NCBI GenBank assembly: GCA_016188915.1
Contig: JACPGU010000001.1
Coordinates: 34,111 to 98,110 of the forward strand
Length of the DNA: 64,000 nucleotides
Source of the DNA: Candidatus Microgenomates bacterium
Lineage (GTDB): Bacteria; Patescibacteriota; JACPGU01
Reading direction: 5' to 3'
Positions 1 through 64,000 of the stretch are shown here, piece after piece (position 1 is the stretch's first letter; every line of letters starts with the position of its first letter). Position numbers and translations under genes: made by a program. The notes beneath the pieces are model-generated. The model was not told where the DNA came from and did not search any database. It was given only the letters and a program-made list of their open reading frames with translations.

Positions 1-10
1 CTTATCCTCC

Positions 11-2767
11 GTGGACATCGCCTCTATTATCTTTGACATTGTGCGTCTATTGCTTTATGCCCTGATTATCGCTGGGTGGTTTTGGGGTTTTTTGCTATTG
101 GCTAATGCTTACAAAAAAAGACGCAAAAGATTTTGGTTAGTCAAACAAGAATATACTACTTTGTTGGTCCAAGTACCGCGCAATAATGAAAAAGGCCCAT
201 TGTCTGCTCAATTGATGTTTGCTTCTATTCACGGTATTTATAAATCGGCCAAAGAGAGACTATCCGAAGGATCTTTTCAAGAGCACATCAGCTTTGAGAT
301 AGTTTCAATGAGCAAATATATTAAATTTTATGTCTATGTGCCGACCCATCTGAAAGATTTCATAGAGGGCCAGATTTACTCTCAATACCCGACCGTGGAA
401 ATGCGCGAAGTAGATGATTATACCTTGGCTAGGAGATCAGAGGGAATGCATTTTGTCGGCACCGAATTGGCTCTGGTCAAAAATGATTACTATCCTATCA
501 AGACCTTTGTTAATTTTGAAGTAGATCCGCTAGCTGGGATTACCGGCGTTTTGTCGCAAGTAGAAGAAGATGAGCAGATTTGGGCGCAATTTTTGGTAAG
601 ACCATTGGATGATAGTTGGCAGAGGAAGGCGATCTCTTATGTTTCAGATTTGAGAGCAGGTAAAAAATCTTCTTTCGCCGGCAAAGGAGTAGGGGGAATT
701 TTTAGTTTTTTGGGTTTGGTTTTAAAGGCTTTGAGCGCGCCACCAGAACAGGGGACAGCGGCCAAACCAGTCAAATTAGCCGGACCGGTAGAGCAGGCCG
801 TCAAGGCGATTGAGGACAAATCCACCAAACTGGGCTATGAAGTAAAAATCCGTCTAGCTTTTTTGTCGGACAAAGATCCAGAATCGATGAAGATCAAAAT
901 TCAATCTATCGTGGGCGCTTTCAAACAATACAATTCTTCCAATCTTAATGGTTTTGCTCACAAGAGTACCCATATGGACGATTTTGATTTTATGAACAAA
1001 TTACAGACACGCAGTTTTGAGGAGCCAGGCTTTGTTTTGAATATTGAAGAATTAGCTTCTTTGTACCATTTGCCAACGGCAACCGTTGAGACACCGAGTA
1101 TCGTCTGGGCGGGAGCTAAAAAAGGCGAACCACCGGCAATTTTGCCACTAGAAGGAGTAGTGCCGTCAGATCAATTAACTGCCTTTGCTCAAACTAATTT
1201 TCGCAATAAGGTGGCTAATTTTGGTATCAAATTAGACGATCGTCGCCGTCATATGTATATCATTGGACAAACCGGTACAGGTAAATCCAATATGATGAAA
1301 AGCATGGTCTTGGACGACATCAGAGAGGGGAGGGGATTGGCGGTTATTGATCCGCATGGCGAATTCATTGATACGGCGTTAGACTATATTCCGGAAAATC
1401 GTATTAAAGACGTAGTGGTGATTAACCCGGGCGATAGAGAATACAGCGTTGGTTTTAATTTGTTGGAAAATATCGATCCGGACAGAAGGGAGATTTTAGC
1501 GTCCGGAATGATGTCTATTTTTAAAAAAATCTGGGAAAATGTCTGGTCGGCCAGGATGGAATATATTATGAAAAATATCCTCCTCGCGCTTTTGGAAACG
1601 CCGGGTTCTACTTTGCTTGGCGCGACTAAAATGTTGGTCAATGCCGAATATCGCAGAATGATCGTGGACAATATCACCGACCCTGTAGTGAAAGAATTTT
1701 GGATCGCCGAATTTGAGAATCAGCTGAAAACCAATCCCAAATTTGCCACTGAGGCGGTGGCGCCGATCCAGAACAAAATCGGTCAATTCATCGCCGTACC
1801 CTCTATCCGCAATATCATTGGTCAGCCCAAAAGCACGATTGATATTAAAGAGATTATGGATAACAAAAAAATCCTTTTGGTCAAAATTTCCAAAGGCGAG
1901 ATCGGCGATGACAATATGGCGCTTTTGGGAGCAATGTTGATCACCAAAATACAGCTAACAGCGATGGAAAGATCAGGGACGAGAGAAGAAGAGATGCAAG
2001 ATTTTTATCTCTATGTTGATGAATTCCAAAATTTTGCCACCAGCTCTTTCGCCACTATTTTGTCTGAAGCGAGAAAATACAAATTGAACCTGATTATCGC
2101 CCACCAGTATATCGCTCAAATGACGCAGGAGGTTAGAGACGCGGTGATAGGCAATGCCGGCACAGTGGTGGCTTTTCGTGTCGGTCCGGACGACGCGCCT
2201 ATTTTGAAAAAAGTTTTTGAGCCAGTTTTTGACGAAAACGACCTTTTGAATTTGAGCAATTTTCATATTTATATCAAATTGATGATTGACAATACGGTCA
2301 ATCCGGCTTTTTCAGCTATTACCTTACCCTATACGCGCAATCAAAAGCCCGAGGGTAATCGACAGGCTATTCTAGAGCGCTCCCGCCATAATTTTGCGAT
2401 TAATAGGGGAGTGGTAGAGCAAGCGATTCTGACTTGGAGCCAGCAGATGGCAGAGTTGGAAGAAAGCGCGAAAAAATTAGGTAAAAAAGGTAAAAAAGAA
2501 AATAGGGAAGAGGGAGAAACAAAAATAATCGGCGACATAGCTTATCGTGAGATTAAAGACAAAAAAGGCGGTATCTGGTATGTTAGAAAAGATAAAATTG
2601 GTGATAACGCGAATACGGAAGAGGGGAGTAGGGGGCACGAGGGTATTCGTGATATAAAAATAGCAGAGAATGAAATCGCGGAAGATATGATTTTAACAAA
2701 AAGCGATGGCAGCAATAACAGGGTAGGGGAGGAGGCTTTGACGCCCGGGCAGACGGTGGAATTGTAA
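11..2767 (+). CDS. Membrane-anchored P-loop ATPase of the VirB4/TraG (T4SS) - HerA/DUF87 superfamily, paralog 1. The N-terminus may be truncated by the window edge or start at GTG 11.
   Basis: 918-aa ORF with an N-terminal hydrophobic segment. Walker A is IIGQTGTGKSNMM followed by VIDPHGE; Walker B-like is LYVDEFQNF, then ARKYKLNLIIAHQ. Homologous to ORF 6307..8814 (shared ELAS(L/I)(Y/F)H(L/F)P...TPSIVW block). Confidence 0.6.
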   Translation: MDIASIIFDIVRLLLYALIIAGWFWGFLLLANAYKKRRKRFWLVKQEYTTLLVQVPRNNEKGPLSAQLMFASIHGIYKSAKERLSEGSFQEHISFEIVSMSKYIKFYVYVPTHLKDFIEGQIYSQYPTVEMREVDDYTLARRSEGMHFVGTELALVKNDYYPIKTFVNFEVDPLAGITGVLSQVEEDEQIWAQFLVRPLDDSWQRKAISYVSDLRAGKKSSFAGKGVGGIFSFLGLVLKALSAPPEQGTAAKPVKLAGPVEQAVKAIEDKSTKLGYEVKIRLAFLSDKDPESMKIKIQSIVGAFKQYNSSNLNGFAHKSTHMDDFDFMNKLQTRSFEEPGFVLNIEELASLYHLPTATVETPSIVWAGAKKGEPPAILPLEGVVPSDQLTAFAQTNFRNKVANFGIKLDDRRRHMYIIGQTGTGKSNMMKSMVLDDIREGRGLAVIDPHGEFIDTALDYIPENRIKDVVVINPGDREYSVGFNLLENIDPDRREILASGMMSIFKKIWENVWSARMEYIMKNILLALLETPGSTLLGATKMLVNAEYRRMIVDNITDPVVKEFWIAEFENQLKTNPKFATEAVAPIQNKIGQFIAVPSIRNIIGQPKSTIDIKEIMDNKKILLVKISKGEIGDDNMALLGAMLITKIQLTAMERSGTREEEMQDFYLYVDEFQNFATSSFATILSEARKYKLNLIIAHQYIAQMTQEVRDAVIGNAGTVVAFRVGPDDAPILKKVFEPVFDENDLLNLSNFHIYIKLMIDNTVNPAFSAITLPYTRNQKPEGNRQAILERSRHNFAINRGVVEQAILTWSQQMAELEESAKKLGKKGKKENREEGETKIIGDIAYREIKDKKGGIWYVRKDKIGDNANTEEGSRGHEGIRDIKIAENEIAEDMILTKSDGSNNRVGEEALTPGQTVEL

Positions 2768-2841
2768 GTCTATAAAGTGCTGTAAAGCGTTTGTGTACGC
2801 ACCTAAAAAATTGGTGAAATAAAAAGAAAAGGAGAAGAGTC

Positions 2842-2955
2842 GATGAAATGGATCATTGGAGGAATTATTATTCTTGCAGTGCTTGCAGTGCTTGCAGTGG
2901 GCATTATCTGGGCAATTAGTAAAATAGTCTGCGAAATGGCCGGTTGCAACGACTG
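2842..2955 (+). CDS. Tiny hydrophobic membrane peptide (37 aa) MKWIIGGIIILAVLAVLAVGIIWAISKIVCEMAGCND.
   Basis: Strong RBS (aaaggagaag, 7 nt upstream of ATG). Single TM helix with a (cttgcagtg)x3 tandem nucleotide repeat; C-terminal CxxxxC. Sits immediately 3' of ATPase paralog 1. Confidence 0.35.
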
Positions 2956-2980
2956 AATAAAAAAGGAGGGAGAAGATTGT

Positions 2981-3103
2981 GATGAATATAGTTTTATCGT
3001 CGGTCTTAGTGGTTGTGCTTCTCTTTTTTTCTCTGGAGAATAATGGCGTGATTTTTCGCTTTCCAAAATCTATACGACCTATAAGTCACGGCCGTGAGTT
3101 ATA
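2981..3103 (+). CDS. Tiny hydrophobic peptide (40 aa) MNIVLSSVLVVVLLFFSLENNG...; the 3' end runs into palindrome A.
   Basis: RBS aaaaaggaggga upstream of ATG 2981 (alternative GTG 2978). Hydrophobic N-terminal helix. Confidence 0.3.
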
Positions 3104-3112
3104 GGTCGTATA
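3071..3112. promoter_or_regulatory. 42-bp near-perfect palindrome TATACGACCTATAAGTCACG-GC-CGTGAGTTATAGGTCGTATA (palindrome A), operator-like.
   Basis: Read directly from the sequence. The arm CGTGAGTTATAGGT is shared with the palindrome at 14669..14698. Confidence 0.5.
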
Positions 3113-3282
3113 CAAAAGGAATGCCTGTGTCGATTGACTGGGCATTTTTTGTTTGAGAAAGGTGGTGGTTGTCATGTCGGTTTTTACTTTCGGCAACATT
3201 GTGATATAATTTTGAACAGGTTCTAGGGGAGTCTGCCCCTTAACTTGTTGGAAACCGAAAACGAAAAAAAGGAGAGACAGCC

Positions 3283-3762
3283 GTGGCGAAAATCCTTCGT
3301 GTTACAGGATTCTTTTTTCAGAAAGGAATAAGGCTTGGCTTTGGGTTTGACGATGATGGAGAAAGGATCCCAGGTGTGGTGGCGTTGATAACCGCCACGG
3401 AATTTTTAGGCGCAATTTATATTTCCGAAGAGGAAGCAGGAGGAGATTTGTTTGACATCTTGGAGCATGGCAGGGGTCGCAATGAGCCCGGCGTTGATGC
3501 TTCTAGCCTTTCGGAGATTAAACTGACGGACGAGGAGTTCTCCTTCGTCAAGACATATAAAGACGGAAAGCCCCCGGTTCAGTACTCTTACCGCAAACAC
3601 CCAGACAGCAATGACAAGGTCAGTCCCTGGAAAGGGGAGTGGGTGATAGAAGCCGATGACGAGAGCGGAGAAGAGCGAGGCCCCACCAACTGCATGCTCG
3701 TGGAAATGCCGGAGTGGCTCTACGAGGCGCCAAAAGACTACGACTGGCCGGAGGGCGCATAG
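3283..3762 (+). CDS. Hypothetical acidic protein (159 aa).
   Basis: ORF with RBS aaaaaaaggagagacagcc before a GTG start. Upstream TGaTATAAT extended -10 at ~3199-3207. No recognisable domain. Confidence 0.45.
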   Translation: MAKILRVTGFFFQKGIRLGFGFDDDGERIPGVVALITATEFLGAIYISEEEAGGDLFDILEHGRGRNEPGVDASSLSEIKLTDEEFSFVKTYKDGKPPVQYSYRKHPDSNDKVSPWKGEWVIEADDESGEERGPTNCMLVEMPEWLYEAPKDYDWPEGA

Positions 3763-3798
3763 CAGATCTTTCTTGACTAAACTGAAAGGAGAGAGGGC

Positions 3799-4179
3799 AT
3801 GAAAATAGTTAAGTTTTTCTGGGTGCGATCAATGGCGAATGGGAAGGCGAAGGTATACCCCGCCGATCCAAAAGACTATGGCAAGACTTACCCCAGAACG
3901 GCCGTCGAATTCCGGGGCAAAGAGTCTTTTTTGAATGTTGGTTCTGGGATGAGAAGGATTGTGACAATAGATCACCGCGATAGAATATTTGTCGAAAAAG
4001 ATTCCAGTCCAGGGATCTATGGCAGTTTTGGAGTGATACTGCCAATCAAAAGAGGGTTAACTAAAAGGCAGATTGTCAGTAAAATTCTCAAAAAGTGGGA
4101 AGCCGAGGCCAGGGAAGGCATGGAATACAAAGACGGAGTCATGAGGGAAAGAATTTTCAGGGTGGAGGTGACGCTTTAA
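3799..4179 (+). CDS. Hypothetical protein (126 aa).
   Basis: ORF with RBS aaaggagagagggc before ATG. Followed by a double-hairpin terminator. Confidence 0.5.
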   Translation: MKIVKFFWVRSMANGKAKVYPADPKDYGKTYPRTAVEFRGKESFLNVGSGMRRIVTIDHRDRIFVEKDSSPGIYGSFGVILPIKRGLTKRQIVSKILKKWEAEAREGMEYKDGVMRERIFRVEVTL

Positions 4180-4188
4180 TTTTTCCGT

Positions 4189-4233
4189 CCGGGTTTTGCC
4201 CGGATTAACGGGGCCGCAAGGCCCTTTTGTTTT
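4189..4233 (+). terminator. Rho-independent terminator: two GC hairpins (ccgggttttgcccgg; gggccgcaaggccc) followed by a T-run.
   Basis: Stem-loops followed by TTTTGTTTT. Confidence 0.6.
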
Positions 4234-4585
4234 ACCTCTATTTTTTACCATTAAGCCTAAGCCTGCTTTCGCAAATCCCCAAGAGCAAACTTATAGGAAA
4301 TTTATTCGACCGCTAATTCACGATCGTGAGATAGAGGTCGAAAATAGTAAATACCTATCGAGGAAACGAGGAAGGCAGAACGAACATCGTTTGAGCTTAA
4401 TGTTTTAGCCTGGTAAGTGTAGGGAAGGCCGGGGCTTAGTATATTAAAGGATGCCCAAACGTCAGATATCTTTTAAGGGTAATTGTGAAGATTATCTTTC
4501 TAATCTGGTGTATCAGGTTAGGAATAGGGCTATAAGCCCGTAAAAGGGGATATGCCTTTTTATTTTACCCTGTAAAACCTTGACA

Positions 4586-4600
4586 TTATGCTAAAATATG
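4586..4600 (+). promoter_or_regulatory. Candidate extended -10 promoter (aTGcTAAAATat), adjacent to a TTGACA hexamer.
   Basis: TGnTAAAAT motif. The same tatgctaaaatat string occurs upstream of the small gene at 49312. Confidence 0.25.
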
Positions 4601-4893
4601 TTGCAATATGCAAACCTGTCAATGGCAAATAATGGCTAAATAGAGCCAAAGATAGGAGAGGGGAGGGGGGAAATAAGAAAATAAAAAAATAAGAAATTAA
4701 GAAACTAAATGAGTAGGGAATACGAGGCTAGAGATGTCGCACAAGATACCTTTTGCGACATAGGGTGGGGGCTAAACCTGAAACAGAGCCTTTCTCCTTT
4801 GACTATCATCTCGTTTGTTGTTCAGTAGTGTTTTTTATTCAAGCTCCCCTACCCTATGTCGCAAAAGGTCAATCTGATTGGCGATACGGATCC

Positions 4894-4931
4894 GATGTCC
4901 GACATCTGGGCATCCTTTGATGTCGGACATC
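4894..4931. promoter_or_regulatory. Two copies of the 13-bp palindrome GATGTC(C/G)GACATC separated by 12 bp; operator-like tandem site.
   Basis: Read directly from the sequence; center-to-center spacing is 25 bp. Confidence 0.4.
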
Positions 4932-5103
4932 TTTAAATTCGCCAGTCCCCTACTTTTTATTAATTTATTCGCAAAAATTAGCTTAAATCAGGTATAATTT
5001 ACAATTTCCCATTTAAATGCCCCAGGATGTGTTTTTTGTGTCAAAGTGGGGCAAGACTACCTTTTTTACCCAAAAATAACAGTGGTAGTGGCGTAAAGAC
5101 CTC

Positions 5104-5140
5104 AAAAAACCACCCCTAGATATTTCGGAGTGGTTTTTTG
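5104..5140 (-). terminator. Bidirectional rho-independent terminator (aaaaaaccac...gtggtttttt) ending the minus-strand operon 8814->5193.
   Basis: 9-bp stem with a 17-nt loop, flanked by an A-run and a T-run. Confidence 0.6.
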
Positions 5141-5192
5141 ATACATATCCTTACTTTTTTAATTTTTTACTTTCTTATTTTCTTAGCCAGGG

Positions 5193-5735
5193 CTATTCTT
5201 CAATCGCGGCGCTTTCAATAGCGGCCCAAGAAGATTCTTCGTCGGCGGGAATGGCAATAGTGACGGAATCGCCTGGTTTCAAACGATAATAAGTGACCGA
5301 AGCCAACAGAACCTTGTAGGATTTACTGCCGGCTAATACTTTGTATTGATTGTCTTCAAAAAGCAGTGAGCCAACTAATCTTTTTCTTTCTATGGGTTTG
5401 ATTTGTTTGTAGACGAAAGATCCATCATCTTCAATGGTCAATTTCAAGATGTCTCCTGGAACAAATTTGGATTTACTGGCGTAATTGGCCGGCACGGGAT
5501 ATTTCTTTTTGTCTGGGCCCATCATCATTTCACCGTCAAAAACACCTTCTATCATTTTGCCCTCCGACAAGATATTCAAATCAGCGGCTTTCTGGGCTAG
5601 ATTAATGCTTTTTAGCTTTTTTGTTTTTCCGCCAGATTCGCTGTTCAAAAGTTGCATCGCTGAACGGATTTGCGCTTCAGCCGATTCTAGCAGATGTCGC
5701 ACAATATCGAGATTGTTTTGTTCTTCTTTTGACAT
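5193..5735 (-). CDS. Hypothetical protein (180 aa), last gene of the ATPase-pilin operon.
   Basis: Long ORF co-directional with and closely spaced to the pilin-like gene. No recognisable domain. Confidence 0.5.
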   Translation of the reverse strand: MSKEEQNNLDIVRHLLESAEAQIRSAMQLLNSESGGKTKKLKSINLAQKAADLNILSEGKMIEGVFDGEMMMGPDKKKYPVPANYASKSKFVPGDILKLTIEDDGSFVYKQIKPIERKRLVGSLLFEDNQYKVLAGSKSYKVLLASVTYYRLKPGDSVTIAIPADEESSWAAIESAAIEE

Positions 5736-5842
5736 GGCTTTGTCTGTTTTTATGGTATTTTTTTGAAATATGTGGCTATACTAACACAAAATATAAAACA
5801 AGGCAAGAGTTTTATCCTGCTCTCCCCTACCCTGTTTGAGAA

Positions 5843-6226
5843 TTAGGGCGCTGAAGAAAGAATTTTTTTTATAAAACTCATCAAGGCCCAAGAAAAAAAC
5901 GTAAAAAGCCCGCCGACTATGGCTGCGGTCAGGGCTTTTTTGGCTGTTTCTACTTTTTTAGGATCACCGCCAGAAGTAGTGTAAAGAAAACCAGCCACAA
6001 TAATCATTATAGTCATAATAAGGCCGGTTGCCCAAGCGATATAATTGATGCCACGCCGCAAAAAACAGAAGACAAGAGAACGCCCATCAATATTTGGGTC
6101 GGAACAGATATTAGTAATAGTATCCAAATTGTTAGGGTCTGCCTCTTGTGCCAGAACTACCAATGGCAGACTCCAGGTTAGCCAGCCGGCAATTATTGTC
6201 CAAAAATGAGAAATATTTTTTAGCAT
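5843..6226 (-). CDS. VirB2/TrbC-like pilin candidate (signal peptide plus two hydrophobic helices).
   Basis: 127 aa. N-terminal signal-like segment ending ...VVLAQEA. Two TM helices separated by a short GGDPKK loop. Immediately downstream of the VirB4-like ATPase on the same strand. Confidence 0.45.
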   Translation of the reverse strand: MLKNISHFWTIIAGWLTWSLPLVVLAQEADPNNLDTITNICSDPNIDGRSLVFCFLRRGINYIAWATGLIMTIMIIVAGFLYTTSGGDPKKVETAKKALTAAIVGGLFTFFSWALMSFIKKILSSAP

Positions 6227-6306
6227 ATAATCTTTAACTATTAATTTTTATCCGCTCTAACCTTCTCCAATTCCCCACTCTTCACTTTCCACTTTCCACT
6301 AATATA

Positions 6307-8814
6307 TTACGCTCTATCCCGAATCTCTTCTTCCACGATATTACGATCTCGGCCATATTGCAAGCGCGATAAACCGATGATAGCTTCGGCTATTTTGGGA
6401 TTTTTTTCTATTTTAGAAAAATCCAAAAAAGTGTTCAAGGAAAAAGGTCGCAAATTGGTATTGTCTACCAAAAGGCTCAAATAAGCATTACCACTTTCCA
6501 GATTGGCGATGTCATAAGCATTGAAAACAGGTTCGTATTTTTTTTGTAAAAATTCGGCATCTTCTTCTCCTACTCGAAAAGTGATGAAGGTGCCAACGTT
6601 GCCAAAGACAGCGTCTTTTATCTTGGTATCCCCTCCTTTGCTTATCAGTTGATTGATAAATTGATGGCCGATAGTAAGAGCTAGCTGATATTTTCTGGCT
6701 TCAGATAAAATAGAAGCCACGGAATCAGTCGTAAAGTTTTGAAATTCGTCAATATAGAGGTAAAATGGTTTGCGGTTTTGCTCCGGCATATCTACTCTGC
6801 TCATAGCGGCCAGATATATTTTGCTGACCATAATCAGACCCAGAAGATAGGCGTTCATCTCCCCTATTTGGCCTTTGGCGAGTCGTAAAATTAATATTTT
6901 TTGATTATCCATCACCTCGCGCAAATTAAAAGCGCTTTTTTGTTGGGCGATCATCGGACGCATAATATCATTGGCGATAAATTGTGTGAGCTTGGAAGTA
7001 ATATAGGGCACAATATTAGCCAGGGCCGCTTCTCCACCAGCTTTTTCTGCTTCTTTAAGCCAATAATTTTTTATTATTGGATTGGCACAATGCGACAATT
7101 TCATCATCCGAAAATCTTCATCAGACAAAACACGAGGGATCTCCATAATAGTCGAGCCACTTTCGGGGTGCTCCATCACCAGCAAGGCCGCGTTCCTGAA
7201 ATATTGCTCAAACATTGGTCCACCCGTGGAACGCAAATCGTATAATTTATCAAAAACATTCATCAATTCATTCAAGACCAAAGTTTTCTCTTCTGGTCTG
7301 GTATATTCCAGTAAATTTATGCCGATTGGCCTCTCAAAATCGGCTGGATTAAAAAGAATAACATCCCCTACCCTTTCTTTCGGTATGCGTAAAAGAATGT
7401 CATCGGCATCAGTGCCGTGTGGATCTATGTAGCATAGCCCCTGGCCATTTTTTATATCTTGAATGATCATTTCTTTCATCAGAGTTGATTTGCCGCTACC
7501 AGTTTTGCCCACGATATAGGTATGGCGAACACGATCTTTGGGGCGCATATAGACGGGCGTCCTCAATCCGCGATAAATATTGACACCCAGATAAAGACCT
7601 TCTTTCGGTGTCTCCGGCGGAGCCGCTGCTCTTTTGGACAAAAGCCAAACGATAGAGGGTGTATCTGTATAGCGGTTGGGAAAATGGAAAATAGAGGCTA
7701 ATTCTTCGGTATTTAGAATATTTTTCTCCGCCGAATATGGAAAGGCGCGAAAAACGAAATTTTCAGCCACTATTTTGCTAGTTTGTTTTTTATTAGGTGT
7801 AAAAAAATTACCCGAAGGATGGCGGAAAACAGAAAAAGCGCTGACGATATTATTCAAATGCATTTTGGCCAAAGCTTCTTGGTCGGAAGAGACGACAACG
7901 CGGACTAAAGCCTCAAAACCGACAAAGGCGGCTTTTTCGCCAATCATTTTTATTTTTTGTTCAGTAATAGGGGTAATGGTTTTGGTTTTTTCCGCTTCTT
8001 TTTTGGCCACTTCTTCTGTTTTGAAAGGAGCAGCAGCCAATTCACCTCCTAGTTTGCTGGTAGATTCAGCGATTTTAACCCAATCAATTTTTCCTCCGGG
8101 TCCTCCCCTGCCTTCTTGCAGAGAGTGAATATAATGCTCAGAAATCTTCTGCCATTTTGTTTTCGTGGGACGAATCAATATTTGAACGGCTGCCGCTTCT
8201 TCTGGGCCTAGCTTGAACAAAGTATTGGTGATGGTGTTGAGCGGATCGGTCTCAAATTCTTTGTAGGTTTTGATAGGCATAGCTACTGACTGGCCAAGAG
8301 TTAATTCACTGGCGGCATATTTATCGTCATCTTGAAAGATATTATGGCGTTCTGTTTCTTCCAAAACAGCATCAGGGTAAAAGCTATGGATTTGTTTTTC
8401 TACCAAGGTCAATAATTCTTTTGGTAAAGCGATATAGAAAAATATCTCGCCTTTTTGTGAAACTATTTCAAAAGAAATGTGTGGAGATTTTTCGTGCCAC
8501 CAATTTTTTATTTTGGTATCGCAAACGCTGTATAGCGAAGAAAACATTTGACTAGCGCGGGAGAGCAATTCTTTGTGGTCTTTTTTGGATTCTTCTTCCT
8601 CGCGGGAAGATTTTTTAGGTAACATTATTTTAAGCAAAACCATGTCCAGAGCGCGTGGGATTTTTTTGCTTTGATAGCGTAAATAACGATAAGTATTGAT
8701 TAGCAAGATGGCTGTCAGAATTACAATAGTAATAACGACTAGCCAATACAAAAAATAAAGCAAATTGGTGGCAAGATCTGCTCCTTGGTAGATTGAATTG
8801 TCGACGTATTCCAT
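6307..8814 (-). CDS. Membrane-anchored P-loop ATPase of the VirB4/TraG (T4SS) - HerA/DUF87 superfamily, paralog 2.
   Basis: 835 aa. N-terminal TM segment. Walker A is IVGKTGSGKSTLM followed by YIDPHGT; Walker B-like is LYIDEFQNF, then ARKYQLALTIGHQ. Collinear homology to ORF 11..2767. Confidence 0.65.
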   Translation of the reverse strand: MEYVDNSIYQGADLATNLLYFLYWLVVITIVILTAILLINTYRYLRYQSKKIPRALDMVLLKIMLPKKSSREEEESKKDHKELLSRASQMFSSLYSVCDTKIKNWWHEKSPHISFEIVSQKGEIFFYIALPKELLTLVEKQIHSFYPDAVLEETERHNIFQDDDKYAASELTLGQSVAMPIKTYKEFETDPLNTITNTLFKLGPEEAAAVQILIRPTKTKWQKISEHYIHSLQEGRGGPGGKIDWVKIAESTSKLGGELAAAPFKTEEVAKKEAEKTKTITPITEQKIKMIGEKAAFVGFEALVRVVVSSDQEALAKMHLNNIVSAFSVFRHPSGNFFTPNKKQTSKIVAENFVFRAFPYSAEKNILNTEELASIFHFPNRYTDTPSIVWLLSKRAAAPPETPKEGLYLGVNIYRGLRTPVYMRPKDRVRHTYIVGKTGSGKSTLMKEMIIQDIKNGQGLCYIDPHGTDADDILLRIPKERVGDVILFNPADFERPIGINLLEYTRPEEKTLVLNELMNVFDKLYDLRSTGGPMFEQYFRNAALLVMEHPESGSTIMEIPRVLSDEDFRMMKLSHCANPIIKNYWLKEAEKAGGEAALANIVPYITSKLTQFIANDIMRPMIAQQKSAFNLREVMDNQKILILRLAKGQIGEMNAYLLGLIMVSKIYLAAMSRVDMPEQNRKPFYLYIDEFQNFTTDSVASILSEARKYQLALTIGHQFINQLISKGGDTKIKDAVFGNVGTFITFRVGEEDAEFLQKKYEPVFNAYDIANLESGNAYLSLLVDNTNLRPFSLNTFLDFSKIEKNPKIAEAIIGLSRLQYGRDRNIVEEEIRDRA

Positions 8815-9073
8815 TTTGTTTTTTGTTTTGCAATCTTTGTTTTACTTTATCATAATTTGTTTTGTCAGGCAAACAAAATACCCCGGCCTCTTTTAAGGGA
8901 CCAGGGCGGAAATAGGCGCTTTTTGTTATTGTCGATTGCGCCGATCAATCGCTTCCAGGCGAGTCGCTGTCTTCCTGAAATTAAATCCAGAAAGGCAAAA
9001 CTGAACCAAGAAGCGAAAGAGGAAATTAGCAATTTTCATAATTTGGCCACCTTCCTTGGCGTAAAGATTACTT

Positions 9074-9940
9074 TTAGAGTTCTCCTTCAGAAAAAGCGCG
9101 GAGGAGATCAAATTGCTCCAAGACGATCTCTTCCATCAAGGCCTGCTCTGCGTCGCTCAAAAAATACGGCAGAAAGGGGCGACTTTCCAGGAAATTAAAT
9201 CGCAGGCTCATCGTTCTTATGTCCATTCCTCTGGCCCAAGGAAAGGAGGGTCTCTCGCGAAAAGACTGCATTCGTCGTCGGTACCATGGTTCGGAATGAC
9301 GATCCTGCTTTTTTTCTTCAAATAACGGGATGACTTCGCCTCTTTCCTTGGCTTTTTCCCTGATGGCCCAGAGAACGCCACGCGCTTTTTCCACTGAATC
9401 GCCCAAGGAGTATTCGGGCTCAAAATTGGGCATAACCGGAATAATATGTTCGGCGAAATCAGCCGCTTCGTACGAATTGTAAAAAGGAATGCTGTCGTAA
9501 TATTCGGCTGAAAAATCCTCGGTGCCGTCAAAAAAATTATGAATGGCCGCTTCGAAAATTTCAGCTTGCGGGATATTTTCGCCGAAGGCAAACGAGCGAT
9601 GCAGGGCGAAGGGTTCGTCGTTGGTGCCGGCGCCGAGCAAGACCAAATGGGCGTGACGATCGACCTCTCCGGAATCGTTTTTCTGTAGCTCGCTTCTCTG
9701 ATAGACATAGATGATGCTGTACTTGGTATGATCCAAGGTGCGACGGGCGATATTGCAGAAAAAGCGCACTGTTTCCACGGGGAGGGCGGTATTCTTCTCG
9801 TTCTCTTTGACCTGGCAGGAACGATCATGAGGGATTGTGACGATCATCTCCATGTCAAAAACGCGATCTTCAGCTTTGGCCGGGCTTGCTCCGACCAAAA
9901 TCAGCAGAAACAGAAGCGACAACCATTTGGGGGTTTTCAT
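9074..9940 (-). CDS. Secreted hypothetical protein (signal peptide MKTPKWLSLLFLLILVGASPAKA); locally GC-rich.
   Basis: 288-aa ORF with a signal peptide. The internally overlapping same-strand ORF 9217..9828 is judged spurious. Confidence 0.5.
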   Translation of the reverse strand: MKTPKWLSLLFLLILVGASPAKAEDRVFDMEMIVTIPHDRSCQVKENEKNTALPVETVRFFCNIARRTLDHTKYSIIYVYQRSELQKNDSGEVDRHAHLVLLGAGTNDEPFALHRSFAFGENIPQAEIFEAAIHNFFDGTEDFSAEYYDSIPFYNSYEAADFAEHIIPVMPNFEPEYSLGDSVEKARGVLWAIREKAKERGEVIPLFEEKKQDRHSEPWYRRRMQSFRERPSFPWARGMDIRTMSLRFNFLESRPFLPYFLSDAEQALMEEIVLEQFDLLRAFSEGEL

Positions 9941-10074
9941 GGCTTACCATCCTTTTTTGGATTTATTTGACTGTTAAAGACCACTTCAGCCTTCCTCATT
10001 ATAGCATTTTAAAAAAACGAAAGCAAAAAATATCCAGCTGGAGATTTTTCTGATTTCTTGCTACAATCTCCTCT

Positions 10075-11381
10075 ATGGTTACTAGAAAAAATAAAATCGA
10101 ACTCCTCTCCCCCGCTGGAGATTTGCCGCGACTGAAAACCGCGGTGGCTTTCGGTGCCGATGCGGTTTATTGCGGCTTGCCCCAATGGAGTCTGCGCAAT
10201 ATCCGCGAGATTCAATTCAACGAGGAAACTATCCGCGAAGGTGTCACCTTCGCGCACGAGCGTGGAGTGAAAGTCTATGTTACCTGCAATATCTTTCCGC
10301 ACGAAAGCCATATCAAATTGCTAAAAAAAGATCTGGCAAAATTGAACAAGATCGGTTTTGACGGGATTATTCTCTCTGATATCGGTATGCTTTCTTTGGC
10401 AAAAGAATTTGCTCCGGATATTCCGATTCATCTCTCAACTCAAGCCAATACGACGAATTCCGAAGCGATAAAAATGTGGCAAGTTTTGGGCGTGAAAAGA
10501 GTAATTTTGGCGCGGGAGCTATCTCTCTTAGAAATCAAAAAAATCCACGAAGCCGTGCCGGACATAGAGCTGGAAATCTTTGTCCATGGTGCGATGTGTA
10601 TGGCGTATTCCGGGCGTTGTTTGCTATCCAAACATTATACCGGTCGCGATGCCAATCTGGGCGATTGCGCGAATTCCTGTCGATGGAAATATCAAGTAAA
10701 GAACAAGGCACCGGAAAAAGTTTTCGTGCAAGAAGAAAGTCGGCCGGATGACGCGCTGGAAATTTCGGAAGATGAGCACGGGACTTATTTTATGAATGCC
10801 AAAGACCTTTCCGCCTTGGATATTTTAGACCAAGTGCTGGATAGTGGCGTGGTCTCGGTGAAAATTGAAGGGCGGGCCAAAAGCATTTATTATGTCGGTA
10901 TGATTACGCGCCTTTACCGGCAAGCGTTAGATAGCCTTTACGCCGGTAAAAAAGTGGATGAGAAACTTTTTGCGGAATTGGATATGGTGGCCAATCGTGG
11001 TTACAACCACGGCTTTTTACTCGGTCGCGATGGCTATGAGCAAGAATACGATGTGGCGGCGATCAAACCAAATCTTGATTTCTTGGGACAAGTGTCGGAA
11101 GTTCAAGATTCAAAGTTTAAAAATTATGATATTAAAAATTCTTTAAAAATTACAAAATTAAAAATTAAAAATTACGTTCTTGTCGAGGTAAAAAATAAAT
11201 TTGCCGTGGGTGATGAGGTGGAAATAGTGACGCCGGACCAAATCGTTAAAACAAAAATTACCGAGATTTTTGATAATGGCAGTTTGGTTTCCGAGATCAA
11301 AAAACCCGGTGAAATGGTGGAAGTTTCCTTTGCTATAGGCGAAGGCGTTCCCCCCTACTCTCTAATCAGAAGGAAGAAAAA

Positions 11382-11385
<4 letters not shown>
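10075..11385 (+). CDS. Peptidase U32 family protein (collagenase-like; YhbU/RlhA family).
   Basis: ELLSPAGD...GADAVYCG...AHERGVKVYVT...FVHGAMC motifs typical of U32. Carries an in-frame KFKNYDIKNSLKITKLKIKNY insert from an AAAATT array. A TACAAT -10 lies 7 nt upstream of the ATG (possibly leaderless). Confidence 0.8.
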
Positions 11386-12780
<1,395 letters not shown>

Positions 12781-13596
12781 TTATTTTGGCAAATAAATAA
12801 CAGATAAATATAAAACGAATAATGATATCACCAGAACCATCAGATCTTTCCAGTCCCAAAATTTCTTTTTCTTCTCTTGCTCTAGTAGCTCCAAAGCATT
12901 CTTCATGGCAATTCTTGGAATAGGGAATCTTTTGTCGTTATTATAATATTCTTGTTTTGTGCCAATTCCGATTCCGCTCATATGAGCACTCTCTTTTATG
13001 GAATACAATAACCCAATAAAGTTGACTACCTCCACTTCTTTGTCTTCTTTTTTGTCTTCTTTTCTTTTAGACAAAGCATCCTTTATCTCCGCGAAGCTTT
13101 TTGAGTCATTATTTAGACCTAACTCTGTAATTATCTCAGATGCTCTATACGCTAAAGAGGCATTAGAAGAAATACAATTTTCGTATCTTTGAACATGTTG
13201 ATTGAAGCGCGAAATACCGACGCTAAGAGATATTAGAGACTCTATAAGCTCTTTGCTTATATAGCTTGCGTATGGACTAGCGATAGCACCTTGAATGCCG
13301 TGATTAGCCGTTATCTCGAATATATACACAAGGATACCATACCAACTTTTATATGTATTAGATTGCTCTGATAGCGGTAACTCAAAAAAATATTTTTTGT
13401 TTAACCATTCTCCAACCCACTCTAGCTCTTTTCCTAACGATACAAGAAAGCTATCGCGTATTTTTTTGTTAGCGGATCTAAAAGTAAACCATGCGACCAA
13501 AAGTGTCATAATAGTAGCCAGCGTTGCTGGATCAATGATTTTGGCCATCTCCCAAAAAGACATTATAAGTTTTATTTCTGTTAGTATTGATATCAT
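12781..13596 (-). CDS. Hypothetical membrane protein (N- and C-terminal TM helices).
   Basis: 271-aa ORF; the start is possibly internal. No recognisable domain. Confidence 0.4.
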   Translation of the reverse strand: MISILTEIKLIMSFWEMAKIIDPATLATIMTLLVAWFTFRSANKKIRDSFLVSLGKELEWVGEWLNKKYFFELPLSEQSNTYKSWYGILVYIFEITANHGIQGAIASPYASYISKELIESLISLSVGISRFNQHVQRYENCISSNASLAYRASEIITELGLNNDSKSFAEIKDALSKRKEDKKEDKEVEVVNFIGLLYSIKESAHMSGIGIGTKQEYYNNDKRFPIPRIAMKNALELLEQEKKKKFWDWKDLMVLVISLFVLYLSVIYLPK

Positions 13597-13661
13597 TAGC
13601 TGTCGTTATTGTTATCTTTACATTCTATCAAAAAAGCGGGTTTTTGTCCCGCTTTTTTGAA

Positions 13662-14162
13662 TCACACTAGTTCTTCGGATGTAAGTATATGTGTCAGCGG
13701 GCACGAGATGTCTCCATCTCCTCTTTTTACCACCACATAGCAACCAACAATCTCTGCTCCAGTGGGCTCGACGATTTCAATCATTTTTTTAAGACTACCG
13801 CCTGTAGTGAAAACATCATCGACAATCGCGACTTTATCTTTTTCGTTGGGGATATACCCGTCAATCCAATTATTTTTACCATGCTCCTTTGGTTTATCGC
13901 GAACCAAGGTCAGATGGATTTTGTGTTTAAAAGACAATGTTGTGGCGAGTGGCAGACCGCCATAGCCTCCAGCTACGATGCTTGTGATGCTTTGATCTAT
14001 TCTTTTCCACACTTCATCAGCCATCATATTTAGCGCGCCGGGATCACCGTAGGCCTTCTTGATGTCCACATAAAAATCTGCCATTCCGGCATTCTTCAAA
14101 TTCACTGGATTTTGATAAATAATATCCAGCTCTTGCAATTTTTTTATCAATTCATCGCGCAT
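13662..14162 (-). CDS. Phosphoribosyltransferase, orotate phosphoribosyltransferase-like.
   Basis: PRPP-binding motif VAIVDDVFTTGGS; size ~166 aa. Confidence 0.6.
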   Translation of the reverse strand: MRDELIKKLQELDIIYQNPVNLKNAGMADFYVDIKKAYGDPGALNMMADEVWKRIDQSITSIVAGGYGGLPLATTLSFKHKIHLTLVRDKPKEHGKNNWIDGYIPNEKDKVAIVDDVFTTGGSLKKMIEIVEPTGAEIVGCYVVVKRGDGDISCPLTHILTSEELV

Positions 14163-14190
14163 ATACTCGATCTAAAATCTAAAACTCCTA

Positions 14191-14586
14191 TTATTCCGTC
14201 GTTTTGCCATCAAAATGTTCTTCATTGGTCATCGCGTCTACTTTGGTCGGGTGGATAGTGCCGTCTTTATGCTCGGCGGGAGAATAAATGGTGTAGAGCT
14301 TCAATTCCACATCATTTGAGGTATTGACGATATTGTGTTTGACGCCTTCGGGGATAACGACCGCCGAGCCGTCGGTCAGCGGATGTTCCACATCGTTTAG
14401 CACCGCCTTCCCCTCCCCCGCTTCCACGCGGATGAATTGGTCGAGCGTATGTACCTCCTCCCCGATCTCCTCCCCCACTTTGAGCGACATCACGACCAGC
14501 TGACTATGGGGCGCGGTGTATAGCACTTTCCGAAAATTCTCATTGGCCAACGACTCTTTTTCAATATTGACTACATATCCTTTCAT
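14191..14586 (-). CDS. Cupin domain protein.
   Basis: Cupin_2-like G(x)5HxH...E...H pattern (GEEIGEEVHTLDQFIRVEAGEG...VVIPEGVKHNI). Confidence 0.65.
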   Translation of the reverse strand: MKGYVVNIEKESLANENFRKVLYTAPHSQLVVMSLKVGEEIGEEVHTLDQFIRVEAGEGKAVLNDVEHPLTDGSAVVIPEGVKHNIVNTSNDVELKLYTIYSPAEHKDGTIHPTKVDAMTNEEHFDGKTTE

Positions 14587-14668
14587 AATGAATTTTTAAT
14601 GATAAACATAATCCAATTATAGCATATACTTTTCTAATTTCTAAGACGATGTCATCTTAAGACACATG

Positions 14669-14698
14669 ACCTATAACTCACGACCGTGAGTTATAGGT
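14669..14698. promoter_or_regulatory. Palindrome B: ACCTATAACTCACG-AC-CGTGAGTTATAGGT, about 80 nt upstream of the cupin gene start. Same family as palindrome A.
   Basis: Perfect 14-bp arms; shares CGTGAGTTATAGGT with 3071..3112. Confidence 0.5.
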
Positions 14699-14756
14699 TA
14701 TGTGAGATGCTAAGAGCAGCTAGTTTGAGCAAGGAACTCCTTTTCGCCAAACAAAA

Positions 14757-14790
14757 AACCGCCCGAATGGGACGGTTTGGGTTGACGAGA
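14757..14790 (-). terminator. Rho-independent terminator (minus strand) after the tandem-repeat protein gene.
   Basis: On the minus strand ccgtcccattcgggcgg is followed by TTTTTTGTTT. Confidence 0.45.
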
Positions 14791-14805
14791 AGTTTTCTGG
14801 AGAGA

Positions 14806-15393
14806 TCAACTCTCCAATGCTTCCTCCCACCCTTTGATGATTTCTTCCAAGAGAGGCCTCACTTTCTCGCATTTCAGAGCTTCTTGGAATATCTTGATGG
14901 CGTCAGAGTCTCCCTCACGCACCAGATCCTTCAGGATATCAATGGCGTGGCGGTTCCCCTCTCTCACCAGATCCTTCAAGATCTTGATGGCATCATGGTC
15001 TCCCTCACGCATCAGATCCTTCAGGATATCAATGGCGTGGCGGTTCCCCTCTCTCACCAGATCCTGCAAGACCTTAGCGGCGATGAAGTTCCCCTCATTC
15101 ACCAGATCCTTCAAGATCTTGATGGCATCATGGTCTCCCTCACGCACCAGATCCTTCAGGATCTCGATGGCGCTGGAGTATCCATCATGCACCAGATCCT
15201 TCAGGTTATCAATGGCGTGAGGGTCTCCTGTCCGCACCAAGCTCTTCAAGACCCCGGTGGCGCGGAGGTCTTCTTTGCGCACTTGTTTTACCAGGTCCGC
15301 TATTTCTATTTCTTCTTCCCTCCTCTTGGATGCAAAACGTTCGAGAAGGGCATCAAGCCGTTCTTGTAAAGCCACCAGCAGTTCATTTGACAT
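14806..15393 (-). CDS. Tandem-repeat alpha-helical protein: about 8 copies of the 15-aa unit AI(D/K)ILKDLVREG(D/N)(H/R)(H/D), giving a 45/90-nt DNA period.
   Basis: G-rich RBS (aagggggggggaaagactg) before ATG 15393; terminator downstream. The antisense ORF 14686..15369 is also open but lacks start signals. Confidence 0.55.
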   Translation of the reverse strand: MSNELLVALQERLDALLERFASKRREEEIEIADLVKQVRKEDLRATGVLKSLVRTGDPHAIDNLKDLVHDGYSSAIEILKDLVREGDHDAIKILKDLVNEGNFIAAKVLQDLVREGNRHAIDILKDLMREGDHDAIKILKDLVREGNRHAIDILKDLVREGDSDAIKIFQEALKCEKVRPLLEEIIKGWEEALES

Positions 15394-15528
15394 CAGTCTT
15401 TCCCCCCCCCTTAGCCCTTTTATCAAGGAACAGTATTTCCCGATAATATATCGAGATATTGGCATTATGCTAAAAAACCCTAATATTAGCAAATAGTTAT
15501 GTTGTTTCTTGACCTATAGAAACTACTC

Positions 15529-15559
15529 AAAAGGGGCGGGTTAGAAACCCGCCCCTTTT
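15529..15559. terminator. Bidirectional terminator (aaaaggggcgggtt agaa acccgcccctttt) 3' of rplL.
   Basis: Perfect 13-bp stem with an A-run and a T-run. Confidence 0.7.
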
Positions 15560-15607
15560 GAGCTACTAAATTCTAAATCCTAAACACTAAATTCTAACCC
15601 CTAAACG

Positions 15608-15988
15608 CTATTTCAAAGCCACTTTCCCTCCTGCCGCTTCGATCTTCGCTTTCATATTTTCGGCGTCTTCTTTTTTCACATTTTCTTTGAGCATCTTCGG
15701 CGCGCCGTCAACCAAGTCCTTGGCTTCTTTGAGTCCCAATTCCGGCAAAACTTCACGGATCGCCTTGATGACATTGATCTTGGCTTCGCCCGAGGCGGTT
15801 AGCTCGACATTGAAAGCGGACTTTTCTTCAGCAGGTGCGGCTGCTTCTCCCCCGCCGGCTGGCATGGCTCCCATCATCATTGGGGCGGCCGCAGTCACAC
15901 CGAATTTTTCTTCCAAAGCCTTCACTAATTCAGCGACCTCGGTTAGCTTCAACTTTTCTATTTCCTCTACGATTTTGTCTATTGCCAT
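15608..15988 (-). CDS. rplL: 50S ribosomal protein L7/L12.
   Basis: [31 protein letters not shown]...[12 protein letters not shown] aggaaggag before ATG 15988. The ORF track extends to GTG 16036 through an AAAATT array. Confidence 0.9.
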
Positions 15989-16031
15989 GATAATCTCCTT
16001 CCTACAAATAATTTTGTAATTTTTAATTTTG

Positions 16032-16096
16032 CCCACGCCTTTGGCGGGGTCCCGCCTACTATTTTATTCTCAAAAAGATGTGGCGGGATAATTTTG
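16032..16096 (-). repeat. Copy 1 of the ~65-nt conserved core element, located in the rplJ-rplL spacer and flanked by AAAATT arrays.
   Basis: About 85-98% identical to 34252..34316 (same strand) and to 51235..51298 (reverse complement). Contains mutually exclusive GC stems: ggcggg/cccgcc/ggcggg. Confidence 0.8.
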
Positions 16097-16173
16097 TAAA
16101 TAAATCTTAATTTTTAAAAATTGAAAATTTAAACATTATTTAAAAATTCAAAAATTAAAAATTGAAAAATTTC

Positions 16174-16692
16174 TCAAACCTGTTTTTCCGAAACTGCCTT
16201 CAAAACATACACCAGTCTTTGGGCAAAATTGTTCATTGCGCCAGCGAAATTATTCCCCGGAGCTTTGACGACCCACAAGAGCTTGGTAAGCAATTCTTCT
16301 TTGTTTGGCAGGTCAGCCAAGGCCTCCATTTCTTCACGATTCAAGAATCGACCTTCATAAAATCCACCGAGGATTTTGATGTTTTCATTTTTCTTGCCGG
16401 CTTTCTTGACTTCTTTCGCGACCGAGACTTCGTCTTGATTGGAATACGCCAAGGCTAGAGACTCTCCACCGACGATTTCTTGGAGTTTTTCTTTGTCGCC
16501 AAAAGCCAATCCCGCCAGAGAAACTTTGGTGACAGTGAATTTCCCGCCTTTGCTTCTCAAAGTTTTTCTCAAGGAATCCAAATCTTCCATCTTCATTCCT
16601 CGATAATCGGTGAAAGTGATGGCTTTGGCGCCGGCAATCTGCTCTTTGATTTTCTCCAGATCTGATTGTTTTTGGAGTTTACTTTTCGGCAT
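16174..16692 (-). CDS. rplJ: 50S ribosomal protein L10.
   Basis: L10 family sequence; start MPKSKL with RBS aaaggaaaaag (ORF track start 16743). Confidence 0.85.
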   Translation of the reverse strand: MPKSKLQKQSDLEKIKEQIAGAKAITFTDYRGMKMEDLDSLRKTLRSKGGKFTVTKVSLAGLAFGDKEKLQEIVGGESLALAYSNQDEVSVAKEVKKAGKKNENIKILGGFYEGRFLNREEMEALADLPNKEELLTKLLWVVKAPGNNFAGAMNNFAQRLVYVLKAVSEKQV

Positions 16693-16847
16693 CGAAGCTT
16701 TTTCCTTTAAATAGATAATAAAAAAGGCCTTTTCCAAGACCAAATATGCATCGAAACGATGCTATTCCTGCGCGGGTCTTCTGTCTTGCGACTGCCTGCG
16801 GTCTTTGGAACTTTTTTCATTTTATCTCAAAAAATATCTCTCGTCAA
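16693..16847 (-). promoter_or_regulatory. Sigma70-like promoter (TTGACG-17-TAAAAT at ~16847-16819) plus ~120-nt structured leader upstream of rplJ; candidate L10 autoregulatory leader.
   Basis: Hexamers with 17-bp spacing on the minus strand; the GC-rich leader gcaggcagtcgcaagacagaagacccgcgcagg is atypical for this AT-rich genome. Confidence 0.4.
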
Positions 16848-16876
16848 GACAAAAAACATAACCCCCTTTTAGGAGG

Positions 16877-17470
16877 TTATTTGCCCAAGATGCGAAGCAA
16901 CTGGGCTGAAAAAGGTAAGGCCTGATGGCCATGAGTAGTCCAGGGAATATTCTGAACTAATTTCTTTGCATCATCAGGAGTAAGGGTGATGTTGCTTTGA
17001 GCAAGGCGCTGGAAGAAATCCGAGAGTTCTCTTTTGGCATTTTCCAAGATGCCCTCTTCCATCTGGATTCTTTCAGCTGCCAACCTCTCCCTGCCTCCTT
17101 TGATGTGAAGGAGAATTTGCTCAAGATTGAGCAAGATTTCTGGTCGATCCGAGCCTTCTTTTGATGACCCGAAAGATGATGGGAAAAGTTTTTCTATTTT
17201 TTCCAAAATATCACCTATGGCTCGGCCAACTTTCGTTCCGTCTCCCATGGCCATAATGTGAAAATCCTCACCCAATTCATCAGATACTTCTTTTTTGGCC
17301 ACATCAACCAAATGCTTAATGTCGCTCAAAAGTTTTTCGCCTTCCAGGATTGATCTCTTTGTTAAAAGAGCCTGGATATCGGTGAAAAGTTTGGTCAAGT
17401 GCCGATCTACCATCTGATACGCCAACTCCCATCCATCGGAGGAGCCGGTCCTTTCTTCTCTGGCGTTCAT
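16877..17470 (-). CDS. Hypothetical protein (197 aa).
   Basis: ORF only. Confidence 0.45.
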   Translation of the reverse strand: MNAREERTGSSDGWELAYQMVDRHLTKLFTDIQALLTKRSILEGEKLLSDIKHLVDVAKKEVSDELGEDFHIMAMGDGTKVGRAIGDILEKIEKLFPSSFGSSKEGSDRPEILLNLEQILLHIKGGRERLAAERIQMEEGILENAKRELSDFFQRLAQSNITLTPDDAKKLVQNIPWTTHGHQALPFSAQLLRILGK

Positions 17471-17613
17471 AGCGCTCTCCTTCTAGATTTTGGGATTTTA
17501 AGGCGGCATTCTTTCTCGTATGCTTATTATAGCGCTAATTAGTCTTCCTAGCAATGATTCCATTATCAAAAAAAGCGATTCCTATCTTTTGTGGATAGGA
17601 ATCGCTTGGCTTG

Positions 17614-19416
17614 TTAGCGCATAAGAATATGCGTTTTGAGTTTGGTGTTAAATTGATCTATTTTGGTGGCATTACCCTTGGTCGTCATCGTGCAATTGCC
17701 AAGTTTCGTTTTGCCGGTACATTCTGCTTCGCCAATTTTCTCACAATCAGTGATTCTACCATCAGAATCAAAAGACAAAGGTCCCTCCTGGTCGCAGATG
17801 GTAAAGATATCGCCTATCTCAATCGCGTCCTTGTCTCCAGTCGCAAGATAGCACCCCAGGGACATAGTGTCGTTGTTGAAGCAAAAGAAATCGTTCGGCG
17901 TAATCTCTAAAACATACGACTTGGTATTGATGGTGAATTTGTAATCGCAAGGATCACTCATGGCGAACAAATCATCGTTACTGCCGGAACAACCAGAAAT
18001 TTCAGCTGGCAAAGGATGAAAATGCAAAAGACTTCTATCCTTCATAAGCATATTGGGATGACGGCAGCCAGCAATAACAGAGCCTTTTTTCAAAAGGAGC
18101 TCCGATCGGCATAAAAAATAAAAAGACATTCTCTCCTCTACTTTGTCCGCGGTCTCAAAATTGTAGCTCTGACCTTCTGTTGATGCCTTGACTATTCGCG
18201 CGACGATTCTGCCGGATGAAGAGATTTTGTTTTCTTCATCTTTTAAAATCACCGGTCCATTAGTGCGAGGAGTTTCTTCTCCAGCTTTGGGCAGACGAGG
18301 CATTTCGCCAGTCAGCAAAAATGCCGAAGTGATCATTACATAGGGAATCTCCAGAACATAATTGGTAGTCTCACGCAGAATTTCTCTGTCAGTGAAAGAA
18401 AAATCATACCAACCATTGCGGTTTTTGATGATATCCAGCTCTTCGTATTTTTCTCCGTTTTTATAGATGATAAGGCTGGACATAGGATTGAGCAAAGAAT
18501 TTTCACGAGTCTTGAAGCGACCAAATATCTTTGCTTTTCCCTCCTTTACTTCAGAGACTATTTTGCTGGGAGCAGGATCTATCTCCAATTGAGTGATCCC
18601 GCGAGTAGCAATAGTAGAGTGCTCAGACAGAGCCGCCAAGATAGATTCTTGGCTTTTGGTGGCAGCTACAAAAGTTGCCACGCTCTCCCCTGTCGGCAAA
18701 TTAAAAGTGGAGCCAGCTAGTTTACTGTGATAGTCAGCTCCGCCGATGGCGGCTGGCCCGCTATCTTTATTCTGCGCGGACAAAAAAGCCCGGAGATGAT
18801 AGTCGTAATTGTCCACATAGCCAGTAGCGCTAACATCATTCATTAGCTCAAAGCCATCAAAAAGCCGTAAATTATCTTCCCATTTTCGGCAATCTTTCAG
18901 GTGGTTTAAGATGGTAAAAGATTTTTCGCCCTGTAAAATAGCTAAAACTTTTTCCAAATCTTCTTCTCTGTAGGCCGGGTCATAGAGATAGAGATTGGCC
19001 GTTTTGGAGATAGCGTTCAGATGACAATAGCTTTCAGCGGGAACTTTTGCCACCACTATTTCGCGGCCAGCGATAGCGACAAAATCAGAATCGTTCAATC
19101 TTTTTACTGCCTCTAGATAATCCCCAAAAGAATTCACCTCTGGATGCTCATGCGGATAAGGCAGAATATTGGCGAGCCGAATATCTTTATGTCCAGAGGC
19201 GTAGTCGGTCAAAAAACAATCCGCGTGGTCGGTGAAAATAATAGCTTCATAGCCTAATTTCTGCGCTATTTCTTTGACTTTTCGCGGGCAATTGGTGCCA
19301 TCGGAATAACAAGTGTGAACATGCACCCATATTGGCAACATTTCCGACGAATAAATCGCACCTGAAAAAATCAAAAAAAATAGAATCCCCCATATACCAA
19401 CAGCCGTTTTTTTCAT
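17614..19416 (-). CDS. Secreted/membrane-anchored PHP-domain metallophosphoesterase with a Cys-rich C-terminal domain.
   Basis: N-terminal TM segment/signal peptide. PHP motif IWVHVHTCYSDG...IIFTDHAD. The C-terminal ~150 aa carry >12 Cys. Confidence 0.6.
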   Translation of the reverse strand: MKKTAVGIWGILFFLIFSGAIYSSEMLPIWVHVHTCYSDGTNCPRKVKEIAQKLGYEAIIFTDHADCFLTDYASGHKDIRLANILPYPHEHPEVNSFGDYLEAVKRLNDSDFVAIAGREIVVAKVPAESYCHLNAISKTANLYLYDPAYREEDLEKVLAILQGEKSFTILNHLKDCRKWEDNLRLFDGFELMNDVSATGYVDNYDYHLRAFLSAQNKDSGPAAIGGADYHSKLAGSTFNLPTGESVATFVAATKSQESILAALSEHSTIATRGITQLEIDPAPSKIVSEVKEGKAKIFGRFKTRENSLLNPMSSLIIYKNGEKYEELDIIKNRNGWYDFSFTDREILRETTNYVLEIPYVMITSAFLLTGEMPRLPKAGEETPRTNGPVILKDEENKISSSGRIVARIVKASTEGQSYNFETADKVEERMSFYFLCRSELLLKKGSVIAGCRHPNMLMKDRSLLHFHPLPAEISGCSGSNDDLFAMSDPCDYKFTINTKSYVLEITPNDFFCFNNDTMSLGCYLATGDKDAIEIGDIFTICDQEGPLSFDSDGRITDCEKIGEAECTGKTKLGNCTMTTKGNATKIDQFNTKLKTHILMR

Positions 19417-19437
19417 TGCTCTCTCCTTGTCAGATTG

Positions 19438-19944
19438 TTAAGGAATTTTCAAAGAATCTAAAATTTTTTGAAAAACTTTTTCTCCATCAGGGTAGGTATT
19501 TGGATTATATCCAAAACCGATGCTATACAAATATTGATTAGAGATAAACTTTATGTCGAAAAGTCGGCCAGCAGTCACGTCTGGTTTCTCAAAAGTTCTC
19601 AAAAAAGCCTTTTTGCCGGAAATATTAATCTCTTCGCTTTTTATTTCATTACTTTTAGTATCGGCTAGTTCTTTTTCTTTCTCCACGTGGATAGTGATCT
19701 CTGCCCCCTGGCGATATTCCAGTGTTGTATCAGTCAGCAAACCATTAAAATCAGGCGTGGCAGCGCTCCAAGCATAAATAAAATCCCCTCCTCTATTTTC
19801 GTTCTCCTGCCAAGCGCCTGGCAAACTCAAAGAAAAATACTCATTTTTTATTATAGAATTGGCCTTAAAGGTTTGGGAGATCAAAAAACCCGCTAAAATA
19901 GCAATGGCGACAAAAATAATTAATTGAAAAATTATTTTTTTCAT
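19438..19944 (-). CDS. Membrane-anchored hypothetical protein.
   Basis: N-terminal TM helix; ORF only. Confidence 0.45.
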   Translation of the reverse strand: MKKIIFQLIIFVAIAILAGFLISQTFKANSIIKNEYFSLSLPGAWQENENRGGDFIYAWSAATPDFNGLLTDTTLEYRQGAEITIHVEKEKELADTKSNEIKSEEINISGKKAFLRTFEKPDVTAGRLFDIKFISNQYLYSIGFGYNPNTYPDGEKVFQKILDSLKIP

Positions 19945-19971
19945 TGCTAAAATTTTGTTTTGGCGAAAGTT

Positions 19972-20661
19972 TTATATTTTGCTCAATTCTACTTTTACTC
20001 CCGGTCCCATAGTGGAAGAAAGGTAAATTGATTTTACAAGATTGCCTTTGACAGCATTAGGTTTGGCGGCGTTAAGAGCATTGTAGAATTTTTTGAAATT
20101 TTCCAGTAAATCTTCATCCGGGAAAGATACTTTACCGATGCCGATGTGGATTCCTCCAAGCGAGTCGGAACGAAATTCAATTTTACCTTTTTTGAATTCC
20201 TCCACGGTTTTGCTGATATCATTGGTGACTGTGCCGGCTTTTGGATTGGGCATCAGACCTTTTGAACCTAGTATTTTTGCGATTTTTGCTATTTTAGGCA
20301 TTGCTTCAATGGTAGCAACAGCAATGTCAAAACCAGTCCAGCCCTTGGTTATTTTTTCTGTCATATTCTCCAATCCGATGAAATCGGCTCCGGCTGTTTT
20401 GGCGGCTTTTTCATCTTTTTCTCCAACTAGAGCCAGTATTTTTAATGTTTTGCCGGTACCCTTGGGTAGGACAACAGTAGAACGAACGTTTTGTTCCGGT
20501 TTGGCTAGATCAATATTTAGCTTCAAATGCGCTTCAATCGTAGCATCAAATTTAGCTGAGTTGGTTTTTTTGACCAACGCAATCGCCTCTCCCGCGGTGT
20601 AGGTCTTTTTCAAATCCAAATCTTTGATAGCTTCGCGATATTTTTTGCCGTGAGTTTTCAT
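19972..20661 (-). CDS. rplA: 50S ribosomal protein L1.
   Basis: L1 family sequence (MKTHGKKYREA...VVLPKGTGK...). Confidence 0.9.
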   Translation of the reverse strand: MKTHGKKYREAIKDLDLKKTYTAGEAIALVKKTNSAKFDATIEAHLKLNIDLAKPEQNVRSTVVLPKGTGKTLKILALVGEKDEKAAKTAGADFIGLENMTEKITKGWTGFDIAVATIEAMPKIAKIAKILGSKGLMPNPKAGTVTNDISKTVEEFKKGKIEFRSDSLGGIHIGIGKVSFPDEDLLENFKKFYNALNAAKPNAVKGNLVKSIYLSSTMGPGVKVELSKI

Positions 20662-20700
20662 ATAAGATAGGTCTTATTGGTCGTATAGGACTTATTTTTA

Positions 20701-21126
20701 TTATTTTTCTACTTCTACTCCCATTTGGCGAGCACTGCCTGCTATTATTTTTACCGCCCGATCAATATCTTCAGTGTTAAGATCCGACATTTTGGCGCGA
20801 GCTATTTCTTCTGCTTGCGCGCGAGATAATTTGCCTACCTTTTGTTTGTTGGGCGTACCAGAACCCTTCTCCAATTTTAGCGCTTTTTTAATCATATCCG
20901 TTACCGGAGGCTGTTTGGTAATGAAGGTAAATGATCTATCCTCAAAAATAGTAATAACAGCCGGGATTACGGCATCGCCCATTTCTTTAGTGCGTTCGTT
21001 AAATTCTTTGCAAAAATCCATAATATTGACGCCATTTTGCCCCAATACTGAACCCACCGGAGGAGCAGGGTTGGCCTTGCCGGCAGGAATTTGCAATTTG
21101 ACGATAGATTTGATTTTTTTAGCCAT
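20701..21126 (-). CDS. rplK: 50S ribosomal protein L11.
   Basis: [25 protein letters not shown]... Confidence 0.9.
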
Positions 21127-21276
21127 AATGTTGTATAATTTTTAATTCTTAATTTTTTAATTTTTAAATAATGTCCTAAATCTTAATTTTTAAACTCAAA
21201 CGCTTTTGTATTCGTTTAGAAATTAGAAAATTGAGATTTATTTAAAAATTAAAAATTACAAAATTTAAAAATTTGA

Positions 21277-22017
21277 TTATATTTTTTTCACCTGCAAGAA
21301 ATCCAGCTCTACCGGGGTCTCGCGACCGAAGATGGAAACCAGCGCCTTGACCTTGCCTTTCTCTTGATCAACTTCACGGACGATAGCCTCCATATCTTTG
21401 AATGGTCCATCGGTGATTTTGACCGGATCGCCTTCCTCCAGATCAATCTTGTATTTTGGTTCCTCCACGCCCATTCTTTTTAAGATAATATCTACCTCAT
21501 CTTCATCGATGGGCACAGGATCGGAGCCAGTACCGATAAAGCCAGTCACATTGGGCGTATTGCGAACAACATACCAGCTATTTTTGGTCATAATCATATT
21601 AACCAAAATATATCCTGGAAAAATCTTTTTTTCTACTTTACGTCTTTTGCCTCCGCGAATTTCTATCTGTTTTTCTTTGGGAACGATTATATCAAAAATT
21701 TTGTCTTTCATATCCAAAGTTTCAATCCTGTGGCGCATAGCTTCAGCGACTTGATCCTCGTAGCCGGAATAAGTATGAACGACATACCATTGGCGGTGAG
21801 TATTGCGATCTTTATCTTTTTCTAGGATTTTACCAAAAGATTTTTTTTCTTTTTCTTCATCGCTTTCTTCTTCCCCCTCCCCTTCCATCATTATCTCTGC
21901 TGCCTTCTCTTCAGATTTCGGCATTTGATCTTCTTTGGGCAAATCAGAAGACAGGTCATCTATGACTACCTGATTGCTCTCTGGCTCATTTTTATTGCTA
22001 GTGATGTCGTCTGACAT
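21277..22017 (-). CDS. nusG: Transcription termination/antitermination factor NusG with an acidic N-terminal extension.
   Basis: NGN and KOW motifs (WYVVHTYSGYE...; GDPVKITDGPFKDMEAIV). Confidence 0.85.
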   Translation of the reverse strand: MSDDITSNKNEPESNQVVIDDLSSDLPKEDQMPKSEEKAAEIMMEGEGEEESDEEKEKKSFGKILEKDKDRNTHRQWYVVHTYSGYEDQVAEAMRHRIETLDMKDKIFDIIVPKEKQIEIRGGKRRKVEKKIFPGYILVNMIMTKNSWYVVRNTPNVTGFIGTGSDPVPIDEDEVDIILKRMGVEEPKYKIDLEEGDPVKITDGPFKDMEAIVREVDQEKGKVKALVSIFGRETPVELDFLQVKKI

Positions 22018-22220
22018 TAGCGAGCGATTATTTTTTTAATTACTGCCAAAAGACCAAAATCTAAAGCTCCGACTAAAATCGCGCCAATAAGCATGGTGAG
22101 AACTACGATAATGGTCATATTGGCGACATCTTTTCTTTTTGGCCAGGCTATCTTTTTTAATTCCTGATAAGACTCTTGGAAAAAAATAGCGATAGGCGTG
22201 ATAACAGGGATTTTTTTCAT
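22017..22220 (-). CDS. secE: Preprotein translocase subunit SecE.
   Basis: 67 aa with a single C-terminal TM helix; canonical position upstream of nusG. Confidence 0.75.
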   Translation of the reverse strand: MKKIPVITPIAIFFQESYQELKKIAWPKRKDVANMTIIVVLTMLIGAILVGALDFGLLAVIKKIIAR

Positions 22221-22226
22221 AAAATT

Positions 22227-22538
22227 TTAGGCGATTATTTTGCCTATTTTGATTTTCGTTAATGTTTGCCTATGGCCGATACGGCGACGGTAGCCGGTTT
22301 TTCTTTTGAATCTTTGGATTTCTACTTTTTTGTCCTTGAATTGCTTCTCGATAATAGCCTCCACTTTGGCGCCACTGACAAAAGGCGCGCCGACATCTGT
22401 TTTCTTGTCATCGGCAACTAAAAGAACGCTTTCGAAAGTGGTGGTGCTTCCCTCTTCTCCCGTGATTTTCTCGACATCAAGAGATTGACCTTCTCGGACA
22501 ATATACTGTTTCCCGCCGGTTTTGATGATAGCTAGCAT
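22227..22538 (-). CDS. rplU: 50S ribosomal protein L21.
   Basis: MLAIIKTGGKQY... L21 signature. The start is likely ATG 22538, since a TTGCGC-17-TATAAT promoter abuts the ORF-track start at 22583. Confidence 0.8.
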   Translation of the reverse strand: MLAIIKTGGKQYIVREGQSLDVEKITGEEGSTTTFESVLLVADDKKTDVGAPFVSGAKVEAIIEKQFKDKKVEIQRFKRKTGYRRRIGHRQTLTKIKIGKIIA

Positions 22539-22585
22539 TTTCGTTTTAACTAAAAATAAGGTTTCGCACCTCGGATGATTCATAT

Positions 22586-22614
22586 TATAAAGCAGTTTTG
22601 CTATCGGCGCAAGA
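22586..22614 (-). promoter_or_regulatory. Sigma70-like promoter for rplU-secE-nusG (TTGCGC-17-TATAAT on the minus strand).
   Basis: Hexamers read on the minus strand. Confidence 0.45.
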
Positions 22615-22734
22615 GGGAATTATCAAGATGGCCAATTCATTGATTCCGGCAATGTCCGACTTCGCCTAAATATTATTTTCCGATAAAAAGAATGGTATAA
22701 TTGACTCAATTATCCGTAGATAATTAAAAAAAAT

Positions 22735-23013
22735 ATGATTGGCAAAACAATAATTGGGGGCGTAACGCACAAAGTGCCAGTAGACCTAAAGGAAATACTA
22801 ATTTCCAAGCCGGATGTGCTTGAAAAATGGAAAGGCCTCACATCCCTTGCGCGCAATGAGTGGATTTGTTGGGTGACTATTGTCAAAAGACAAGAAACAA
22901 GAAAAGAGCATCTGGTTCGTTTATGCGAGGACCTTCTCAAAGGAAAGCGCCGACCTTGCTGTTGGCCGGGCTGTCCGCACCGAAGAGAAAGCGCAAAAAA
23001 GTGGTTTAAGTAA
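22735..23013 (+). CDS. YdeI/OmpD-associated (OmdA) family protein.
   Basis: C-terminal KRQETRKEHLVRLCEDLLKGKR matches the OmdA signature. TATAAT at 22697. Confidence 0.55.
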   Translation: MIGKTIIGGVTHKVPVDLKEILISKPDVLEKWKGLTSLARNEWICWVTIVKRQETRKEHLVRLCEDLLKGKRRPCCWPGCPHRRESAKKWFK

Positions 23014-23018
23014 ATTAT

Positions 23019-23080
23019 ACTTCACCAAGGTGGCACTTTAGGAAGATCTACTTCACCAAGGTGGCACTTTAGGAAGATCT
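23019..23080. repeat. Perfect tandem duplication of the 31-bp unit ACTTCACCAAGGTGGCACTTTAGGAAGATCT.
   Basis: Two identical adjacent copies between the OmdA stop codon and the convergent terminator. Confidence 0.8.
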
Positions 23081-23091
23081 AATGGAGCAAA

Positions 23092-23119
23092 AACAAAAAA
23101 CCCGCCACTGTGTGGCGGG
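23092..23119 (-). terminator. Rho-independent terminator (cccgccac tgt gtggcggg + T-run) for gene 23146..23598.
   Basis: Stem-loop followed by a T-run on the minus strand. Confidence 0.6.
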
Positions 23120-23145
23120 CAGATAGCGCCGAGCCACGATTTGGC

Positions 23146-23598
23146 TCAGTGCGTTTTGGGTTCGGTTTGGAACAGCTCTTCCGGGGAGATTTTTCTCAAT
23201 CTTTCTTCCAGAAAAGCACAGATGATTTTTTTGTCTTGTCCTTCTCGACCTCTTACTGAAAATTCAACATCAATGAGCCGTTTGTTCTTCTCCCTGTCAA
23301 ACATTCTGGCTCCGGTGACCTTGCCGATTATACCGCTAGTTCCTTTGAGGAATGTGACGGTGTCTCCGACCTTGATCTCGCCGTTATTTCCTTCTGTCAA
23401 CTCGAGTGGTTTGCCCAAACGATAGGGCTTGGGATTCTTGTCGCATCCACAGTCTGGCTTATGGTCTTCATGTATGTTTTGACATTTTCCGCCATTACAT
23501 ACGGGTAGCGCGAATTTGATCTCTTTGCGTCCCATGAATAATCCTTTGGGTTCTTCAATCAGTAAAAGTCCTTCCGCACTTTCCAGAACAGTTAGCAT
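23146..23598 (-). CDS. Hypothetical protein with a CxxxxC...CxC metal-binding cluster and a KOW-like segment.
   Basis: ORF with KVGDTVTFLKGTSGIIGKV (KOW-like) and a Cys cluster; the family assignment is uncertain. Confidence 0.4.
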   Translation of the reverse strand: MLTVLESAEGLLLIEEPKGLFMGRKEIKFALPVCNGGKCQNIHEDHKPDCGCDKNPKPYRLGKPLELTEGNNGEIKVGDTVTFLKGTSGIIGKVTGARMFDREKNKRLIDVEFSVRGREGQDKKIICAFLEERLRKISPEELFQTEPKTH

Positions 23599-23823
23599 AG
23601 CTTTTACCTCTCCTTGGAATTTGATTTTTTAAGGTGATTTGTCGCCAAAAAAAAGAAGGCCACGAATGGTCTCTTTCCTGCTTATTCACAGGATGGACTA
23701 GCAACTTGACTATACTAGCACAAAATCAATATTCGCGCAAGAACTTATTTTAAGCCATAGCATATAGCCAATAAAAAACCCGTTTATGGCACGGGTCAGG
23801 CCGAAAAAAATGAATGGATGAAA

Positions 23824-24183
23824 TTATGACGCTCGCGAGGAAAGAATATCTCTCACAAGATCTTTGCCATCAACATCGGTGAGGGTAATATGTTTTTCCA
23901 GTGATTGTATATGGTAAACAAAATGCCCGTTTTCTGTATCGAAATACACTCTTTTCACGCGAAAAGCTTGGTTAAACCACGGACTTTTTCGCAACTCTGG
24001 ATCCAAGGGGCAATAGGTCACCGCATCTCCCTCTTTGTGTTCGGCGAGGGTAAGGGGATCTATTTTTTCGTCTTTATGTTTTGTCCCGAATAATTCTTCT
24101 TCGCTGAACACGATCTTTTCTCCTTTCATGGGGATATGGATAATATTTATCAGACAATAATTATCGCAACGCGAACAAAACAA
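23824..24183 (-). CDS. Hypothetical protein (119 aa).
   Basis: ORF followed by a terminator hairpin at 23774-23797. Confidence 0.4.
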   Translation of the reverse strand: MFCSRCDNYCLINIIHIPMKGEKIVFSEEELFGTKHKDEKIDPLTLAEHKEGDAVTYCPLDPELRKSPWFNQAFRVKRVYFDTENGHFVYHIQSLEKHITLTDVDGKDLVRDILSSRAS

Positions 24184-24193
24184 GCATTAAGCC

Positions 24194-27100
24194 CTATCTT
24201 TTTAAGGCAACAATAATATTCTGACTATCTATTATTTCTTCTTTTTTAATATCAAAATCTTTTACTTTCGTCAAATTGATTTCAGAAAGTTTAGTTTGCT
24301 CTTTTATTTTATCAATAAAGGAATCGAAAACGCCACGAATTTCTTCGCTTTCTGTTTCGATATAGGCCTCCACTTTTTCGTCAAAGTCGTAACGCGCCTC
24401 TTTGCGCGCGTCTTGGATGAGGCGCGTTATTTCGCGCATCAGGCCTTCTTTTTTGAGTTCTGGGGTGATTTCTGTATTTAGGGCGATTGATACTCCCCCA
24501 TCTTCTTTCTCGGCCCAGTTGTCATCGGGGGACAAAGTGTGCTTTGTCTCTAAAGAAACAGATTTGACATTCAATTCATCGCTAATAATGTTTAATAGTT
24601 CAATCTGCAATTTACAATTTACAATTTGCAATTCCCCCAACGGTTGCCTCACCTTAATCCCTTTTTCTTTACGCAAGGCGTGTCCCAACTCCACTATTTT
24701 TTTCACCATTTCCATTTCTTTTCCCAGCTTTTCGTCAATCAATTTTTCATCAAAAGAAGGGAAAGAGGCCAAATGCACCGACTCTTCTCCCATCAGGTTG
24801 CGATAGATTTCTTCGGAGACAAAAGGAGCAAAAGGAGCCAAAAGTTTGGTTATATCGAGCAATGTTTCGTAAAGAACAGCCAAGAAATTGTCGTCCGTCC
24901 TTTTTTTGTTATTGCGCACATACCAAGTGGAAAGTTCTATCGTGAATTCCTCGATGGCGCGAGAAGAAGTGAAAACATCATATTTATCCAAGCTTTCACT
25001 CACTTTTTTGATGAGGCGATTTTTCTTGGAAAGTAGCCAGCGATCAAAAAGAGGTCCCGAGGTCTCGCCTCCGGTGCTCCCGAGGCGAGACCTCGGGGTG
25101 AACTCTCGTGTACTTGCGTAGCCAACAAAGAAAGAGTAAGTGTTCCAGAGGATCAAAAGAAATCTCCTCACTTGATCGCGGACAGAATCTTCGTTCATTA
25201 ATTTGGACTCCCCCGGTTGATTGGCGGTATAGAAAAACCAACGGATAGCGTCGTAGCCATGACTATCACTTAGCTGAACAGGATCTAGAGAATTACCTCG
25301 AGATTTGCTCATCTTTTGCCCCTTGGCATCCAGTACTAGGCCGTTGGAAATGACATTTTTATACGCTGGGCCAAGTTCTAGGATGGTGGAAACAGCCAGC
25401 AGAGTATAGAACCAACCTCGTGTCTGGTCTTGGCCCTCGGCGATGAAATCGGCGGGGAAAAATTTCTTCTCGTCAATTTTTTCCTTATTTTCAAAAGGAT
25501 AATGCCATTGGGCGAAGGGCATACTGCCAGAATCCAACCAGCAGTCAGCGACTTCCGGAGTTCTCGTCATCTCTCCCCCGCATTCGCATTGTAATTTCAG
25601 GCGATCAATAAAAGGTTTGTGGAGATCTATAGATTTTTCATCCGCGAAGACTTCGGAGAAATTGACAGCTTTTTCTTTCAATTCCTCTATACTACCAATA
25701 CAAATAGTCCTTCCGCAACTTTTAGAATTTAGAGTTTCGGATTTAGAGTTTTTAGTTTGGCATTGCCAAAACGGTAACGGCGTTCCCCAATATCTGTCAC
25801 GCGAGATAGCCCAATCCCTGACTCCTTCTAGCCATTCGCCGAAACGACCGTCTTTCATGTGAGCCGGTATCCAATTGACTCGCGCGTTATTTTTTTTCAA
25901 TTTTTCTTTCAATTTACTCATGGCGATAAACCACGAATCTTTAGCGTAGTAGAGCAGAGCCGTGTCGCACCGCCAGCAAAAAGGGTAGTCGTGTTCGTAT
26001 AGTAGTGGCTCGCCAAACAAACCACTAGTTCCAGCGTCACCTTGCTTTTTTAAGTAATCAACGATTATTTTTTCAGTTTCTTTGTCTTTCGCAAGACGGT
26101 TCTCGAGTTCCTCTAAAATTTGATAGCTAGAAGCATAACCGCTTGGAAATGTAAACCTGCCATTCTCGTCTACTGTGTGTACTTTGGGGAGATCAACTAG
26201 TTCTCCCAGAAAATAATCTTCTTCACCATACATAACAGCAGCGTGCACCACTCCTGTACCATCTTCTGCAGTAACAAAGTCTGCTGAGTAAATCCTAAAG
26301 GCATTCTCATATCCTCCTACTTCTGGAGATATCGAGTTGAAGAGCTTTTCATATTCAAGATCTAGATCTTTACCAAGCATTTTAAACGAGAAATTCGTAG
26401 TTTTTAGCACAGCTTCAGCTCTAGAGGCAGCCACAATAAAAGTTTCATCTCCTATCTTTACGGTGCCATATTCTATATTTGAACCAACTGCTAAAGCGAC
26501 ATTACCTGGTAGCGTCCATGGTGTTGTTGTCCATGATAAGATAAAAGTTTTATCGTCTGTGACAGGAGAATCTGTCATTTTAGGATTAAGCAACTGACCT
26601 TTCTTTACCTTAAATTTCACATACACCGAATTTTCCGTCACCTTCTTATACCCCTGCGCTACTTCATGAGAGGAAAGCGCGGTACCGCAACGCGGACAAT
26701 ACGGGACGACTTTGTGTCCTTTGTAAATTAACTCTTTACGGAAGGCCTCCGATAGGATCCACCAGACGGATTCAATATAATTATTATCATAAGTGATGTA
26801 GGGGCGTTCCAAATCCAGCCAAAATCCCATTCTTCGGGTACTTTGTTCCCAGTCCGTTTTGTACTCCCAGACGCTATTTTTGCATTGCTCGTTGAAATCG
26901 GCGATACTTTCTTCGGGGTTCTTTTTCAATGTTTCAATCTGGGGTTTGCCGGAAATATTGAGCTTTTTTTCCACCTCCAGCTCTACCGGCAGACCATGCG
27001 TGTCCCAACCAGCTTTGCGTTCTACTCGGAATCCTTGCATTGTCTTGTAGCGCAAGAAAACGTCTTTCAGCGCGCGAGAGAAAATATGATGAATCCCAGG

Positions 27101-27256
27101 CCTCCCGTTGGCCGTTGGTGGCCCTTCAAAAAAAATAAAATCACCCTTGGGCGACTCTTTGGCCAAAGTTTTTTCAAATATTTTTTCCTTTTCCCAAAAA
27201 GACAGTATCTCTTCTTCTAGTTTGGGAAAAGATTGGCGCGGATCTACTTTTTTCAT
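24194..27256 (-). CDS. ileS: Isoleucyl-tRNA synthetase.
   Basis: PPTANGRPGIHH (HIGH region), KMSKSRGN (KMSKS), editing and zinc-binding regions; 1020 aa. Confidence 0.9.
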   Translation of the reverse strand: MKKVDPRQSFPKLEEEILSFWEKEKIFEKTLAKESPKGDFIFFEGPPTANGRPGIHHIFSRALKDVFLRYKTMQGFRVERKAGWDTHGLPVELEVEKKLNISGKPQIETLKKNPEESIADFNEQCKNSVWEYKTDWEQSTRRMGFWLDLERPYITYDNNYIESVWWILSEAFRKELIYKGHKVVPYCPRCGTALSSHEVAQGYKKVTENSVYVKFKVKKGQLLNPKMTDSPVTDDKTFILSWTTTPWTLPGNVALAVGSNIEYGTVKIGDETFIVAASRAEAVLKTTNFSFKMLGKDLDLEYEKLFNSISPEVGGYENAFRIYSADFVTAEDGTGVVHAAVMYGEEDYFLGELVDLPKVHTVDENGRFTFPSGYASSYQILEELENRLAKDKETEKIIVDYLKKQGDAGTSGLFGEPLLYEHDYPFCWRCDTALLYYAKDSWFIAMSKLKEKLKKNNARVNWIPAHMKDGRFGEWLEGVRDWAISRDRYWGTPLPFWQCQTKNSKSETLNSKSCGRTICIGSIEELKEKAVNFSEVFADEKSIDLHKPFIDRLKLQCECGGEMTRTPEVADCWLDSGSMPFAQWHYPFENKEKIDEKKFFPADFIAEGQDQTRGWFYTLLAVSTILELGPAYKNVISNGLVLDAKGQKMSKSRGNSLDPVQLSDSHGYDAIRWFFYTANQPGESKLMNEDSVRDQVRRFLLILWNTYSFFVGYASTREFTPRSRLGSTGGETSGPLFDRWLLSKKNRLIKKVSESLDKYDVFTSSRAIEEFTIELSTWYVRNNKKRTDDNFLAVLYETLLDITKLLAPFAPFVSEEIYRNLMGEESVHLASFPSFDEKLIDEKLGKEMEMVKKIVELGHALRKEKGIKVRQPLGELQIVNCKLQIELLNIISDELNVKSVSLETKHTLSPDDNWAEKEDGGVSIALNTEITPELKKEGLMREITRLIQDARKEARYDFDEKVEAYIETESEEIRGVFDSFIDKIKEQTKLSEINLTKVKDFDIKKEEIIDSQNIIVALKR
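25056..25097. repeat. Perfect 16-bp inverted repeat (cccgaggtctcgcctc...gaggcgagacctcggg) inserted in frame in ileS (encodes PRSRLGSTGGETSGPL).
   Basis: Read directly from the sequence. GC-rich, in contrast to the surrounding CDS. Confidence 0.6.
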
Positions 27257-27406
27257 AAAATCATCTTACTCTTTTGGCGCGTTTTGTTCAAGATATTCTT
27301 CTGGTTTTCATTTTCCTTGCTTTTTTGAGTGGAATTGCTATATTAGAGTAAATTTCTAGCTCGCGGCTCTACGGGCGGACGTTAAAAACCAGGGGAGGGA
27401 TATCTC

Positions 27407-27823
27407 ATGAATCGGAATGACAAGATGAATCCTTCCTCTGTGGAAGGGATACTTGACCTGAATGCTTTTGACAATGTTTTGGTCGCCACAATCAAGAAGG
27501 GAGCTATAGATGCTCCTGACATGGAAAGTGTTTTTGAGAAAATCAGAGATTCTCTATCTGGAAATCCATCGTCCACGATTTTCGTATTGGATTTGAGAGA
27601 AGTTTCCGAAATCAAAGATGCGGCGATCGGGCAATTGGGCGTGCAGAGTTTTTGCTTCAAGCGTCATAAGCAACTATTGGTCTTGGCTGGCATTAGCGAA
27701 GGTGTCGCGAAAGCCATTGTCGCTCTTGGCCTGGGAGGAGTGCTTGTCTTTCATGCTTCAGTAGAAAGCGCTCTCAATAGCTATCGACGCTCTCTCGTTT
27801 CCTCTTTTCCGTCAGATGAATAA
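27407..27823 (+). CDS. STAS-domain protein (anti-sigma-factor antagonist-like).
   Basis: SpoIIAA-like pattern (...IFVLDLREVSEIKDAAIGQL...LVLAGISEGVAKAI). Confidence 0.55.
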   Translation: MNRNDKMNPSSVEGILDLNAFDNVLVATIKKGAIDAPDMESVFEKIRDSLSGNPSSTIFVLDLREVSEIKDAAIGQLGVQSFCFKRHKQLLVLAGISEGVAKAIVALGLGGVLVFHASVESALNSYRRSLVSSFPSDE

Positions 27824-27824
27824 T

Positions 27825-27852
27825 AGCCCCGCCTCTTACCAGAGGCGGGGCT
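27825..27852. terminator. Bidirectional terminator (agccccgcctct tacc agaggcggggct).
   Basis: Perfect 12-bp stem between convergent genes. Confidence 0.7.
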
Positions 27853-27865
27853 GAAATTTGTCGTC

Positions 27866-28099
27866 CTACTCCACCTCTACCACTTTCAGCCGGCTGTTTG
27901 CGCCCTTTAGTATCCGGATAGAACTTTTAGGTTTTTTCAAGTAATTGCTCAAAAAATTCATCAATTCTTTGTTGGCCTTCCCCTCTGTGGCCGGAGCGGC
28001 TATTTTTATTTTCCAAACTTTATTACCGGCTAGATCAAAAGACTCGCCGATGAATTCGGACCTTTTGGCGTTAGGAGTGATATGGAGAGATATTCTCAT
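27866..28099 (-). CDS. DUF167 (YggU) family protein.
   Basis: 77 aa. ...NAKRSEF...LKIKIAAPATEGKANKEL...LKGANSRLKVVEV is typical of UPF0235. Confidence 0.65.
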   Translation of the reverse strand: MRISLHITPNAKRSEFIGESFDLAGNKVWKIKIAAPATEGKANKELMNFLSNYLKKPKSSIRILKGANSRLKVVEVE

Positions 28100-28216
28100 A
28101 ATTTCTAATTGACCTAATTTCTAATTGATCTAAAAAATATCCAAATTCCAATTAATTCATTCGCTATTATTTAGAAACCTGCTTGCCAGTAGGCAGGTTA
28201 GATCAATTAGAAATTA
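28099..28216. repeat. Heptad-array inverted-repeat element: (TAATTTCTAATTGAYC)x2 ... GC hairpin ... TTAGATCAATTAGAAATTA, with 19-bp perfect IR arms. Abuts the start of 27866..28099 and the stop of 28214..28750.
   Basis: Read directly from the sequence; the central hairpin is aacctgc-ttgccagtag-gcaggtt. Confidence 0.6.
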
Positions 28217-28750
28217 AAAATCTAATCCTTTTTTCGCCCGTATTCCCTTCTGAAAGGGGTGTTTGATTTCTTTCATTTCGGTGACGAGGTCGGCTTTTTT
28301 TATCAGCCACTCGGGGGCGTTACGACCAGTAAGAACTAAATCCAAATCCTGATTCGAATTCATAGCCAAATATATCCTAATAATATCCTCCATATCTTTT
28401 CTTCCAATCAATTCCCCATGCAGGGCGCCCAAGATTTCGTCTAGAATGACGATATTATACTTTTTGCTCTCTATTACTTCCGTCGCGCGTTGCAAGGCTT
28501 TTCGCGCTGATTTTTGATGCTCCTCTTTCGTCTTTTTATCTCCCATAATGCCGACGAAACCAGAACCCAAAGCTTCAATGGTAATATGGGGCAGGTTTTC
28601 TCTAATAGCTTTTCTCGCTCCTTCCGGCCACGATTCTTCTTTGACAAATTGCAGGATAATCACTTTTTTGTCCCAGCCCGAGGCGCGCAAAGCGAGACCC
28701 AAAGTGGCCGTTGTTTTGCCTTTACCATTGCCGGTGAATAGTAGAATCAT
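28214..28750 (-). CDS. Cob(I)yrinic acid a,c-diamide adenosyltransferase (CobA/CobO/BtuR family).
   Basis: P-loop LLFTGNGKGKTTAALG; size 178 aa. Confidence 0.7.
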   Translation of the reverse strand: MILLFTGNGKGKTTATLGLALRASGWDKKVIILQFVKEESWPEGARKAIRENLPHITIEALGSGFVGIMGDKKTKEEHQKSARKALQRATEVIESKKYNIVILDEILGALHGELIGRKDMEDIIRIYLAMNSNQDLDLVLTGRNAPEWLIKKADLVTEMKEIKHPFQKGIRAKKGLDF

Positions 28751-28834
28751 GAGTTATGAATTATGAAGTATGGGTATTTTTAAGATATCAAAAAAACGCA
28801 TCGCTTGGAAGCGGTGCGTTTTTTAATCTGTTTT

Positions 28835-29377
28835 CTATTTCACTAGTGCCGTTAGATAATCCAATTCTTTTTCGTCGGCTAATTTCTTTTTGGCAAAAAT
28901 CTCAACAGTTTTGGCGTGGAAAGCATTGTGGCGCTCTTCCTCGCCACGAATAGCGGAAATAATTTTTTCTTCTGACGCGCTGACTTTGGCATCTATTTTC
29001 TTATCAATGACAGAAATAATCTTTTCTTCTGACGCGCTGACTTTGGCATCTATTTTCTTATCAATGACAGAAATAATTTTCTCTTCCGATGCGCTGATTT
29101 TCTTATCAATGACAGAAATAATTTTCTCTTCCGATGCGCTGACTTTGGCATCTATTTTCCTGTCAATCATGGAAATGATTTCCCCCTCGGCTTTTCCCAC
29201 TCTCCTATCGGTGTAATCTTTGAGCTCGGTTTTTAAGCCTTGGGTTTTTTCATCAACAATTCTCTCGACCATATTTTCTACCGCAGGTAATAAAACATCC
29301 TCAGCAAATTCACCGAGCTTTTCGGTCAAAGTCTCACTCAGTTCTTTCTTGGTGACATATTGGTTTTCTTCTGGCAC
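28835..29377 (-). CDS. Tandem-repeat coiled-coil protein: four near-identical 20-aa units (KIDAKVSASEEKIISVIDK-like; 60-nt DNA period).
   Basis: Near-perfect 60-bp nucleotide repeats at ~28960-29200. Confidence 0.5.
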   Translation of the reverse strand: MPEENQYVTKKELSETLTEKLGEFAEDVLLPAVENMVERIVDEKTQGLKTELKDYTDRRVGKAEGEIISMIDRKIDAKVSASEEKIISVIDKKISASEEKIISVIDKKIDAKVSASEEKIISVIDKKIDAKVSASEEKIISAIRGEEERHNAFHAKTVEIFAKKKLADEKELDYLTALVK

Positions 29378-29436
29378 TTTGCCCTCCCTGTTTATTTTCG
29401 CGAAATTCGTTTTAGAATTAGTGCAATTAGTGTTTT

Positions 29437-30564
29437 CTACTTCATTTTCCTTCTAATAAAGGCCGGGACATCTAGCTCATCTTGATCGCGACGAGCAGGT
29501 TTTTTGTCTTCTTTTTCTTCCTCGTCTAGCGATTCCATTTGGCGCCCTTTTTTCTTTACGCTATCAAAACCCGTAGCTATTACAGTGATTTTCACTTCTG
29601 ATTGCATAGACTCGTCAATCACCGCGCCAAAGATGATATTAGCATCTTTATCGGAAGCTTCAGTAATAATTTTAGCAGCTTCGTCTATCTCATACATAGA
29701 AAGATCGGGCGAGCCAGTGATATTAAACAGAATACCTTTGGCTCCTTCAATAGATAGCTCCAGAAGAGGAGAATCAATGGCGGCACGGGCGGCTTCAATA
29801 GCGCGCGATTCTCCTGTCCCGCGGCCAACGCCCATCAGTGCAGAACCAGAACTTTCCATAATCGCTTTAACGTCAGCAAAGTCCACATTGATCATGCCGT
29901 GATAGGTAATGAGGTCAGAAATGCCCTGGACGGCTTGACGTAAAACATCATCAACAACAGAAAAAGCATCAATCAGAGATGTTTTTTTATCAATTACCTG
30001 CAAAAGCCTATCATTAGGGATAACGATTAGAGTATCCACTTTGTCTTTCATCTCTTCAATACCTAATTCGGCTGATTTTTGACGGCGTAAGCCTTCAAAA
30101 GAAAAAGGTTTGGTGACAACGCCTACCGTCAGAGCGCCTAATTCTTTGGCGATAGCGGCAATGGAGGGAGCAGCGCCTGTGCCAGTACCACCACCCATAC
30201 CACAAGTAACAAAAACCATGTCGGCTCCGCGAAGATATTCGTAAATTTCTTCTTTATTTTCTTCAATAGCGCGTCGTCCCAAATCTGGGTCGGCGCCAGC
30301 GCCTAACCCTCTGGTAGTTTCTTTACCGATTTGGATTTTGGCGGGAGATTCTGAATGATATAGGGCCTGCGCGTCAGTATTGGCCGCGATAAATTCCACG
30401 CCTTTAATTCGGGCGGCAATCATTCTATCAACGGCATTAGTGCCCGATCCTCCAACACCAATGACTTTGATGCGGGCAAAGACATCACCTTCGCTGACAT
30501 AGGGCCTGTTTTCGGTAGAGTGGACAGTGGTTTTTTTCATCTTGATATTGTTCTTAATATTCAT
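29437..30564 (-). CDS. ftsZ: Cell division protein FtsZ.
   Basis: [22 protein letters not shown] tubulin signature; SD aaggagggtgg. Confidence 0.9.
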
Positions 30565-30651
30565 ATAAGCTCTCCCCCACCCTCCTTATAATGAATAATA
30601 TGTGTAGTGTTTAGCCAAAATATAGCATACAGGCAGGTTAAAGTCAAAAAG

Positions 30652-31911
30652 CTATTTTTTACTGAAAAGATTTTTGATTTTGTCTATTACATTGGACGCG
30701 CCACGCAAGCCCTCAAAAACACTTTTTACCAGATTATCGCTTTTTTTCGACTCTAGCCCCCAGACAGAAAGTCCGATAGCAGTAGTAAAAGATGGATCTA
30801 GTAAAATTGCTTTATCAATTGAAGTGATAGGAACAATAATCTCGCCTAATTGCGCGGGCAGACGTAGATTTTCTCTCGCGACATCAACGATGCCGGGAAG
30901 AGACGATCCTCCGCCGGTCAAAATAGCGCCAGCTGGCAACAATCCGTCGCGACCGATACGACGCAATTCATCTTTGACCATGGCAAAAATTTCTTCTAGT
31001 CTGGCGTTTATTATTTCAACAATGTATTTGCGGCTGATATTAGCTTTGTCGGCTGACGAATCTATCAAAGAAAGATCTATAACATCTCTTTCTGAAGCCA
31101 TTTTTGGATGAGCAGCGCCGTATTCTACTTTTACTTTTTCGGCAGATTCTATAGAGGTGCGCAGACCAATAGCAATATCATTAGTGATGTGGCTGGCTCC
31201 AATCGGGATAAAGGCGGTATGAACCACCTCTCCCTCTTCAAAAATGGCAATATTAGTTCCTGCTCCACCGATGTCAACCAAGACCGCTCCGATTTCTTTT
31301 TGCTTGCCGGTTAAAAGTATTTTGGCGGCGGCCAGTGACGATAAAACTATTTCATCTACATCTATTTCAGCTTCATAGGCGCATTTCAGAATATTTTTCA
31401 CGACTGGCGAAGAGGCAGTGATAACATGAGTGTCTACTTCCAAACGAATGCCTTTCATCCCCAGAGGATCTTTTATCCCTTCTTGGCCGTCTACAATGAA
31501 AGAGCGCGAAATAACATGGATTACTTCCCTATTGGCAGGCATAGAAAAAGCTTTAGCTGCTTCTACCGCTCGCTCGATATCGTCTCTCTGAATCTCACTG
31601 CTACTTCTAGAAACAGCGACTACGCCACGACTGTTAGATGAATGAATGTGCTGGCCGGCAATAGAAATTAATGCGTGATCAATGGGAGCGCCGGACATTC
31701 TTTCGGCTTCTTCAAGAGAATTGGAAATAGTAGCAGTTGTTTCTTCCAGATCTATCACCATGCCCTTACGCATACCAGATATGGGTGTCTTTCCATAACC
31801 GATAATAGTCATATCGCCAGTATCCATATCGTAGCTACCGACGACGGTAATTACTTGGGTATTACCAATATCTACCCCTACTGAAATTTGCTTTTTGGGC
31901 GATGATGCCAT
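30652..31911 (-). CDS. ftsA: Cell division protein FtsA.
   Basis: Actin-like ATPase motifs (VGVDIGNT..., DIGGAGTNIAIF); position upstream of ftsZ. Confidence 0.85.
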   Translation of the reverse strand: MASSPKKQISVGVDIGNTQVITVVGSYDMDTGDMTIIGYGKTPISGMRKGMVIDLEETTATISNSLEEAERMSGAPIDHALISIAGQHIHSSNSRGVVAVSRSSSEIQRDDIERAVEAAKAFSMPANREVIHVISRSFIVDGQEGIKDPLGMKGIRLEVDTHVITASSPVVKNILKCAYEAEIDVDEIVLSSLAAAKILLTGKQKEIGAVLVDIGGAGTNIAIFEEGEVVHTAFIPIGASHITNDIAIGLRTSIESAEKVKVEYGAAHPKMASERDVIDLSLIDSSADKANISRKYIVEIINARLEEIFAMVKDELRRIGRDGLLPAGAILTGGGSSLPGIVDVARENLRLPAQLGEIIVPITSIDKAILLDPSFTTAIGLSVWGLESKKSDNLVKSVFEGLRGASNVIDKIKNLFSKK

Positions 31912-31943
31912 ATCTGTCTGTTTTTATTTATAACCTGCCAATT

Positions 31944-32594
31944 CTACAAAGACGGCAGGAGTGGTTTTTCTGGGATAAAACGATTGAAATATAATTTGCC
32001 TCCCCACAGTCCTCTTTGCGCCATACGAGCCTCTTCTTCAAAGATTTGCCAATCATCAAAATTGATAGATGAAGGCAAGACAGGGTAAATATGGGCTAAT
32101 CCGGCGCGTAATATCTCGGTATTGATATTGATATTTTCGCGATAAACTATCCCGCGCAGGCGACCAAACTCGTCTTTGGGCTGATTGGCGTCAGGAGCGA
32201 ATAGTATTTCATTTTTATCAATTAATTTTTGTAAAAAATCATAAGCTTCTATGCCATATTCTTCGTCTTTGTCCGGAGCCTTTATGCCCAAAAGTCTTAT
32301 TCTTTTATCATTATCTACAATAATAGTATTGCCGTCTACTACTTCGGTAACAAAGTAAGATAATAGGCCATAGGGCTGGACAACCGCAGTAGTGTCATTT
32401 TGCTCTTGCTGATCCCAGACAGAAGATTGGCCACTATCTGTCTCCGCTCTTGGCAGATATGGGATGAAAAAAGTTTCAGTTATTTTATCGGCGGCCTTTG
32501 TGACTAGATTGCTTGTCAAAACAGCGTATAGCCCTCCGCCAAAAAACAGCAAAGTGATTATAGCCAGGGTTGTTTGTCTGATATGGTGGTGCAT
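31944..32594 (-). CDS. Membrane-anchored thermonuclease (staphylococcal nuclease-like).
   Basis: VVDGNTIIVD...RIRLLGIKAPDKDEEYG... SNase pattern; N-terminal TM helix. Confidence 0.65.
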   Translation of the reverse strand: MHHHIRQTTLAIITLLFFGGGLYAVLTSNLVTKAADKITETFFIPYLPRAETDSGQSSVWDQQEQNDTTAVVQPYGLLSYFVTEVVDGNTIIVDNDKRIRLLGIKAPDKDEEYGIEAYDFLQKLIDKNEILFAPDANQPKDEFGRLRGIVYRENININTEILRAGLAHIYPVLPSSINFDDWQIFEEEARMAQRGLWGGKLYFNRFIPEKPLLPSL

Positions 32595-32605
32595 TAATAA
32601 TCCGC

Positions 32606-33127
32606 CTATTTTTTTTCCCGTCTGTTGTATTTCATCAAAATCTTTTTTTCCATTTTTCCCAGATCGGTAAAATCGTCAGCGCGAGCGACAAGATTTTGAC
32701 TAGCCGAGCGACCAAAAGCTACTACCTCCACTAATTTGCCATGATTTTGGAGATATTCCACGAGAGGGATATAGTCGCCGTCGCCGGAAACCAAAATAAT
32801 AGAGTCAATCCCCGGCGCCATTTTGATAATATCCATTGCCAAGCCTACATCCCAGTCGGCTTTTTTCGTGCCGTCCACAAAAGTTTGCAAATCTTTAGTT
32901 TTGACCTCAAAACCGCTTTTGTTTAGTGCGTCAAAAAAAGTGCCTTCTTCGGGCATTTGCGCCTTGACCGCGTAAGCAATGGCGCGAATCAGCTTTCTGT
33001 CTCCTACTGCTTCTTTCAAGATAGCGCCGAAATTGACTTTTGAGCCATACAAATGGCGCGCCGTGTAATAAAGATTCTGCACATCAACGAAGACGGCTAC
33101 TCGTTGTTCTTTGTTTTTGATGATCAT
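32606..33127 (-). CDS. NYN domain (LabA-like) protein.
   Basis: VAVFVDVQNLYY...LVSGDGDYIPLV pattern. Confidence 0.7.
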   Translation of the reverse strand: MIIKNKEQRVAVFVDVQNLYYTARHLYGSKVNFGAILKEAVGDRKLIRAIAYAVKAQMPEEGTFFDALNKSGFEVKTKDLQTFVDGTKKADWDVGLAMDIIKMAPGIDSIILVSGDGDYIPLVEYLQNHGKLVEVVAFGRSASQNLVARADDFTDLGKMEKKILMKYNRREKK

Positions 33128-33208
33128 AGTAACAGGTGTTAGGTTATAGTTTTTAGGTTTTAGGTGGGGGTTTCTGGTACATTAAGCCAAAAAATCTAAC
33201 ATCTAAAT

Positions 33209-33248
33209 TTTAGAAATTAGAGTAATTAGAAATTAGGTCAATTTTTTT
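33209..33248. promoter_or_regulatory. TTAGAAA / TTAGRNYAA heptad array (TTAGAAATTAGAGTAATTAGAAATTAGGTCAATTTTTTT) upstream of the NYN gene.
   Basis: Same motif family as 28099..28216 and 47324..47358. Confidence 0.4.
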
Positions 33249-34750
33249 ATGATTTTCTTGGCCACCACTAAACCCTCCTTCTTTTTCTGGAAAGTTCCTT
33301 CTAATTGCTGATTATAAACTTCCTCCAGCACTTTTCCAACTACTTTATTACCACTAGTTATCCCCATGAGCTTCATAATGTCGTGACCGGTAATGATTGG
33401 TTTCGGCAAGGGCTTCTTGTTCTCTTCCTCTTCCAGCCAAGACTTGGTTCTGTTGTAAACCGTTAAGTCTGGCGGGAGGATTTGCCCTCTTTTGTTAGTT
33501 CGCAGAGACGAATTGGCGTCCACCCAGAAAAGTTCCAGCAAGTCCGGGAAATAGGGGTGTTTCAAGTACATTATTTTGCGAGCCTCCCGCATTTTGGCTA
33601 GATTGCCAAAAAGCATATGATATTGGACGAGCCATTGGGCTTTGTCAATCTCTTCCCGAGAATATTTTAGTCGGCGCATGATTACTCCCGTCATCTTCGC
33701 GCCGAGAACGTCGTGCCCCGTGAAACGAACGCGGTCAGTGCCGTCTTTTTCTGGGGTTTGAATAGTGTAGGCTTTGGCTAGGTCGTGAAAAAGCACGCCC
33801 AAAGCATAGATGGGGTCGTCGTGCTTTCTCATATTTTTCAGGCAAAGCAACATATGATTCCAGACCGTGCCTTCGGCGTGATGAGAGGGCGGTTGATCGC
33901 AGGTGTGCGACTTGTCTATTTCCGGGATGATGAAATGGAGCAGACCAAGGTCGTCGAGCAATTTTAGCCCATGGCTGGGATTGGGCGAGGTCAAGATCTT
34001 GTTCAGCTCGTCGCGAAGGCGTTCGCCGGAAATTTTCGTAATATCGGCAGAGTGTTTTCTGATCGCGTCAAAGGACTTTTCTTCAATGACGAAATCCAGT
34101 TGCGCGGCAAATCTTGTTGCCCTCATCATTCGCAGAGCGTCTTCTTTGATCCTCTCCTCTGGTTCTCCGATGAATCTGATTGTTTTGGTCTTGATATCGG
34201 CAAAGCCATCAACATAATCAATGATTTCTAAATTTTTAATTTTTAATTTTCCCCACGCCTTTAGCGGGGTCCCGCCTACTATTTTATTCTCAAAAAGATG
34301 TGGCGGGATAATTTTTAAAGAATTTTTGAATTTTGTAATTTTTAATTTTGGATTTTGGATTTTTGCCACCAGTCCATTGATAGTAAAATCACGACGCAAG
34401 ACATCTTCCTCTATCGAAACATTGAATTTTACTTTTTGCGGGTGGCGCTGATCGGCTGTCCCATAATCACTCCTGAAAGTGGCGATTTCAATCAGTTGGT
34501 TGGTTTTTTTCGTCAAAGGCACGATGGCCGCCACCACCCCAAAGCTCTCCCCTATTTCAATATGCTTGACCTTGTTTTTATCCAAAGCTTTGATCGTCTC
34601 TTCCGGTGTGGCGGAGGTAGCGATATCAATATCGTGAATTTTTCGTCCCATAATCTTGTCGCGCACATACCCACCGGCAAACAAGGCAGTGTGACCTGCC
34701 TTTTCTAAAATTTCAATAATTTTTCCAGCGTTTTTTTCTTGGAGAGTCAT
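33233..34750 (-). CDS. cca: CCA-adding tRNA nucleotidyltransferase with an HD domain. Carries an in-frame ~45-aa insert encoded by the repeat element.
   Basis: GGYVRDKIMGRKIHDIDIAT, RRDFTINGL motifs. HD region HHAEG...HDLAK. The insert ...[26 protein letters not shown] lies after the RDFTIN motif. Confidence 0.85.
   Translation of the reverse strand: MTLQEKNAGKIIEILEKAGHTALFAGGYVRDKIMGRKIHDIDIATSATPEETIKALDKNKVKHIEIGESFGVVAAIVPLTKKTNQLIEIATFRSDYGTADQRHPQKVKFNVSIEEDVLRRDFTINGLVAKIQNPKLKITKFKNSLKIIPPHLFENKIVGGTPLKAWGKLKIKNLEIIDYVDGFADIKTKTIRFIGEPEERIKEDALRMMRATRFAAQLDFVIEEKSFDAIRKHSADITKISGERLRDELNKILTSPNPSHGLKLLDDLGLLHFIIPEIDKSHTCDQPPSHHAEGTVWNHMLLCLKNMRKHDDPIYALGVLFHDLAKAYTIQTPEKDGTDRVRFTGHDVLGAKMTGVIMRRLKYSREEIDKAQWLVQYHMLFGNLAKMREARKIMYLKHPYFPDLLELFWVDANSSLRTNKRGQILPPDLTVYNRTKSWLEEEENKKPLPKPIITGHDIMKLMGITSGNKVVGKVLEEVYNQQLEGTFQKKKEGLVVAKKIIKKLT
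34252..34316 (-). repeat. Copy 2 of the ~65-nt conserved core element, in frame within cca and flanked by AAAATT arrays.
   Basis: Differs from 16032..16096 at about one position over 65 nt. Confidence 0.8.
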
Positions 34751-34892
34751 GTGGGATAGTGGATAGTGGATAGTGGATAGTGAATAGACTTACTTTGACA
34801 GAATGATGATATTATACCATTTTTCTCGGGCAAAACAAAAAACCCGCTGGTGAGGCGGGCGAACGCGGAATGAGAACCCGTAAAGGGTGGGT

Positions 34893-35189
34893 CTACTCCT
34901 CTTCCTTCTCTTCGTAGGGCAGGAGCATATCGGCGCAAAACCAGCAGGAAAAGCCCTCTAATTTGATATGTCCCCCAGACGCTACTTCTTCAATGAGGAA
35001 AGGGGTATTCTTATCCTTTTCCTTTCTGCCGAATGTCCTTTTGAAGATGGTGGGGTTGAAACAAAAATTCCCTTTGTAAATATAGGTGTTTCTGCCACCT
35101 TTCTTTTCTCTGATGACCAGATTATAGCCAAGCTTCGCCAATGTTTTGAACACTACTTTATCCCCACGCTTGAAAGTGGTCTTTTCCAC
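34893..35189 (-). CDS. Hypothetical protein (98 aa).
   Basis: ORF only. Confidence 0.35.
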   Translation of the reverse strand: MEKTTFKRGDKVVFKTLAKLGYNLVIREKKGGRNTYIYKGNFCFNPTIFKRTFGRKEKDKNTPFLIEEVASGGHIKLEGFSCWFCADMLLPYEEKEEE

Positions 35190-35265
35190 GGCCTCACCTC
35201 CATTCTTTCGGCTTCGAGTTTTTTCAAAAAAGAACCAATCCTGAATCTGCTTTTTGTGGTACGAG

Positions 35266-35631
35266 CTATTCTTCCGGCCACCAGCCCGGGATTCCTACTT
35301 TATCATCTCCCGGATGAATATGGCTGAGTCGGTAGAGCCTCTTCTCCTCCATTTCAAAATTTTTGCCGTCCCTCTTTCTGAGAGTGAAAAGCTTTACTTC
35401 TACCACTTCCGCCATCTGATTGCAAAAATCCAGCATTATGTCCAGTAGGAAAAGATTAGGATAGAGCCTCCAGGTATAGCCGTCGTTGGTGAGGTTTCTG
35501 ACGAACCCCAGCGTTTTCTGTCGCACCATGTCTTTCAGCGCTTTCTCCCGAGCTATTTTGAGAATATCCCCCACTTCGATTGTCAAAGAACCCACCCCCC
35601 CTTCAATTATAGATTTCAAATCGGAGATCAT
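35266..35631 (-). CDS. Hypothetical protein (121 aa).
   Basis: ORF; downstream hairpin gggcagag-cttg-cctctgccc. Confidence 0.4.
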   Translation of the reverse strand: MISDLKSIIEGGVGSLTIEVGDILKIAREKALKDMVRQKTLGFVRNLTNDGYTWRLYPNLFLLDIMLDFCNQMAEVVEVKLFTLRKRDGKNFEMEEKRLYRLSHIHPGDDKVGIPGWWPEE

Positions 35632-35798
35632 AGTTCGTAGGGGCAGAGCTTGCCTCTGCCCTCTTCGCTAAGCCAAACCCATATCATTATACCACCTTCT
35701 ATCTATTAAAGGCAAAGGAAGGCATAAAAAAACCCGACGCAGTGGCATCGGGTTTTTGGAAAAGCATTTTGACGGTTATGGCCGGTCTTGTGTAGCAA

Positions 35799-36587
35799 TT
35801 ACCCTATTCTCTTCTTCAATTCTCCCTCAAATTTTTTTGTCAAGCGTGGCGAATCGGAGATTTTCAAAACTTCTTTGACCCAGAGGAAGCACTGTTGAGC
35901 CTTCAATTTGTTTTTTAATTTTAATTCCGTATCGCCGGCGAGCAACAAGGCTTCAATCAGCTTGTATTCTTTATCCTGCGCCAGAGCGTCAGTGATAGCG
36001 TATTCCAGCCATTTTTGCGCTTCTCGGTATTTTTTTGTCTGATACAGCAGATTGCAACGATCAATATTACCGATTAATTTCCAGTAATCGTGCTTGGATT
36101 TATTAAGTAGCGGCAAAGCCTTGGCGAAAACCAGCTGCGCTTTGCGGTAGAGCTTCATATCAGTGTAGAGCAGACCCAGCTTGGAATAAGTAATCCCAAG
36201 CGAGGCATTTCCCCCTGCTTGCCCCGACCGAAGCGTCGGGGGTCCCTCATCATTATATTTCCTCACGTATTCTATGGCGGTCAAAAACCATTTTTCCGCC
36301 TGTTGGTATTTTTTTGCGTTTTTGTAAGCTATGGCGATGTCGCGAGCAATACCGGAAAGGCGTTCAAACCAACCACCATCTTCAGCCAGTTTCAGGCCGG
36401 ACTTGAAACATTCCAGCGCCTTGGTGTACTCCTTTTCGTTCATATAGCCCAAGCCCAAAGAATCGTAGGCGTTGACCGCGATGCGGAAATCTTTGGATTT
36501 TAAGAGAGGCAACAAAATCCGGCGGGAAGCCGTCGGCTGTCCGCTATCGCGTAAGATATTAGCTTTAGAGATTAACCCCTGGCTCAT
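35799..36587 (-). CDS. Tetratricopeptide-repeat protein.
   Basis: Repeated W-LG-Y / A-YY-A 34-residue patterns. Confidence 0.6.
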   Translation of the reverse strand: MSQGLISKANILRDSGQPTASRRILLPLLKSKDFRIAVNAYDSLGLGYMNEKEYTKALECFKSGLKLAEDGGWFERLSGIARDIAIAYKNAKKYQQAEKWFLTAIEYVRKYNDEGPPTLRSGQAGGNASLGITYSKLGLLYTDMKLYRKAQLVFAKALPLLNKSKHDYWKLIGNIDRCNLLYQTKKYREAQKWLEYAITDALAQDKEYKLIEALLLAGDTELKLKNKLKAQQCFLWVKEVLKISDSPRLTKKFEGELKKRIG

Positions 36588-36606
36588 AAAATAGACTAAT
36601 CTTGTG

Positions 36607-37344
36607 TTACCTCATCTCTTCATTAATCCTCTGGGCAACGGTTGTAACATTATTTAAGGTTAAAAGACTCGCTTGGGGTAATTGTCCACTTAATCCTTGT
36701 AGATTAACTCCCCAGAAATAAACTTGGATATAAATATTGGGATTTGTGCTAGGGACAAAACGAACGCTCATCTGATCGTAAGATGAAATATCTTTTTGAT
36801 TAATAACAGTGTAATGTGCCGATTTACTACCTATTTGGTCGGTCGTGCCGGTATCATCAACGACGGTGATGCCGCCAGAGCTTTTGGTATTATACAGAGA
36901 GACGGGCCCAATATTTACTCTAGCGAAATCAACATAGGCGCCGTTGGGGTAATTGGGGTTGGGGGTTAGGACTTTGATTATGCACTGATTAGAAGTGGGA
37001 TAGGCGTAGGTGATTTGAAAACTGCCATCAAGATAGGCGTCAAAAATATTTTGCAAATTCACTTTTTCCATCAATTGCGTGCAAGTAGAGATATTGACTG
37101 TTTGAGCTGGCCCAGGATCACTAGATTTACTTTCGGGCGTAGGAGTATTTTTTTCGGGCGTAGGTGTGAAAGTATTTTTTTGCTGATCGGAAATAATTTT
37201 TTGTATTTCCGGTGAAGCATTTTTCAAAATTTCTTTTTGTATTTTTTCTGGTGTTATGGCTTTGTCGCCCAAAGTCAGTCGCACTACCAAAAAAGTAGTC
37301 AAAGACAAAATAATGAAAAAAATACTGATGAAAAAAACTTTCAT
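36607..37344 (-). CDS. Secreted hypothetical protein (N-terminal signal/TM helix).
   Basis: ORF with an N-terminal hydrophobic helix. Confidence 0.45.
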   Translation of the reverse strand: MKVFFISIFFIILSLTTFLVVRLTLGDKAITPEKIQKEILKNASPEIQKIISDQQKNTFTPTPEKNTPTPESKSSDPGPAQTVNISTCTQLMEKVNLQNIFDAYLDGSFQITYAYPTSNQCIIKVLTPNPNYPNGAYVDFARVNIGPVSLYNTKSSGGITVVDDTGTTDQIGSKSAHYTVINQKDISSYDQMSVRFVPSTNPNIYIQVYFWGVNLQGLSGQLPQASLLTLNNVTTVAQRINEEMR

Positions 37345-37385
37345 TTTATTTACTGATGTCGCGTTAATATTGTTCAGATGTTACT

Positions 37386-38237
37386 TTACTCGGCTAATTC
37401 AATTTTTATTGGCTGGCCACTGGTCGTGGTAGCTTCTATGGTTGGATTGCTGATAATATTATTGGCGTCACTAGAGACATCTTCAGTGATAGTCTTTGTG
37501 TCTGTTTTTTCTCCTTCTTTTTCTATGGTTATTTTTTTAATAATATCGTCTTGGCGAATCGCCAAAACTGTCTCCATGCCTTCTATCACTTCACCAAAAA
37601 CAGTATGCTTGCCGTTTAAATGTGGCTGATCTTTTTGGGTGATAATGAAAAATTGGCTATCGTTGGTATTAGGGCCAGAATTAGCCATAGAAACGGCTCC
37701 GACCGTATTTTTACGGGAAGATAGATTGCGATTGTAGACATACCCTTGTTCTTGGAGAGAACGAATGGTGCCAGCATCTAGTTCCAAAGACCAAGGATTG
37801 ATTTCATCGTCAAATTTATTACCCGAACCGCCAGTTCCCCATTGGTCTTTTTTACTTTCATCTCGAGACAGAGGATCTCCGGTTTGAATCATAAAATCTT
37901 CAATAACGCGATGGAACTTCACTCCATCGTAAAAGCCCGATTCAGTCAATTTGACAAAATTGGCTACCGTCTTGGGCGCAGCTGAATCATAAAGACGGAA
38001 ACGAATAGTTCCCTTATCAGTCTCTATAACAGCAATCTGCTTATCTTTATTTTCCATCGCTATTTTTTTACTTTGATAATATTGCCAGCCCTGCCAAGAG
38101 CCTACTCCTATCAGACCCATTAAGATCAATGCCCCGAGCAAAAATTTCCATATTTTTCTATTGCGATACGATCGTACTTTATGTTGATGGGCGGCCTGTT
38201 CTCTATCTATCCATTTTTGTCTAGATTTTTTCCCCAT
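37386..38237 (-). CDS. Membrane-anchored peptidyl-prolyl cis-trans isomerase (cyclophilin type).
   Basis: FHRVIEDFMIQTGDP, KHTVFGEVIEGM cyclophilin signatures; N-terminal TM helix. Confidence 0.8.
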   Translation of the reverse strand: MGKKSRQKWIDREQAAHQHKVRSYRNRKIWKFLLGALILMGLIGVGSWQGWQYYQSKKIAMENKDKQIAVIETDKGTIRFRLYDSAAPKTVANFVKLTESGFYDGVKFHRVIEDFMIQTGDPLSRDESKKDQWGTGGSGNKFDDEINPWSLELDAGTIRSLQEQGYVYNRNLSSRKNTVGAVSMANSGPNTNDSQFFIITQKDQPHLNGKHTVFGEVIEGMETVLAIRQDDIIKKITIEKEGEKTDTKTITEDVSSDANNIISNPTIEATTTSGQPIKIELAE

Positions 38238-38258
38238 AGTTATCTTTAATTGATAAAA

Positions 38259-39716
38259 TTATTTCTTTATCTTTTTATTTTTCCTATAATCTTCTTCTTC
38301 GGCCTTTCTTTCTTCTACCATATTGAAAACTCGTTCTGTTAATTCCTTTAGTTCTACGGTTTCTTGAATGCCATCACGCATATCACGAACCAGAGCTACA
38401 TTTGTCACGGCTTCTCTCTGTCCGATGATAACAGAAAAAAGAGCGTTTACTTTGTCGGCTGCTTTCATTTGCGCCTTGATTGTATCTTTGCCTACAGCCA
38501 TACCGACGGAAATACCTATCTTCCGCAGATTTTTTACTATTTGCAAAGCTATTTTTTTTGATTCTTCTCCCAGGTGAATAACATAGACATTGATTTTGGA
38601 TTTGGGCTTGGGAACTCTGATATTTTCTGTTTTGAGGTGTTCCACAATCCTGTCTATCCCCAGACCAAAACCGATAGCTGGAGTCATCTCGCCGCCCAAT
38701 TCTTCCACGAGACAGTCATAGCGTCCTCCCCCGCCCAAAGCGTTTTGTCTTTTGGTGTCATTCTTGGTGATTATTTCAAAAACTGTGCGATTATAATAAT
38801 CAAATCCACGGACGAGATTGGGAGCCAAATTATATGGCACACCCATCTCGTCTAGATATTCTAAGACAGACATAAAGTGTCCTTTGCAGTCTTCGCAAAT
38901 ATTTTCTATCATCAAAGGTGCGACTGCGATTAGTGCTTGGCATTTTTCATTTTTACAATCCAGAATACGCAAAGGATTTTTTTTCAATCTTTTTTTGCAA
39001 TCATCACAAAGTTTGCTCTCTTTTTTCTTAAAAAAATCTGTCAATATTTTTTTTATTCTTGGCCGACAGACAGAACAACCCATAGAATTAATGTTTATCT
39101 CGGCGCTGGTTATTCTCATATCTGTTAGCATTTGCCACGACACGCCGATAGTGTTGGCATCAATGGTAGGATCTGATTCTCCGAATATTTCTACCGAACA
39201 TTGCGTAAATTCGCGGAAACGTCCAGATTGAGGATTCTCGTGGCGAAAACAACGACCGATAGTGTAGAGAGAAACTGGCTTGGGCCAAACCTGCATGCCA
39301 TTTTCAATATAGGCTCGTACTATGCCAGCGGTTAATTCTGGTCGTAGAGCCAATTGAGACTGCTCTTCTTTGTCTTTTTTTCCACTTGTTCCCTTGTTTT
39401 TGCTACCATCAAAAACATACATTTCCTTGCTGACGACATCGGTTTCTTCGCCAACGCTACGCAGGAAAAGATCGGATTTTTCCAGCATAGGGACCTCTAT
39501 TTTTTCCAGCCCCGCTCCCTGGGCTACTGATTCAATAACGCTTATCGCGAAATCCCAGTAATGACTGTCTTCTGGTAAGATATCGCGAAATCCCTTGAGG
39601 CGGTTTATTGGTTGCATTTTAGGCATAAAAATATAACGGCAAATAGTAAATTTGGAGGCAATAAAAACAAACCTCTTCTTACTATTATACCGCACTCTGT
39701 CAAGAGCGAGTGGCAT
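38259..39716 (-). CDS. hisS: Histidyl-tRNA synthetase with a Cys-rich (zinc-ribbon-like) insertion; the start is probably an internal ATG (~39633).
   Basis: Class II motifs (RPELTAGIVRAY; FRHENPQSGRFREF; GGGRYD); anticodon-binding C-terminal domain. Confidence 0.8.
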   Translation of the reverse strand: MPLALDRVRYNSKKRFVFIASKFTICRYIFMPKMQPINRLKGFRDILPEDSHYWDFAISVIESVAQGAGLEKIEVPMLEKSDLFLRSVGEETDVVSKEMYVFDGSKNKGTSGKKDKEEQSQLALRPELTAGIVRAYIENGMQVWPKPVSLYTIGRCFRHENPQSGRFREFTQCSVEIFGESDPTIDANTIGVSWQMLTDMRITSAEININSMGCSVCRPRIKKILTDFFKKKESKLCDDCKKRLKKNPLRILDCKNEKCQALIAVAPLMIENICEDCKGHFMSVLEYLDEMGVPYNLAPNLVRGFDYYNRTVFEIITKNDTKRQNALGGGGRYDCLVEELGGEMTPAIGFGLGIDRIVEHLKTENIRVPKPKSKINVYVIHLGEESKKIALQIVKNLRKIGISVGMAVGKDTIKAQMKAADKVNALFSVIIGQREAVTNVALVRDMRDGIQETVELKELTERVFNMVEERKAEEEDYRKNKKIKK

Positions 39717-42213
39717 CCATTTTATTTCTGAGAATTTTTTTCTTTTCTAGGTTTAGACTGTCAGTTTTTGCATCTATTATGATATGATCACCAGAAATAA
39801 AGCGATCACCAATCAATTCTTCGGCTAATTTGTTTTCTATCTCTGCTTCTATCAAGCGACGGATCGGACGAGCGCCGTATTCCGGGTCAAATCCCCGATC
39901 AGCCAGCCATTTTTTAGCTTTGGCGGTGAATTCTAGGACAATACCTTTTTCCAGCAGGACTCTTTCCGCTAAAGTTTTCAGATTGATATTAACGATTTTG
40001 CCGATAGCAATACTATCTAATGGGCGAAAAACAACTATTTTGTCTACGCGATTGAGAAACTCCGGACTGAAATATTTTTTACTATCTGTCAAAACTTTGT
40101 TTTTCATTTGCTCGTAATCGCTCTCGGCCAAAGTTTTTTCTCGAGTTGTTTTGGCGGAAAATCCCATTGTAGCGGAACGGGACAAATCGGCCATTCCCAG
40201 GTTAGAAGTCATAATAATAATGGTGTTTTTGAAATCCACCTTGCGTCCTTTGGCATCAGTCAAATACCCATCTTCCAAAACTTGCAAAAGCATATTGAAA
40301 ACTTCGGGATGAGCTTTTTCTATTTCGTCAAACAGAACTACTGAATACGGTTTCTTACGGACTGCTTCGGTCAGTTTGCCCCCGTCGTCATAACCGACGT
40401 AACCTGCCGGTGCGCCGACAAGACGGCTGACATTATGTCGTTCCATGAATTCCGACATATCTATTTTGATTAGAGCATCCTCCCTCTCGTAAACTTCTTG
40501 AGCGAGGACTTTGGCTAATTCTGTTTTTCCCACTCCGGTTGGTCCTAGGAAAATAAAAGAACCGATTGGCCTGACGGGATTGCCCACGCCAGATCTACTT
40601 CTCCTGATAGCTCGGGCGATATTGATAATGGCTTCCTCTTGTCCGACGATTCGGCTCCCAAGAGTTTTTTCCAAAAAACTGAATTTATGGATTTCGGAAG
40701 AGATTAATTTGGTGATAGGGATACTGGTCCAATTACTGACTACGCGAGCGATGTCTTCCGTAGTAACTCGCGCTCTTTTTTCAGTTGGAATATCTTGTTT
40801 TTCCAAACGTAAGCGATCTAGCTCTTCTTTCAAAAATAATTCTTGGTCGCGTAACTGGGCGGCCATTTCAAAGGCTTGATCGGAAATAGCTTTATTTTTG
40901 CCCTTGATAGTTTCGACCAATCTGATCTCTAATTTTTTGACATCTTCGCTCTCCCCTACTTTTTCACGGATAACAACGGCTGAGCAGGCCTCATCCAGCA
41001 AATCAATAGCTTTGTCTGGCAGAAATCTATCGGCGATGTAGCGATGAGCAAGTTTGGCCGCAATCAAAAGAGCCTCTTCCTCTACCTTCACTTGGTGAAA
41101 ATCTTCATAGCGCGGAGCAATGCCTCGTAGAATAGCCACTGTTTCTTCCTGGCTTGGCTCTTCTACCAAAATGGGCTGAAAGCGTCTCTCAAAAGCGGCG
41201 TCTTTTTCAATATATTTACGATATTCATTGATGGTAGTGGCTCCGATACAGGATATTTTGCCACGAGAAAGAGCCGGTTTTAGCATATTACTAGCATCCA
41301 TTGACCCTTCTGCCGCGCCTGCTCCGACGATGGTATGCAATTCGTCAATAAAAAGAATAATGTTTTTGTCTTTTTCTACCTCGGCCAGCAACTTTTTTAT
41401 TCTTTCCTCAAATTCACCCCTAAATTTCGTGCCGGCGACCATGGCGCCCAGGTCGATAGAATAAATTTTTTTACCTTTTAGTTTGATCGGCACCTCCCCG
41501 AAAGCTATTTTGGCGGCCAATCCTTCTACAATGGCGGTTTTGCCTACGCCCGGATCGCCGATTAGAACAGGGTTGTTTTTAGTTTTGCGCGTTAAAATAT
41601 GAGTTAGGCGCGATATTTCTTTTTCACGACCGATGGTGGGATCGAGTTTTGTACCCTCGGCCTCTGCTGTCAAATCAATAGCATAAGCGTTCAACATAGA
41701 ATTAGTTTTATTTTTGACAGTACGGCCGGCAGTTACCTCTTGCTCTTTTGGTTTTTCAGGCATTTGCGCGGTGGACATAACAAAGATATGTTCAATTTGC
41801 TGAATAATGGTGGCTGGATTAACATCAATATTCTGGATTAAAGCGTAGGCTCTGAAATCAGAATTAGACAAAATACCAAAAAGCAGATGTTCACTGCCAA
41901 CATAAAAATGCTCATTTTGTCGCGCTACAACGATGGCTTTTTCTAGAGCTTGCCTCAAATCATGAGAAAGCCCGTTTTTCTGTAAATCCATTGAGCCATG
42001 CCACATCAAATTCATGGCAATTTCTATTCTTTCAAAATCTATTCCAAAACTAGATAATATTTCGTAGGCCACACCAATTTTTTCCGCTAAAATAGCGAGT
42101 AATACATGCTCGGTGCTGACAGCGCCAGAATTCATATCTTGAGCAATAGTCTGCGAAAGACTCAAAATTTTTTTAGCGTTGTAGGTGAAACGGTCAAAGC
42201 CAAATTCATTCAT
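39700..42213 (-). CDS. clpC: ATP-dependent Clp chaperone ClpC (two AAA+ modules, Clp_N repeats).
   Basis: Two Walker A sites ([13 protein letters not shown]; [12 protein letters not shown]); N-terminal Clp repeats; 837 aa. Confidence 0.85.
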
Positions 42214-42216
42214 GGC

Positions 42217-42248
42217 GAGTATTAAGTATTATGTATTAAGTATTGAGC
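42217..42248 (-). promoter_or_regulatory. TTAATAC heptad array immediately 5' of the clpC start codon.
   Basis: Minus strand reads CTCAATACTTAATACATAATACTTAATACTCGCC-ATG. Confidence 0.45.
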
Positions 42249-42450
42249 ATATGGCGATAAAAGTCCATACTCCAAATGTGCATATTGGCACTCTAAATAT
42301 CCGAGTGCTAATATTATTATATTGCTCCCGCAAAAAGCTGTCAAGATGGCGGAGGGTCACCGTAAAATTTCCCAAAAATATAGTCCTTTGGACTGATTCT
42401 CGCCTACTTAATTGATGGGTGGGGGTTTTTATTTTACTATAACAAAAAAA

Positions 42451-42479
42451 TAGTCCGCCTCGTGCTATGAGGCGGACTA
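42451..42479 (-). terminator. Rho-independent terminator (tagtccgcctc gtgctatg aggcggacta) 3' of gene 42512..43414.
   Basis: Perfect 11-bp stem with a T-run on the minus strand. Confidence 0.65.
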
Positions 42480-42511
42480 TCGAGATTCCCTGTAAATGGA
42501 AACCGTTTGGC

Positions 42512-43414
42512 TTACTGTTTTGTTGATGTTAGCCAAAGGGCATCTTTTTGGCTAAAGATTCGCAAGGTCAGGTTCCTTAAGGAGTCAATAAAGTGGTCGC
42601 CGTAAGACAATTCCCAGACGCCAGGGTGGTCAGGGACGTTGGAAAAGGCTCCAAAATCGCTATTCTCCTTTTTTTCATAGCGAAGGTGATGCTTCAAGAA
42701 ATTAGCTTCTTCTGTGGTCAGCGTCTTTTTTTCGTCGTGCCACGCTACCTGTTCTCTCCATGTCCCCACGCCATAGTTAAGAAGGAAAAGAGCGCTGTCC
42801 CCTGAAGAATGGAGATGAACTGTTATCGCGTCACTGTAGCTTTTTTGTGGCGAGCCGATTACTTCTATCGGTTTGTCAAAAGGCTGTCCCCAGAAGGAGG
42901 GAGTATTAGTATCGGCATCTATTGCCAAGAGGCATCCCCTTTTGCCATCCGAGCAACAGACGATAATACGGCGCCATTCCACCCACGCTCCCGTCACCGT
43001 AAACGGACCCTTTTTGCCCTTATGGTCGATCTCTATCGGCCAGGCTTTGAAGGGCAACCTTTCGCGACAAAAGCCATTGTGGATAATGCCATTGACGATG
43101 GCTTCTATTCCCGTCGCTCTTGCCATCGGGTTTTTGTGCCGGATACACATTTCAACAAAAGCCTTGACGAGAAGATGCCTTTTGGCTGCCAGCTTGACGT
43201 AGCGTTCCGCTTTCAGCGTTTTCGGCTCCGGACACTGATGCGTGAAGACTCGAGGAGTATAGGGGAAAGTTGCTTCCGACAAAGCGTCAGTGTTGTCCAA
43301 AAGAAAGTCAACGAAATCCTTCACTTCCTCCCCATAGATGTTGGCTAATGCCCCCATTAGTCTTACCCCATACTTTGCGTCAAAATACAGATACAAATCA
43401 TCAAATGCAGACAT
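42512..43414 (-). CDS. Hypothetical protein (300 aa), Cys/His-rich, in a locally GC-rich island.
   Basis: ORF with its own terminator. GC is visibly higher than in flanking DNA. Confidence 0.45.
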   Translation of the reverse strand: MSAFDDLYLYFDAKYGVRLMGALANIYGEEVKDFVDFLLDNTDALSEATFPYTPRVFTHQCPEPKTLKAERYVKLAAKRHLLVKAFVEMCIRHKNPMARATGIEAIVNGIIHNGFCRERLPFKAWPIEIDHKGKKGPFTVTGAWVEWRRIIVCCSDGKRGCLLAIDADTNTPSFWGQPFDKPIEVIGSPQKSYSDAITVHLHSSGDSALFLLNYGVGTWREQVAWHDEKKTLTTEEANFLKHHLRYEKKENSDFGAFSNVPDHPGVWELSYGDHFIDSLRNLTLRIFSQKDALWLTSTKQ

Positions 43415-43535
43415 CGCTGCACCTCCTGAAGTTTTGTCCGGCTCTCCATGCCGGTCGGGCCGTTTTTAACGTGCTGATAATACTCTAGCATATTGAAAAG
43501 AAAATGACAATTTGACGCATTTTTTTGCGGGAGGG

Positions 43536-44153
43536 TCAATCGTTAATGAGTGTTTTCAATTTTTCAAAATCACGGAAGAGATCTTCTCTGGTAGCGCGGT
43601 TGTAAATAGTGGCGGCGGGGTGGTAGAGGGGGAGGATTTTAATTTTTCCGTAGGGCGCTTCGACTTCAAAAACCTGCCCGTGGATTTTGGAAATAGCGCG
43701 CAGATCAGTGCCACGATTGAATTTTTTCATAATATAATCCATAGAAAACCGTCCCAAAGTAGCGATAACATGGGGTTGGATTATCTCAATTTGCCGGTCA
43801 AGGAAGGGGCTATAAAGCAAGATTTCGTCTAGTTCCGGATCGCGATTGCCCGGCGGTCGGTCTTTGACGATATTGGTGACATAGGCATCGAGGCGAGGCA
43901 TGCCAATATGCGCGAAGCACTCGTCTAATACTCGGCCGGAAGCGCCACAAAAAGGTTTGCCGGTTTTTGCCTCCGTCTCGCCAGGCGCTTCACCGACGAA
44001 CATCACCCGCGCGAAATGACTCCCCTCCCCCACCACGGGGAAATAACCGTTTTTCGTCCGGTATTCAAAAAGCGGCGAAGTGGCAAATCCCACCAGTTCA
44101 TCGCGGATAGCCTTCATCGCCTCAAATCTTTTTTGTTTTTCTTCTTGATCCAT
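43536..44153 (-). CDS. Uracil-DNA glycosylase, family 4.
   Basis: GEAPGETE...GKPFCGASG motif. Confidence 0.8.
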   Translation of the reverse strand: MDQEEKQKRFEAMKAIRDELVGFATSPLFEYRTKNGYFPVVGEGSHFARVMFVGEAPGETEAKTGKPFCGASGRVLDECFAHIGMPRLDAYVTNIVKDRPPGNRDPELDEILLYSPFLDRQIEIIQPHVIATLGRFSMDYIMKKFNRGTDLRAISKIHGQVFEVEAPYGKIKILPLYHPAATIYNRATREDLFRDFEKLKTLIND

Positions 44154-44219
44154 ATGATTATTCTAGCACAAAAAACAAAAATCACCCTAGCTCAAGAGTG
44201 ATTTTTGTTTAAAATATCT

Positions 44220-45437
44220 TTATTCGGTCGGAAGGTTGGTCTCGCTATTCTCCTCACTGGCGTCCTTTTTTTTCTTGGTTTTTTTCTCCTTCGGTTCTTT
44301 TTCGATTTTTTCTTTCTTTGCCTTTTTCACTTTTTTCTTTTCCCCCTCTTCCCCTTCGGTTGCTTCGCCCACCGGATTTTCTTTTTTCTCTACTTTTACC
44401 GGCTTTTGCGCGACATCCAGCACATCTATCTTCCAATCAGAGAGTTTGGCGGCCAGGCGAACATTTTGACCACTTTTACCGATAGCCAAAGACAGTTGGT
44501 CGGATTCCACATAGACAATAGCCTCTTTTCTTTTTTTGTCCAATTTCACTTCTGCGATTTTGGCCGGAGACAAAGCATTCGTGATATAGGCCTCTTCATT
44601 GCCGTCCCAAAGTACAATATCTATTTTCTCATTGTTTAGTTCTCCCAGGACCGCCTGAACACGCGTACCCCTTTGTCCTACGCATGAACCGACGGGGTCT
44701 ACTCCTTCTTGCAAAGCTCTCACAGCTATTTTGGTTCTGATGCCTGCCTCTCTAGCGATGCCCATTATCTCTACCGTGCCGGCCTCTATCTCTGGCACTT
44801 CAACCATAAAAAGATAACGAATCAGATCTGGATGGGCACGAGAGACGACAATCTGTGGACCGCGGTTATTTTTTTCTACCGAGGCAATGATCACTTTTAT
44901 CCTTTGGCCGGTGCGATAATGCTCGCCTACTATTTGATCGGCCGGAAACATAATGCCATTAGCCCGACCCAGATCAACGATGACATTACCCATATCTACT
45001 TGCTGAACTACGCCGTTGACCAATTTTCCTTCCTGTGATTTGAATTCATCAAAAACAATTTCGCGTTCTAGTTCTTTCAGCTTTTGGATAATTACTTGTT
45101 TAGCAGTTTGAGCGGCAATGCGACCAAAATCTTCATGAGATGGCAAATCGTAACTTATCTCTCCTTCTAGCTCTGCTTTTTTATCCATTTTTTTAGCTTC
45201 TTTTAGGGATATCTCGCAATTTTCGTCAGCTACTGCTTCCACTATTTTTTTTACCTGCCAAAATTTCATTAGCCCCTTTTCTGGGTCTATTTTGCAGCGG
45301 ATAATCTGGGTCGGCTTGCCATAATCTTTCCTGTACGCCGCTCCCAGCGCCGCTTCTACGGCCTCCAAGATAGCCTCTTTGCTAATCTTTTTCTCATCGG
45401 CCAGATGTTCGAGAGCCAAGATGAATTCTGCGTTCAT
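44220..45437 (-). CDS. nusA: Transcription termination factor NusA with a Lys/Glu-rich C-terminal tail.
   Basis: S1 and KH domain pattern; N-terminal MNAEFILALEHLADEKKISKEAI. Confidence 0.85.
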   Translation of the reverse strand: MNAEFILALEHLADEKKISKEAILEAVEAALGAAYRKDYGKPTQIIRCKIDPEKGLMKFWQVKKIVEAVADENCEISLKEAKKMDKKAELEGEISYDLPSHEDFGRIAAQTAKQVIIQKLKELEREIVFDEFKSQEGKLVNGVVQQVDMGNVIVDLGRANGIMFPADQIVGEHYRTGQRIKVIIASVEKNNRGPQIVVSRAHPDLIRYLFMVEVPEIEAGTVEIMGIAREAGIRTKIAVRALQEGVDPVGSCVGQRGTRVQAVLGELNNEKIDIVLWDGNEEAYITNALSPAKIAEVKLDKKRKEAIVYVESDQLSLAIGKSGQNVRLAAKLSDWKIDVLDVAQKPVKVEKKENPVGEATEGEEGEKKKVKKAKKEKIEKEPKEKKTKKKKDASEENSETNLPTE

Positions 45438-45450
45438 GGGTTTGGGTTAG

Positions 45451-45472
45451 TATTAAGTATTAAGTATTAAGA
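45451..45472 (-). promoter_or_regulatory. TTAATAC heptad array (x3) 5' of the nusA start codon.
   Basis: Minus strand reads CTTAATACTTAATACTTAATACTAACCCAAACCC-ATG. Confidence 0.45.
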
Positions 45473-45583
45473 AGGTTCGGCAATAAAAAAATAGAGTATA
45501 AATACTCTATTCTTACTTCGAATTATAACAAATCATTTTTTGTTTGTCAAATGAAAATACTCTCCGAGCTAACGAAGAGTATT

Positions 45584-45916
45584 TTAGAGGTCGGGATATT
45601 TGTTGAAAGCGTGGAAAATCACACCCCTGCGCGTTTTTACATCGTATTTGGCGTGGTAGAAATTGTCGTGTCGCCCGCCACAGATGGAAAAGATGATGGT
45701 CCTTGAGGGATTGCTCTTTGGCAACCCCTTTTCCCGTAAGACAGAAGTGAGTATAACTCTTATCTCGCCAATGCCTTCAAGAGCGAAGAAAACTTCTGCA
45801 TCTTCCGCCAGTTCTTCTCCTGGACCATCAGTTATCGCAATACTTTTTTTACGAAGCAATTCGTTAACAGCATCTGGGCTTTCGATTATATGGAGAAAAC
45901 TTTCCGTAGTAGGCAT
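45584..45916 (-). CDS. Hypothetical protein (110 aa) upstream of nusA.
   Basis: ORF only; no RimP signature recognised. Confidence 0.4.
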   Translation of the reverse strand: MPTTESFLHIIESPDAVNELLRKKSIAITDGPGEELAEDAEVFFALEGIGEIRVILTSVLREKGLPKSNPSRTIIFSICGGRHDNFYHAKYDVKTRRGVIFHAFNKYPDL

Positions 45917-45937
45917 TTTAAGGATCTCCTTGAATTT

Positions 45938-46765
45938 TTACCCCTGTCGGAAGACTAGGCAGACGAATTTTACCGTAGCGTTGTAGATTCGTAAAGCTCT
46001 TTTTGGTTCAAGAATCAATCGCCAGAGCCATTCCAGCCCCAATTTTTGGAAAAATTTTGGCGCTCTTTTGGCGCGCCCCGCGATGAAATCAAAGGATCCC
46101 CCGACTCCGATAGCAACAGAAACTTTAAGGTTTCGGAGGTTTTGACTGATAAAAATTTCTTGTCTCGGTGATCCAAAAGCAACAAAAAGTATATCTGGTT
46201 TGGTTTCGGCTATTTTTTTTACCAATCCTTTTTCTTGTGGAAATCCAGCATAGGCTCCAACTATTTTTAAATTCGGATAGGCAGAAATCATTTTTTGCGC
46301 TGTTTTTTTAGCTATTCCCTCGCCCGCTCCCAGTAAATAAATACCCCAGCTTTTTTTTTCTGCTAATTCTGCTATTTTCCATACCAAATCAACTCCCGTC
46401 ACTCGTTCGGGGATTTCTGATAGCAACCATTTTTTAGCAAAAATGATAGATAAAAGGGTGATTTTTAGCCAAAAAACATTGGATAAAAAACGCGAAGCGC
46501 CACTATATTTTTCACTTTTTATTTTTCTACTTAGATACTTTGCCGCCCACGCTATCCCTACTCCATCGGCTGTATTAAGAGCGCTTTCTTGCAGGATTTT
46601 TTTAAACCTTTCATTTTTTTGTGTCTCAATAATAATTTCCGGATTGACCGTGCATATTTGGCGCGGTTTTTTTGATGCCACAAAATCCTCTATCTTTCGC
46701 AGAGTTTGCTCAGTGGTCAAAACGTCAATCGGAATGTCTAAAATGTCTATTTTTTTATAATTCAT
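45938..46765 (-). CDS. WecB/TagA/CpsF family glycosyltransferase.
   Basis: ...ALNTADGVGIAWAAK...GVDLVWKIAE...FVAFGSPRQE pattern. Confidence 0.65.
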   Translation of the reverse strand: MNYKKIDILDIPIDVLTTEQTLRKIEDFVASKKPRQICTVNPEIIIETQKNERFKKILQESALNTADGVGIAWAAKYLSRKIKSEKYSGASRFLSNVFWLKITLLSIIFAKKWLLSEIPERVTGVDLVWKIAELAEKKSWGIYLLGAGEGIAKKTAQKMISAYPNLKIVGAYAGFPQEKGLVKKIAETKPDILFVAFGSPRQEIFISQNLRNLKVSVAIGVGGSFDFIAGRAKRAPKFFQKLGLEWLWRLILEPKRALRIYNATVKFVCLVFRQG

Positions 46766-47310
46766 ATTTTGATCTTAAAATTCCACAGCCATTCAACTGA
46801 CTCTCCGGCATAATTTACTCCTACTCTTCTTGAGGCTATTATATCATTTTTTTTGATTTTTATCCTACCTTCCTCTGCCCAAATCCTTTTGCTGGTTGCT
46901 AGATTTTCTCCATAAAAACTTTTGTCTATTTTTAATTCTCGACAAACCTTCCCCGGCCCGGAAATTGTTTCAGATTTCGCGCTTCGAATTTCTTGTTCGA
47001 GTTTTATCGCTCGAACGAGCACTGCCGCTGGAAAGCCTTCTCTCATCGTTACAAAATTCAGACAATAGTGCATGCCGTAAACCAAGTAAACATAAACTAG
47101 CCCTGGATGGTCGAACATTATTTTGTTGCGTTCGGTCTTTTTGCGCGAAGCGTGCGAGGCACGATCGTTAAGGCCGTGGTAAGCTTCCGTTTCGGTGATG
47201 ATGGCCTCTATCCTCACGCCATTATCAAAAACCCGGACAATTTTTTTGCCGAGAAGATTTTTCGCTACTGCGATAGTATTTTTATCAAAAAAAGACTTCT
47301 TCAGTCTCAT
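46762..47310 (-). CDS. 3-methyladenine DNA glycosylase (Mpg/AAG family).
   Basis: LGKKIV...ETEAYHG...D.ASHA...PG.VYVYLVYGMHYCLN... pattern. Confidence 0.8.
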   Translation of the reverse strand: MRLKKSFFDKNTIAVAKNLLGKKIVRVFDNGVRIEAIITETEAYHGLNDRASHASRKKTERNKIMFDHPGLVYVYLVYGMHYCLNFVTMREGFPAAVLVRAIKLEQEIRSAKSETISGPGKVCRELKIDKSFYGENLATSKRIWAEEGRIKIKKNDIIASRRVGVNYAGESVEWLWNFKIKI

Positions 47311-47323
47311 GGCAACAATTTCG

Positions 47324-47358
47324 TTAGAAATTAGGAATTAGGTCAATTAGAAATTTTT
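47324..47358. promoter_or_regulatory. TTAGAAA/TTAGGTCAA heptad array 14-48 nt upstream of the glycosylase start (contains TTGACC on the minus strand).
   Basis: TTAGAAATTAGGAATTAGGTCAATTAGAAATT; same family as the arrays at 28099 and 33209. Confidence 0.4.
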
Positions 47359-47363
47359 GGAGA

Positions 47364-47708
47364 TTATTTGATCTCCACCTTGTGCCCATCCCAAACACTA
47401 GATCTTTTTTTTCTCAGAAATCGCCATTCTTTAACGATCAAGTTCATTATTGGTCCGCCCTCCCAAATGAAAAATTCTATAAAAACCATCAAAATTATAC
47501 CCAAAACATAGGGGGCGACAACAAGACCAAAATTACCAAACCATGCCGAAAGAGGCCAAGCAATAGATGTCCCCATCAAAAGTCCGGTAAAAATTCCTAT
47601 TATTCCATAAAATAAATACCTCGGCGCAATCTTAAAATACTTGCGAATAAACAAGTACGAGATAACCGTGGTCAGAATTATGATGATAGCGAAACTTCTT
47701 TTGTCCAT
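47364..47708 (-). CDS. Small integral membrane protein (3-4 TM helices).
   Basis: Hydrophobic ORF. Confidence 0.45.
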   Translation of the reverse strand: MDKRSFAIIIILTTVISYLFIRKYFKIAPRYLFYGIIGIFTGLLMGTSIAWPLSAWFGNFGLVVAPYVLGIILMVFIEFFIWEGGPIMNLIVKEWRFLRKKRSSVWDGHKVEIK

Positions 47709-47731
47709 GAAATAACGCTTACCGCTTACCG

Positions 47732-49102
47732 TTAAACGCTTTTACCGACGATCTCTTTCAGTGTTTTTGTCTCAATGACTTTTGCCTTGCTTTTAATACT
47801 GACACTCTTCGCCATTCTTGGCAAGACGATAGTTTGAAATCCCAAACGAGTCGCCTCTTCAATTCTTTTCTCTAGATTTGGCACCGAACGCACTTCGCCA
47901 GACAATCCCAGTTCCCCAAAAATAGCGGTCTTACTGTCCAACGCTTTATTTTTCACTGCTGAAATTATTGCTAGTGCCACCGCCAGATCCACTGCGTTTT
48001 CCCGCACCTTGATCCCGCCAACGATATTCAAATAAACATCATGGGTGGACAAATCTACCCCCGCTCTTTTTTCGATAATCGCGATCAGGAGATTCAAGCG
48101 GTTCAAGTCATATCCCGAGGCTGTTCTTTTGGGATAACCGAAATAACTTTTGGCCGCCAAAGCTTGAATCTCTACGAGAAAAGGTCGATTGCCCTCAACT
48201 ATCGCCGATACCGCTACGCCAGAGGCGCCCTCCAGCCTTTCCTCCAAGAAAACTTTGGAAGGATTGGCCACCTCCACCATTCCCTCTTGCTCCATCTCAA
48301 ATATTCCCACTTCGGAAGTTTTGCCAAATCTATTTTTTATCCCTCGTAAGATGCGAAAAGATTGATAACGGTCGCCTTCCAAATACAAGACAACATCGAC
48401 CAAATGTTCCAAAGTTTTTGGTCCCGCGATTCCCCCGTCTTTGGTTACGTGGCCGATAATAAAAATGGGCGTATTGGTCGTTTTGGCGATTCTCATCAGA
48501 TTTTCTGTCGCATTTTTCACCTGCGCGATAGAACCGGAAGCGGAAGCGATATTGGCCGAATAGACCGTTTGAATAGAATCCACAATGACCAGATTGGGCT
48601 TTTCTGTCTCTATCGTGGCCACAATATTTCCCAAATCGTTTTCAGAAAGCAAGAAAATTTTCTCCTCTTTGATCTTCAATCTTTCCGCTCGCAGTTTTAT
48701 CTGTTGCGCCGATTCTTCCCCGGAAATATAGAGAATTTTTTCAATATCTTTATTTTTGGAAATGCCGACCAAAGATTGTAAGAGTAGGGTTGATTTGCCG
48801 ATCCCCGGATCGCCTCCGAGCAGGACGAGCGATCCTAGCACCACTCCCCCGCCGAGGACGCGATCGAATTCACCGATATTGGTTTTTATCCTCTCAAAAT
48901 TCTTGCTATCTACTTTGTCCAGAGAAATAAGTGGCGAAGCCCTACCTCCACTTTCCACTTTCCACTTTCCACTTTTCCCTGTCGCGACAACAGGAACTTC
49001 CTGCAAGGAATCCCAGTTTTGGCAAGCTCCACATTTCCCCTGCCATCGGACATACTCCGCCCCGCAGGAATTACAGACAAATTTTGAACTAGCCTTTGGC
49101 AT
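47732..49102 (-). CDS. radA: DNA repair protein RadA/Sms.
   Basis: N-terminal CxxC-x-CxxC zinc ribbon, Walker A GDPGIGKSTLLLQ, KNRFG motif, Lon-like C-terminal domain. Confidence 0.9.
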   Translation of the reverse strand: MPKASSKFVCNSCGAEYVRWQGKCGACQNWDSLQEVPVVATGKSGKWKVESGGRASPLISLDKVDSKNFERIKTNIGEFDRVLGGGVVLGSLVLLGGDPGIGKSTLLLQSLVGISKNKDIEKILYISGEESAQQIKLRAERLKIKEEKIFLLSENDLGNIVATIETEKPNLVIVDSIQTVYSANIASASGSIAQVKNATENLMRIAKTTNTPIFIIGHVTKDGGIAGPKTLEHLVDVVLYLEGDRYQSFRILRGIKNRFGKTSEVGIFEMEQEGMVEVANPSKVFLEERLEGASGVAVSAIVEGNRPFLVEIQALAAKSYFGYPKRTASGYDLNRLNLLIAIIEKRAGVDLSTHDVYLNIVGGIKVRENAVDLAVALAIISAVKNKALDSKTAIFGELGLSGEVRSVPNLEKRIEEATRLGFQTIVLPRMAKSVSIKSKAKVIETKTLKEIVGKSV

Positions 49103-49311
49103 TTTAATTTCTTATTTTTCGCACTCCTTAATTTTTCTGCAATAGTTTTGTGCGACCCGCCGTAGCGCAATCTATTTGCAAATTCCTGATATTCAGGATA
49201 TTGCAAGAGATTAAGCGAAGGAGGGCTTAATTTCTTATTTTCTTAGCCTCTATTTTATGCTAAAATATCCCCAGATGAAAGAGCGAGGTTTTGCTCTTTT
49301 AAAATCAAATA

Positions 49312-49533
49312 TTGGAGGTAGCAATTATGGAAGAAGTCGCAGCAGTAGGAGATGTTTCTGGCGATCCGGCAAAAATAGTCGCGATCGCTAACCGCTTGTA
49401 TGGAAAAATTGTACCAAAGGGCAAGATTGGCCCTCAAAAAAAGAAATTGCTGGAACAAGAAGGGTTCCTCGAAGAAGACCCAAATGGCTTAAGGCTCACT
49501 GAAAAAGCTTTGAAAGCAATTCAAAAAAATTAA
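49312..49533 (+). CDS. Small hypothetical protein (73 aa).
   Basis: SD ggagg 8 nt upstream; extended -10 tgctaaaat upstream; terminator downstream. Confidence 0.5.
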   Translation: MEVAIMEEVAAVGDVSGDPAKIVAIANRLYGKIVPKGKIGPQKKKLLEQEGFLEEDPNGLRLTEKALKAIQKN

Positions 49534-49537
49534 AACT

Positions 49538-49652
49538 GTCCCTCGGAAGGGACAATGGATTTTGCCTCCTAGCGCCTCGCATCCCAATTCTCCGCAACAA
49601 AATTTCCTTCCGCTTTCCGTTCAGCCAGGGCCAACACCCTGGCCTTTTTTTG
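49538..49652 (+). terminator. Two terminator hairpins (gtccct-cgga-agggac; gccagggc-caaca-ccctggc + T7) bracketing a ~70-nt pyrimidine-rich segment.
   Basis: Stem-loops read directly from the sequence; the second has a strong T-run. Confidence 0.55.
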
Positions 49653-49690
49653 CCCCAATTTGCCTGGGGAATGTTTCTTGTGTTATATTT

Positions 49691-49722
49691 ATACCTAATA
49701 CCTAATACTTAATACCAACTCC
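49691..49722 (+). promoter_or_regulatory. TTAATAC-type heptad array ending ...TTAATACCAACTCC immediately before ATG 49723.
   Basis: ATACCTAATACCTAATACTTAATACCAACTCC-ATGG; near-identical to the context at rpmF (58252..58284). Confidence 0.45.
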
Positions 49723-50379
49723 ATGGACTGTATTATTCTCGCCGGTGGCAAGGGCACTCGGATGGAAAGTCCCATTCCGAAAGTGCTGACTGAAGTCAAA
49801 GGCAAAGCCATTATCGCCCATCAAATAGATTATTTGAAAGACAAAGTGGACAAGATCGTCTTGGCTTTGGGTTTTCAGGCTGAAAAGGTCGCGCAATATA
49901 TTAAAGAAAAATATCCCGAGAGCTCTATTGAGCTTTCTTTTGAGGACGAACCTTTAGGCACCGGTGGCGCGACCAAAAAGGCGCTAGGACTCACTTCCAG
50001 CAAATTCGTTTTGGTTCTAAATAGTGACGATATCACCGATATTGACCCAAAAGATTTGGAAAAATACGCAGAAAGCGCGATTTGCGTCGCCCATCCCCGA
50101 CTGCCTTTCGGGTTAATTGAAGAAAAAGAAGGCTACGCCCGATTCGTCTTCAATCCTATTCTGGAAGACAGGTTGGTTCATATCGGCTGGCACATGCTCT
50201 CTCGCGAAGAATATCTGGAGGCTCTTCCTGACAAAGGCAGTATCGAATCTGATGTTTTTCCGAAAATGAAGTTACGCCTTCACCTTCACCAAGGATTTTG
50301 GGGAACCCTAAATAGCAAAAAGGATATTAGTAATTTTGAGCAAAGAACAGATTTGCCGGCATCATTAGAAATAAAATAA
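49723..50379 (+). CDS. Sugar-phosphate nucleotidyltransferase family protein.
   Basis: ILAGGKGTRM...P..PKVL N-terminal NTP-transferase signature. Confidence 0.7.
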   Translation: MDCIILAGGKGTRMESPIPKVLTEVKGKAIIAHQIDYLKDKVDKIVLALGFQAEKVAQYIKEKYPESSIELSFEDEPLGTGGATKKALGLTSSKFVLVLNSDDITDIDPKDLEKYAESAICVAHPRLPFGLIEEKEGYARFVFNPILEDRLVHIGWHMLSREEYLEALPDKGSIESDVFPKMKLRLHLHQGFWGTLNSKKDISNFEQRTDLPASLEIK

Positions 50380-50382
50380 AAA

Positions 50383-50931
50383 ATGAAAAATAAAAATAAT
50401 AAAGCCTGGCTTTTTTCGATTTACCTTGCGTTAGCTTTTTTTGTAGCTGTTATTTTTTATTCTAATACTTCTTTTTTTTACAAAAATAATGCCAATATAG
50501 CGGAATGGAAGACCTATATCAATCAAAATTATGGCTTCGGTTTGCGTTATCCAAAAAATTGGGTGTATGAATATGACGATTCGGACGAAAGAGGTTTTGG
50601 CGTAAGCGATGGATTGAGTTTTTATCTTGACTCTTCACTTGCTTCCAATGTCAACCTAGATAGCAATGATTATTATCTTAAGATAAACATCTACAAAAAT
50701 GATCAAAAATATCCCCTGCAAGATTTTGTCGCCAAAGACGCGAAGAGTGAATTGATTGATGCTGGTGAAAAAGGATTAGTTTTGGTCGTTGACGCGGTTG
50801 CTTCTTCGGAAAAAAAGTATTATTTCCAAACCAATTATGGCTTTGTAATCGCTTTTGAATCAGGCAATAATCTGCCTAAAAAAACTTTTGATACTATATT
50901 CAAAAGTATAGAAATTTTAGCGACCAATTGA
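50383..50931 (+). CDS. Membrane-anchored hypothetical protein.
   Basis: N-terminal TM helix; ORF only. Confidence 0.45.
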   Translation: MKNKNNKAWLFSIYLALAFFVAVIFYSNTSFFYKNNANIAEWKTYINQNYGFGLRYPKNWVYEYDDSDERGFGVSDGLSFYLDSSLASNVNLDSNDYYLKINIYKNDQKYPLQDFVAKDAKSELIDAGEKGLVLVVDAVASSEKKYYFQTNYGFVIAFESGNNLPKKTFDTIFKSIEILATN

Positions 50932-52265
50932 TGATAAAGGCAAAAATAGAAAAACTAGTTTTTGGCGGACAAGGTCTTGCGCACATTGATGCCAAGACCT
51001 TTTTGTTATGGAACGCTTTGCCGAGCGAAGTGATGGAGGTGGAAAACTGGAAGAAAAAAGCGGGGATTTTTGATGGTATTGCGAAAAATATCATGGGGCC
51101 TTCTCCTCGCAGAATAGAGCCGAAGGAAAATCATTTCCTCTCCTGTTCTCCGTGGCAAATAATGGACTGGGAATACGAAAACGAACAAAAGATAGAGATT
51201 GCCAAAGAAACCTTTGAAAAAATTACAAAATTAAAAATTGTCCCGCCACATATATCTGAGAATAAAATGGTAGGCGGGATCCCGCTGGAAGCGTGGAAAA
51301 ATTTAAAAATTACGGCTAACAAGTCGTCTTACGGTTATCGCAACAAAATGGAATTTTCTTTTGCGGAAACGGATGGACAGATAACGCTGGCGCTTTTTGG
51401 TCGTGGCTCACACGAGAAAGTGCCTCTCACTGGTTGCGAATTGGCGCATCCGGCTATTAATAGAACTGCGCGAGAAATTTTGGCTTGGATCAATGAAGCG
51501 AAAATTCCTCTCCGCTCACTAAAAACTTTGATTGTTCGTAGTAATCAAAAAGGCGAGACGCTTGCGGGATTGTTTTTGAAAGATCGCCTACCGCAAATTG
51601 TCGCAAATTTAAGCGAATTATCACAAAAAATACAAGGCTTCTGGATCTATTATTCCACGCACCAGTCCCCTGCTTCCGTGCCAACCGAGTTGCTCTATCA
51701 CGAAGGCGCGGATTTTTTGGAAGAAGAAATTTTCGGGAAAAAACTGCGCTATGGACTCTTCAGTTTTTTTCAAGTCAATGTGCCGGTTTTTGCCAAAGCT
51801 CTCGCGGATATGGCGGATTTTGTTAAGGATACCGCGAATATTTTGGACTTATATAGTGGTGTCGGCGCGATAGGGATTTGCTTGGCTGATAAAAATCAGC
51901 GTTTAATTTCGGTTGATAACAATGAGGAGTCTATTAATTTCGCTAAACGAAATACTGGACTTAACGGAATGAAAAATTGCGAGGCCATTATCGCTTCCAC
52001 AGAAAAAGCGCTAGATCTGATAATGCCAGATCAAATATTGATTTTGGATCCTCCCCGTTCTGGCTTGCACAAAAAAGTGATTGAAAAAATCCTGGAAATT
52101 CAGCCCAAAAAAATAGTTTATTTATCATGTAATCTCTCAACCCAAGCCAGAGATGTGTCTATGCTTAATACTAATTACTTAATACTTGATACTAGTTTGT
52201 ACAATTTCTTCCCCCGCACTCCACATATTGAGGGACTAGTAATTTTGGAGAAAAAAGAGACCTAG
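50928..52265 (+). CDS. RumA/TrmA-family 23S rRNA (uracil-5-)-methyltransferase. Carries an in-frame insert encoded by the repeat element.
   Basis: TRAM-like N-terminus; SAM motifs LDLYSGVGAIG, DPPRSG. Insert ...KITKLKIVPPHISENKMVGGIPLEAWKNLKIT. Confidence 0.8.
   Translation: MMIKAKIEKLVFGGQGLAHIDAKTFLLWNALPSEVMEVENWKKKAGIFDGIAKNIMGPSPRRIEPKENHFLSCSPWQIMDWEYENEQKIEIAKETFEKITKLKIVPPHISENKMVGGIPLEAWKNLKITANKSSYGYRNKMEFSFAETDGQITLALFGRGSHEKVPLTGCELAHPAINRTAREILAWINEAKIPLRSLKTLIVRSNQKGETLAGLFLKDRLPQIVANLSELSQKIQGFWIYYSTHQSPASVPTELLYHEGADFLEEEIFGKKLRYGLFSFFQVNVPVFAKALADMADFVKDTANILDLYSGVGAIGICLADKNQRLISVDNNEESINFAKRNTGLNGMKNCEAIIASTEKALDLIMPDQILILDPPRSGLHKKVIEKILEIQPKKIVYLSCNLSTQARDVSMLNTNYLILDTSLYNFFPRTPHIEGLVILEKKET
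51235..51298 (+). repeat. Copy 3 of the ~65-nt conserved core element (reverse complement relative to copies 1 and 2 on + coordinates, so the same orientation relative to its host gene).
   Basis: aaaattgtcccgccacatatatctgagaataaaatggtaggcgggatcccgctggaagcgtgga is about 85% identical to the reverse complement of 16032..16096. Confidence 0.8.
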
Positions 52266-52266
52266 A

Positions 52267-53046
52267 TTACCTTATCTCATAGGTTAGATTAACTGTAATA
52301 GCCACCTCTGTTGAGCCGGGCTCTATTGAGGACGATGGAGATGTCGCATCGGTTTCTACCCCATCTCCTCCCCTGCCCAATCCTTCAGCAGCATACATAG
52401 GCACAGGATAATTATCTTCATAGACAGAAACCAGCTTTCCCAGACGAAATCCGCCAGATTTTGCCATAAAAAGAGCTTTTTCACGGGCTGACTCCATCGC
52501 TTTTCCGCGAGCTTCATTTTCTACTTTTTCCTTATCTTCAATAGTAAAGTATAGTCCAGAGACAGAATTTGCTCCATTTTTTACAACGCCATTCAGTATC
52601 TCTCCTACTTTGCTAAAATCGCGTATCTTTACCTCTACTGTCTGTTCTATCCTGTACCCAGTAATGGCGGGCGGAGGGCAAACACCGTTTTCGCTACAAT
52701 CGTAGTATTCGTATTCTGGATTGAGATTGTATCCAGAGGTTTTGATATCTTTGCTGTCTACCCCATTTTTCTTTATATAATCTATCGCTCTATTTATTTT
52801 TTCAGCGTTGTCTTTTTGCAGTTTGGCTACATCTTTATTTTGGTCTCCCGAGCTAATAACGGAAAAATTAAATTGTGCTATATCGGGAGTAAAAACAGAT
52901 TTTCCAACGCCCGAAACGGAAAAAGAAGGCAGGTTGTTTCTTTGTGTGGAAACATAATAAGCAAAACTAGCTACCGCTATCGAAAGAGTAATTATACCAA
53001 TGACAATTATCGCGATGGCGCTATAATATTTTTTTAACATTTTCAC
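52267..53046 (-). CDS. SIMPL/DUF541 domain protein, membrane-anchored.
   Basis: N-terminal TM helix; the C-terminus is typical of the 26-kDa periplasmic immunogenic protein family. Confidence 0.55.
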   Translation of the reverse strand: MKMLKKYYSAIAIIVIGIITLSIAVASFAYYVSTQRNNLPSFSVSGVGKSVFTPDIAQFNFSVISSGDQNKDVAKLQKDNAEKINRAIDYIKKNGVDSKDIKTSGYNLNPEYEYYDCSENGVCPPPAITGYRIEQTVEVKIRDFSKVGEILNGVVKNGANSVSGLYFTIEDKEKVENEARGKAMESAREKALFMAKSGGFRLGKLVSVYEDNYPVPMYAAEGLGRGGDGVETDATSPSSSIEPGSTEVAITVNLTYEIR

Positions 53047-53115
53047 CTCCTTTTAGATTTGCTTTTTTTATAATTACAATTTAGAATAATTTTATCAGAA
53101 TCAATAATTTTTTCT

Positions 53116-53880
53116 ATGGCAATATACATTGCTGGGAGTTTTGTTGTTTTGGCAGGTTTGTGGTTTTGGTACTCTTGGCGCTATCAAGTTCTTCCTCAAT
53201 CAGCCATCTATCTTTTGGACGATATCCCCGAGCCCAAAAAAAACGAGAGGATAATTGTTTTTTCTCCCCATCCAGACGATGAGACAATAGCTGCTGGTGG
53301 CTATATCGCCGCCGCCGCCCACAATGGTGCTGAAGTCTGGATGGTTTTGGTTACCGATGGTAATAGGCACGGTCTGGAACAAAAAAGATATGATGAATTC
53401 CGCAGGTCCGCGGATATTTTGGGAGTCAAAAGACGCAATCTTTTTTTTCTTAATTATGCCGATGGCACTTTGTCCAAACAAAATACAACCATGCTAGAAT
53501 CACGGTTTTCCAGAATCGTTGCCAAAATAAAACCCGATATTATTATCGCGCCACACAAAAATGACCACCATGCCGATCACGCCATCATCGGCAAGGCTAT
53601 CAGTAATATCGCAACCAAAAAAATCGTTGTCTATTACTATTTGGTGCATCACGCGAGATTTCCTCTACCTAGAAAATTTGATCCAGAATTCTATCTTCTG
53701 CCGCCCATAAAAATGATTAGTTTTGATCAAAAATGGTACCGTTTTATGATTGCCAGAGTTAACGAAGATATTAAGCACGAGGCTGTTTTACAATACAAGA
53801 CGCAACTGCGCTTTCCTCCGCTGCGCAATCTTTTGCTCGGACTGATCAGAAGAAATGAATTATTTGTTAAAGACGAATAA
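53116..53880 (+). CDS. PIG-L/LmbE family deacetylase, membrane-anchored.
   Basis: IIVFSPHPDDETIAAGG...HNGAEVWMVLVTDGN...HADH motifs. Confidence 0.75.
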   Translation: MAIYIAGSFVVLAGLWFWYSWRYQVLPQSAIYLLDDIPEPKKNERIIVFSPHPDDETIAAGGYIAAAAHNGAEVWMVLVTDGNRHGLEQKRYDEFRRSADILGVKRRNLFFLNYADGTLSKQNTTMLESRFSRIVAKIKPDIIIAPHKNDHHADHAIIGKAISNIATKKIVVYYYLVHHARFPLPRKFDPEFYLLPPIKMISFDQKWYRFMIARVNEDIKHEAVLQYKTQLRFPPLRNLLLGLIRRNELFVKDE

Positions 53881-53888
53881 ATATACCT

Positions 53889-54812
53889 ATGCCAAAAATA
53901 GCCGATTACGACAAAAACAATTACGATTACGAGACCTATTGGAGCGACAAAAATGTGCGTCGAGACTATGAAGATCAGGCCGAAAGGATAGCCATAGGTA
54001 GACTACTACCTCGTCATGGCAGCTGGTTCTGTGATTTAGGAGCGGGTTTTGGCCGGCTTTTTGATACTTATGAGAATCGCTTTGATCATATTATTCTAGC
54101 TGATTATTCGCTAGAGAATATGAAAAAAGCTAAAAAAAGAATTAACCCTGACGGTAAAAAACCGGGAATTTATTTTTTTGCTCTCAACGCCTACCATCTA
54201 CCTTTTTCTAATGATTCTTTAGACAATATTATGTCAGTCAGAATGCTTCACCACATAGAAGATCCCCAGACCGTCATCCGTGAGATTAAAAGAGTTCTTT
54301 CTGTCAACGGAATATTTTTATTAGAATACGCCAATAAAAAACATTTTTGGGCAGTAATCAAATATTTTTTAGGCAAGGGAAAAATAAATCCTTTCAAAAA
54401 AATACCGGAAGCGCAAGGAGATCTTTTCTACAATTTTCATCCTCATCACATTCATTCGCTTTTCCATATTGAGTCTTTGGCTATCAACAAGGTGCTTTCC
54501 GTTTCTAATCTCCGCCACAAAATTTTTAAAAAAATATTGCCCAGAACAATTCTTTTGGCTTTAGAAAGTATTTTTCAAGTCTCTCTGTCCCCTATTACTT
54601 TTGGTCCCAGTATTTTTATCAAAACACAAAAATCCGGTAGAGTCAGCGACAACAGAAAGCCAGCCATCCAATTAAAAGATATTGTGATTTGTCCTCTTTG
54701 TTTAGAATCTCTGGCGCAATGTTTGCCAAAAACTGATAACGGCGAAGTCAAATGTGGCAAATGTCAATCTATCTACCCAATAATTGACGGCATTTACGAT
54801 TTTCGCGTATAA
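53889..54812 (+). CDS. Class I SAM-dependent methyltransferase with a C-terminal Trm112-like zinc ribbon.
   Basis: DLGAGFGRL glycine motif; C-terminal CPLC...CGKCQSIYPIIDGIYDF. Confidence 0.65.
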   Translation: MPKIADYDKNNYDYETYWSDKNVRRDYEDQAERIAIGRLLPRHGSWFCDLGAGFGRLFDTYENRFDHIILADYSLENMKKAKKRINPDGKKPGIYFFALNAYHLPFSNDSLDNIMSVRMLHHIEDPQTVIREIKRVLSVNGIFLLEYANKKHFWAVIKYFLGKGKINPFKKIPEAQGDLFYNFHPHHIHSLFHIESLAINKVLSVSNLRHKIFKKILPRTILLALESIFQVSLSPITFGPSIFIKTQKSGRVSDNRKPAIQLKDIVICPLCLESLAQCLPKTDNGEVKCGKCQSIYPIIDGIYDFRV

Positions 54813-54922
54813 TAGTACTACAAATATACGAATACCGACCAATGGGCTTGAAGGATTACGAGAAAATAGAGCCATTCTAGATCAGCATTTGTATATTTGT
54901 ACTTAATTTGTAAATTAGTAGT

Positions 54923-55117
54923 ATGCTTGAAGATCAAAAAGAAGATTATGACAAGCCAGATATCGTGGGCGAGATTGATACCGTTCACGAAGAGATAGAG
55001 TATCTGGAAAAAAAGAAAAAAATTCCTGTCTGGATTTGGTTAGGGTTGATTATTGTTGTTTCTATTTTGACTCTGATGATCACCGCCAATCAAAGTCCGA
55101 CTTTGATTGTGCAGTAA
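54923..55117 (+). CDS. Small membrane protein candidate (64 aa).
   Basis: ORF with one TM helix and no clear RBS. Confidence 0.25.
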   Translation: MLEDQKEDYDKPDIVGEIDTVHEEIEYLEKKKKIPVWIWLGLIIVVSILTLMITANQSPTLIVQ

Positions 55118-55567
55118 AGCTCTTTAACTTCGCGCTATTTTCAGTTCCGATGATATCGGGGCTAGACCAATCATGGAGGAAACGATGGGGAAAAAAGTTC
55201 CAGAAGAAGAAAGAGAAAGGAAGAAGGATGAAAAAAGAAGGATTTTCCCTCCGCCCGACGATGGCAATGAGCAAAGACTAGTGGAGTCACCGGTGCCACC
55301 CAGTGTTCCAATCTTTTTCGGTTCCTCACCGGCAACTTCCGGAGTAATCGTCGTCGGAGGTCCAGCCAATGGGTGAAAAAAATACTCCCACTCGCGGACA
55401 GACATTGAAATCACAGAAAAGGAAGGAACGCTTTAGGCGCATAAGAGAATTAATGGCCAAATTTTATTCTCGGCGCCAGCCCTCTCCCTCTCCAACACCT
55501 TCTCGCGCCAAAATTTGACTTTTCGGAGGCTTCCGCCTGGAAGATTTCTGTAACCTCCTTAAATATC

Positions 55568-55599
55568 GCCCTCTGGTTTTCGTGGAGGGCACTTTTTTT
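55568..55599 (+). terminator. Rho-independent terminator (gccctc...gagggc + T7).
   Basis: Stem-loop followed by a T-run. Confidence 0.55.
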
Positions 55600-55706
55600 A
55601 CTCAAAATACTAATTGCGCGAATTGCATTTTGTTCTTTCCGATGTTAATATACGAATTGATGCGAATCTACAAATGAAATACGAATAATTTTTTTTAACA
55701 CAAAAC

Positions 55707-58214
55707 ATGAAGGCATATAGTCCTCAAAAAATAGAACCTAAATGGCAAAAGATTTGGGAAGAGAAAGGTATCTTCTCCGCTCTTGATTTTGACCAGAAGC
55801 CGAAGAAATACCTGCTTTTTGAATTCCCCTATCCTTCGGGCGACAGGCTCCATGTCGGTCACGCTCGTTCTTACACGGCTCTGGACGCGATGGCAAGAAA
55901 AGCTAGAATGGAAGGCTACAATGTGCTCCTGCCAATGGGTTGGGACGCCTTTGGCTTGCCGACCGAAAATTACGCGATCAAGAATAAAATCAGCCCGCAG
56001 AAAGTGACAGTCGAAAATATCGCCAATTCTAAAAAACAGGCGCAATCTTGGGGGTTATCGATTGACTGGAATCGAGAAATCAATACTACTGATCCGGATT
56101 ATTATAAATGGACGCAATGGATTTTCATTCAATTGTTCAAGCATGGCCTCGCCTATCGCGCTAAAACACAAGTGAACTGGTGCCCATCGTGCAAGACCAC
56201 TCTGGCCAACGAAGAAGTGCTCTCCGATGGCACGCATGAAAGATGCGGTTTTGCGACTGAAAAAAGAGAGCAAGAGCAATGGGTGATAAAAATCACGGCT
56301 TACGCCGACCGCTTGATTGATGACTTGGCGGAAGTAGATTTCTTGGAAAAGATCAAAACCCAGCAAATCAACTGGATCGGAAGAAGTTTAGGCATCAATA
56401 TTTCTTATAATATTGAGGGGCTAGATGGCCAAATAGCCGTCTATACTACTCGCCCCGACACAAATTTCGGAGCAACCTTTATCGTTGTCGCCCCCGAAAG
56501 TGACTTCGTCAAAGAACATTTAAAAGATTTTTCCAATCAAGACGAGATATCTAAATATATTGAAGCCTCGAAGAAAAAAACTGACATAGAGCGTATTGCC
56601 GAGGGCAGAAAAAAAACTGGTGTCAACACGGGGTTGGTCGCCATCAACCACTTAACTGATAAGAAAATGCCTATTTATGTCAGCGATTTCGTTCTGGCCA
56701 CAGTAGGAACGGGTTGCGTGATTGGTGTGCCAGGACACGACATCAGAGATTTTGAATTTGCCACCGAAAAAGGCCTGGAAATTATTCGTGTTGTTGTGGG
56801 TAGTGATGGTGATACTTCCCCTATTACGAAACCAGAACAAGTTCAAGAGGAAAAAGGCAAAATGATTAACAGCGGATTCCTGGACGGCATGGATATTCAT
56901 GAGGCAACTACAAAGATTATGGATTATATAGAGGAAAAAGGTTGGGGCAAAAAAATAAAAAGGTATCATCTTCGCGATTGGATTTTTTCAAGGCAACATT
57001 ATTGGGGAGAACCTATTCCATTGATTTTTTGCAATTTTTGCAAAAAATCAATGGAAGCTCAAAACTCAAAACTCAAAGCTCAAAATAAAGGCGAATCATT
57101 AAATCCCGGTTGGTTTGTCGTGCCGGAGGAAGAGCTACCGGTAAAACTTCCGGAACTGGAACATTATGAACCGTCCGGCACTGGTGAGTCGCCTCTGGCA
57201 AAGATTGCCAACTGGGTTAATGTGAAATGTCCAAGGTGTGGCGGAGAAGCCAAAAGAGAGACCGACACTATGCCCAATTGGGCCGGATCTAATTGGTATT
57301 ATCTAGGCTACCTGCTAAAATCACAAATAACAAATAGCAAATCACAAACATTTTTTAACGAAGAAACAACGAAAATCCTTAAATATTGGATGCCGGTGGA
57401 TTTGTATAATGGCGGAATGGAGCACACCACCCTGCACTTGCTCTATTCGCGTTTTATCTATAAATTCCTTTACGACATCGGTGTGGTGCCGACGAAAGAG
57501 CCCTACGCGCAGAGAAGATCGCACGGAATGATCTTGGGTCCTGATCGGCAAAAAATGAGCAAATCTCGAGGCAATGTCGTCAATCCGGACGAGATTGTGG
57601 CCAAACATGGAGCCGATGCCTTTCGCCTCTACGAAGCCTTCATCGGGCCTTTCGACCAGACTGTTTCTTGGAGCGATGAGTCGCTGGCCGGTTGCTCGCG
57701 TTTTCTTTCTCGCGTCTGGAGCATCAGTCAAGAAAAAGTTTCTGATTCCCCTACCCCACCAGAACTGCTAAAAAAGTTGCACAAAACCATCAAAAAAGTC
57801 GGCGCCGATATTGACGAGATGAAATTCAATACAGCCGTGGCCGCCATGATGGAATTCGTCAACGATTGGCAAAAAGAAAGTTTTTTGAACAAAAAAGACG
57901 CGCAAGATTTCTTGAAGATTCTCTCCCCTTTCGCGCCGCATATCACCGAGGAGCTTTGGGAAATACTGGAGGGCAAGGGTCTGATCGCCGAAAATTCTTG
58001 GCCAAAATATGACGAATCGCTCATCAAAGATACTGTCGTTACCATTGTTATCCAGGAGAATGGCAAACTACGAGGCGATATTGAGGCTCCCTTTGATTCT
58101 AGCGAAGAAGAGATATCGGCTATTTGCCAAAACTCGCCAAAATTTACGCATCTTGTCGAAAATACTAAAAAAGTTATTTACGTAAAAAACAAATTGATTA
58201 ATTTTGTGAAATAG
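55707..58214 (+). CDS. leuS: Leucyl-tRNA synthetase.
   Basis: HVGHARSY (HIGH), KMSKSRGN (KMSKS), CP1 editing domain; 835 aa. Confidence 0.9.
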   Translation: MKAYSPQKIEPKWQKIWEEKGIFSALDFDQKPKKYLLFEFPYPSGDRLHVGHARSYTALDAMARKARMEGYNVLLPMGWDAFGLPTENYAIKNKISPQKVTVENIANSKKQAQSWGLSIDWNREINTTDPDYYKWTQWIFIQLFKHGLAYRAKTQVNWCPSCKTTLANEEVLSDGTHERCGFATEKREQEQWVIKITAYADRLIDDLAEVDFLEKIKTQQINWIGRSLGINISYNIEGLDGQIAVYTTRPDTNFGATFIVVAPESDFVKEHLKDFSNQDEISKYIEASKKKTDIERIAEGRKKTGVNTGLVAINHLTDKKMPIYVSDFVLATVGTGCVIGVPGHDIRDFEFATEKGLEIIRVVVGSDGDTSPITKPEQVQEEKGKMINSGFLDGMDIHEATTKIMDYIEEKGWGKKIKRYHLRDWIFSRQHYWGEPIPLIFCNFCKKSMEAQNSKLKAQNKGESLNPGWFVVPEEELPVKLPELEHYEPSGTGESPLAKIANWVNVKCPRCGGEAKRETDTMPNWAGSNWYYLGYLLKSQITNSKSQTFFNEETTKILKYWMPVDLYNGGMEHTTLHLLYSRFIYKFLYDIGVVPTKEPYAQRRSHGMILGPDRQKMSKSRGNVVNPDEIVAKHGADAFRLYEAFIGPFDQTVSWSDESLAGCSRFLSRVWSISQEKVSDSPTPPELLKKLHKTIKKVGADIDEMKFNTAVAAMMEFVNDWQKESFLNKKDAQDFLKILSPFAPHITEELWEILEGKGLIAENSWPKYDESLIKDTVVTIVIQENGKLRGDIEAPFDSSEEEISAICQNSPKFTHLVENTKKVIYVKNKLINFVK

Positions 58215-58251
58215 TTTACAAAAATAGCTTTTTGTTCTATACTCAATACGT

Positions 58252-58284
58252 TATACTTAATACTTAATACTTAATACCAATTCA
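58252..58284 (+). promoter_or_regulatory. TTAATAC heptad array (x4) ending ...TTAATACCAATTCA immediately before the rpmF ATG.
   Basis: TTATACTTAATACTTAATACTTAATACCAATTCA-ATGG. Confidence 0.45.
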
Positions 58285-58473
58285 ATGGCCGAGCCGAAAA
58301 AACGTAAAAGCAAGGCGGCGACTAGACTGCGCCGTCGTAAAAACCAAGAAATTACTCTTTCTGGTGTTTCCCTGTGCCCGCAATGCAAATCTCCCTTTAC
58401 CCCTCATCGAGCATGCGGAGTTTGTGGCACATACAGGGGAAGACAAGTGGTCAAGGCTAAAACTAAGAAGTAA
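58285..58473 (+). CDS. rpmF: 50S ribosomal protein L32.
   Basis: MAEPKKRKSKAATRLRRR...CPQC...C..CG.Y zinc-ribbon L32. Confidence 0.85.
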   Translation: MAEPKKRKSKAATRLRRRKNQEITLSGVSLCPQCKSPFTPHRACGVCGTYRGRQVVKAKTKK

Positions 58474-58566
58474 TTTTTATAATTTTTAATTTTGTAATTT
58501 TTGAAATAATTCCTTAATTTCTAATGTTTAAAAATTAGGATTTAAGGCTTATTTAAAAATTAAAAA

Positions 58567-59433
58567 TTGGAAATTAAAAATTTCAAATCTATGCCGTACC
58601 TTTCTATTCGCCATCAATCAAGAATTATTGTTCTCCAGTCTCTCTACGAGTGGGATTTTGATGAAACTAAAAATCCTCTAGATATTTTGAATCGCAACGT
58701 TAACACTTCTGGCTACAAAGTAGATGATGAGTTTTGTCAAAAATTGCTGTCTGGCGTGACTGATAAAATGAAAGATATAGATGAATTGATTAAAAAAACC
58801 GCTCCTGAATGGCCGCTAGAACAAGTAGCTGTTATTGACCGATCGGTTTTGCGGATCGGTATTTTTGAATTACTTTTTGACAATGAGGTGCCTCCCAAGG
58901 CCGTTATTAATGAAGCAGTAGAATTGGGTAAATCATTTGGTGGAGAAAATAGCGGTAAATTTGTTAATGGAGTTTTGGGCACAATTTATAGAAATAGCGC
59001 CAAATATGCCGAGGAAGAAATGGTGACTTCATCCGGCGGAATAGTTTATCGCCTAGACGAAAACAAAACTATTTATTTTTTGGCTATTAAAAATATTTAT
59101 AATAAATGGACATTCCCAAAGGGAAAGGTAGAAGAAGGTGAAACCTGGCAAGAAGCCGCTATTAGAGAAGTAAAAGAAGAGACAGGGATAGAATCGGTGG
59201 ATATCCAGGGAGAAATCGGCGACATCAAATTCACTGATAAATCTGACACAGAACCGATTAAAAAAACTGTTCATTTTTTCTTAATGCGAACGGAACAGAG
59301 AGAAACTAAAAAAAATGATGTCAAAGAGCATATCAATGATGTCGCTTGGATGACGGAAGAAAAATTGCGTCAAAATTTAGATTATCCGAATTTGGTTGAG
59401 CTTTTAGACAAAGCGAAAGAAATGATGGAATAA
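58567..59433 (+). CDS. nusB: NusB domain fused to a C-terminal NUDIX hydrolase domain. The probable start is ATG 58591; the first 8 codons of the ORF-track start derive from an AAAATT array.
   Basis: NusB region (QSRIIVLQSLYEWDF...) of about 150 aa, then the NUDIX box GKVEEGETWQEAAIREVKEETGI within one 288-aa ORF. Confidence 0.65.
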   Translation: MEIKNFKSMPYLSIRHQSRIIVLQSLYEWDFDETKNPLDILNRNVNTSGYKVDDEFCQKLLSGVTDKMKDIDELIKKTAPEWPLEQVAVIDRSVLRIGIFELLFDNEVPPKAVINEAVELGKSFGGENSGKFVNGVLGTIYRNSAKYAEEEMVTSSGGIVYRLDENKTIYFLAIKNIYNKWTFPKGKVEEGETWQEAAIREVKEETGIESVDIQGEIGDIKFTDKSDTEPIKKTVHFFLMRTEQRETKKNDVKEHINDVAWMTEEKLRQNLDYPNLVELLDKAKEMME

Positions 59434-59604
59434 GCGATGGCATAATTTTTGAATTTTGTAATTTTTAATTTTTAAACAAATTTTTAATTTCTTAATTTTT
59501 AAACATTAAAAATTGAAACATTATTTACAAAATTACAAAATTAAAAATTTTAAAAATTAATAACATGCGCTGTTCAATGTAGCTGTTTTGACAAAACAGC
59601 AATA

Positions 59605-60327
59605 ATGATTAGCGAAGAAAGGATTATTATGGAAGCAAAATTATCGAATATTGAGAAAAAAATAGGCGTTACTTTCAAGAATAAAGATCTGCTACAGCAA
59701 GCTTTTGTCCATAGATCGTATCTCAATGAAAACAAAGATTTTCGTCTAGACCATAATGAGAGGCTAGAATTCCTCGGCGATGCTTGTCTGGAATTGATCG
59801 TGACGGACTATTTGTATAATAATTTTCCCAATCCAGAAGGCGAGCTGACGAACTGGCGCGCGGCTCTGGTGCGGGGTGCGATGATCTCGCAAATCGCGAA
59901 GAAATTAGGCTACGAAGACTATCTCCTGCTCTCTCGTGGTGAAGCGAAATCTACTGGCAGAGCGAGAGAACTCATTTTGGCCAATACTTTTGAGGCGGTA
60001 CTGGGCGCTGTCTATCTGGACAAGGGCTACAAAGCGGCGGACAAATTGGTCAAAAAGCATCTCCTCCCCCGCTTGCCCGAGATTTTGGACAAAAAGCTCT
60101 ATAACGATCCGAAATCGATGTTCCAAGAAGTGGTGCAAGAAAAAACCGGCATCACGCCAGTTTATAAATTGGAACACGAAGAAGGCCCCGATCACGCCAA
60201 GGTTTTCACCATGGCGGTCTTCGTGGGCGAGAAAAGGATAACCGAAGGTAAGGGCTATTCCAAGCAAATAGCCGAGCAAGAAGCGGCTCAAAAAGCGATA
60301 GAAATCTGGGCCGAAACGCTGGAATGA
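59605..60327 (+). CDS. rnc: Ribonuclease III.
   Basis: ERLEFLGDACLEL RNase III signature; C-terminal dsRBD. Confidence 0.9.
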   Translation: MISEERIIMEAKLSNIEKKIGVTFKNKDLLQQAFVHRSYLNENKDFRLDHNERLEFLGDACLELIVTDYLYNNFPNPEGELTNWRAALVRGAMISQIAKKLGYEDYLLLSRGEAKSTGRARELILANTFEAVLGAVYLDKGYKAADKLVKKHLLPRLPEILDKKLYNDPKSMFQEVVQEKTGITPVYKLEHEEGPDHAKVFTMAVFVGEKRITEGKGYSKQIAEQEAAQKAIEIWAETLE

Positions 60328-60339
60328 AGCCAAAGATGT

Positions 60340-60379
60340 TATAAAAAACCGCCCCTAGAGACGGTTTTTTTACTTCCAC
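60340..60379. terminator. Bidirectional terminator (aaaaaaccgcccctagagacggtttttttac) between the convergent rnc and dacA-like genes.
   Basis: Stem with A/T-runs on both sides. Confidence 0.55.
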
Positions 60380-61314
60380 TCAATATTCCCCCAAACCCAT
60401 TGAATCAGCTTCTTGGTATCAGTAAAGCGATCGGACGAACCTAGGATAACCGTTATTATTTCATGGCCATCTTTTTCCGTCAAAGTTATCAGGCACTCCC
60501 CTGCCCCTGGCGTAGAGCCAGTTTTTAACCCTAAAATATTTAGCTCCCCATCTTTCAATAATTGGTTGGTAGTAGTCAAAGTATGCGTCGTTTTCCCATC
60601 TATTGAATAAACTGTTTTTTCTGGCATTTTCACCACTTCAGCAATGAAATCATTTTTTTCAGCAAAATTGGCTAAATAAGCCAAATCCTTTACCGTTGAA
60701 TAGTTTTCCGCGTTATCCAACCCGATAACATTAGAAAAATTAGTCTGAAGCATACCTAATTCTTTTGCTTTTTGATTCATAAGAGAGACAAAAGAATTGT
60801 TTGTCTGTTCTTCCACAAAATCAGCCAAGGCTAAAGCCGCGTCATTGGCCGAACTGATCAAAACGCCATTCAGTAAATCTTCTACTTTTATTTTTTCTCC
60901 GATAAAAAGCCCCATTTTACCAGGAGAAACATTAGCGTAGTCGTTATTTATTGTTACTATTTCCCCTGTCTTGATCTGTTCCAACGCGACAGTAGCTGTC
61001 ATTATTTTCGTAAGGCTTGCGATGAAAAGTTTTTGATCTGTATTTTTTTCCAAAAGAGGAGACAAAGTTTCTCTGTCCAAAATGATATAGGAGAAGGCAT
61101 CGATTGCCAAAGCTTCTTTCCCTGTGATCTGCGGGATGGAGATATTCTTTTTGGGTGGGGCAAAATATCTGCTCCAAGACAGAGATTTTTTATTCAAAAA
61201 GCTATCTGATGGAATGTAGTTTTTTTGACCAAAGCTATAAGCTGTCAGCGTTGTTATGCCAGCCGTAAAAATCAGCAATATGAAAATATAGTATTTATAG
61301 CTTTTTTTAAACAT
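60370..61314 (-). CDS. D-alanyl-D-alanine carboxypeptidase (peptidase S11, PBP5-like), membrane-anchored.
   Basis: SLTK (SxxK), SSAND (SxN), KTG motifs; N-terminal TM helix. Confidence 0.75.
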   Translation of the reverse strand: MFKKSYKYYIFILLIFTAGITTLTAYSFGQKNYIPSDSFLNKKSLSWSRYFAPPKKNISIPQITGKEALAIDAFSYIILDRETLSPLLEKNTDQKLFIASLTKIMTATVALEQIKTGEIVTINNDYANVSPGKMGLFIGEKIKVEDLLNGVLISSANDAALALADFVEEQTNNSFVSLMNQKAKELGMLQTNFSNVIGLDNAENYSTVKDLAYLANFAEKNDFIAEVVKMPEKTVYSIDGKTTHTLTTTNQLLKDGELNILGLKTGSTPGAGECLITLTEKDGHEIITVILGSSDRFTDTKKLIQWVWGNIEWK

Positions 61315-62042
61315 TATTTTTTCAAAATATCTATTTCTTTTTTAGTTAATTTCTTATATCGGCCTTTGCCTAAGTCTCCCAAAGATAAATGCCCGAATCT
61401 TATTCTTTTTAGAGACAGAACCTCCAAGCCTAAGACTTCACACATTCGTCTGATTTGCCTATTCCATCCTTGATGTAAAACTATTTTTAATTCTACCCTA
61501 TCCCCGCTCTCTTTAACAATCTCCACTTTGTCCGCCTTGGCTAGACCCTCTTTAAGCTCAACTCCCTTTATGAACTCGTTCCGAATGGAGCCGATATTCT
61601 TGAATCTTGAATCTTGAATCTTGAATCTGCCACTTACTAGATACTCTTTCTCCTTCTCATACCGCGGGTGCGTCAATTTATTGGCCAAATCGCCATCATT
61701 GGTAAAAAGGAGCGCTCCGGAAGTATCGTGATCGAGCCTACCGACCGAAAAAACTCTAGGGTTTTTTGGCACCAAATCTACCGCCTTTTTCCGTCCAAAA
61801 GGATCGAGAGAAGTAGTAATATAGCCGACCGGTTTATTGAGTAAATAATAAACCTTCTCCCCTTCCATCTGCACTTGTTTGCCACCGACAAAAATTCGGT
61901 CTTGTTCCGTATCCACTTGGAAGCCCATTTCTGTCACCACCACCCCATTCACGGACACTTGACTATTTTTCATTAGTTCTTCTGCTCCTCTGCGAGAAGA
62001 AACGCCACTTGACGCCAAGAATTTATTGAGACGCACCTGCAT
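61314..62042 (-). CDS. Pseudouridine synthase, RsuA/RluB family, with an in-frame (cttgaatc)n microsatellite insert.
   Basis: S4 domain N-terminus; VGRLDHDTSGALLFTNDG catalytic motif. Tandem 8-mer at 61597-61627 encodes RFKIQDSRFKN. Confidence 0.8.
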   Translation of the reverse strand: MQVRLNKFLASSGVSSRRGAEELMKNSQVSVNGVVVTEMGFQVDTEQDRIFVGGKQVQMEGEKVYYLLNKPVGYITTSLDPFGRKKAVDLVPKNPRVFSVGRLDHDTSGALLFTNDGDLANKLTHPRYEKEKEYLVSGRFKIQDSRFKNIGSIRNEFIKGVELKEGLAKADKVEIVKESGDRVELKIVLHQGWNRQIRRMCEVLGLEVLSLKRIRFGHLSLGDLGKGRYKKLTKKEIDILKK

Positions 62043-62043
62043 A

Positions 62044-62556
62044 TTACTCCCACACTACATACACGTACTTCTGTCCGCGACCGAATTTGTAAGAAGTCTT
62101 ACTCTGGTATTGTTTTTCCAAATGCTCGCCAATCATTCGCGCCAGGAAAACACTGGCGGTGAAAACCTTCCACATATTTTTGAATTTTTGGATTTTGACC
62201 ACACGGTTACGACAATCATCATCTAGGGCCTTTTTTTCTTGATTTTTGATCATATTTTCTATTTGTTGAGGCACCAGAAAGGTAATCCTATTTTTCAAAA
62301 CCACCTCTCCTTCCACCCAGCCATTTTTGACAGCTTCGCATCCCGGACATAATTTTTCCAGGTATTCTTTTTTCTTACTCTCCAAAATCTCCGCATCGTG
62401 AAACCAACGTTTTTTTGTCTGTATTATGCCACATTCTGGACAAACCAAAATAGCCGGAGAGCTTTTCCTCTTCGGGTCTTTGGTCGTTGGTGCCGCCTGT
62501 CCATAGGCAGTTTTTTCCGGCGACTGGCTGTGATCGCGAGAATCTCGTATAGACAT
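62044..62556 (-). CDS. Hypothetical zinc-ribbon protein (170 aa).
   Basis: CPEC...CPGC pair; no recognised family. Confidence 0.4.
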   Translation of the reverse strand: MSIRDSRDHSQSPEKTAYGQAAPTTKDPKRKSSPAILVCPECGIIQTKKRWFHDAEILESKKKEYLEKLCPGCEAVKNGWVEGEVVLKNRITFLVPQQIENMIKNQEKKALDDDCRNRVVKIQKFKNMWKVFTASVFLARMIGEHLEKQYQSKTSYKFGRGQKYVYVVWE

Positions 62557-62599
62557 GAAAAATTATGGGTAAATAAAAACCTTTTTTGTTTCTAGTTAT

Positions 62600-62881
62600 C
62601 TAGCAACACTCACATTTGCCACCGTTATCATGAGAACATTTTTTTGCCTTGACTACCAAAAGATAGATGATTTCCAAAATACCCAAAGTATTGATAAAAA
62701 CAAATACCCAGAACCAAACCTTTTGTCCGTTGCGCGCGCTACGCCAGAGTGCCGCGCCTTTGAGCAAAATCAATAGCAACAAAGCCGCAACCAAAAGACC
62801 GGCAAACAAAGACAAATAACTAGCCGGCACATTCAAATAATTAGCTAGTTCCGCTATTGGATCTATCCCTAAATTCTGCAT
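62600..62881 (-). CDS. Small membrane protein with a C-terminal Cys cluster (CSHDNGGKCECC).
   Basis: Two TM helices; 93 aa. Confidence 0.4.
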   Translation of the reverse strand: MQNLGIDPIAELANYLNVPASYLSLFAGLLVAALLLLILLKGAALWRSARNGQKVWFWVFVFINTLGILEIIYLLVVKAKKCSHDNGGKCECC

Positions 62882-62906
62882 AAAACTCCTTCCTTTATTA
62901 AAATTA

Positions 62907-64000
62907 CTATTTTTTTGTTTCTATGTGAACTTCTTTAAGCGCTTTTTTGTCTACCTCTGAAGGCGCCCCCATCATCGGATCTCGCGCATCGCCAGTTTTT
63001 GGGAAAGCCATTACTTCGCGAATATTCGGCTCATTTTGTAAAATAGCCATCAACCTGTCTAGCCCGCCGGCAATGCCTCCATGCGGCGGCGCGCCGTATT
63101 CAAAAGCCTCTAGCATATGGCCAAAACGCAAGGATATTTCTTTGTCGCCAATACCCAAAATCTGAAAAATCTTATTTTGCAAATCTTTTTTGTGTATTCT
63201 GACGGATCCGCCGGCTATTTCAAATCCGTTTAGTGCCAAATCGTAAGCCTGTGCCTTGACCTTTTCCGGACTACTGTCTAGTAGATCCATATCTTCTTCC
63301 TTGGGTGCGGTAAACGGATGGTGGGAAGACACTAATTTTTTCTCTGTTTCTGATTTCTCAAACAAAGGAAAGTCCACTATCCAGCAAAAAGCTAGCTCAT
63401 TTGGATTACTTTTATCCTCTCTTAAATCTGGTTTGTCTGTACTATATTTTTTCATAACTTCATCATAGGTGATTACTGGAAAAGGTGTTTTGGTGATAGT
63501 TTTTTCCGGATAAAATTCCTTGATCAGGCCGATCAAACAATTTTCTAAAAGTTTTCTTATTTCAGATTCGTCGGCAAAGCTCATCTCAATATCCAATTGC
63601 GTGAATTCCGGCTGTCTGTCTCCTCTTTGATCTTCATCGCGGAAACATTTGACTATCTGAAAATACCTTTCCAATCCTGCTACCATCAAGAGTTGCTTGA
63701 ATTGCTGAGGGCTTTGGGGCAAAACAAAAAATTCTCCAGGATAAAGTCTTGACGGAACGATATATTCGCGGGCGCCTTCGGGCGTGCCCTTGGTGAGAGT
63801 CGGTGTTTCTATTTCTACGAAATCGTTTTTTGAGTAAAAATCACGGATATAATTAACTGTTTTGGCTCTTTGGACCAGATTGGTTCGCATCCTTTCTGAG
63901 CGGAGGTCTAGATAGCGATATTTTAGGCGTAATTCCTCATTTATCCCTAGGGTATCTTTGTCTATTTCGAAAGGCGGGGTCTTGGCTTCGTTTAATATCG
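62907..64000 (-). CDS. aspS: Aspartyl-tRNA synthetase; the 3' ~365 codons lie in the window (5' end beyond it).
   Basis: Class II motifs ([13 protein letters not shown]; [10 protein letters not shown]; [10 protein letters not shown]). The reading frame stays open to position 64000 (…[16 protein letters not shown]...). Confidence 0.85.

What the first reader, a model, noticed from the sequence alone, without database searches (positions are those of the whole stretch)
25056..25097. Perfect GC-rich palindromes inserted in frame in ileS and tgt
ileS carries a perfect 16-bp inverted repeat with a 10-nt spacer (cccgaggtctcgcctc cggtgctccc gaggcgagacctcggg), translated as ...PRSRLGSTGGETSGPL... tgt carries a ~78-bp element with 11-bp terminal inverted repeats (gattgcagatt...aatctgcaatc) at 12100-12177. 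These are different sequences from the 65-nt core, but the behaviour is the same: a structured element inside an ORF that keeps the frame.
Basis: seen in the sequence. Interest (0 to 1): 0.55.

Follow-up and report, generated by a model that had tools for sequence, protein, structure and literature searches.

The report
Coding hairpin palindrome inside ileS
An essential gene (ileS) of an uncultured CPR bacterium carries a perfect 42-base hairpin that is read in frame as a floppy protein loop. It most likely arose by local fold-back copying during DNA synthesis, not by insertion of a mobile element.

Summary
The ileS palindrome is real. It lies at 25056-25097, with 16-bp perfect arms and a 10-nt spacer, is 76% GC, and is in frame as PRSRLGSTGGETSG. 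It appears in two independent assemblies and is far beyond chance.

It is not a clean 42-nt insertion. The IleS linker is only 5 aa (about one arm) longer than in relatives and a solved IleRS. The 5' arm covers an ancestral Pro position. No second copy exists in the 64-kb window.

The tgt element (12101-12176) is a different thing. It is 32% GC and is a palindromic array of 7-nt repeats that adds about 17 aa in one of four variable Tgt loops.

leuS holds a third perfect palindrome, 19 bp. Its left arm is made of conserved codons and its right arm begins an insertion. That shows fold-back copying operates in this genome.

Best reading (0.5): coding palindromes made in place by template switching and tolerated in flexible loops.

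One observation favours a dispersed double-hairpin family. A 58%-identical relative's ileS has a 49-nt double hairpin with the same CCCCGAGG/CCTCGGGG stem at another site. Parcubacteria ligA and fmt carry the same 13-nt apex in other frames.

Verdict: partly supported, moderately interesting.

The parts
24194..27256 (-). ileS (isoleucine--tRNA ligase, 1020 aa), the host gene
   Evidence: ORF and translation. It is 100% identical to NCBI protein P0001. It matches PDB IleRS 8c8w at E = 2.7e-230.
25056..25097 (-). 42-nt coding palindrome, also readable as a double hairpin. It encodes PRSRLGSTGGETSG (aa 721-734).
   Evidence: AF2 predicts a coil with pLDDT <50 at residues 726-730, between helices 689-716 and 736-757.
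25082..25097 (-). 5' arm on the sense strand (CCCGAGGTCTCGCCTC, codons P-R-S-R-L). It overlies the ancestral linker position and is the putative template arm.
   Evidence: The Pro aligns with the conserved Pro of relatives and of 8c8w. Which arm is ancestral is inferred, not shown.
25056..25071 (-). 3' arm on the sense strand (GAGGCGAGACCTCGGG, codons G-E-T-S-G). It is the putative inverted copy and accounts for the net +5 aa.
   Evidence: The net length difference of 15 nt is about one arm. Inference.
25756..25770 (-). Mini-palindrome TTTGGCA-A-TGCCAAA across W-Q-C-Q-T in ileS. The left arm is conserved codons and the right arm starts the next insertion.
   Evidence: The relative has the same structure, 11 bp long (L070 11420-11442).
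25721..25751 (-). 7-nt periodic in-frame insertion in ileS (KNSKSETLNSK) inside the zinc knuckle
   Evidence: (family D13). AF2 pLDDT is <50 at residues 503-511.
11428..12780 (-). tgt (queuine tRNA-ribosyltransferase, 450 aa), the host gene. It has four lineage-specific loop insertions.
   Evidence: (PDB Tgt, E = 7e-92, three aligned stretches separated by insertions).
12101..12176 (-). Palindromic heptamer microsatellite: (CAGATTG)n ... (AAATCTG)n, 11-bp perfect terminal inverted repeat. It encodes [26 protein letters not shown].
   Evidence: It adds 16 aa against PDB Tgt and 17 aa against the nearest relative P0241. It is 32% GC.
57016..57056 (+). Second perfect coding palindrome of the window, in leuS: 19-bp stem, 3-nt loop. 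The left arm is the conserved PIPLIFC codons and the right arm starts a 22-aa insertion.
   Evidence: alignment to T. thermophilus LeuRS 2v0c.
57054..57086 (+). Heptamer array (CTCAAAA x4) directly after the leuS palindrome. It encodes AQNSKLKAQNK.

Best explanation
The ileS palindrome is a 'coding palindrome' made in place. During DNA synthesis the nascent strand folded back on a short quasi-palindrome in the linker between the catalytic body and the anticodon-binding helices. It then copied about 15-16 nt of its own upstream sequence. The result is an exact reverse-complement copy 10 nt away and a net gain of 5 codons. The new tract has no stop codon in any frame and falls in a flexible inter-helix loop, so it is simply translated (PRSRLGSTGGETSG) and tolerated. 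Once formed, a perfect hairpin can be kept perfect by the same arm-to-arm template switching.

The tgt element comes from the same replication sloppiness in another form. A local 7-mer (CTGCAAT/AAATCTG) expanded by slippage. Only steps of 3 units (21 nt) keep the frame. The array was then duplicated in inverted orientation.

Shown: the structure, frame, loop location, net length change, single-copy status, and that fold-back copies of conserved codons exist in leuS and ileS of this genome.
Inferred: the mechanism, which arm is ancestral, and the absence of a dedicated function.
For: 1. Net length. The linker is 22 aa against 17 aa in P0002, P0004, P0005 and P0007. There is a 5-aa gap against PDB 8c8w, with F-T-P-R-S aligned to Y-D-P-E-Q. 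The 15-nt difference is about one 16-nt arm, not 42 nt.
2. Same genome, leuS 57016-57056. The left arm encodes PIPLIFCNFC, aligned to the conserved PIPMVHCEAC of T. thermophilus LeuRS. The right arm (K-K-S-M-E) is its reverse complement and opens a 22-aa insertion.
3. The ileS W-Q-C-Q-T mini-palindrome has the same layout in the window and in the relative L070. It is absent from P0002, which lacks the insertion.
4. tgt. The right terminal repeat overlies N-L-Q-S-R-P, aligned to T-L-N-P-N-P of P0241. The whole 84 nt is in one 7-nt register, and the left units are reverse complements of the right units.
5. There is a single copy in 64 kb. There is no target-site duplication, no transposase nearby and no Rfam family.
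6. The ligA clade of Parcubacteria shows the process over time. A single hairpin lies on sequence only 1 aa longer than in the 65%-identical relatives (L063). Others carry inverted doublets (L062, L008, L061, L064, L065). The loop flips between L061 and L064.
7. The Fmt palindrome (L024) overlies VEIEE---RETTGS with only +3 aa.
8. The codons used are not rare, and three other places reach the same maximum GC (32 of 42), so foreign origin is not needed.
9. AF2 places the peptide in a low-confidence coil between two helices.
10. The mechanism is established in E. coli and elsewhere as quasipalindrome template-switch mutation (PMC7202029). It was proposed for the coding palindromes of Nematomorpha (PMC6649704).
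Against: 1. The only double hairpin in the relative's 21-kb contig sits in ileS at a different site (L070 10822-10870). It has the same 8-bp stem, CCCCGAGG/CCTCGGGG, read in another frame. I estimate by hand, not from a tool, that two independent local events would share this stem with probability about 1e-4 to 1e-3.
2. The 13-nt apex GAGGTCTCGCCTC recurs as in-frame palindromes in Parcubacteria ligA (L008/L026) and fmt (L024), which share 20 nt with each other. It also recurs in two low-GC hairpins (L025, L029).
3. No relative closer than 58% aa identity exists in 5.8 billion proteins. The ancestral state of this linker cannot be reconstructed, so the choice of ancestral arm is a guess.
4. 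The compensatory changes in the ligA hairpin could reflect selection for a function rather than conversion.
Confidence: 0.5

Rival explanations
1. The palindrome belongs to a dispersed family of very small GC-rich double-hairpin elements. Each has two short hairpins in inverted orientation, with a stem ending in GAGG/CCTC. The family would spread among housekeeping genes of CPR bacteria and survive only where it lands in frame in tolerant loops. Spread could be by transposition or by ectopic conversion that overwrites a patch of similar length.
For: - Window element: ACCCCGAGG-TCTCG-CCTCGGG AGCA CCGGAGG-CGAGA-CCTCGGG.
- L070 element: TCCCCGAGG-TTCAA-CCTCGGGGA AGT TCCCCGAGG-TTGAA-CCTCGGGGA.
- The two share stem and architecture but differ in ileS site and reading frame.
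- Among 120 IleS homologues only these two show the peptide signature.
- The same 13-nt apex occurs in ligA (frame G-L-A-S / R-R-D-L), fmt (E-V-S-P / G-G-E-T-S) and ileS (R-S-R-L / G-E-T-S). That covers all three frames, so any relationship is at the DNA level.
- L008 and L024 share 20 nt of arm.
- The element has no stop codon in any of the six frames (read from the sequence).
- One copy per 64 kb would still allow 10-20 per genome, a density like that of Rickettsia RPEs (own knowledge).
Against: - There is no second copy in 64 kb of the window or 21 kb of the relative.
- Net length change is +5 aa (window), about 0 (P0003, by hand count on alignment A1) and +3 (Fmt). None equals the element length.
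- The L008 apex is 3 substitutions from the L062 apex at the orthologous ligA site. It therefore arose there by descent, not by insertion.
- The apex matches were found by searching for that apex. Palindromes are so common (3 with >=16-bp arms and 22 inverted repeats of >=11 bp within 60 nt in 64 kb) that I estimate a handful of 13-mer coincidences across the roughly terabase searched. That expected count is a hand estimate, not a tool result.
- 22 of 23 hits to the 11-mer version were high-GC terminators.
- No transposase, terminal-repeat plus duplication signature, or known family was found.
Confidence: 0.3
2. The hairpin is a selected RNA or DNA structure. It could be an RNase III or other processing site, a translational pause at a domain boundary that helps co-translational folding, or a binding site for a lineage-specific protein.
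For: - The hairpin is very stable (-51 kcal/mol, z = -6).
- It lies at a boundary between structural modules.
- In the ligA clade a hairpin at one site persists across 76-88%-identical relatives. It shows 95.6% pairing, two compensatory pair changes and 0 of 500 shuffles reaching the covariation score.
- The GAGG/CCTC stem end and 5-nt loops recur.
Against: - The position is not conserved. The nearest IleS relatives have no hairpin in this linker: P0002 has none and P0003 has a heptamer array there.
- The relative's hairpin is elsewhere in the gene.
- Apex sequences vary freely within the ligA clade.
- Perfect arms with a flipping loop fit conversion as well as selection.
- It is not terminator-like. 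The T-run starts 5 nt after the stem.
- There is no Rfam match.
Confidence: 0.12
3. The palindrome is an assembly or library artefact, such as a fold-back chimera or adaptor remnant.
For: Palindromes can arise from fold-back chimeric reads. The arms contain convergent GGTCTC/GAGACC (BsaI-type) sites, as in cloning cassettes (read from the sequence).
Against: - The identical gene appears in the NCBI MAG and in an independent Logan assembly.
- The ORF is intact across it and the flanks continue the IleS alignment.
- The constant part shared with other loci is only 13-20 nt and is embedded in locus-specific stems.
- Analogous structures occur in orthologous positions of seven ligA genes from different samples.
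Confidence: 0.02

Closest known systems
[quoted passage not shown] 2019, PMC6649704)
   Same: Perfect inverted repeats lie inside protein-coding genes, with both arms translated. They sit on sequence of roughly ancestral length and are gained and lost between relatives. Their perfection is attributed to arm-to-arm conversion or template switching rather than to function.
   Different: Those are in organelle genomes, are much longer (up to 284 bp) and are numerous per genome. Here the host is a CPR bacterium, the palindromes are 42 nt and 41 nt, there are two per 56 kb of CDS, and they lie in variable loops rather than conserved regions.
Quasipalindrome-associated template-switch mutations (E. 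coli and yeast; PMC7202029, PMC9435742)
   Same: This is the mechanism proposed here. The nascent strand switches to a nearby inverted template. That turns imperfect inverted repeats into perfect ones, or creates short inverted copies next to the source.
   Different: Those are laboratory or polymorphism-scale events of a few bases. Here the fixed products are 15-19 nt, sit in essential genes and are combined with 7-nt slippage arrays.
Rickettsia palindromic elements (RPE; own knowledge, Ogata et al. 2000; discussed in PMC1779305 and PMC6649704)
   Same: Hairpin-forming DNA is found in frame inside housekeeping ORFs, is translated and lies in surface regions. The host is a reduced-genome bacterium.
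   Different: RPEs are 100-150 bp and occur in dozens of dispersed copies with a family consensus. They are clean insertions, and their repeat identity decays with time. The ileS element is 42 nt, single-copy in the window, adds only 5 aa and is perfect.
REP doublets / REPINs and BIMEs (own knowledge, Bertels & Rainey 2011)
   Same: Two short palindromes in inverted orientation can fold either as two small hairpins or as one long hairpin.
   Different: REPINs are extragenic, number in the hundreds, carry a conserved 5' motif and depend on a RAYT transposase. None of this is seen here.
Mitochondrial GC clusters and double-hairpin elements (Allomyces DHEs, yeast GC clusters, sponge RHEs; PMC2800124, PMC4478555)
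   Same: Short GC-rich elements that fold into one or two hairpins inside AT-richer genomes. They are occasionally found inside coding or rRNA genes at length-variable sites.
   Different: They are organellar, multi-copy and mostly intergenic. Their mobility is documented by filled and empty sites, which could not be shown here.
Low-complexity or microsatellite insertions in housekeeping proteins, and palindromic microsatellites (Plasmodium Asn-rich inserts, own knowledge; Fusarium mtDNA, PMC7218506)
   Same: This is the best match for the tgt element: slippage-generated repeats tolerated in surface loops, with arrays arranged as inverted copies.
   Different: The unit here is 7 nt, so the frame survives only in steps of three units. 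The same periodicity pervades intergenic and coding DNA of this genome.

Membership tests
RPE-like in-frame palindromic mobile element | Hairpin-forming sequence inside an ORF, in frame and without stop codons | tested here: met
RPE-like in-frame palindromic mobile element | Several dispersed copies with a common consensus in the same genome | tested here: not met
   There is no second copy in the 64-kb window. The rest of the MAG could not be searched, because the genome is not in genome contigs.
RPE-like in-frame palindromic mobile element | Clean insertion: the host protein is longer than its orthologues by the length of the element | tested here: not met
   ileS gains 5 aa against a 14-aa element. 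For tgt, 16-17 aa of 26 are extra.
MITE | Terminal inverted repeats plus a target-site duplication, in multiple copies | tested here: not met
   The flanks are ...TTCAC | palindrome | ACCTC..., with no direct repeat. It is single-copy.
REP / REPIN (RAYT-mobilised) | Doublet of short palindromes in inverted orientation | tested here: met
   (C)CCGAGG-TCTCG-CCTC(C)GG plus CCCGAGG-CGAGA-CCTCGGG.
REP / REPIN (RAYT-mobilised) | Extragenic location and tens to hundreds of copies | tested here: not met
   It is inside ileS and single-copy.
REP / REPIN (RAYT-mobilised) | A RAYT (IS200/IS605-like) gene in the genome | not testable with these tools
   None was found among 20 neighbouring proteins. The whole genome is not available.
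Intrinsic terminator | GC-rich hairpin followed within 0-2 nt by a U-run | tested here: not met
   It was not called by the scan. On the sense strand the stem is followed by ACCUC and then UUUUU.
Any described RNA family (Rfam 15) | Covariance-model match at the gathering score | tested here: not met
   There were 0 matches in the window at gathering score. The only matches were generic hairpin hits to miRNA models at 19-21 bits against thresholds of 66-68.
Coding palindrome (Nematomorpha type) | Perfect inverted repeat inside a CDS with both arms in the reading frame | tested here: met
   Translation is inferred from ORF continuity, not from peptides.
Coding palindrome (Nematomorpha type) | The arms lie on sequence of ancestral length (replacement rather than insertion) | tested here: inconclusive
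   Net change is +5 aa for ileS, about 0 for the relative's element, +3 for Fmt and +1 for the single ligA hairpin.
Coding palindrome (Nematomorpha type) | Arm identity actively maintained over time | tested here: inconclusive
   No close relative exists for ileS. In the ligA clade pairing is 95.6% with two compensatory pair changes.
Template-switch (fold-back) product | The new tract is the exact reverse complement of adjacent pre-existing sequence | tested here: met
   Clear for leuS, where the left arm is conserved codons. For ileS it is consistent but the ancestral arm is inferred.
Template-switch (fold-back) product | Ancestral allele without the copy observed in a close relative or in the population | not testable with these tools
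   The nearest IleS is 58% identical.
Heptamer microsatellite (tgt element) | Continuous 7-nt register, with units related by slippage | tested here: met
   TRF period 7 at 12101-12131 and 12153-12182. There are 12 units in one register, and the left units are reverse complements of the right units.

The most novel reading that the evidence does not exclude
CPR bacteria harbour an undescribed class of very small (40-55 nt) GC-rich double-hairpin elements. They propagate between housekeeping genes by conversion-like overwriting of tolerant loops, not by cut-and-paste insertion. They work in any reading frame because they lack stops in all six frames. They are kept as perfect palindromes for long periods, with covarying stems, copy number changing between one and two hairpins, and flipping loops. 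The window's ileS palindrome and the relative's CCCCGAGG-stem element would be two members of one lineage-specific subfamily.
Probability: 0.25. Interest if true: 0.75.

Novelty: new variant of a known kind. Interest (0 to 1): 0.5.

Why it matters
Perfect hairpins inside essential genes are rare, because the DNA structure and the protein sequence constrain each other. Here two aminoacyl-tRNA synthetase genes and tgt of one CPR bacterium carry such structures. Related CPR genomes show them recurring in ileS, ligA and fmt.

If they are by-products of fold-back and slippage errors, they are a visible signature of how the stripped-down replication and repair systems of CPR bacteria remodel even core proteins. 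They would also explain part of the many lineage-specific insertions seen in CPR housekeeping proteins.

If they form a spreading family instead, they would be the smallest in-frame selfish elements described in bacteria.

In practice they matter for annotation and phylogeny. They are non-homologous patches inside marker genes, and they create long perfect hairpins that can disturb assembly, PCR and alignment.

Tried and rejected
1. Genome-contig scan with 11-mer arms. It gave 23 loci. 22 are in 58-72% GC genomes and look like ordinary terminators, so I rejected them as chance. The window's own genome is not in that collection, so genome-wide copy number could not be obtained.
2. Peptide search for the six-frame translations of the element, meant to find other host proteins. 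1110 word candidates were found but none scored E <= 10. This led nowhere and cost one protein search.
3. Viral-contig scans. The double-arm pattern gave no hit. The 15-mer apex gave 33 hits. 32 of them have no stem extension and nearly all are in high-GC contigs, so I took them as chance. Only L029 (33% GC phage ORF) has an extended 11-bp stem.
4. Intrinsic terminator or attenuator inside ileS. Rejected because the T-run is displaced by 5 nt and the scan does not call it.
5. Known RNA family, tRNA or tmRNA fragment. None found.
6. Foreign GC-rich DNA. Rejected because three other places in the window reach the same maximum GC (32 of 42) and all 14 codons are in normal use.
7. tRNA T-arm, CRISPR repeat, attC, telomere-resolvase site, DNA-uptake sequence and archaeal-type intron. 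I considered these from memory and dropped them, because loop size, copy number, conserved positions or coding continuity do not fit.
8. Adaptor or Golden-Gate-like artefact (convergent GGTCTC sites). Rejected because two assemblies agree and the stems are locus-specific.
9. Extending the window through a look-up of its last ORF. That protein is not on record.
Full report
**What the window is.** The 64-kb window has 42% GC. It carries housekeeping genes on a contig of an uncultured Candidatus Microgenomates (CPR) bacterium. These include ileS, leuS, tgt, rplJ/L/A, rplU, nusG, ftsZ and a CCA-adding enzyme. The IleS protein is 100% identical to an NCBI MAG protein, and the next relative in 5.8 billion proteins is only 58% identical. 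No Rfam family and no tRNA was found in the window.

**The ileS observation.**
- Positions 25056-25097 are CCCGAGGTCTCGCCTC-CGGTGCTCCC-GAGGCGAGACCTCGGG, with 16-bp perfect arms and a 10-nt spacer.
- It is 42 nt, or 14 codons, in frame in ileS (24194..27256, minus strand). It reads PRSRLGSTGGETSG, residues 721-734.
- As RNA it folds at -51 kcal/mol (z = -6.0, 0 of 200 shuffles).
- Perfect hairpins this long do not occur in Markov simulations of the window.
- Codon shuffling of all CDS gives 0.05 hairpins of >=12 bp, against 2 observed.
- An independent Logan assembly gives the identical gene, so it is not an assembly artefact.
- Each arm is itself a small hairpin: (C)CCGAGG-TCTCG-CCTC(C)GG and CCCGAGG-CGAGA-CCTCGGG. 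The element can therefore fold as one long hairpin or as two short ones.

**Is the ileS element an insertion?** Only partly.
- In the alignment with 23 relatives it sits in the variable linker between FFVxYA and FDxW. That linker is 22 aa here and 17 aa in the four nearest relatives.
- Against the solved IleRS 8c8w there is a 5-aa gap, and F-T-P-R-S aligns with Y-D-P-E-Q.
- The net gain of 15 nt equals one arm, not the 42-nt palindrome. The sense-strand 5' arm lies on an ancestral position.
- The AF2 model (mean pLDDT 84.5) has only two segments below pLDDT 50. One is residues 726-730, inside this peptide, which forms a coil between helices 689-716 and 736-757. The other is residues 503-511, a second insertion.
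- There is no second copy in the window. There is also no flanking direct repeat, no transposase among 20 neighbouring genes and no terminator-like U-run.
- The GC content is high but ties with three other places at the window maximum, and the codons are in ordinary use.

**The tgt observation.**
- The 11-bp terminal repeats are there, at 12101-12111 and 12166-12176.
- The element is 32% GC and only 83% self-complementary over 24-nt arms. It folds weakly (z = -1.85). An 11-bp inverted repeat at that spacing is expected 1.4 times per window by chance.
- Its real feature is a continuous 7-nt register. On the sense strand it reads CAGATTG CAGATTG ATGATAG CAGATCG ... CTGAAAT CTGAAAT CTTAAAT CTGCAAT. 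The left units are reverse complements of the right units.
- Against solved Tgt structures the protein has four insertions, and this one adds 16 aa.
- Against the nearest relative (P0241, 62% identical) it adds 17 aa. Other CPR Tgt proteins carry unrelated insertions in the same four loops.
- The right terminal repeat overlies N-L-Q-S-R-P, which aligns with T-L-N-P-N-P of P0241. One end is therefore ancestral sequence, and the array looks like an expansion and inverted duplication of it.

- leuS (55707..58214, plus strand) contains the longest perfect hairpin of the window. It lies at 57016-57056, with a 19-bp stem and a 3-nt loop.
- Its left arm encodes PIPLIFCNFC, which aligns with the conserved PIPMVHCEAC of T. 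thermophilus LeuRS.
- Its right arm is the reverse complement of those conserved codons. It opens a 22-aa insertion that continues with a CTCAAAA x4 array.
- This shows directly that, in this genome, new in-frame sequence is made by fold-back copying of adjacent coding sequence followed by 7-nt slippage.
- The same layout occurs at W-Q-C-Q-T in ileS (25756-25770, followed by the array at 25721-25751). It also occurs in the relative's ileS (CCGGTTTGGCA-G-TGCCAAACCGG). P0002 lacks both the insertion and the palindrome.

**Related sequences elsewhere.**
- A collection-wide search for the arms found mostly high-GC terminators.
- It also found a 51-nt perfect palindrome with the same 13-nt apex, in frame in ligA of a 42% GC Parcubacteria genome (L008/L026).
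- It found a 42-nt palindrome in fmt of a 41% GC contig (L024) and hairpins in two other low-GC contigs (L025 intergenic; L029 in a phage ORF).
- The three coding cases use three different reading frames.
- I fetched six ligA relatives at 76-88% identity. All carry a hairpin at the same site, single in L063 and L066 and doubled in inverted orientation in L062, L008, L061, L064 and L065.
- In these the outer stem is conserved and the inner stem covaries. The loop is flipped between L061 and L064.
- Formally, 95.6% of cells are paired, two pairs show compensatory change, and 0 of 500 shuffles reach the covariation score.
- The single hairpin makes the protein only 1 aa longer than in 65%-identical relatives that lack the hairpin-type peptide.
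- The L008 apex differs from the L062 apex by three substitutions. At that locus the apex therefore arose by descent, not by insertion.
- The Fmt palindrome likewise overlies VEIEE---RETTGS, with +3 aa.

**The observation that cuts the other way.**
- The ileS of P0003 is a 58%-identical relative on a syntenic contig. It has a 49-nt perfect double hairpin: TCCCCGAGG-TTCAA-CCTCGGGGA AGT TCCCCGAGG-TTGAA-CCTCGGGGA.
- That is the same 8-bp stem as the window's element. The loop differs, the reading frame differs, and the site is about 1.3 kb away in the gene.
- There it replaces a stretch of the same length as in P0004.
- It is the only double hairpin in 21 kb of that contig, as the window's is the only one in 64 kb.
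- I estimate the probability of such stem identity by chance at about 1e-4 to 1e-3. This is a hand estimate, not a tool result.
- L008 and L024 also share 20 nt of arm in different genes.
- These facts fit a dispersed or ectopically copied family better than purely local events.

**Weighing.** For the ileS palindrome itself I put the readings as follows.
- In-place fold-back origin: 0.5. It rests on the net length, the ancestral Pro, the single copy and the demonstrable fold-back copies in leuS and ileS.
- Dispersed double-hairpin family: 0.3. It rests on the shared stem with P0003 and the shared apex in Parcubacteria. Part of that is search ascertainment.
- Selected RNA or DNA structure: 0.12.
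- Artefact: 0.02.
- The first two are not exclusive. Template switching to an ectopic hairpin would give both the 'replacement without length change' and the shared stems.

**Comparison with what is known.**
- The closest described phenomenon is the coding palindromes of Nematomorpha mitochondria (PMC6649704). The closest mechanism is quasipalindrome template switching (PMC7202029, PMC9435742).
- Rickettsia RPEs, REPINs and mitochondrial GC-cluster or double-hairpin elements share some features. Each fails on copy number, size, location or clean insertion (see the membership table).
- Full-text searches found no description of such structures in CPR bacteria.
- I rate it a new variant of a known kind, of moderate interest.

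Noticed in passing
window 57016-57086 (leuS, + strand): A perfect 19-bp-stem, 3-nt-loop palindrome lies inside leuS. Its left arm is the conserved PIPLIFC codons, and a CTCAAAA x4 array follows. Together they open a 22-aa insertion after the CxxC knuckle.
   Followed up: yes
window 25721-25770 (ileS) and L070 11420-11442: The mini-palindrome TTTGGCA-A-TGCCAAA spans W-Q-C-Q-T and is followed by a 7-nt array (KNSKSETLNSK). The relative P0003 has an 11-bp version followed by CCAATNN heptamers, so this insertion predates their split.
   Followed up: yes
L070 10822-10870 (= L068 1322-1370), ileS of P0003: A 49-nt perfect double hairpin with stem CCCCGAGG/CCTCGGGG encodes TPRGSTSGKFPEVEPRG. It shares its stem with the window's palindrome but sits at another site and in another frame. 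There is no net length change against P0004.
   Followed up: partly
window 11859-11938, 12400-12464, 11692-11723 (tgt): Three further in-frame insertions lie in Tgt. The one at 11859-11938 is a copy of the dispersed AT-rich TAATTTTT-type repeat, which is also found in intergenic DNA at 21131-21270, 58468-58590 and 59439-59563 and inside the U32 peptidase ORF (10075-11385) at 11108-11172. Family D13 (TTTAGAA-type) occurs at 11692, 12433, 25721 and 58552.
   Followed up: partly
It is a GC-rich core (GCCCACGCCTTTGGCGGGGTCCCGCC...GTGGCGGG) embedded in the AT-rich repeat, in two copies 85% identical over 117 nt. One lies between rplJ and rplL. The other lies inside the ORF of the CCA-adding enzyme / poly(A) polymerase family protein (33233..34750).
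   Followed up: partly
window 42217-42247, 45446-45474, 34749-34789, 49688-49718, 58245-58282: Short perfect 7-nt arrays (AGTATTA, GGATAGT, ATACTTA/ATACCTA, 3-5 units) sit in intergenic DNA, three of them within a few bases upstream of a start codon (39700..42213, 44220..45437, 33233..34750). Their role is unknown.
   Followed up: no
window 3071-3112, 14663-14704, 4305-4342: A palindromic motif recurs in intergenic DNA, GACCTATAA(G/C)TCACG / CGTGA(G/C)TTATAGGTC. It looks like an operator for one DNA-binding protein.
   Followed up: no
window 4180-5190: About 1 kb has no ORF of >=100 aa and holds several strong hairpins (4305-4342, 4748-4869 with 24-nt arms, 4894-4931, 5102-5141). There is no Rfam or tRNA/tmRNA match. 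It may be an unrecognised RNA gene.
   Followed up: partly
window 14792-15286: A tandem array with a 45-nt period (7 copies, 60-80% identical) overlaps ORFs on both strands (14686..15369 + and 14806..15492 -). It is a repeat protein with no credible Pfam family; the only hit (CPT_N, 22.3 bits) is below its curated cutoff.
   Followed up: no
window 23018-23081: A 31-nt unit is repeated 2.1 times at 100% identity in the gap between ORFs 22227..22583 and 23146..23598.
   Followed up: no
L008 2512-2567, L061, L062, L063, L064, L065, L066 (ligA of Parcubacteria): At one site just upstream of the KxDG motif, every relative has one or two hairpins. The outer stem ACTTGGA/TCCAAGT is conserved, the inner stems covary, and the loop is flipped between L061 and L064.
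   Followed up: yes
L024 (fmt, 1291-nt metagenome contig): Besides the 42-nt palindrome (NLEVSPPFGGETSKS), this Fmt has an in-frame 7-aa repeat (TTYNLPP x3) made of heptamer-type DNA. The combination of palindromes and 7-nt arrays is therefore not confined to the window's lineage.
   Followed up: partly

Follow-up and report, generated by a model that had tools for sequence, protein, structure and literature searches.

The window analysed here is a 64,000-nt stretch of contig JACPGU010000001.1 (positions 34,111 to 98,110 of the forward strand) from a Candidatus Microgenomates bacterium of the Patescibacteriota. Four of its 65 genes, clpC, nusA, a nucleotidyltransferase gene (hereafter the NTP-transferase gene) and rpmF, are each preceded by three to four tandem copies of the heptad (T/C/A)TAATAC, ending 4, 11, 7 and 7 nt before the ATG, respectively, and all four arrays are oriented towards the gene (Table 1). 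In the sense direction, the clpC array reads TCAATAC TTAATAC ATAATAC TTAATAC, followed by TCGCC-ATG. A sequence-only reading of this DNA had located all four arrays correctly but set them 5–14 nt before the start codon, where the gap is really 4–11 nt; the context TTAATACCAA(C/T)TC(C/A)ATGG, which it described as common to rpmF and the NTP-transferase gene, was seen in both sequences. The N-termini of the four genes are backed by ortholog alignments and by in-frame stops within the arrays. TAA is found in each reading frame of the arrays, and neither ATG, GTG nor TTG occurs in them. The products have no common function (a protease-associated chaperone, a transcription factor, a nucleotidyltransferase and a ribosomal protein), and three of the four are non-stress genes, with clpC as the exception.

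Table 1 Array-led genes, heptad arrays and associated promoter and leader features, in window coordinates; heptads are given in the sense direction.
Feature	Position	Strand	Remarks
clpC	39700..42213	-	Pfam: Clp_N, two AAA domains, UVR, ClpB_D2-small; ortholog N-terminal alignment
nusA	44220..45437	-	Pfam; ortholog N-terminal alignment
Nucleotidyltransferase (NTP_transf_3 / NTP_transferase)	49723..50379	+	Pfam; ortholog N-terminal alignment
rpmF (ribosomal protein L32)	58285..58473	+	Pfam
clpC array	42218..42244	-	~3.9 copies; ends 4 nt before ATG at 42213
nusA array	45449..45471	-	TTAATAC x3.3; ends 11 nt before ATG at 45437
NTP-transferase array	49691..49715	+	CTAATAC CTAATAC TTAATAC; 7 nt to ATG (49723)
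rpmF array	58239..58277	+	degenerate 5' units and perfect TTAATAC x3 core at 58253-58277; 7 nt to ATG at 58285
Degenerate TTAATAC-like array	52164..52193	+	in TrmA-like methyltransferase ORF, C-terminal part; encodes LNTNYLILDT
CACTATC x4.9 leader array	34754..34787	-	ends 3 nt before cca ATG
TTCATAA leader array	28754..28772	-	ends 3 nt before corrinoid adenosyltransferase ATG
CCTAAAA-type leader array	33134..33165	-	before NYN-domain gene
CCTAATT/TTTCTAA leader array	47324..47355	-	before methylpurine-DNA glycosylase gene
AATTAAA/AATTAAG leader array	21136..21167	-	before rplK
clpC promoter, TTGACA-17-TATAAT	42316..42344	-	12/12 consensus; leader ~95 nt
CIRCE (HrcA) operator, TTAGCACTC-N9-GAGTGCCAA	42285..42311	-	1 mismatch; 0.01 expected
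nusA promoter, TTGACA-17-TATAAT	45522..45550	-	12/12, TG-extended; leader ~78 nt
nusA leader hairpin, then T-run	45487..45514	-	between promoter and array; z -2.5; terminator- or attenuator-like
Promoter-like TTGCCT-18-TATATT, NTP-transferase gene	49660..49689	+	9/12, TG-extended
Promoter-like TTTACA-17-TATACT, rpmF	58215..58243	+	10/12; leader ~35 nt, nearly all heptads

Both the number of these arrays and their placement exceed chance. Matches to the pattern TTAATACNTAATAC with at most one mismatch numbered 11 in the window against 0.11 expected, and none of 100 shuffles gave 11 or more; TRF likewise recovered all four arrays, with 3.3–5.6 copies and 84–100% match. The TTAATAC heptamer alone was hardly enriched (14 copies, 8 expected); arrays account for 11 of these copies. 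A 25-nt array dropped anywhere in the 7.9 kb of intergenic sequence, facing either way, would end 3–12 nt before a start codon and point at it in 3.4% of cases, so that finding all four arrays start-proximal and forward has P ~1.3e-6. A fifth, degenerate TTAATAC-like array inside a coding region had been missed by the earlier reading.

The TTAATAC family is real, as that reading claimed, but it is only one family of a wider heptad-repeat phenomenon whose other units had been overlooked. Period-7 arrays number 18 in the window against ~0.05 expected, and the other periods from 4 to 12 gave 0–5 arrays each (simulated means 0.05–0.2); head-to-tail 7-nt units beyond chance with period 7 over-represented are what is expected of heptanucleotide simple sequence repeats, and the relatives share the period-7 bias. 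Ten of the 65 genes have a leader heptad array, and at least six heptads besides TTAATAC form such arrays. The CACTATC array of cca has the same architecture as the TTAATAC leaders with a different heptad, and the genes led by other units are equally unrelated in function (CCA-adding enzyme, DNA glycosylase, L11 and others). Non-TTAATAC arrays were also found in 3' regions and inside genes, including in-frame arrays in variable loops of TGT, LeuRS, IleRS, RadA, the CCA-adding enzyme and a pseudouridine synthase, and a dispersed MITE-like element in the window is flanked by TAATTTT-type heptads, not by TTAATAC. Independent assemblies were 100% identical, without any difference in array copy number (the window, L001 and L002; L008 and L009; L003 and L004; L006 and L007), with no diverged strains among them. 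We considered a phase-variable contingency locus and rejected it, because the arrays lie between the -10 element and the ATG, the coding arrays are in frame, and the genes are housekeeping rather than surface genes.

Tandem arrays of the broader family TA[ACT]TAC were found only in leaders in 205 kb of the clade, namely the four in the window, clpC in L008, and rpmF in L130, L146, L154 and L157. The unit drifts among the relatives (TTAATAC, ATAATAC, TTACTAC, TAACTAC) while its placement before the ATG stays the same. The leader array is predicted to fold into a hairpin with an inverted partner array in L130, L146, L157 and L008 (z -6.0/-5.2, -2.6, -2.8 and -3.3), and the arms remain complementary despite species-specific units (GTATTAT/ATAATAC, GTAGTAA/TTACTAC, GTATTAA/TTAATAC). 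A MITE consisting of an array and its inverted partner around a conserved core was also considered and rejected, since the spacers of two such pairs within a single genome (L034, L091) are unrelated. The arrays recur at rpmF and clpC in lineages that share only 67–77% identity in NusA and L32, and no similarity is evident on inspection between the intergenic sequences flanking them. At clpC, AGGAGG takes the place of the array in all four orthologs examined, and at nusA in one of four. Such arrays were absent from nusA in all four relatives examined and from about half of the rpmF orthologs; the element is thus dispensable. In a scan of GTDB genomes, NTAATAC arrays occurred in many low-SD (Shine-Dalgarno-poor) phyla; cyanobacterial carriers are Moorena, Leptolyngbya, Oscillatoria and others. 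An ATG that opens 100 codons or more lay no more than 60 nt downstream of 29 of 105 arrays in the forward direction and 8 of 105 in the reverse direction, compared with ~14% of random positions. The other 76 of the 105 were not near a start codon, and in several CPR genomes the ATG lies 6–9 nt past the array.

These observations bear on a doubtful but serious alternative, in which the arrays are neutral microsatellites that a 7-nt slippage or mobile-repeat process specific to the lineage has left behind and that play no role in expression; the leaders, being SD-less, merely tolerate them, and the TAA present in each frame keeps them out of ORFs. A purely mutational, functionless origin would explain much of the pattern: arrays of many units throughout the window and the relatives, the in-frame arrays in variable loops of enzymes, the heptads flanking the MITE-like element, the unrelated heptads upstream of clpC elsewhere (TTTGAGA in L005, TTGGATA in L006), and the many orthologs in which arrays are missing. 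In the survey of Mrazek et al. (2007), as reported in PMC4679880, heptanucleotides are the commonest long simple repeats, their period dominating among repeats of 5–11 nt with a sporadic phylogeny, and polymerase slippage was proposed as the cause; the period-7 dominance here is alike (18 arrays, 0–5 for other periods). According to the same account, the intragenic repeats of that survey are mostly multiples of three, unlike the 7-nt arrays lying in frame in conserved genes here, and CPR genomes were not included in it. On the other hand, several findings count against neutrality: four of four arrays are forward and end no more than 11 nt from the ATG, leaders as long as 78–95 nt included (P ~1e-6); the TA[ACT]TAC family is confined to leaders in the 205 kb; it recurs at rpmF and clpC across divergent lineages; and the inverted arms stay complementary although their units differ.

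Consensus promoter matches, from which we took the transcription start positions, lie upstream of all four arrays, and the arrays are therefore transcribed leader sequence. The clpC array adjoins the ATG; it is ~65–90 nt downstream of the 12/12 promoter and, counted from the -10 hexamer, 72–98 nt. Just 3' of this sigma-70 promoter, beginning 4 nt past its TATAAT and separate from the heptad array, is a CIRCE operator of the consensus TTAGCACTC-N9-GAGTGCTAA, which was also found upstream of clpC in the relative L003. The NTP-transferase leader is ~27 nt long and, like that of rpmF, made up almost entirely of heptads; at rpmF, the first degenerate unit of the array supplies the TATACT -10 hexamer. 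In the array-bearing rpmF orthologs, a strong TATAAT lies 75–100 nt upstream of the ATG and the entire hairpin is downstream of it. To the extent that consensus matches locate transcription starts, promoters 27–95 nt upstream argue for leadered transcripts over leaderless mRNA.

It is quite improbable that the units are instead tandem -10-like elements, with AATACT at the TTAATAC|T junctions and CATAAT at ACATAATAC, from which RNA polymerase would start a few nucleotides short of the ATG, giving mRNAs with a very short leader or none. The earlier reading had raised overlapping -10-like elements as an alternative. Both hexamers do occur in the arrays, a promoter scan lists TCGCCA-18-CATAAT inside the clpC array, TTGCCG-16-AATACT can be found by eye at nusA, and the TATACT of rpmF and the TATATT of the NTP-transferase gene arise from degenerate 5' units of their arrays; moreover, in another CPR genome (L091, possibly L034) only ~20 nt separate two arrays that point away from each other, a spacer in which separate promoters would hardly fit. 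But additional start sites are unneeded given the promoters upstream: clpC and nusA already have 12/12 promoters 78–95 nt away, and the rpmF orthologs have their own TATAAT. AATACT matches only four of six positions and the -35 hexamers paired with it are weak, an internal promoter would bypass the CIRCE operator of clpC, and other leader heptads, CACTATC and CCTAAAA among them, have no -10 character.

The CtsR operator of Firmicutes clp genes has the consensus (A/G)GTCAAA-NAN-(A/G)GTCAAA, with two copies of the heptad, and CtsR operators overlap the promoter or transcription start of clp or other stress genes. That the arrays form a DNA operator for CtsR or another repeat-reading transcription factor, with clpC, nusA, rpmF and the NTP-transferase gene as its regulon, is very unlikely, although directly repeated heptads before clpC bear a superficial likeness to CtsR boxes (the one on which the earlier reading had relied), one unit serves four genes, and the inverted pairs of the relatives could pass for palindromic operators: TTAATAC does not resemble (A/G)GTCAAA; three to four contiguous units lie next to the ATG, those of clpC and nusA far downstream of the promoters without overlapping promoter or transcription start; clpC has the CIRCE/HrcA operator instead; with a 7-bp period, neighbouring sites do not face the same side of the DNA helix; the genes, including non-stress genes, lack functional coherence; the unit drifts between relatives while its position relative to the ATG stays, and different heptads occupy the same position at clpC; and a Pfam scan of 40 ORFs from the window detected no CtsR-like domain.

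We then considered the arrays as translation leaders, the remaining suggestion of the earlier reading. With an SD defined as at least four consecutive nucleotides of AGGAGGTG at -20 to -4, none of clpC, nusA, rpmF and the NTP-transferase gene carries one, as had been claimed, and the SDs reported at ftsZ (GGAGG) and rplL (AAGGAG; start at 15987, minus strand) are present. What had gone unmentioned is that 51 of the 65 genes in the window have no SD anyway (~22% use one), so SD absence is not special to the array-led genes. An SD is absent from all ten leader-array genes and present at 14 of the 55 others; the direction of this mutual exclusion is right, yet it is not significant because most genes are without an SD.

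G makes up 0–3% of the final 30 nt in each of the four TTAATAC-led leaders, and the arrays are wholly unpaired in the predicted folds of the clpC and nusA leaders. From -35 to +25, the mean predicted folding energy is -4.7 kcal/mol for the array-led genes, -7.4 for other genes (p = 0.03) and -9.6 for SD-led genes (p = 0.005), with the array-led sample comprising ten genes, two of which fold well. A single-stranded, G-poor segment directly 5' of the AUG, as expected of an unstructured SD-independent enhancer, is thus present. No Rfam family matched the window or the rpmF loci of the relatives at the gathering threshold; two sub-threshold matches at chance level were listed, neither of them at an array. 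GUAAUAC sits in the universal 530-loop of 16S rRNA in the same sense as UUAAUAC, not as its complement, and we treat the resemblance as a coincidence; no rRNA gene was found in the window. A Kozak-like A at -3, which is a positive determinant in Flavobacterium (PMC6847099), is missing at all four genes, whose -3 nucleotides are G, C, T and T.

With moderate confidence, we regard the arrays as probably unstructured, SD-free translation-initiation leaders that are part of a lineage-wide heptad habit. An A/U-rich translation leader, which the earlier reading listed as an alternative, fits best: the arrays lie between promoter and ATG, are G-free and predicted to be unpaired, and at clpC the array occupies the position of AGGAGG in the four relatives examined. 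We infer that slippage-type expansion of 7-nt units would create the repeats, which would be kept wherever they are tolerated. At these genes, the array itself may be the translation-initiation region in place of the SD. Free of G and of start codons, with a stop in each frame and predicted to be unstructured, it could let the 30S subunit load without SD pairing, either directly or through a protein that binds single-stranded RNA, for instance S1 or one with a cold-shock domain. In some relatives, an upstream inverted copy would pair with the array and sequester the start region in a hairpin, possibly tuning expression. A more specific and unlikely extension is that TA(A/C)TAC arrays, with or without the hairpin, form a conserved class of cis-regulatory leaders read by a dedicated ssRNA-binding factor with a 7-nt footprint.

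SD-independent initiation is known from S1-dependent AU-rich enhancers and from the TMV omega leader, which contains ACAAUUAC direct repeats. In SD-poor Bacteroidetes, low mRNA structure near the start tunes initiation (PMC6847099). By analogy, the arrays resemble the leaders of these systems in being G-poor, unstructured, repeat-containing and placed directly before the AUG, where they would replace the SD. The closest precedent is the TAACTGA heptamer direct repeats of marine Beggiatoaceae together with the heptamer repeats of cyanobacteria. The TAACTGA repeats are start-codon-proximal, and a function, only proposed, is in translation, with S1, Csp and CsrA as candidates (MacGregor 2015, PMC4679880); the unit is also scattered across Cyanobacteria and Bacteroidetes (PMC4679880). 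As here, they occur where SDs are rare (~25% of genes use one in that genome, ~22% here), contain stops in three frames, have no predicted RNA structure, and precede functionally unrelated genes including those of ribosomal proteins (PMC4679880). The TTAATAC arrays share with them the forward orientation near the start and the lack of an SD, but differ in unit and host phylum (Patescibacteria); they work like the TAACTGA case and are not of the same sequence family. Further differences are that many heptads form arrays here whereas related heptamers rarely do so in BOGUAY (PMC4679880), that in-frame arrays inside essential genes are a feature of this genome unlike the TAACTGA case, and that neither the recurrence of TAATAC-type arrays at orthologous genes nor their inverted hairpin partners in the relatives have been reported for TAACTGA.

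The contiguous heptamer repeats (STRR) of Nostoc PCC 7120, TTTTGAA and GACYAAT, are found at many unrelated genes, no more than 100 nt from the start codon or -10 box, some abutting or overlapping the ATG; genes with a distant or non-canonical SD are involved, and a role in transcription or translation is suspected (bioRxiv 10.1101/2022.06.06.494920). Their units and phylum differ from those of the TTAATAC arrays, and their reported effects on the action of LexA and NtcA at promoters have no counterpart here, where the arrays are downstream of the promoters.

How start codons are chosen in SD-poor bacteria is only partly understood, and a search of one paper library found nothing on this choice for Patescibacteria. 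At clpC, an AGGAGG conserved in the four relatives examined has been replaced by a tandem 7-nt repeat. If the arrays are neutral, they still reflect an unusually strong 7-nt repeat process, through which essential enzymes gain inserted peptides in a reduced genome. If a factor with a 7-nt footprint, of the cold-shock-domain or S1-like type, does read a TA(A/C)TAC leader class, that class would define a post-transcriptional regulon including rpmF and clpC and replacing SD pairing in Patescibacteria, and perhaps in other SD-poor phyla. The natural hairpin-forming and non-hairpin variants offer short, easily synthesised elements for cell-free translation. With these arrays, the heptamer-before-start phenomenon described in giant sulfur bacteria and in cyanobacteria reaches a third and very different lineage, one with tiny genomes.

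Tandem heptanucleotide arrays of the TTAATAC type stand in the 5' leaders of clpC, nusA, a nucleotidyltransferase (NTP-transferase) gene and rpmF, just where the sequence-only reading had placed them; they are G-free, abut the start codon and are oriented to it. All four were also detected by Tandem Repeats Finder (TRF), and those of clpC and nusA, being on the minus strand, read GTATTAA on the plus strand. A two-unit TTAATAC pattern with at most one mismatch had 11 matches in the window against 0.11 expected; the heptamer itself was barely enriched there (14 copies against 8 expected, 11 of the 14 within arrays). For four 25-nt arrays placed at random in 7.9 kb of intergenic DNA, the probability of this arrangement is about 1.3e-6. 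Pfam confirmed ClpC, NusA, a nucleotidyltransferase and L32, with profile alignments beginning at residues 1-21, and the four start codons are firm because the N-termini align with those of orthologs and the arrays supply in-frame stops just upstream. By its NusA the host belongs to the uncultured Patescibacteria (CPR), under the label 'Candidatus Microgenomates bacterium'. Logan contigs of two runs are identical to the window, and the nearest relatives, one annotated CPR3, have NusA about 70-77% identical; syntenic loci were compared from four relatives (L003, L005, L006 and L008).

Several properties of the arrays bear on translation. A Shine-Dalgarno (SD) sequence was found at none of the 10 array-led genes of the window and at 14 of the 55 other genes, a contrast that is weak alone because most genes have no SD. 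At clpC, AGGAGG lies 6-9 nt before the homologous ATG in 4/4 relatives and the array lies there in this genome, and comparison of these loci indicates that the array takes the place of the SD; at nusA an SD was seen in one of the four relatives. G makes up 0-3% of the final 30 nt in TTAATAC-led leaders. The region from -35 to +25 folds more weakly in the array-led genes (n = 10; mean -4.7 kcal/mol) than in genes that have neither an array nor an SD (-7.4) or that are SD-led (-9.6; p = 0.03 and 0.005), and intragenic windows average -11.0. The arrays are predicted to be unstructured, being wholly unpaired in whole-leader folds of clpC and nusA. Whichever way the TTAATAC unit is read, TAA falls in each of the three frames, and ATG, GTG and TTG are absent from it.

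An A/U-rich translation leader was one of the alternatives offered earlier, and with promoters upstream and arrays that are G-free and predicted to be unpaired it is the one we favour: we give an even chance, short of proof, to the array being an SD-independent, start-proximal leader that acts in translation. A lead in this direction is that leaders poor in G and containing repeats, TMV omega for example, can stand in for the SD in E. coli. On this reading the 30S subunit would load at the array without SD pairing, perhaps by way of S1 or some other protein that binds single-stranded RNA; an inverted partner, where there is one, could hide the loading region by pairing with it. Initiation in the SD-poor Bacteroidetes has low structure close to the start as one of its main determinants (PMC6847099).

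The arrays recur in relatives. About 15 rpmF leaders were collected from a metagenome scan for the L32 N-terminus of the clade and from L32 homolog look-ups (L-numbers denote such sequences from relatives or other genomes). TA[ACT]TAC-type heptads directly precede the rpmF ATG in the window, L130, L146, L154 and L157, are partial in L141, L153 and L164, and were absent from the leaders of L131/L135, L136, L147, L149, L158, L165 and L166; the array is dispensable, since about half of the orthologs are without it. A TATAAT box lies 75-100 nt upstream of the ATG in all array-bearing rpmF orthologs. The 205 kb of DNA from the clade showed such arrays in leaders only (the four of the window, clpC of L008 and rpmF of four relatives). 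Upstream in L130, L146, L157 and L008 lies an inverted copy, and together the two copies form a long hairpin, with the 3' arm stopping shortly before the AUG (z of -6.0/-5.2, -2.6, -2.8 and -3.3, respectively); the window genome has the start-proximal arm only. The hairpin arms stay complementary although the unit varies by species; selection could be preserving the pairing, or a palindrome could be evolving in concert. Recurrence at the same genes, beside the same codon, gives moderate evidence for function, and a neutral repeat seems unlikely to us, because neutral microsatellites are not expected to recur in this way across such divergence.

Some relatives also carry a conserved leader of about 90 nt before the unrelated genes nusA, hisS and rpmF, with the pattern …TTAnAGGAGAAATTTTA…GGAG…GAGTAAAATTnnGACGA-ATG. 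For the L149 copy the fold z is -4.45, and a short leader peptide may be encoded in it; a search for an Rfam match to this leader found none.

Perfect promoters precede clpC and nusA. The clpC leader measures about 95 nt, of which the array takes up the final 31 nt. The nusA leader runs from promoter to a hairpin with a T-run and then to the array; this hairpin is either a nusA attenuator or terminates the 110-aa gene upstream, in which case the promoter overlaps it. Promoter-like sequences at rpmF (TTTACA-17-TATACT) and the NTP-transferase gene (TTGCCT-18-TATATT) have a -10 hexamer that the array itself supplies with its degenerate 5' end; the leaders predicted there, about 27-35 nt long, are nearly all heptads. 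Because promoters flank the arrays upstream, all four are most simply read as transcribed leader sequence beside the AUG, with transcription start sites that we infer, and it is improbable that the arrays themselves act as a series of -10-like promoter elements and so yield short leaders. That they form a DNA operator or define a regulon, CtsR-like or other, is very improbable: the CtsR-type operator suggested at clpC failed on both sequence and position, and a CIRCE, the HrcA operator, precedes the gene instead. This CIRCE, which has one mismatch (0.01 expected) and is also found upstream of clpC in L003, begins 4 nt past the -10 hexamer of a perfect promoter, so that clpC of this CPR lineage appears to be under HrcA control.

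The TTAATAC arrays are one family within a genome-wide habit of 7-nt repeats. In the window, TRF reported abundant period-7 arrays of many different units, and a uniform detector found 18 arrays of period 7 against 0-5 for periods 4-12 (about 0.05-0.2 each in simulations); relatives show the same bias. A heptad array ends 3-19 nt before the ATG in 10 of the 65 window genes (rplK, a corrinoid adenosyltransferase gene, an NYN-domain gene, cca, clpC, nusA, a methylpurine glycosylase gene, a 114-aa ORF, the NTP-transferase gene and rpmF), with units that vary by gene: AATTAAA, TTCATAA, CCTAAAA, CACTATC, TTAATAC, CCTAATT and CGGTAAG. Other arrays lie in frame in the genes for TGT, IleRS, LeuRS, RadA, the CCA-adding enzyme and a pseudouridine synthase, where they encode short K/N/S/Q/I-rich peptides; in coding units with TAA, the in-frame stop is removed by a point change, and the same variable loops of RadA and WecG hold different arrays in relatives. 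The arrays would arise by the slippage-type process behind heptanucleotide repeats generally, a proposal of Mrazek as summarised in PMC4679880.

Start-codon proximity is not universal, as some heptad arrays of the window lie away from start codons. A/T-only heptads (TTAAAAA/TAATTTT) cluster in larger intergenic regions with 60-67-nt similarity to one another, and TTTAGAA-type arrays follow the rplL stop codon. Before cca, CACTATC x4.9 reads on the opposite strand as tandem TGGATAG units, each matching the DnaA-box consensus TGTGGATAA at 7/9 positions, probably by coincidence because cumulative GC skew peaks near 10-12 kb, not there. A dispersed, MITE-like element, about 80-90 nt long, carries TAATTTT-type heptad arrays on either side of a GC-rich hairpin core (CCCGCC...GGCGGG). 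Identity between two of its copies is 97%. One of the copies lies in frame in the CCA-adding enzyme gene as a 42-aa insertion relative to the L006 ortholog, another in the rplJ-rplL spacer and another in or just before a TrmA-like gene. A perfect 31-nt palindrome, found twice in intergenic DNA 11.6 kb apart, may be a dispersed hairpin element or terminator. Further elements of the window are tabulated.

Features of the window and of related sequences (window coordinates unless a relative is named)
Feature	Position	Strand	Sequence or remark
clpC array		minus	TCAATAC TTAATAC ATAATAC TTAATAC, then TCGCC-ATG (gene sense)
nusA array		minus	TTAATAC x3, then TAACCCAAACCC-ATG (gene sense)
NTP-transferase array			CTAATAC CTAATAC TTAATAC, then CAACTCC-ATG (gene sense)
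rpmF array			degenerate units 5' of TTAATAC x3, then CAATTCA-ATG (gene sense)
clpC promoter	42344-42316	minus	TTGACA-17-TATAAT, perfect
nusA promoter	45550-45522	minus	TTGACA-17-TATAAT, perfect
clpC CIRCE	42285-42311	minus	TTAGCACTC-N9-GAGTGCCAA
nusA-leader hairpin	45487-45514	minus	12-bp, T-run; about 8 nt downstream of promoter
About 90-nt leader, nusA	L006 9905-10000; L008 9905-10000		
About 90-nt leader, hisS	L008 16425-16522		
About 90-nt leader, rpmF	L149 about 11840-11938		
In-frame heptad arrays	11692-12463; 24608-25751; 48947-48975; 57058-57348; 61598-61628; 11116-11174		first five in tgt; ileS; radA; leuS; pseudouridine synthase
A/T-only and TTTAGAA-type arrays	58476-58588; 59443-59560; 21136-21273; 16100-16171; 15566-15610		
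cca-leader array	34754-34787		
MITE-like copies	34237-34315; 16017-16095; 51231-51313		last in reverse orientation
31-nt palindrome	14668-14698; 3076-3106		GACCTATAACTCACG(A/G)CCGTGAGTTATAGGT
Tandem repeat, 45/90-nt period	14891-15267		inside 228-aa ORF 14806-15492
Tandem repeat, 57-nt period	28956-29181		inside ORF 28835-29377
Exact 31-nt duplication	23018-23081		
NusB-NUDIX fusion gene	58567-59433		directly downstream of rpmF; kept in L130, L131
TrwB-like type IV secretion coupling protein and T4SS pilin genes	5843-8814		

A GTDB scan for three NTAATAC units gave at least 120 stretches, and the matches listed include Bacteroidota, Ignavibacteria, Cyanobacteria, Chloroflexota, many Patescibacteria and others. 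Among these listed matches, 29 of 105 assessable arrays, read forward, are followed within 60 nt by an ATG that opens a frame of 100 codons or more, compared with 8/105 read in reverse and about 14% of random positions; the gap to the ATG was 4-12 nt in 8 forward cases and 1 reverse. The ATG lies 6-9 nt past the array in several CPR genomes (Taylorbacteria, Woesebacteria, Saccharibacteria and an unclassified genome). The association with start codons outside the clade is real but partial, because most arrays of other phyla, among the matches listed, are not near a start codon. The inverted-pair form also occurs in some CPR genomes: pairs of the form (GTATTAN)n-spacer of 8-45 nt-(NTAATAC)n in the Patescibacteria L033, L034, L091, L096 and L101 lie upstream of a single gene or between possibly divergent genes, with spacers unrelated to one another within a genome.

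The closest precedent is MacGregor's TAACTGA repeats of Beggiatoaceae (PMC4679880), which are alike in copy number, forward orientation and an end few nt before the start codon, in the absence of an SD, three-frame stops and lack of structure, in preceding unrelated genes, ribosomal protein genes among them, in a low-SD genome, and in being scattered in Cyanobacteria and Bacteroidetes; their function is likewise proposed only. A second precedent is found in the heptamer repeats that Nostoc carries close to start codons. The arrays described here differ in unit and phylum, in the use of many units instead of one, in the in-frame coding arrays, in recurrence at orthologous genes and in the hairpin-forming inverted pairs of relatives. 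No Rfam family matching the arrays was found, and the literature searched yielded no paper treating heptanucleotide repeats, or how start sites are chosen, in Patescibacteria. The arrays are a new example of an already known kind of element. Because clpC has a repeat in place of an SD, and because variants with and without the hairpin occur in nature, the question is open to experiment.
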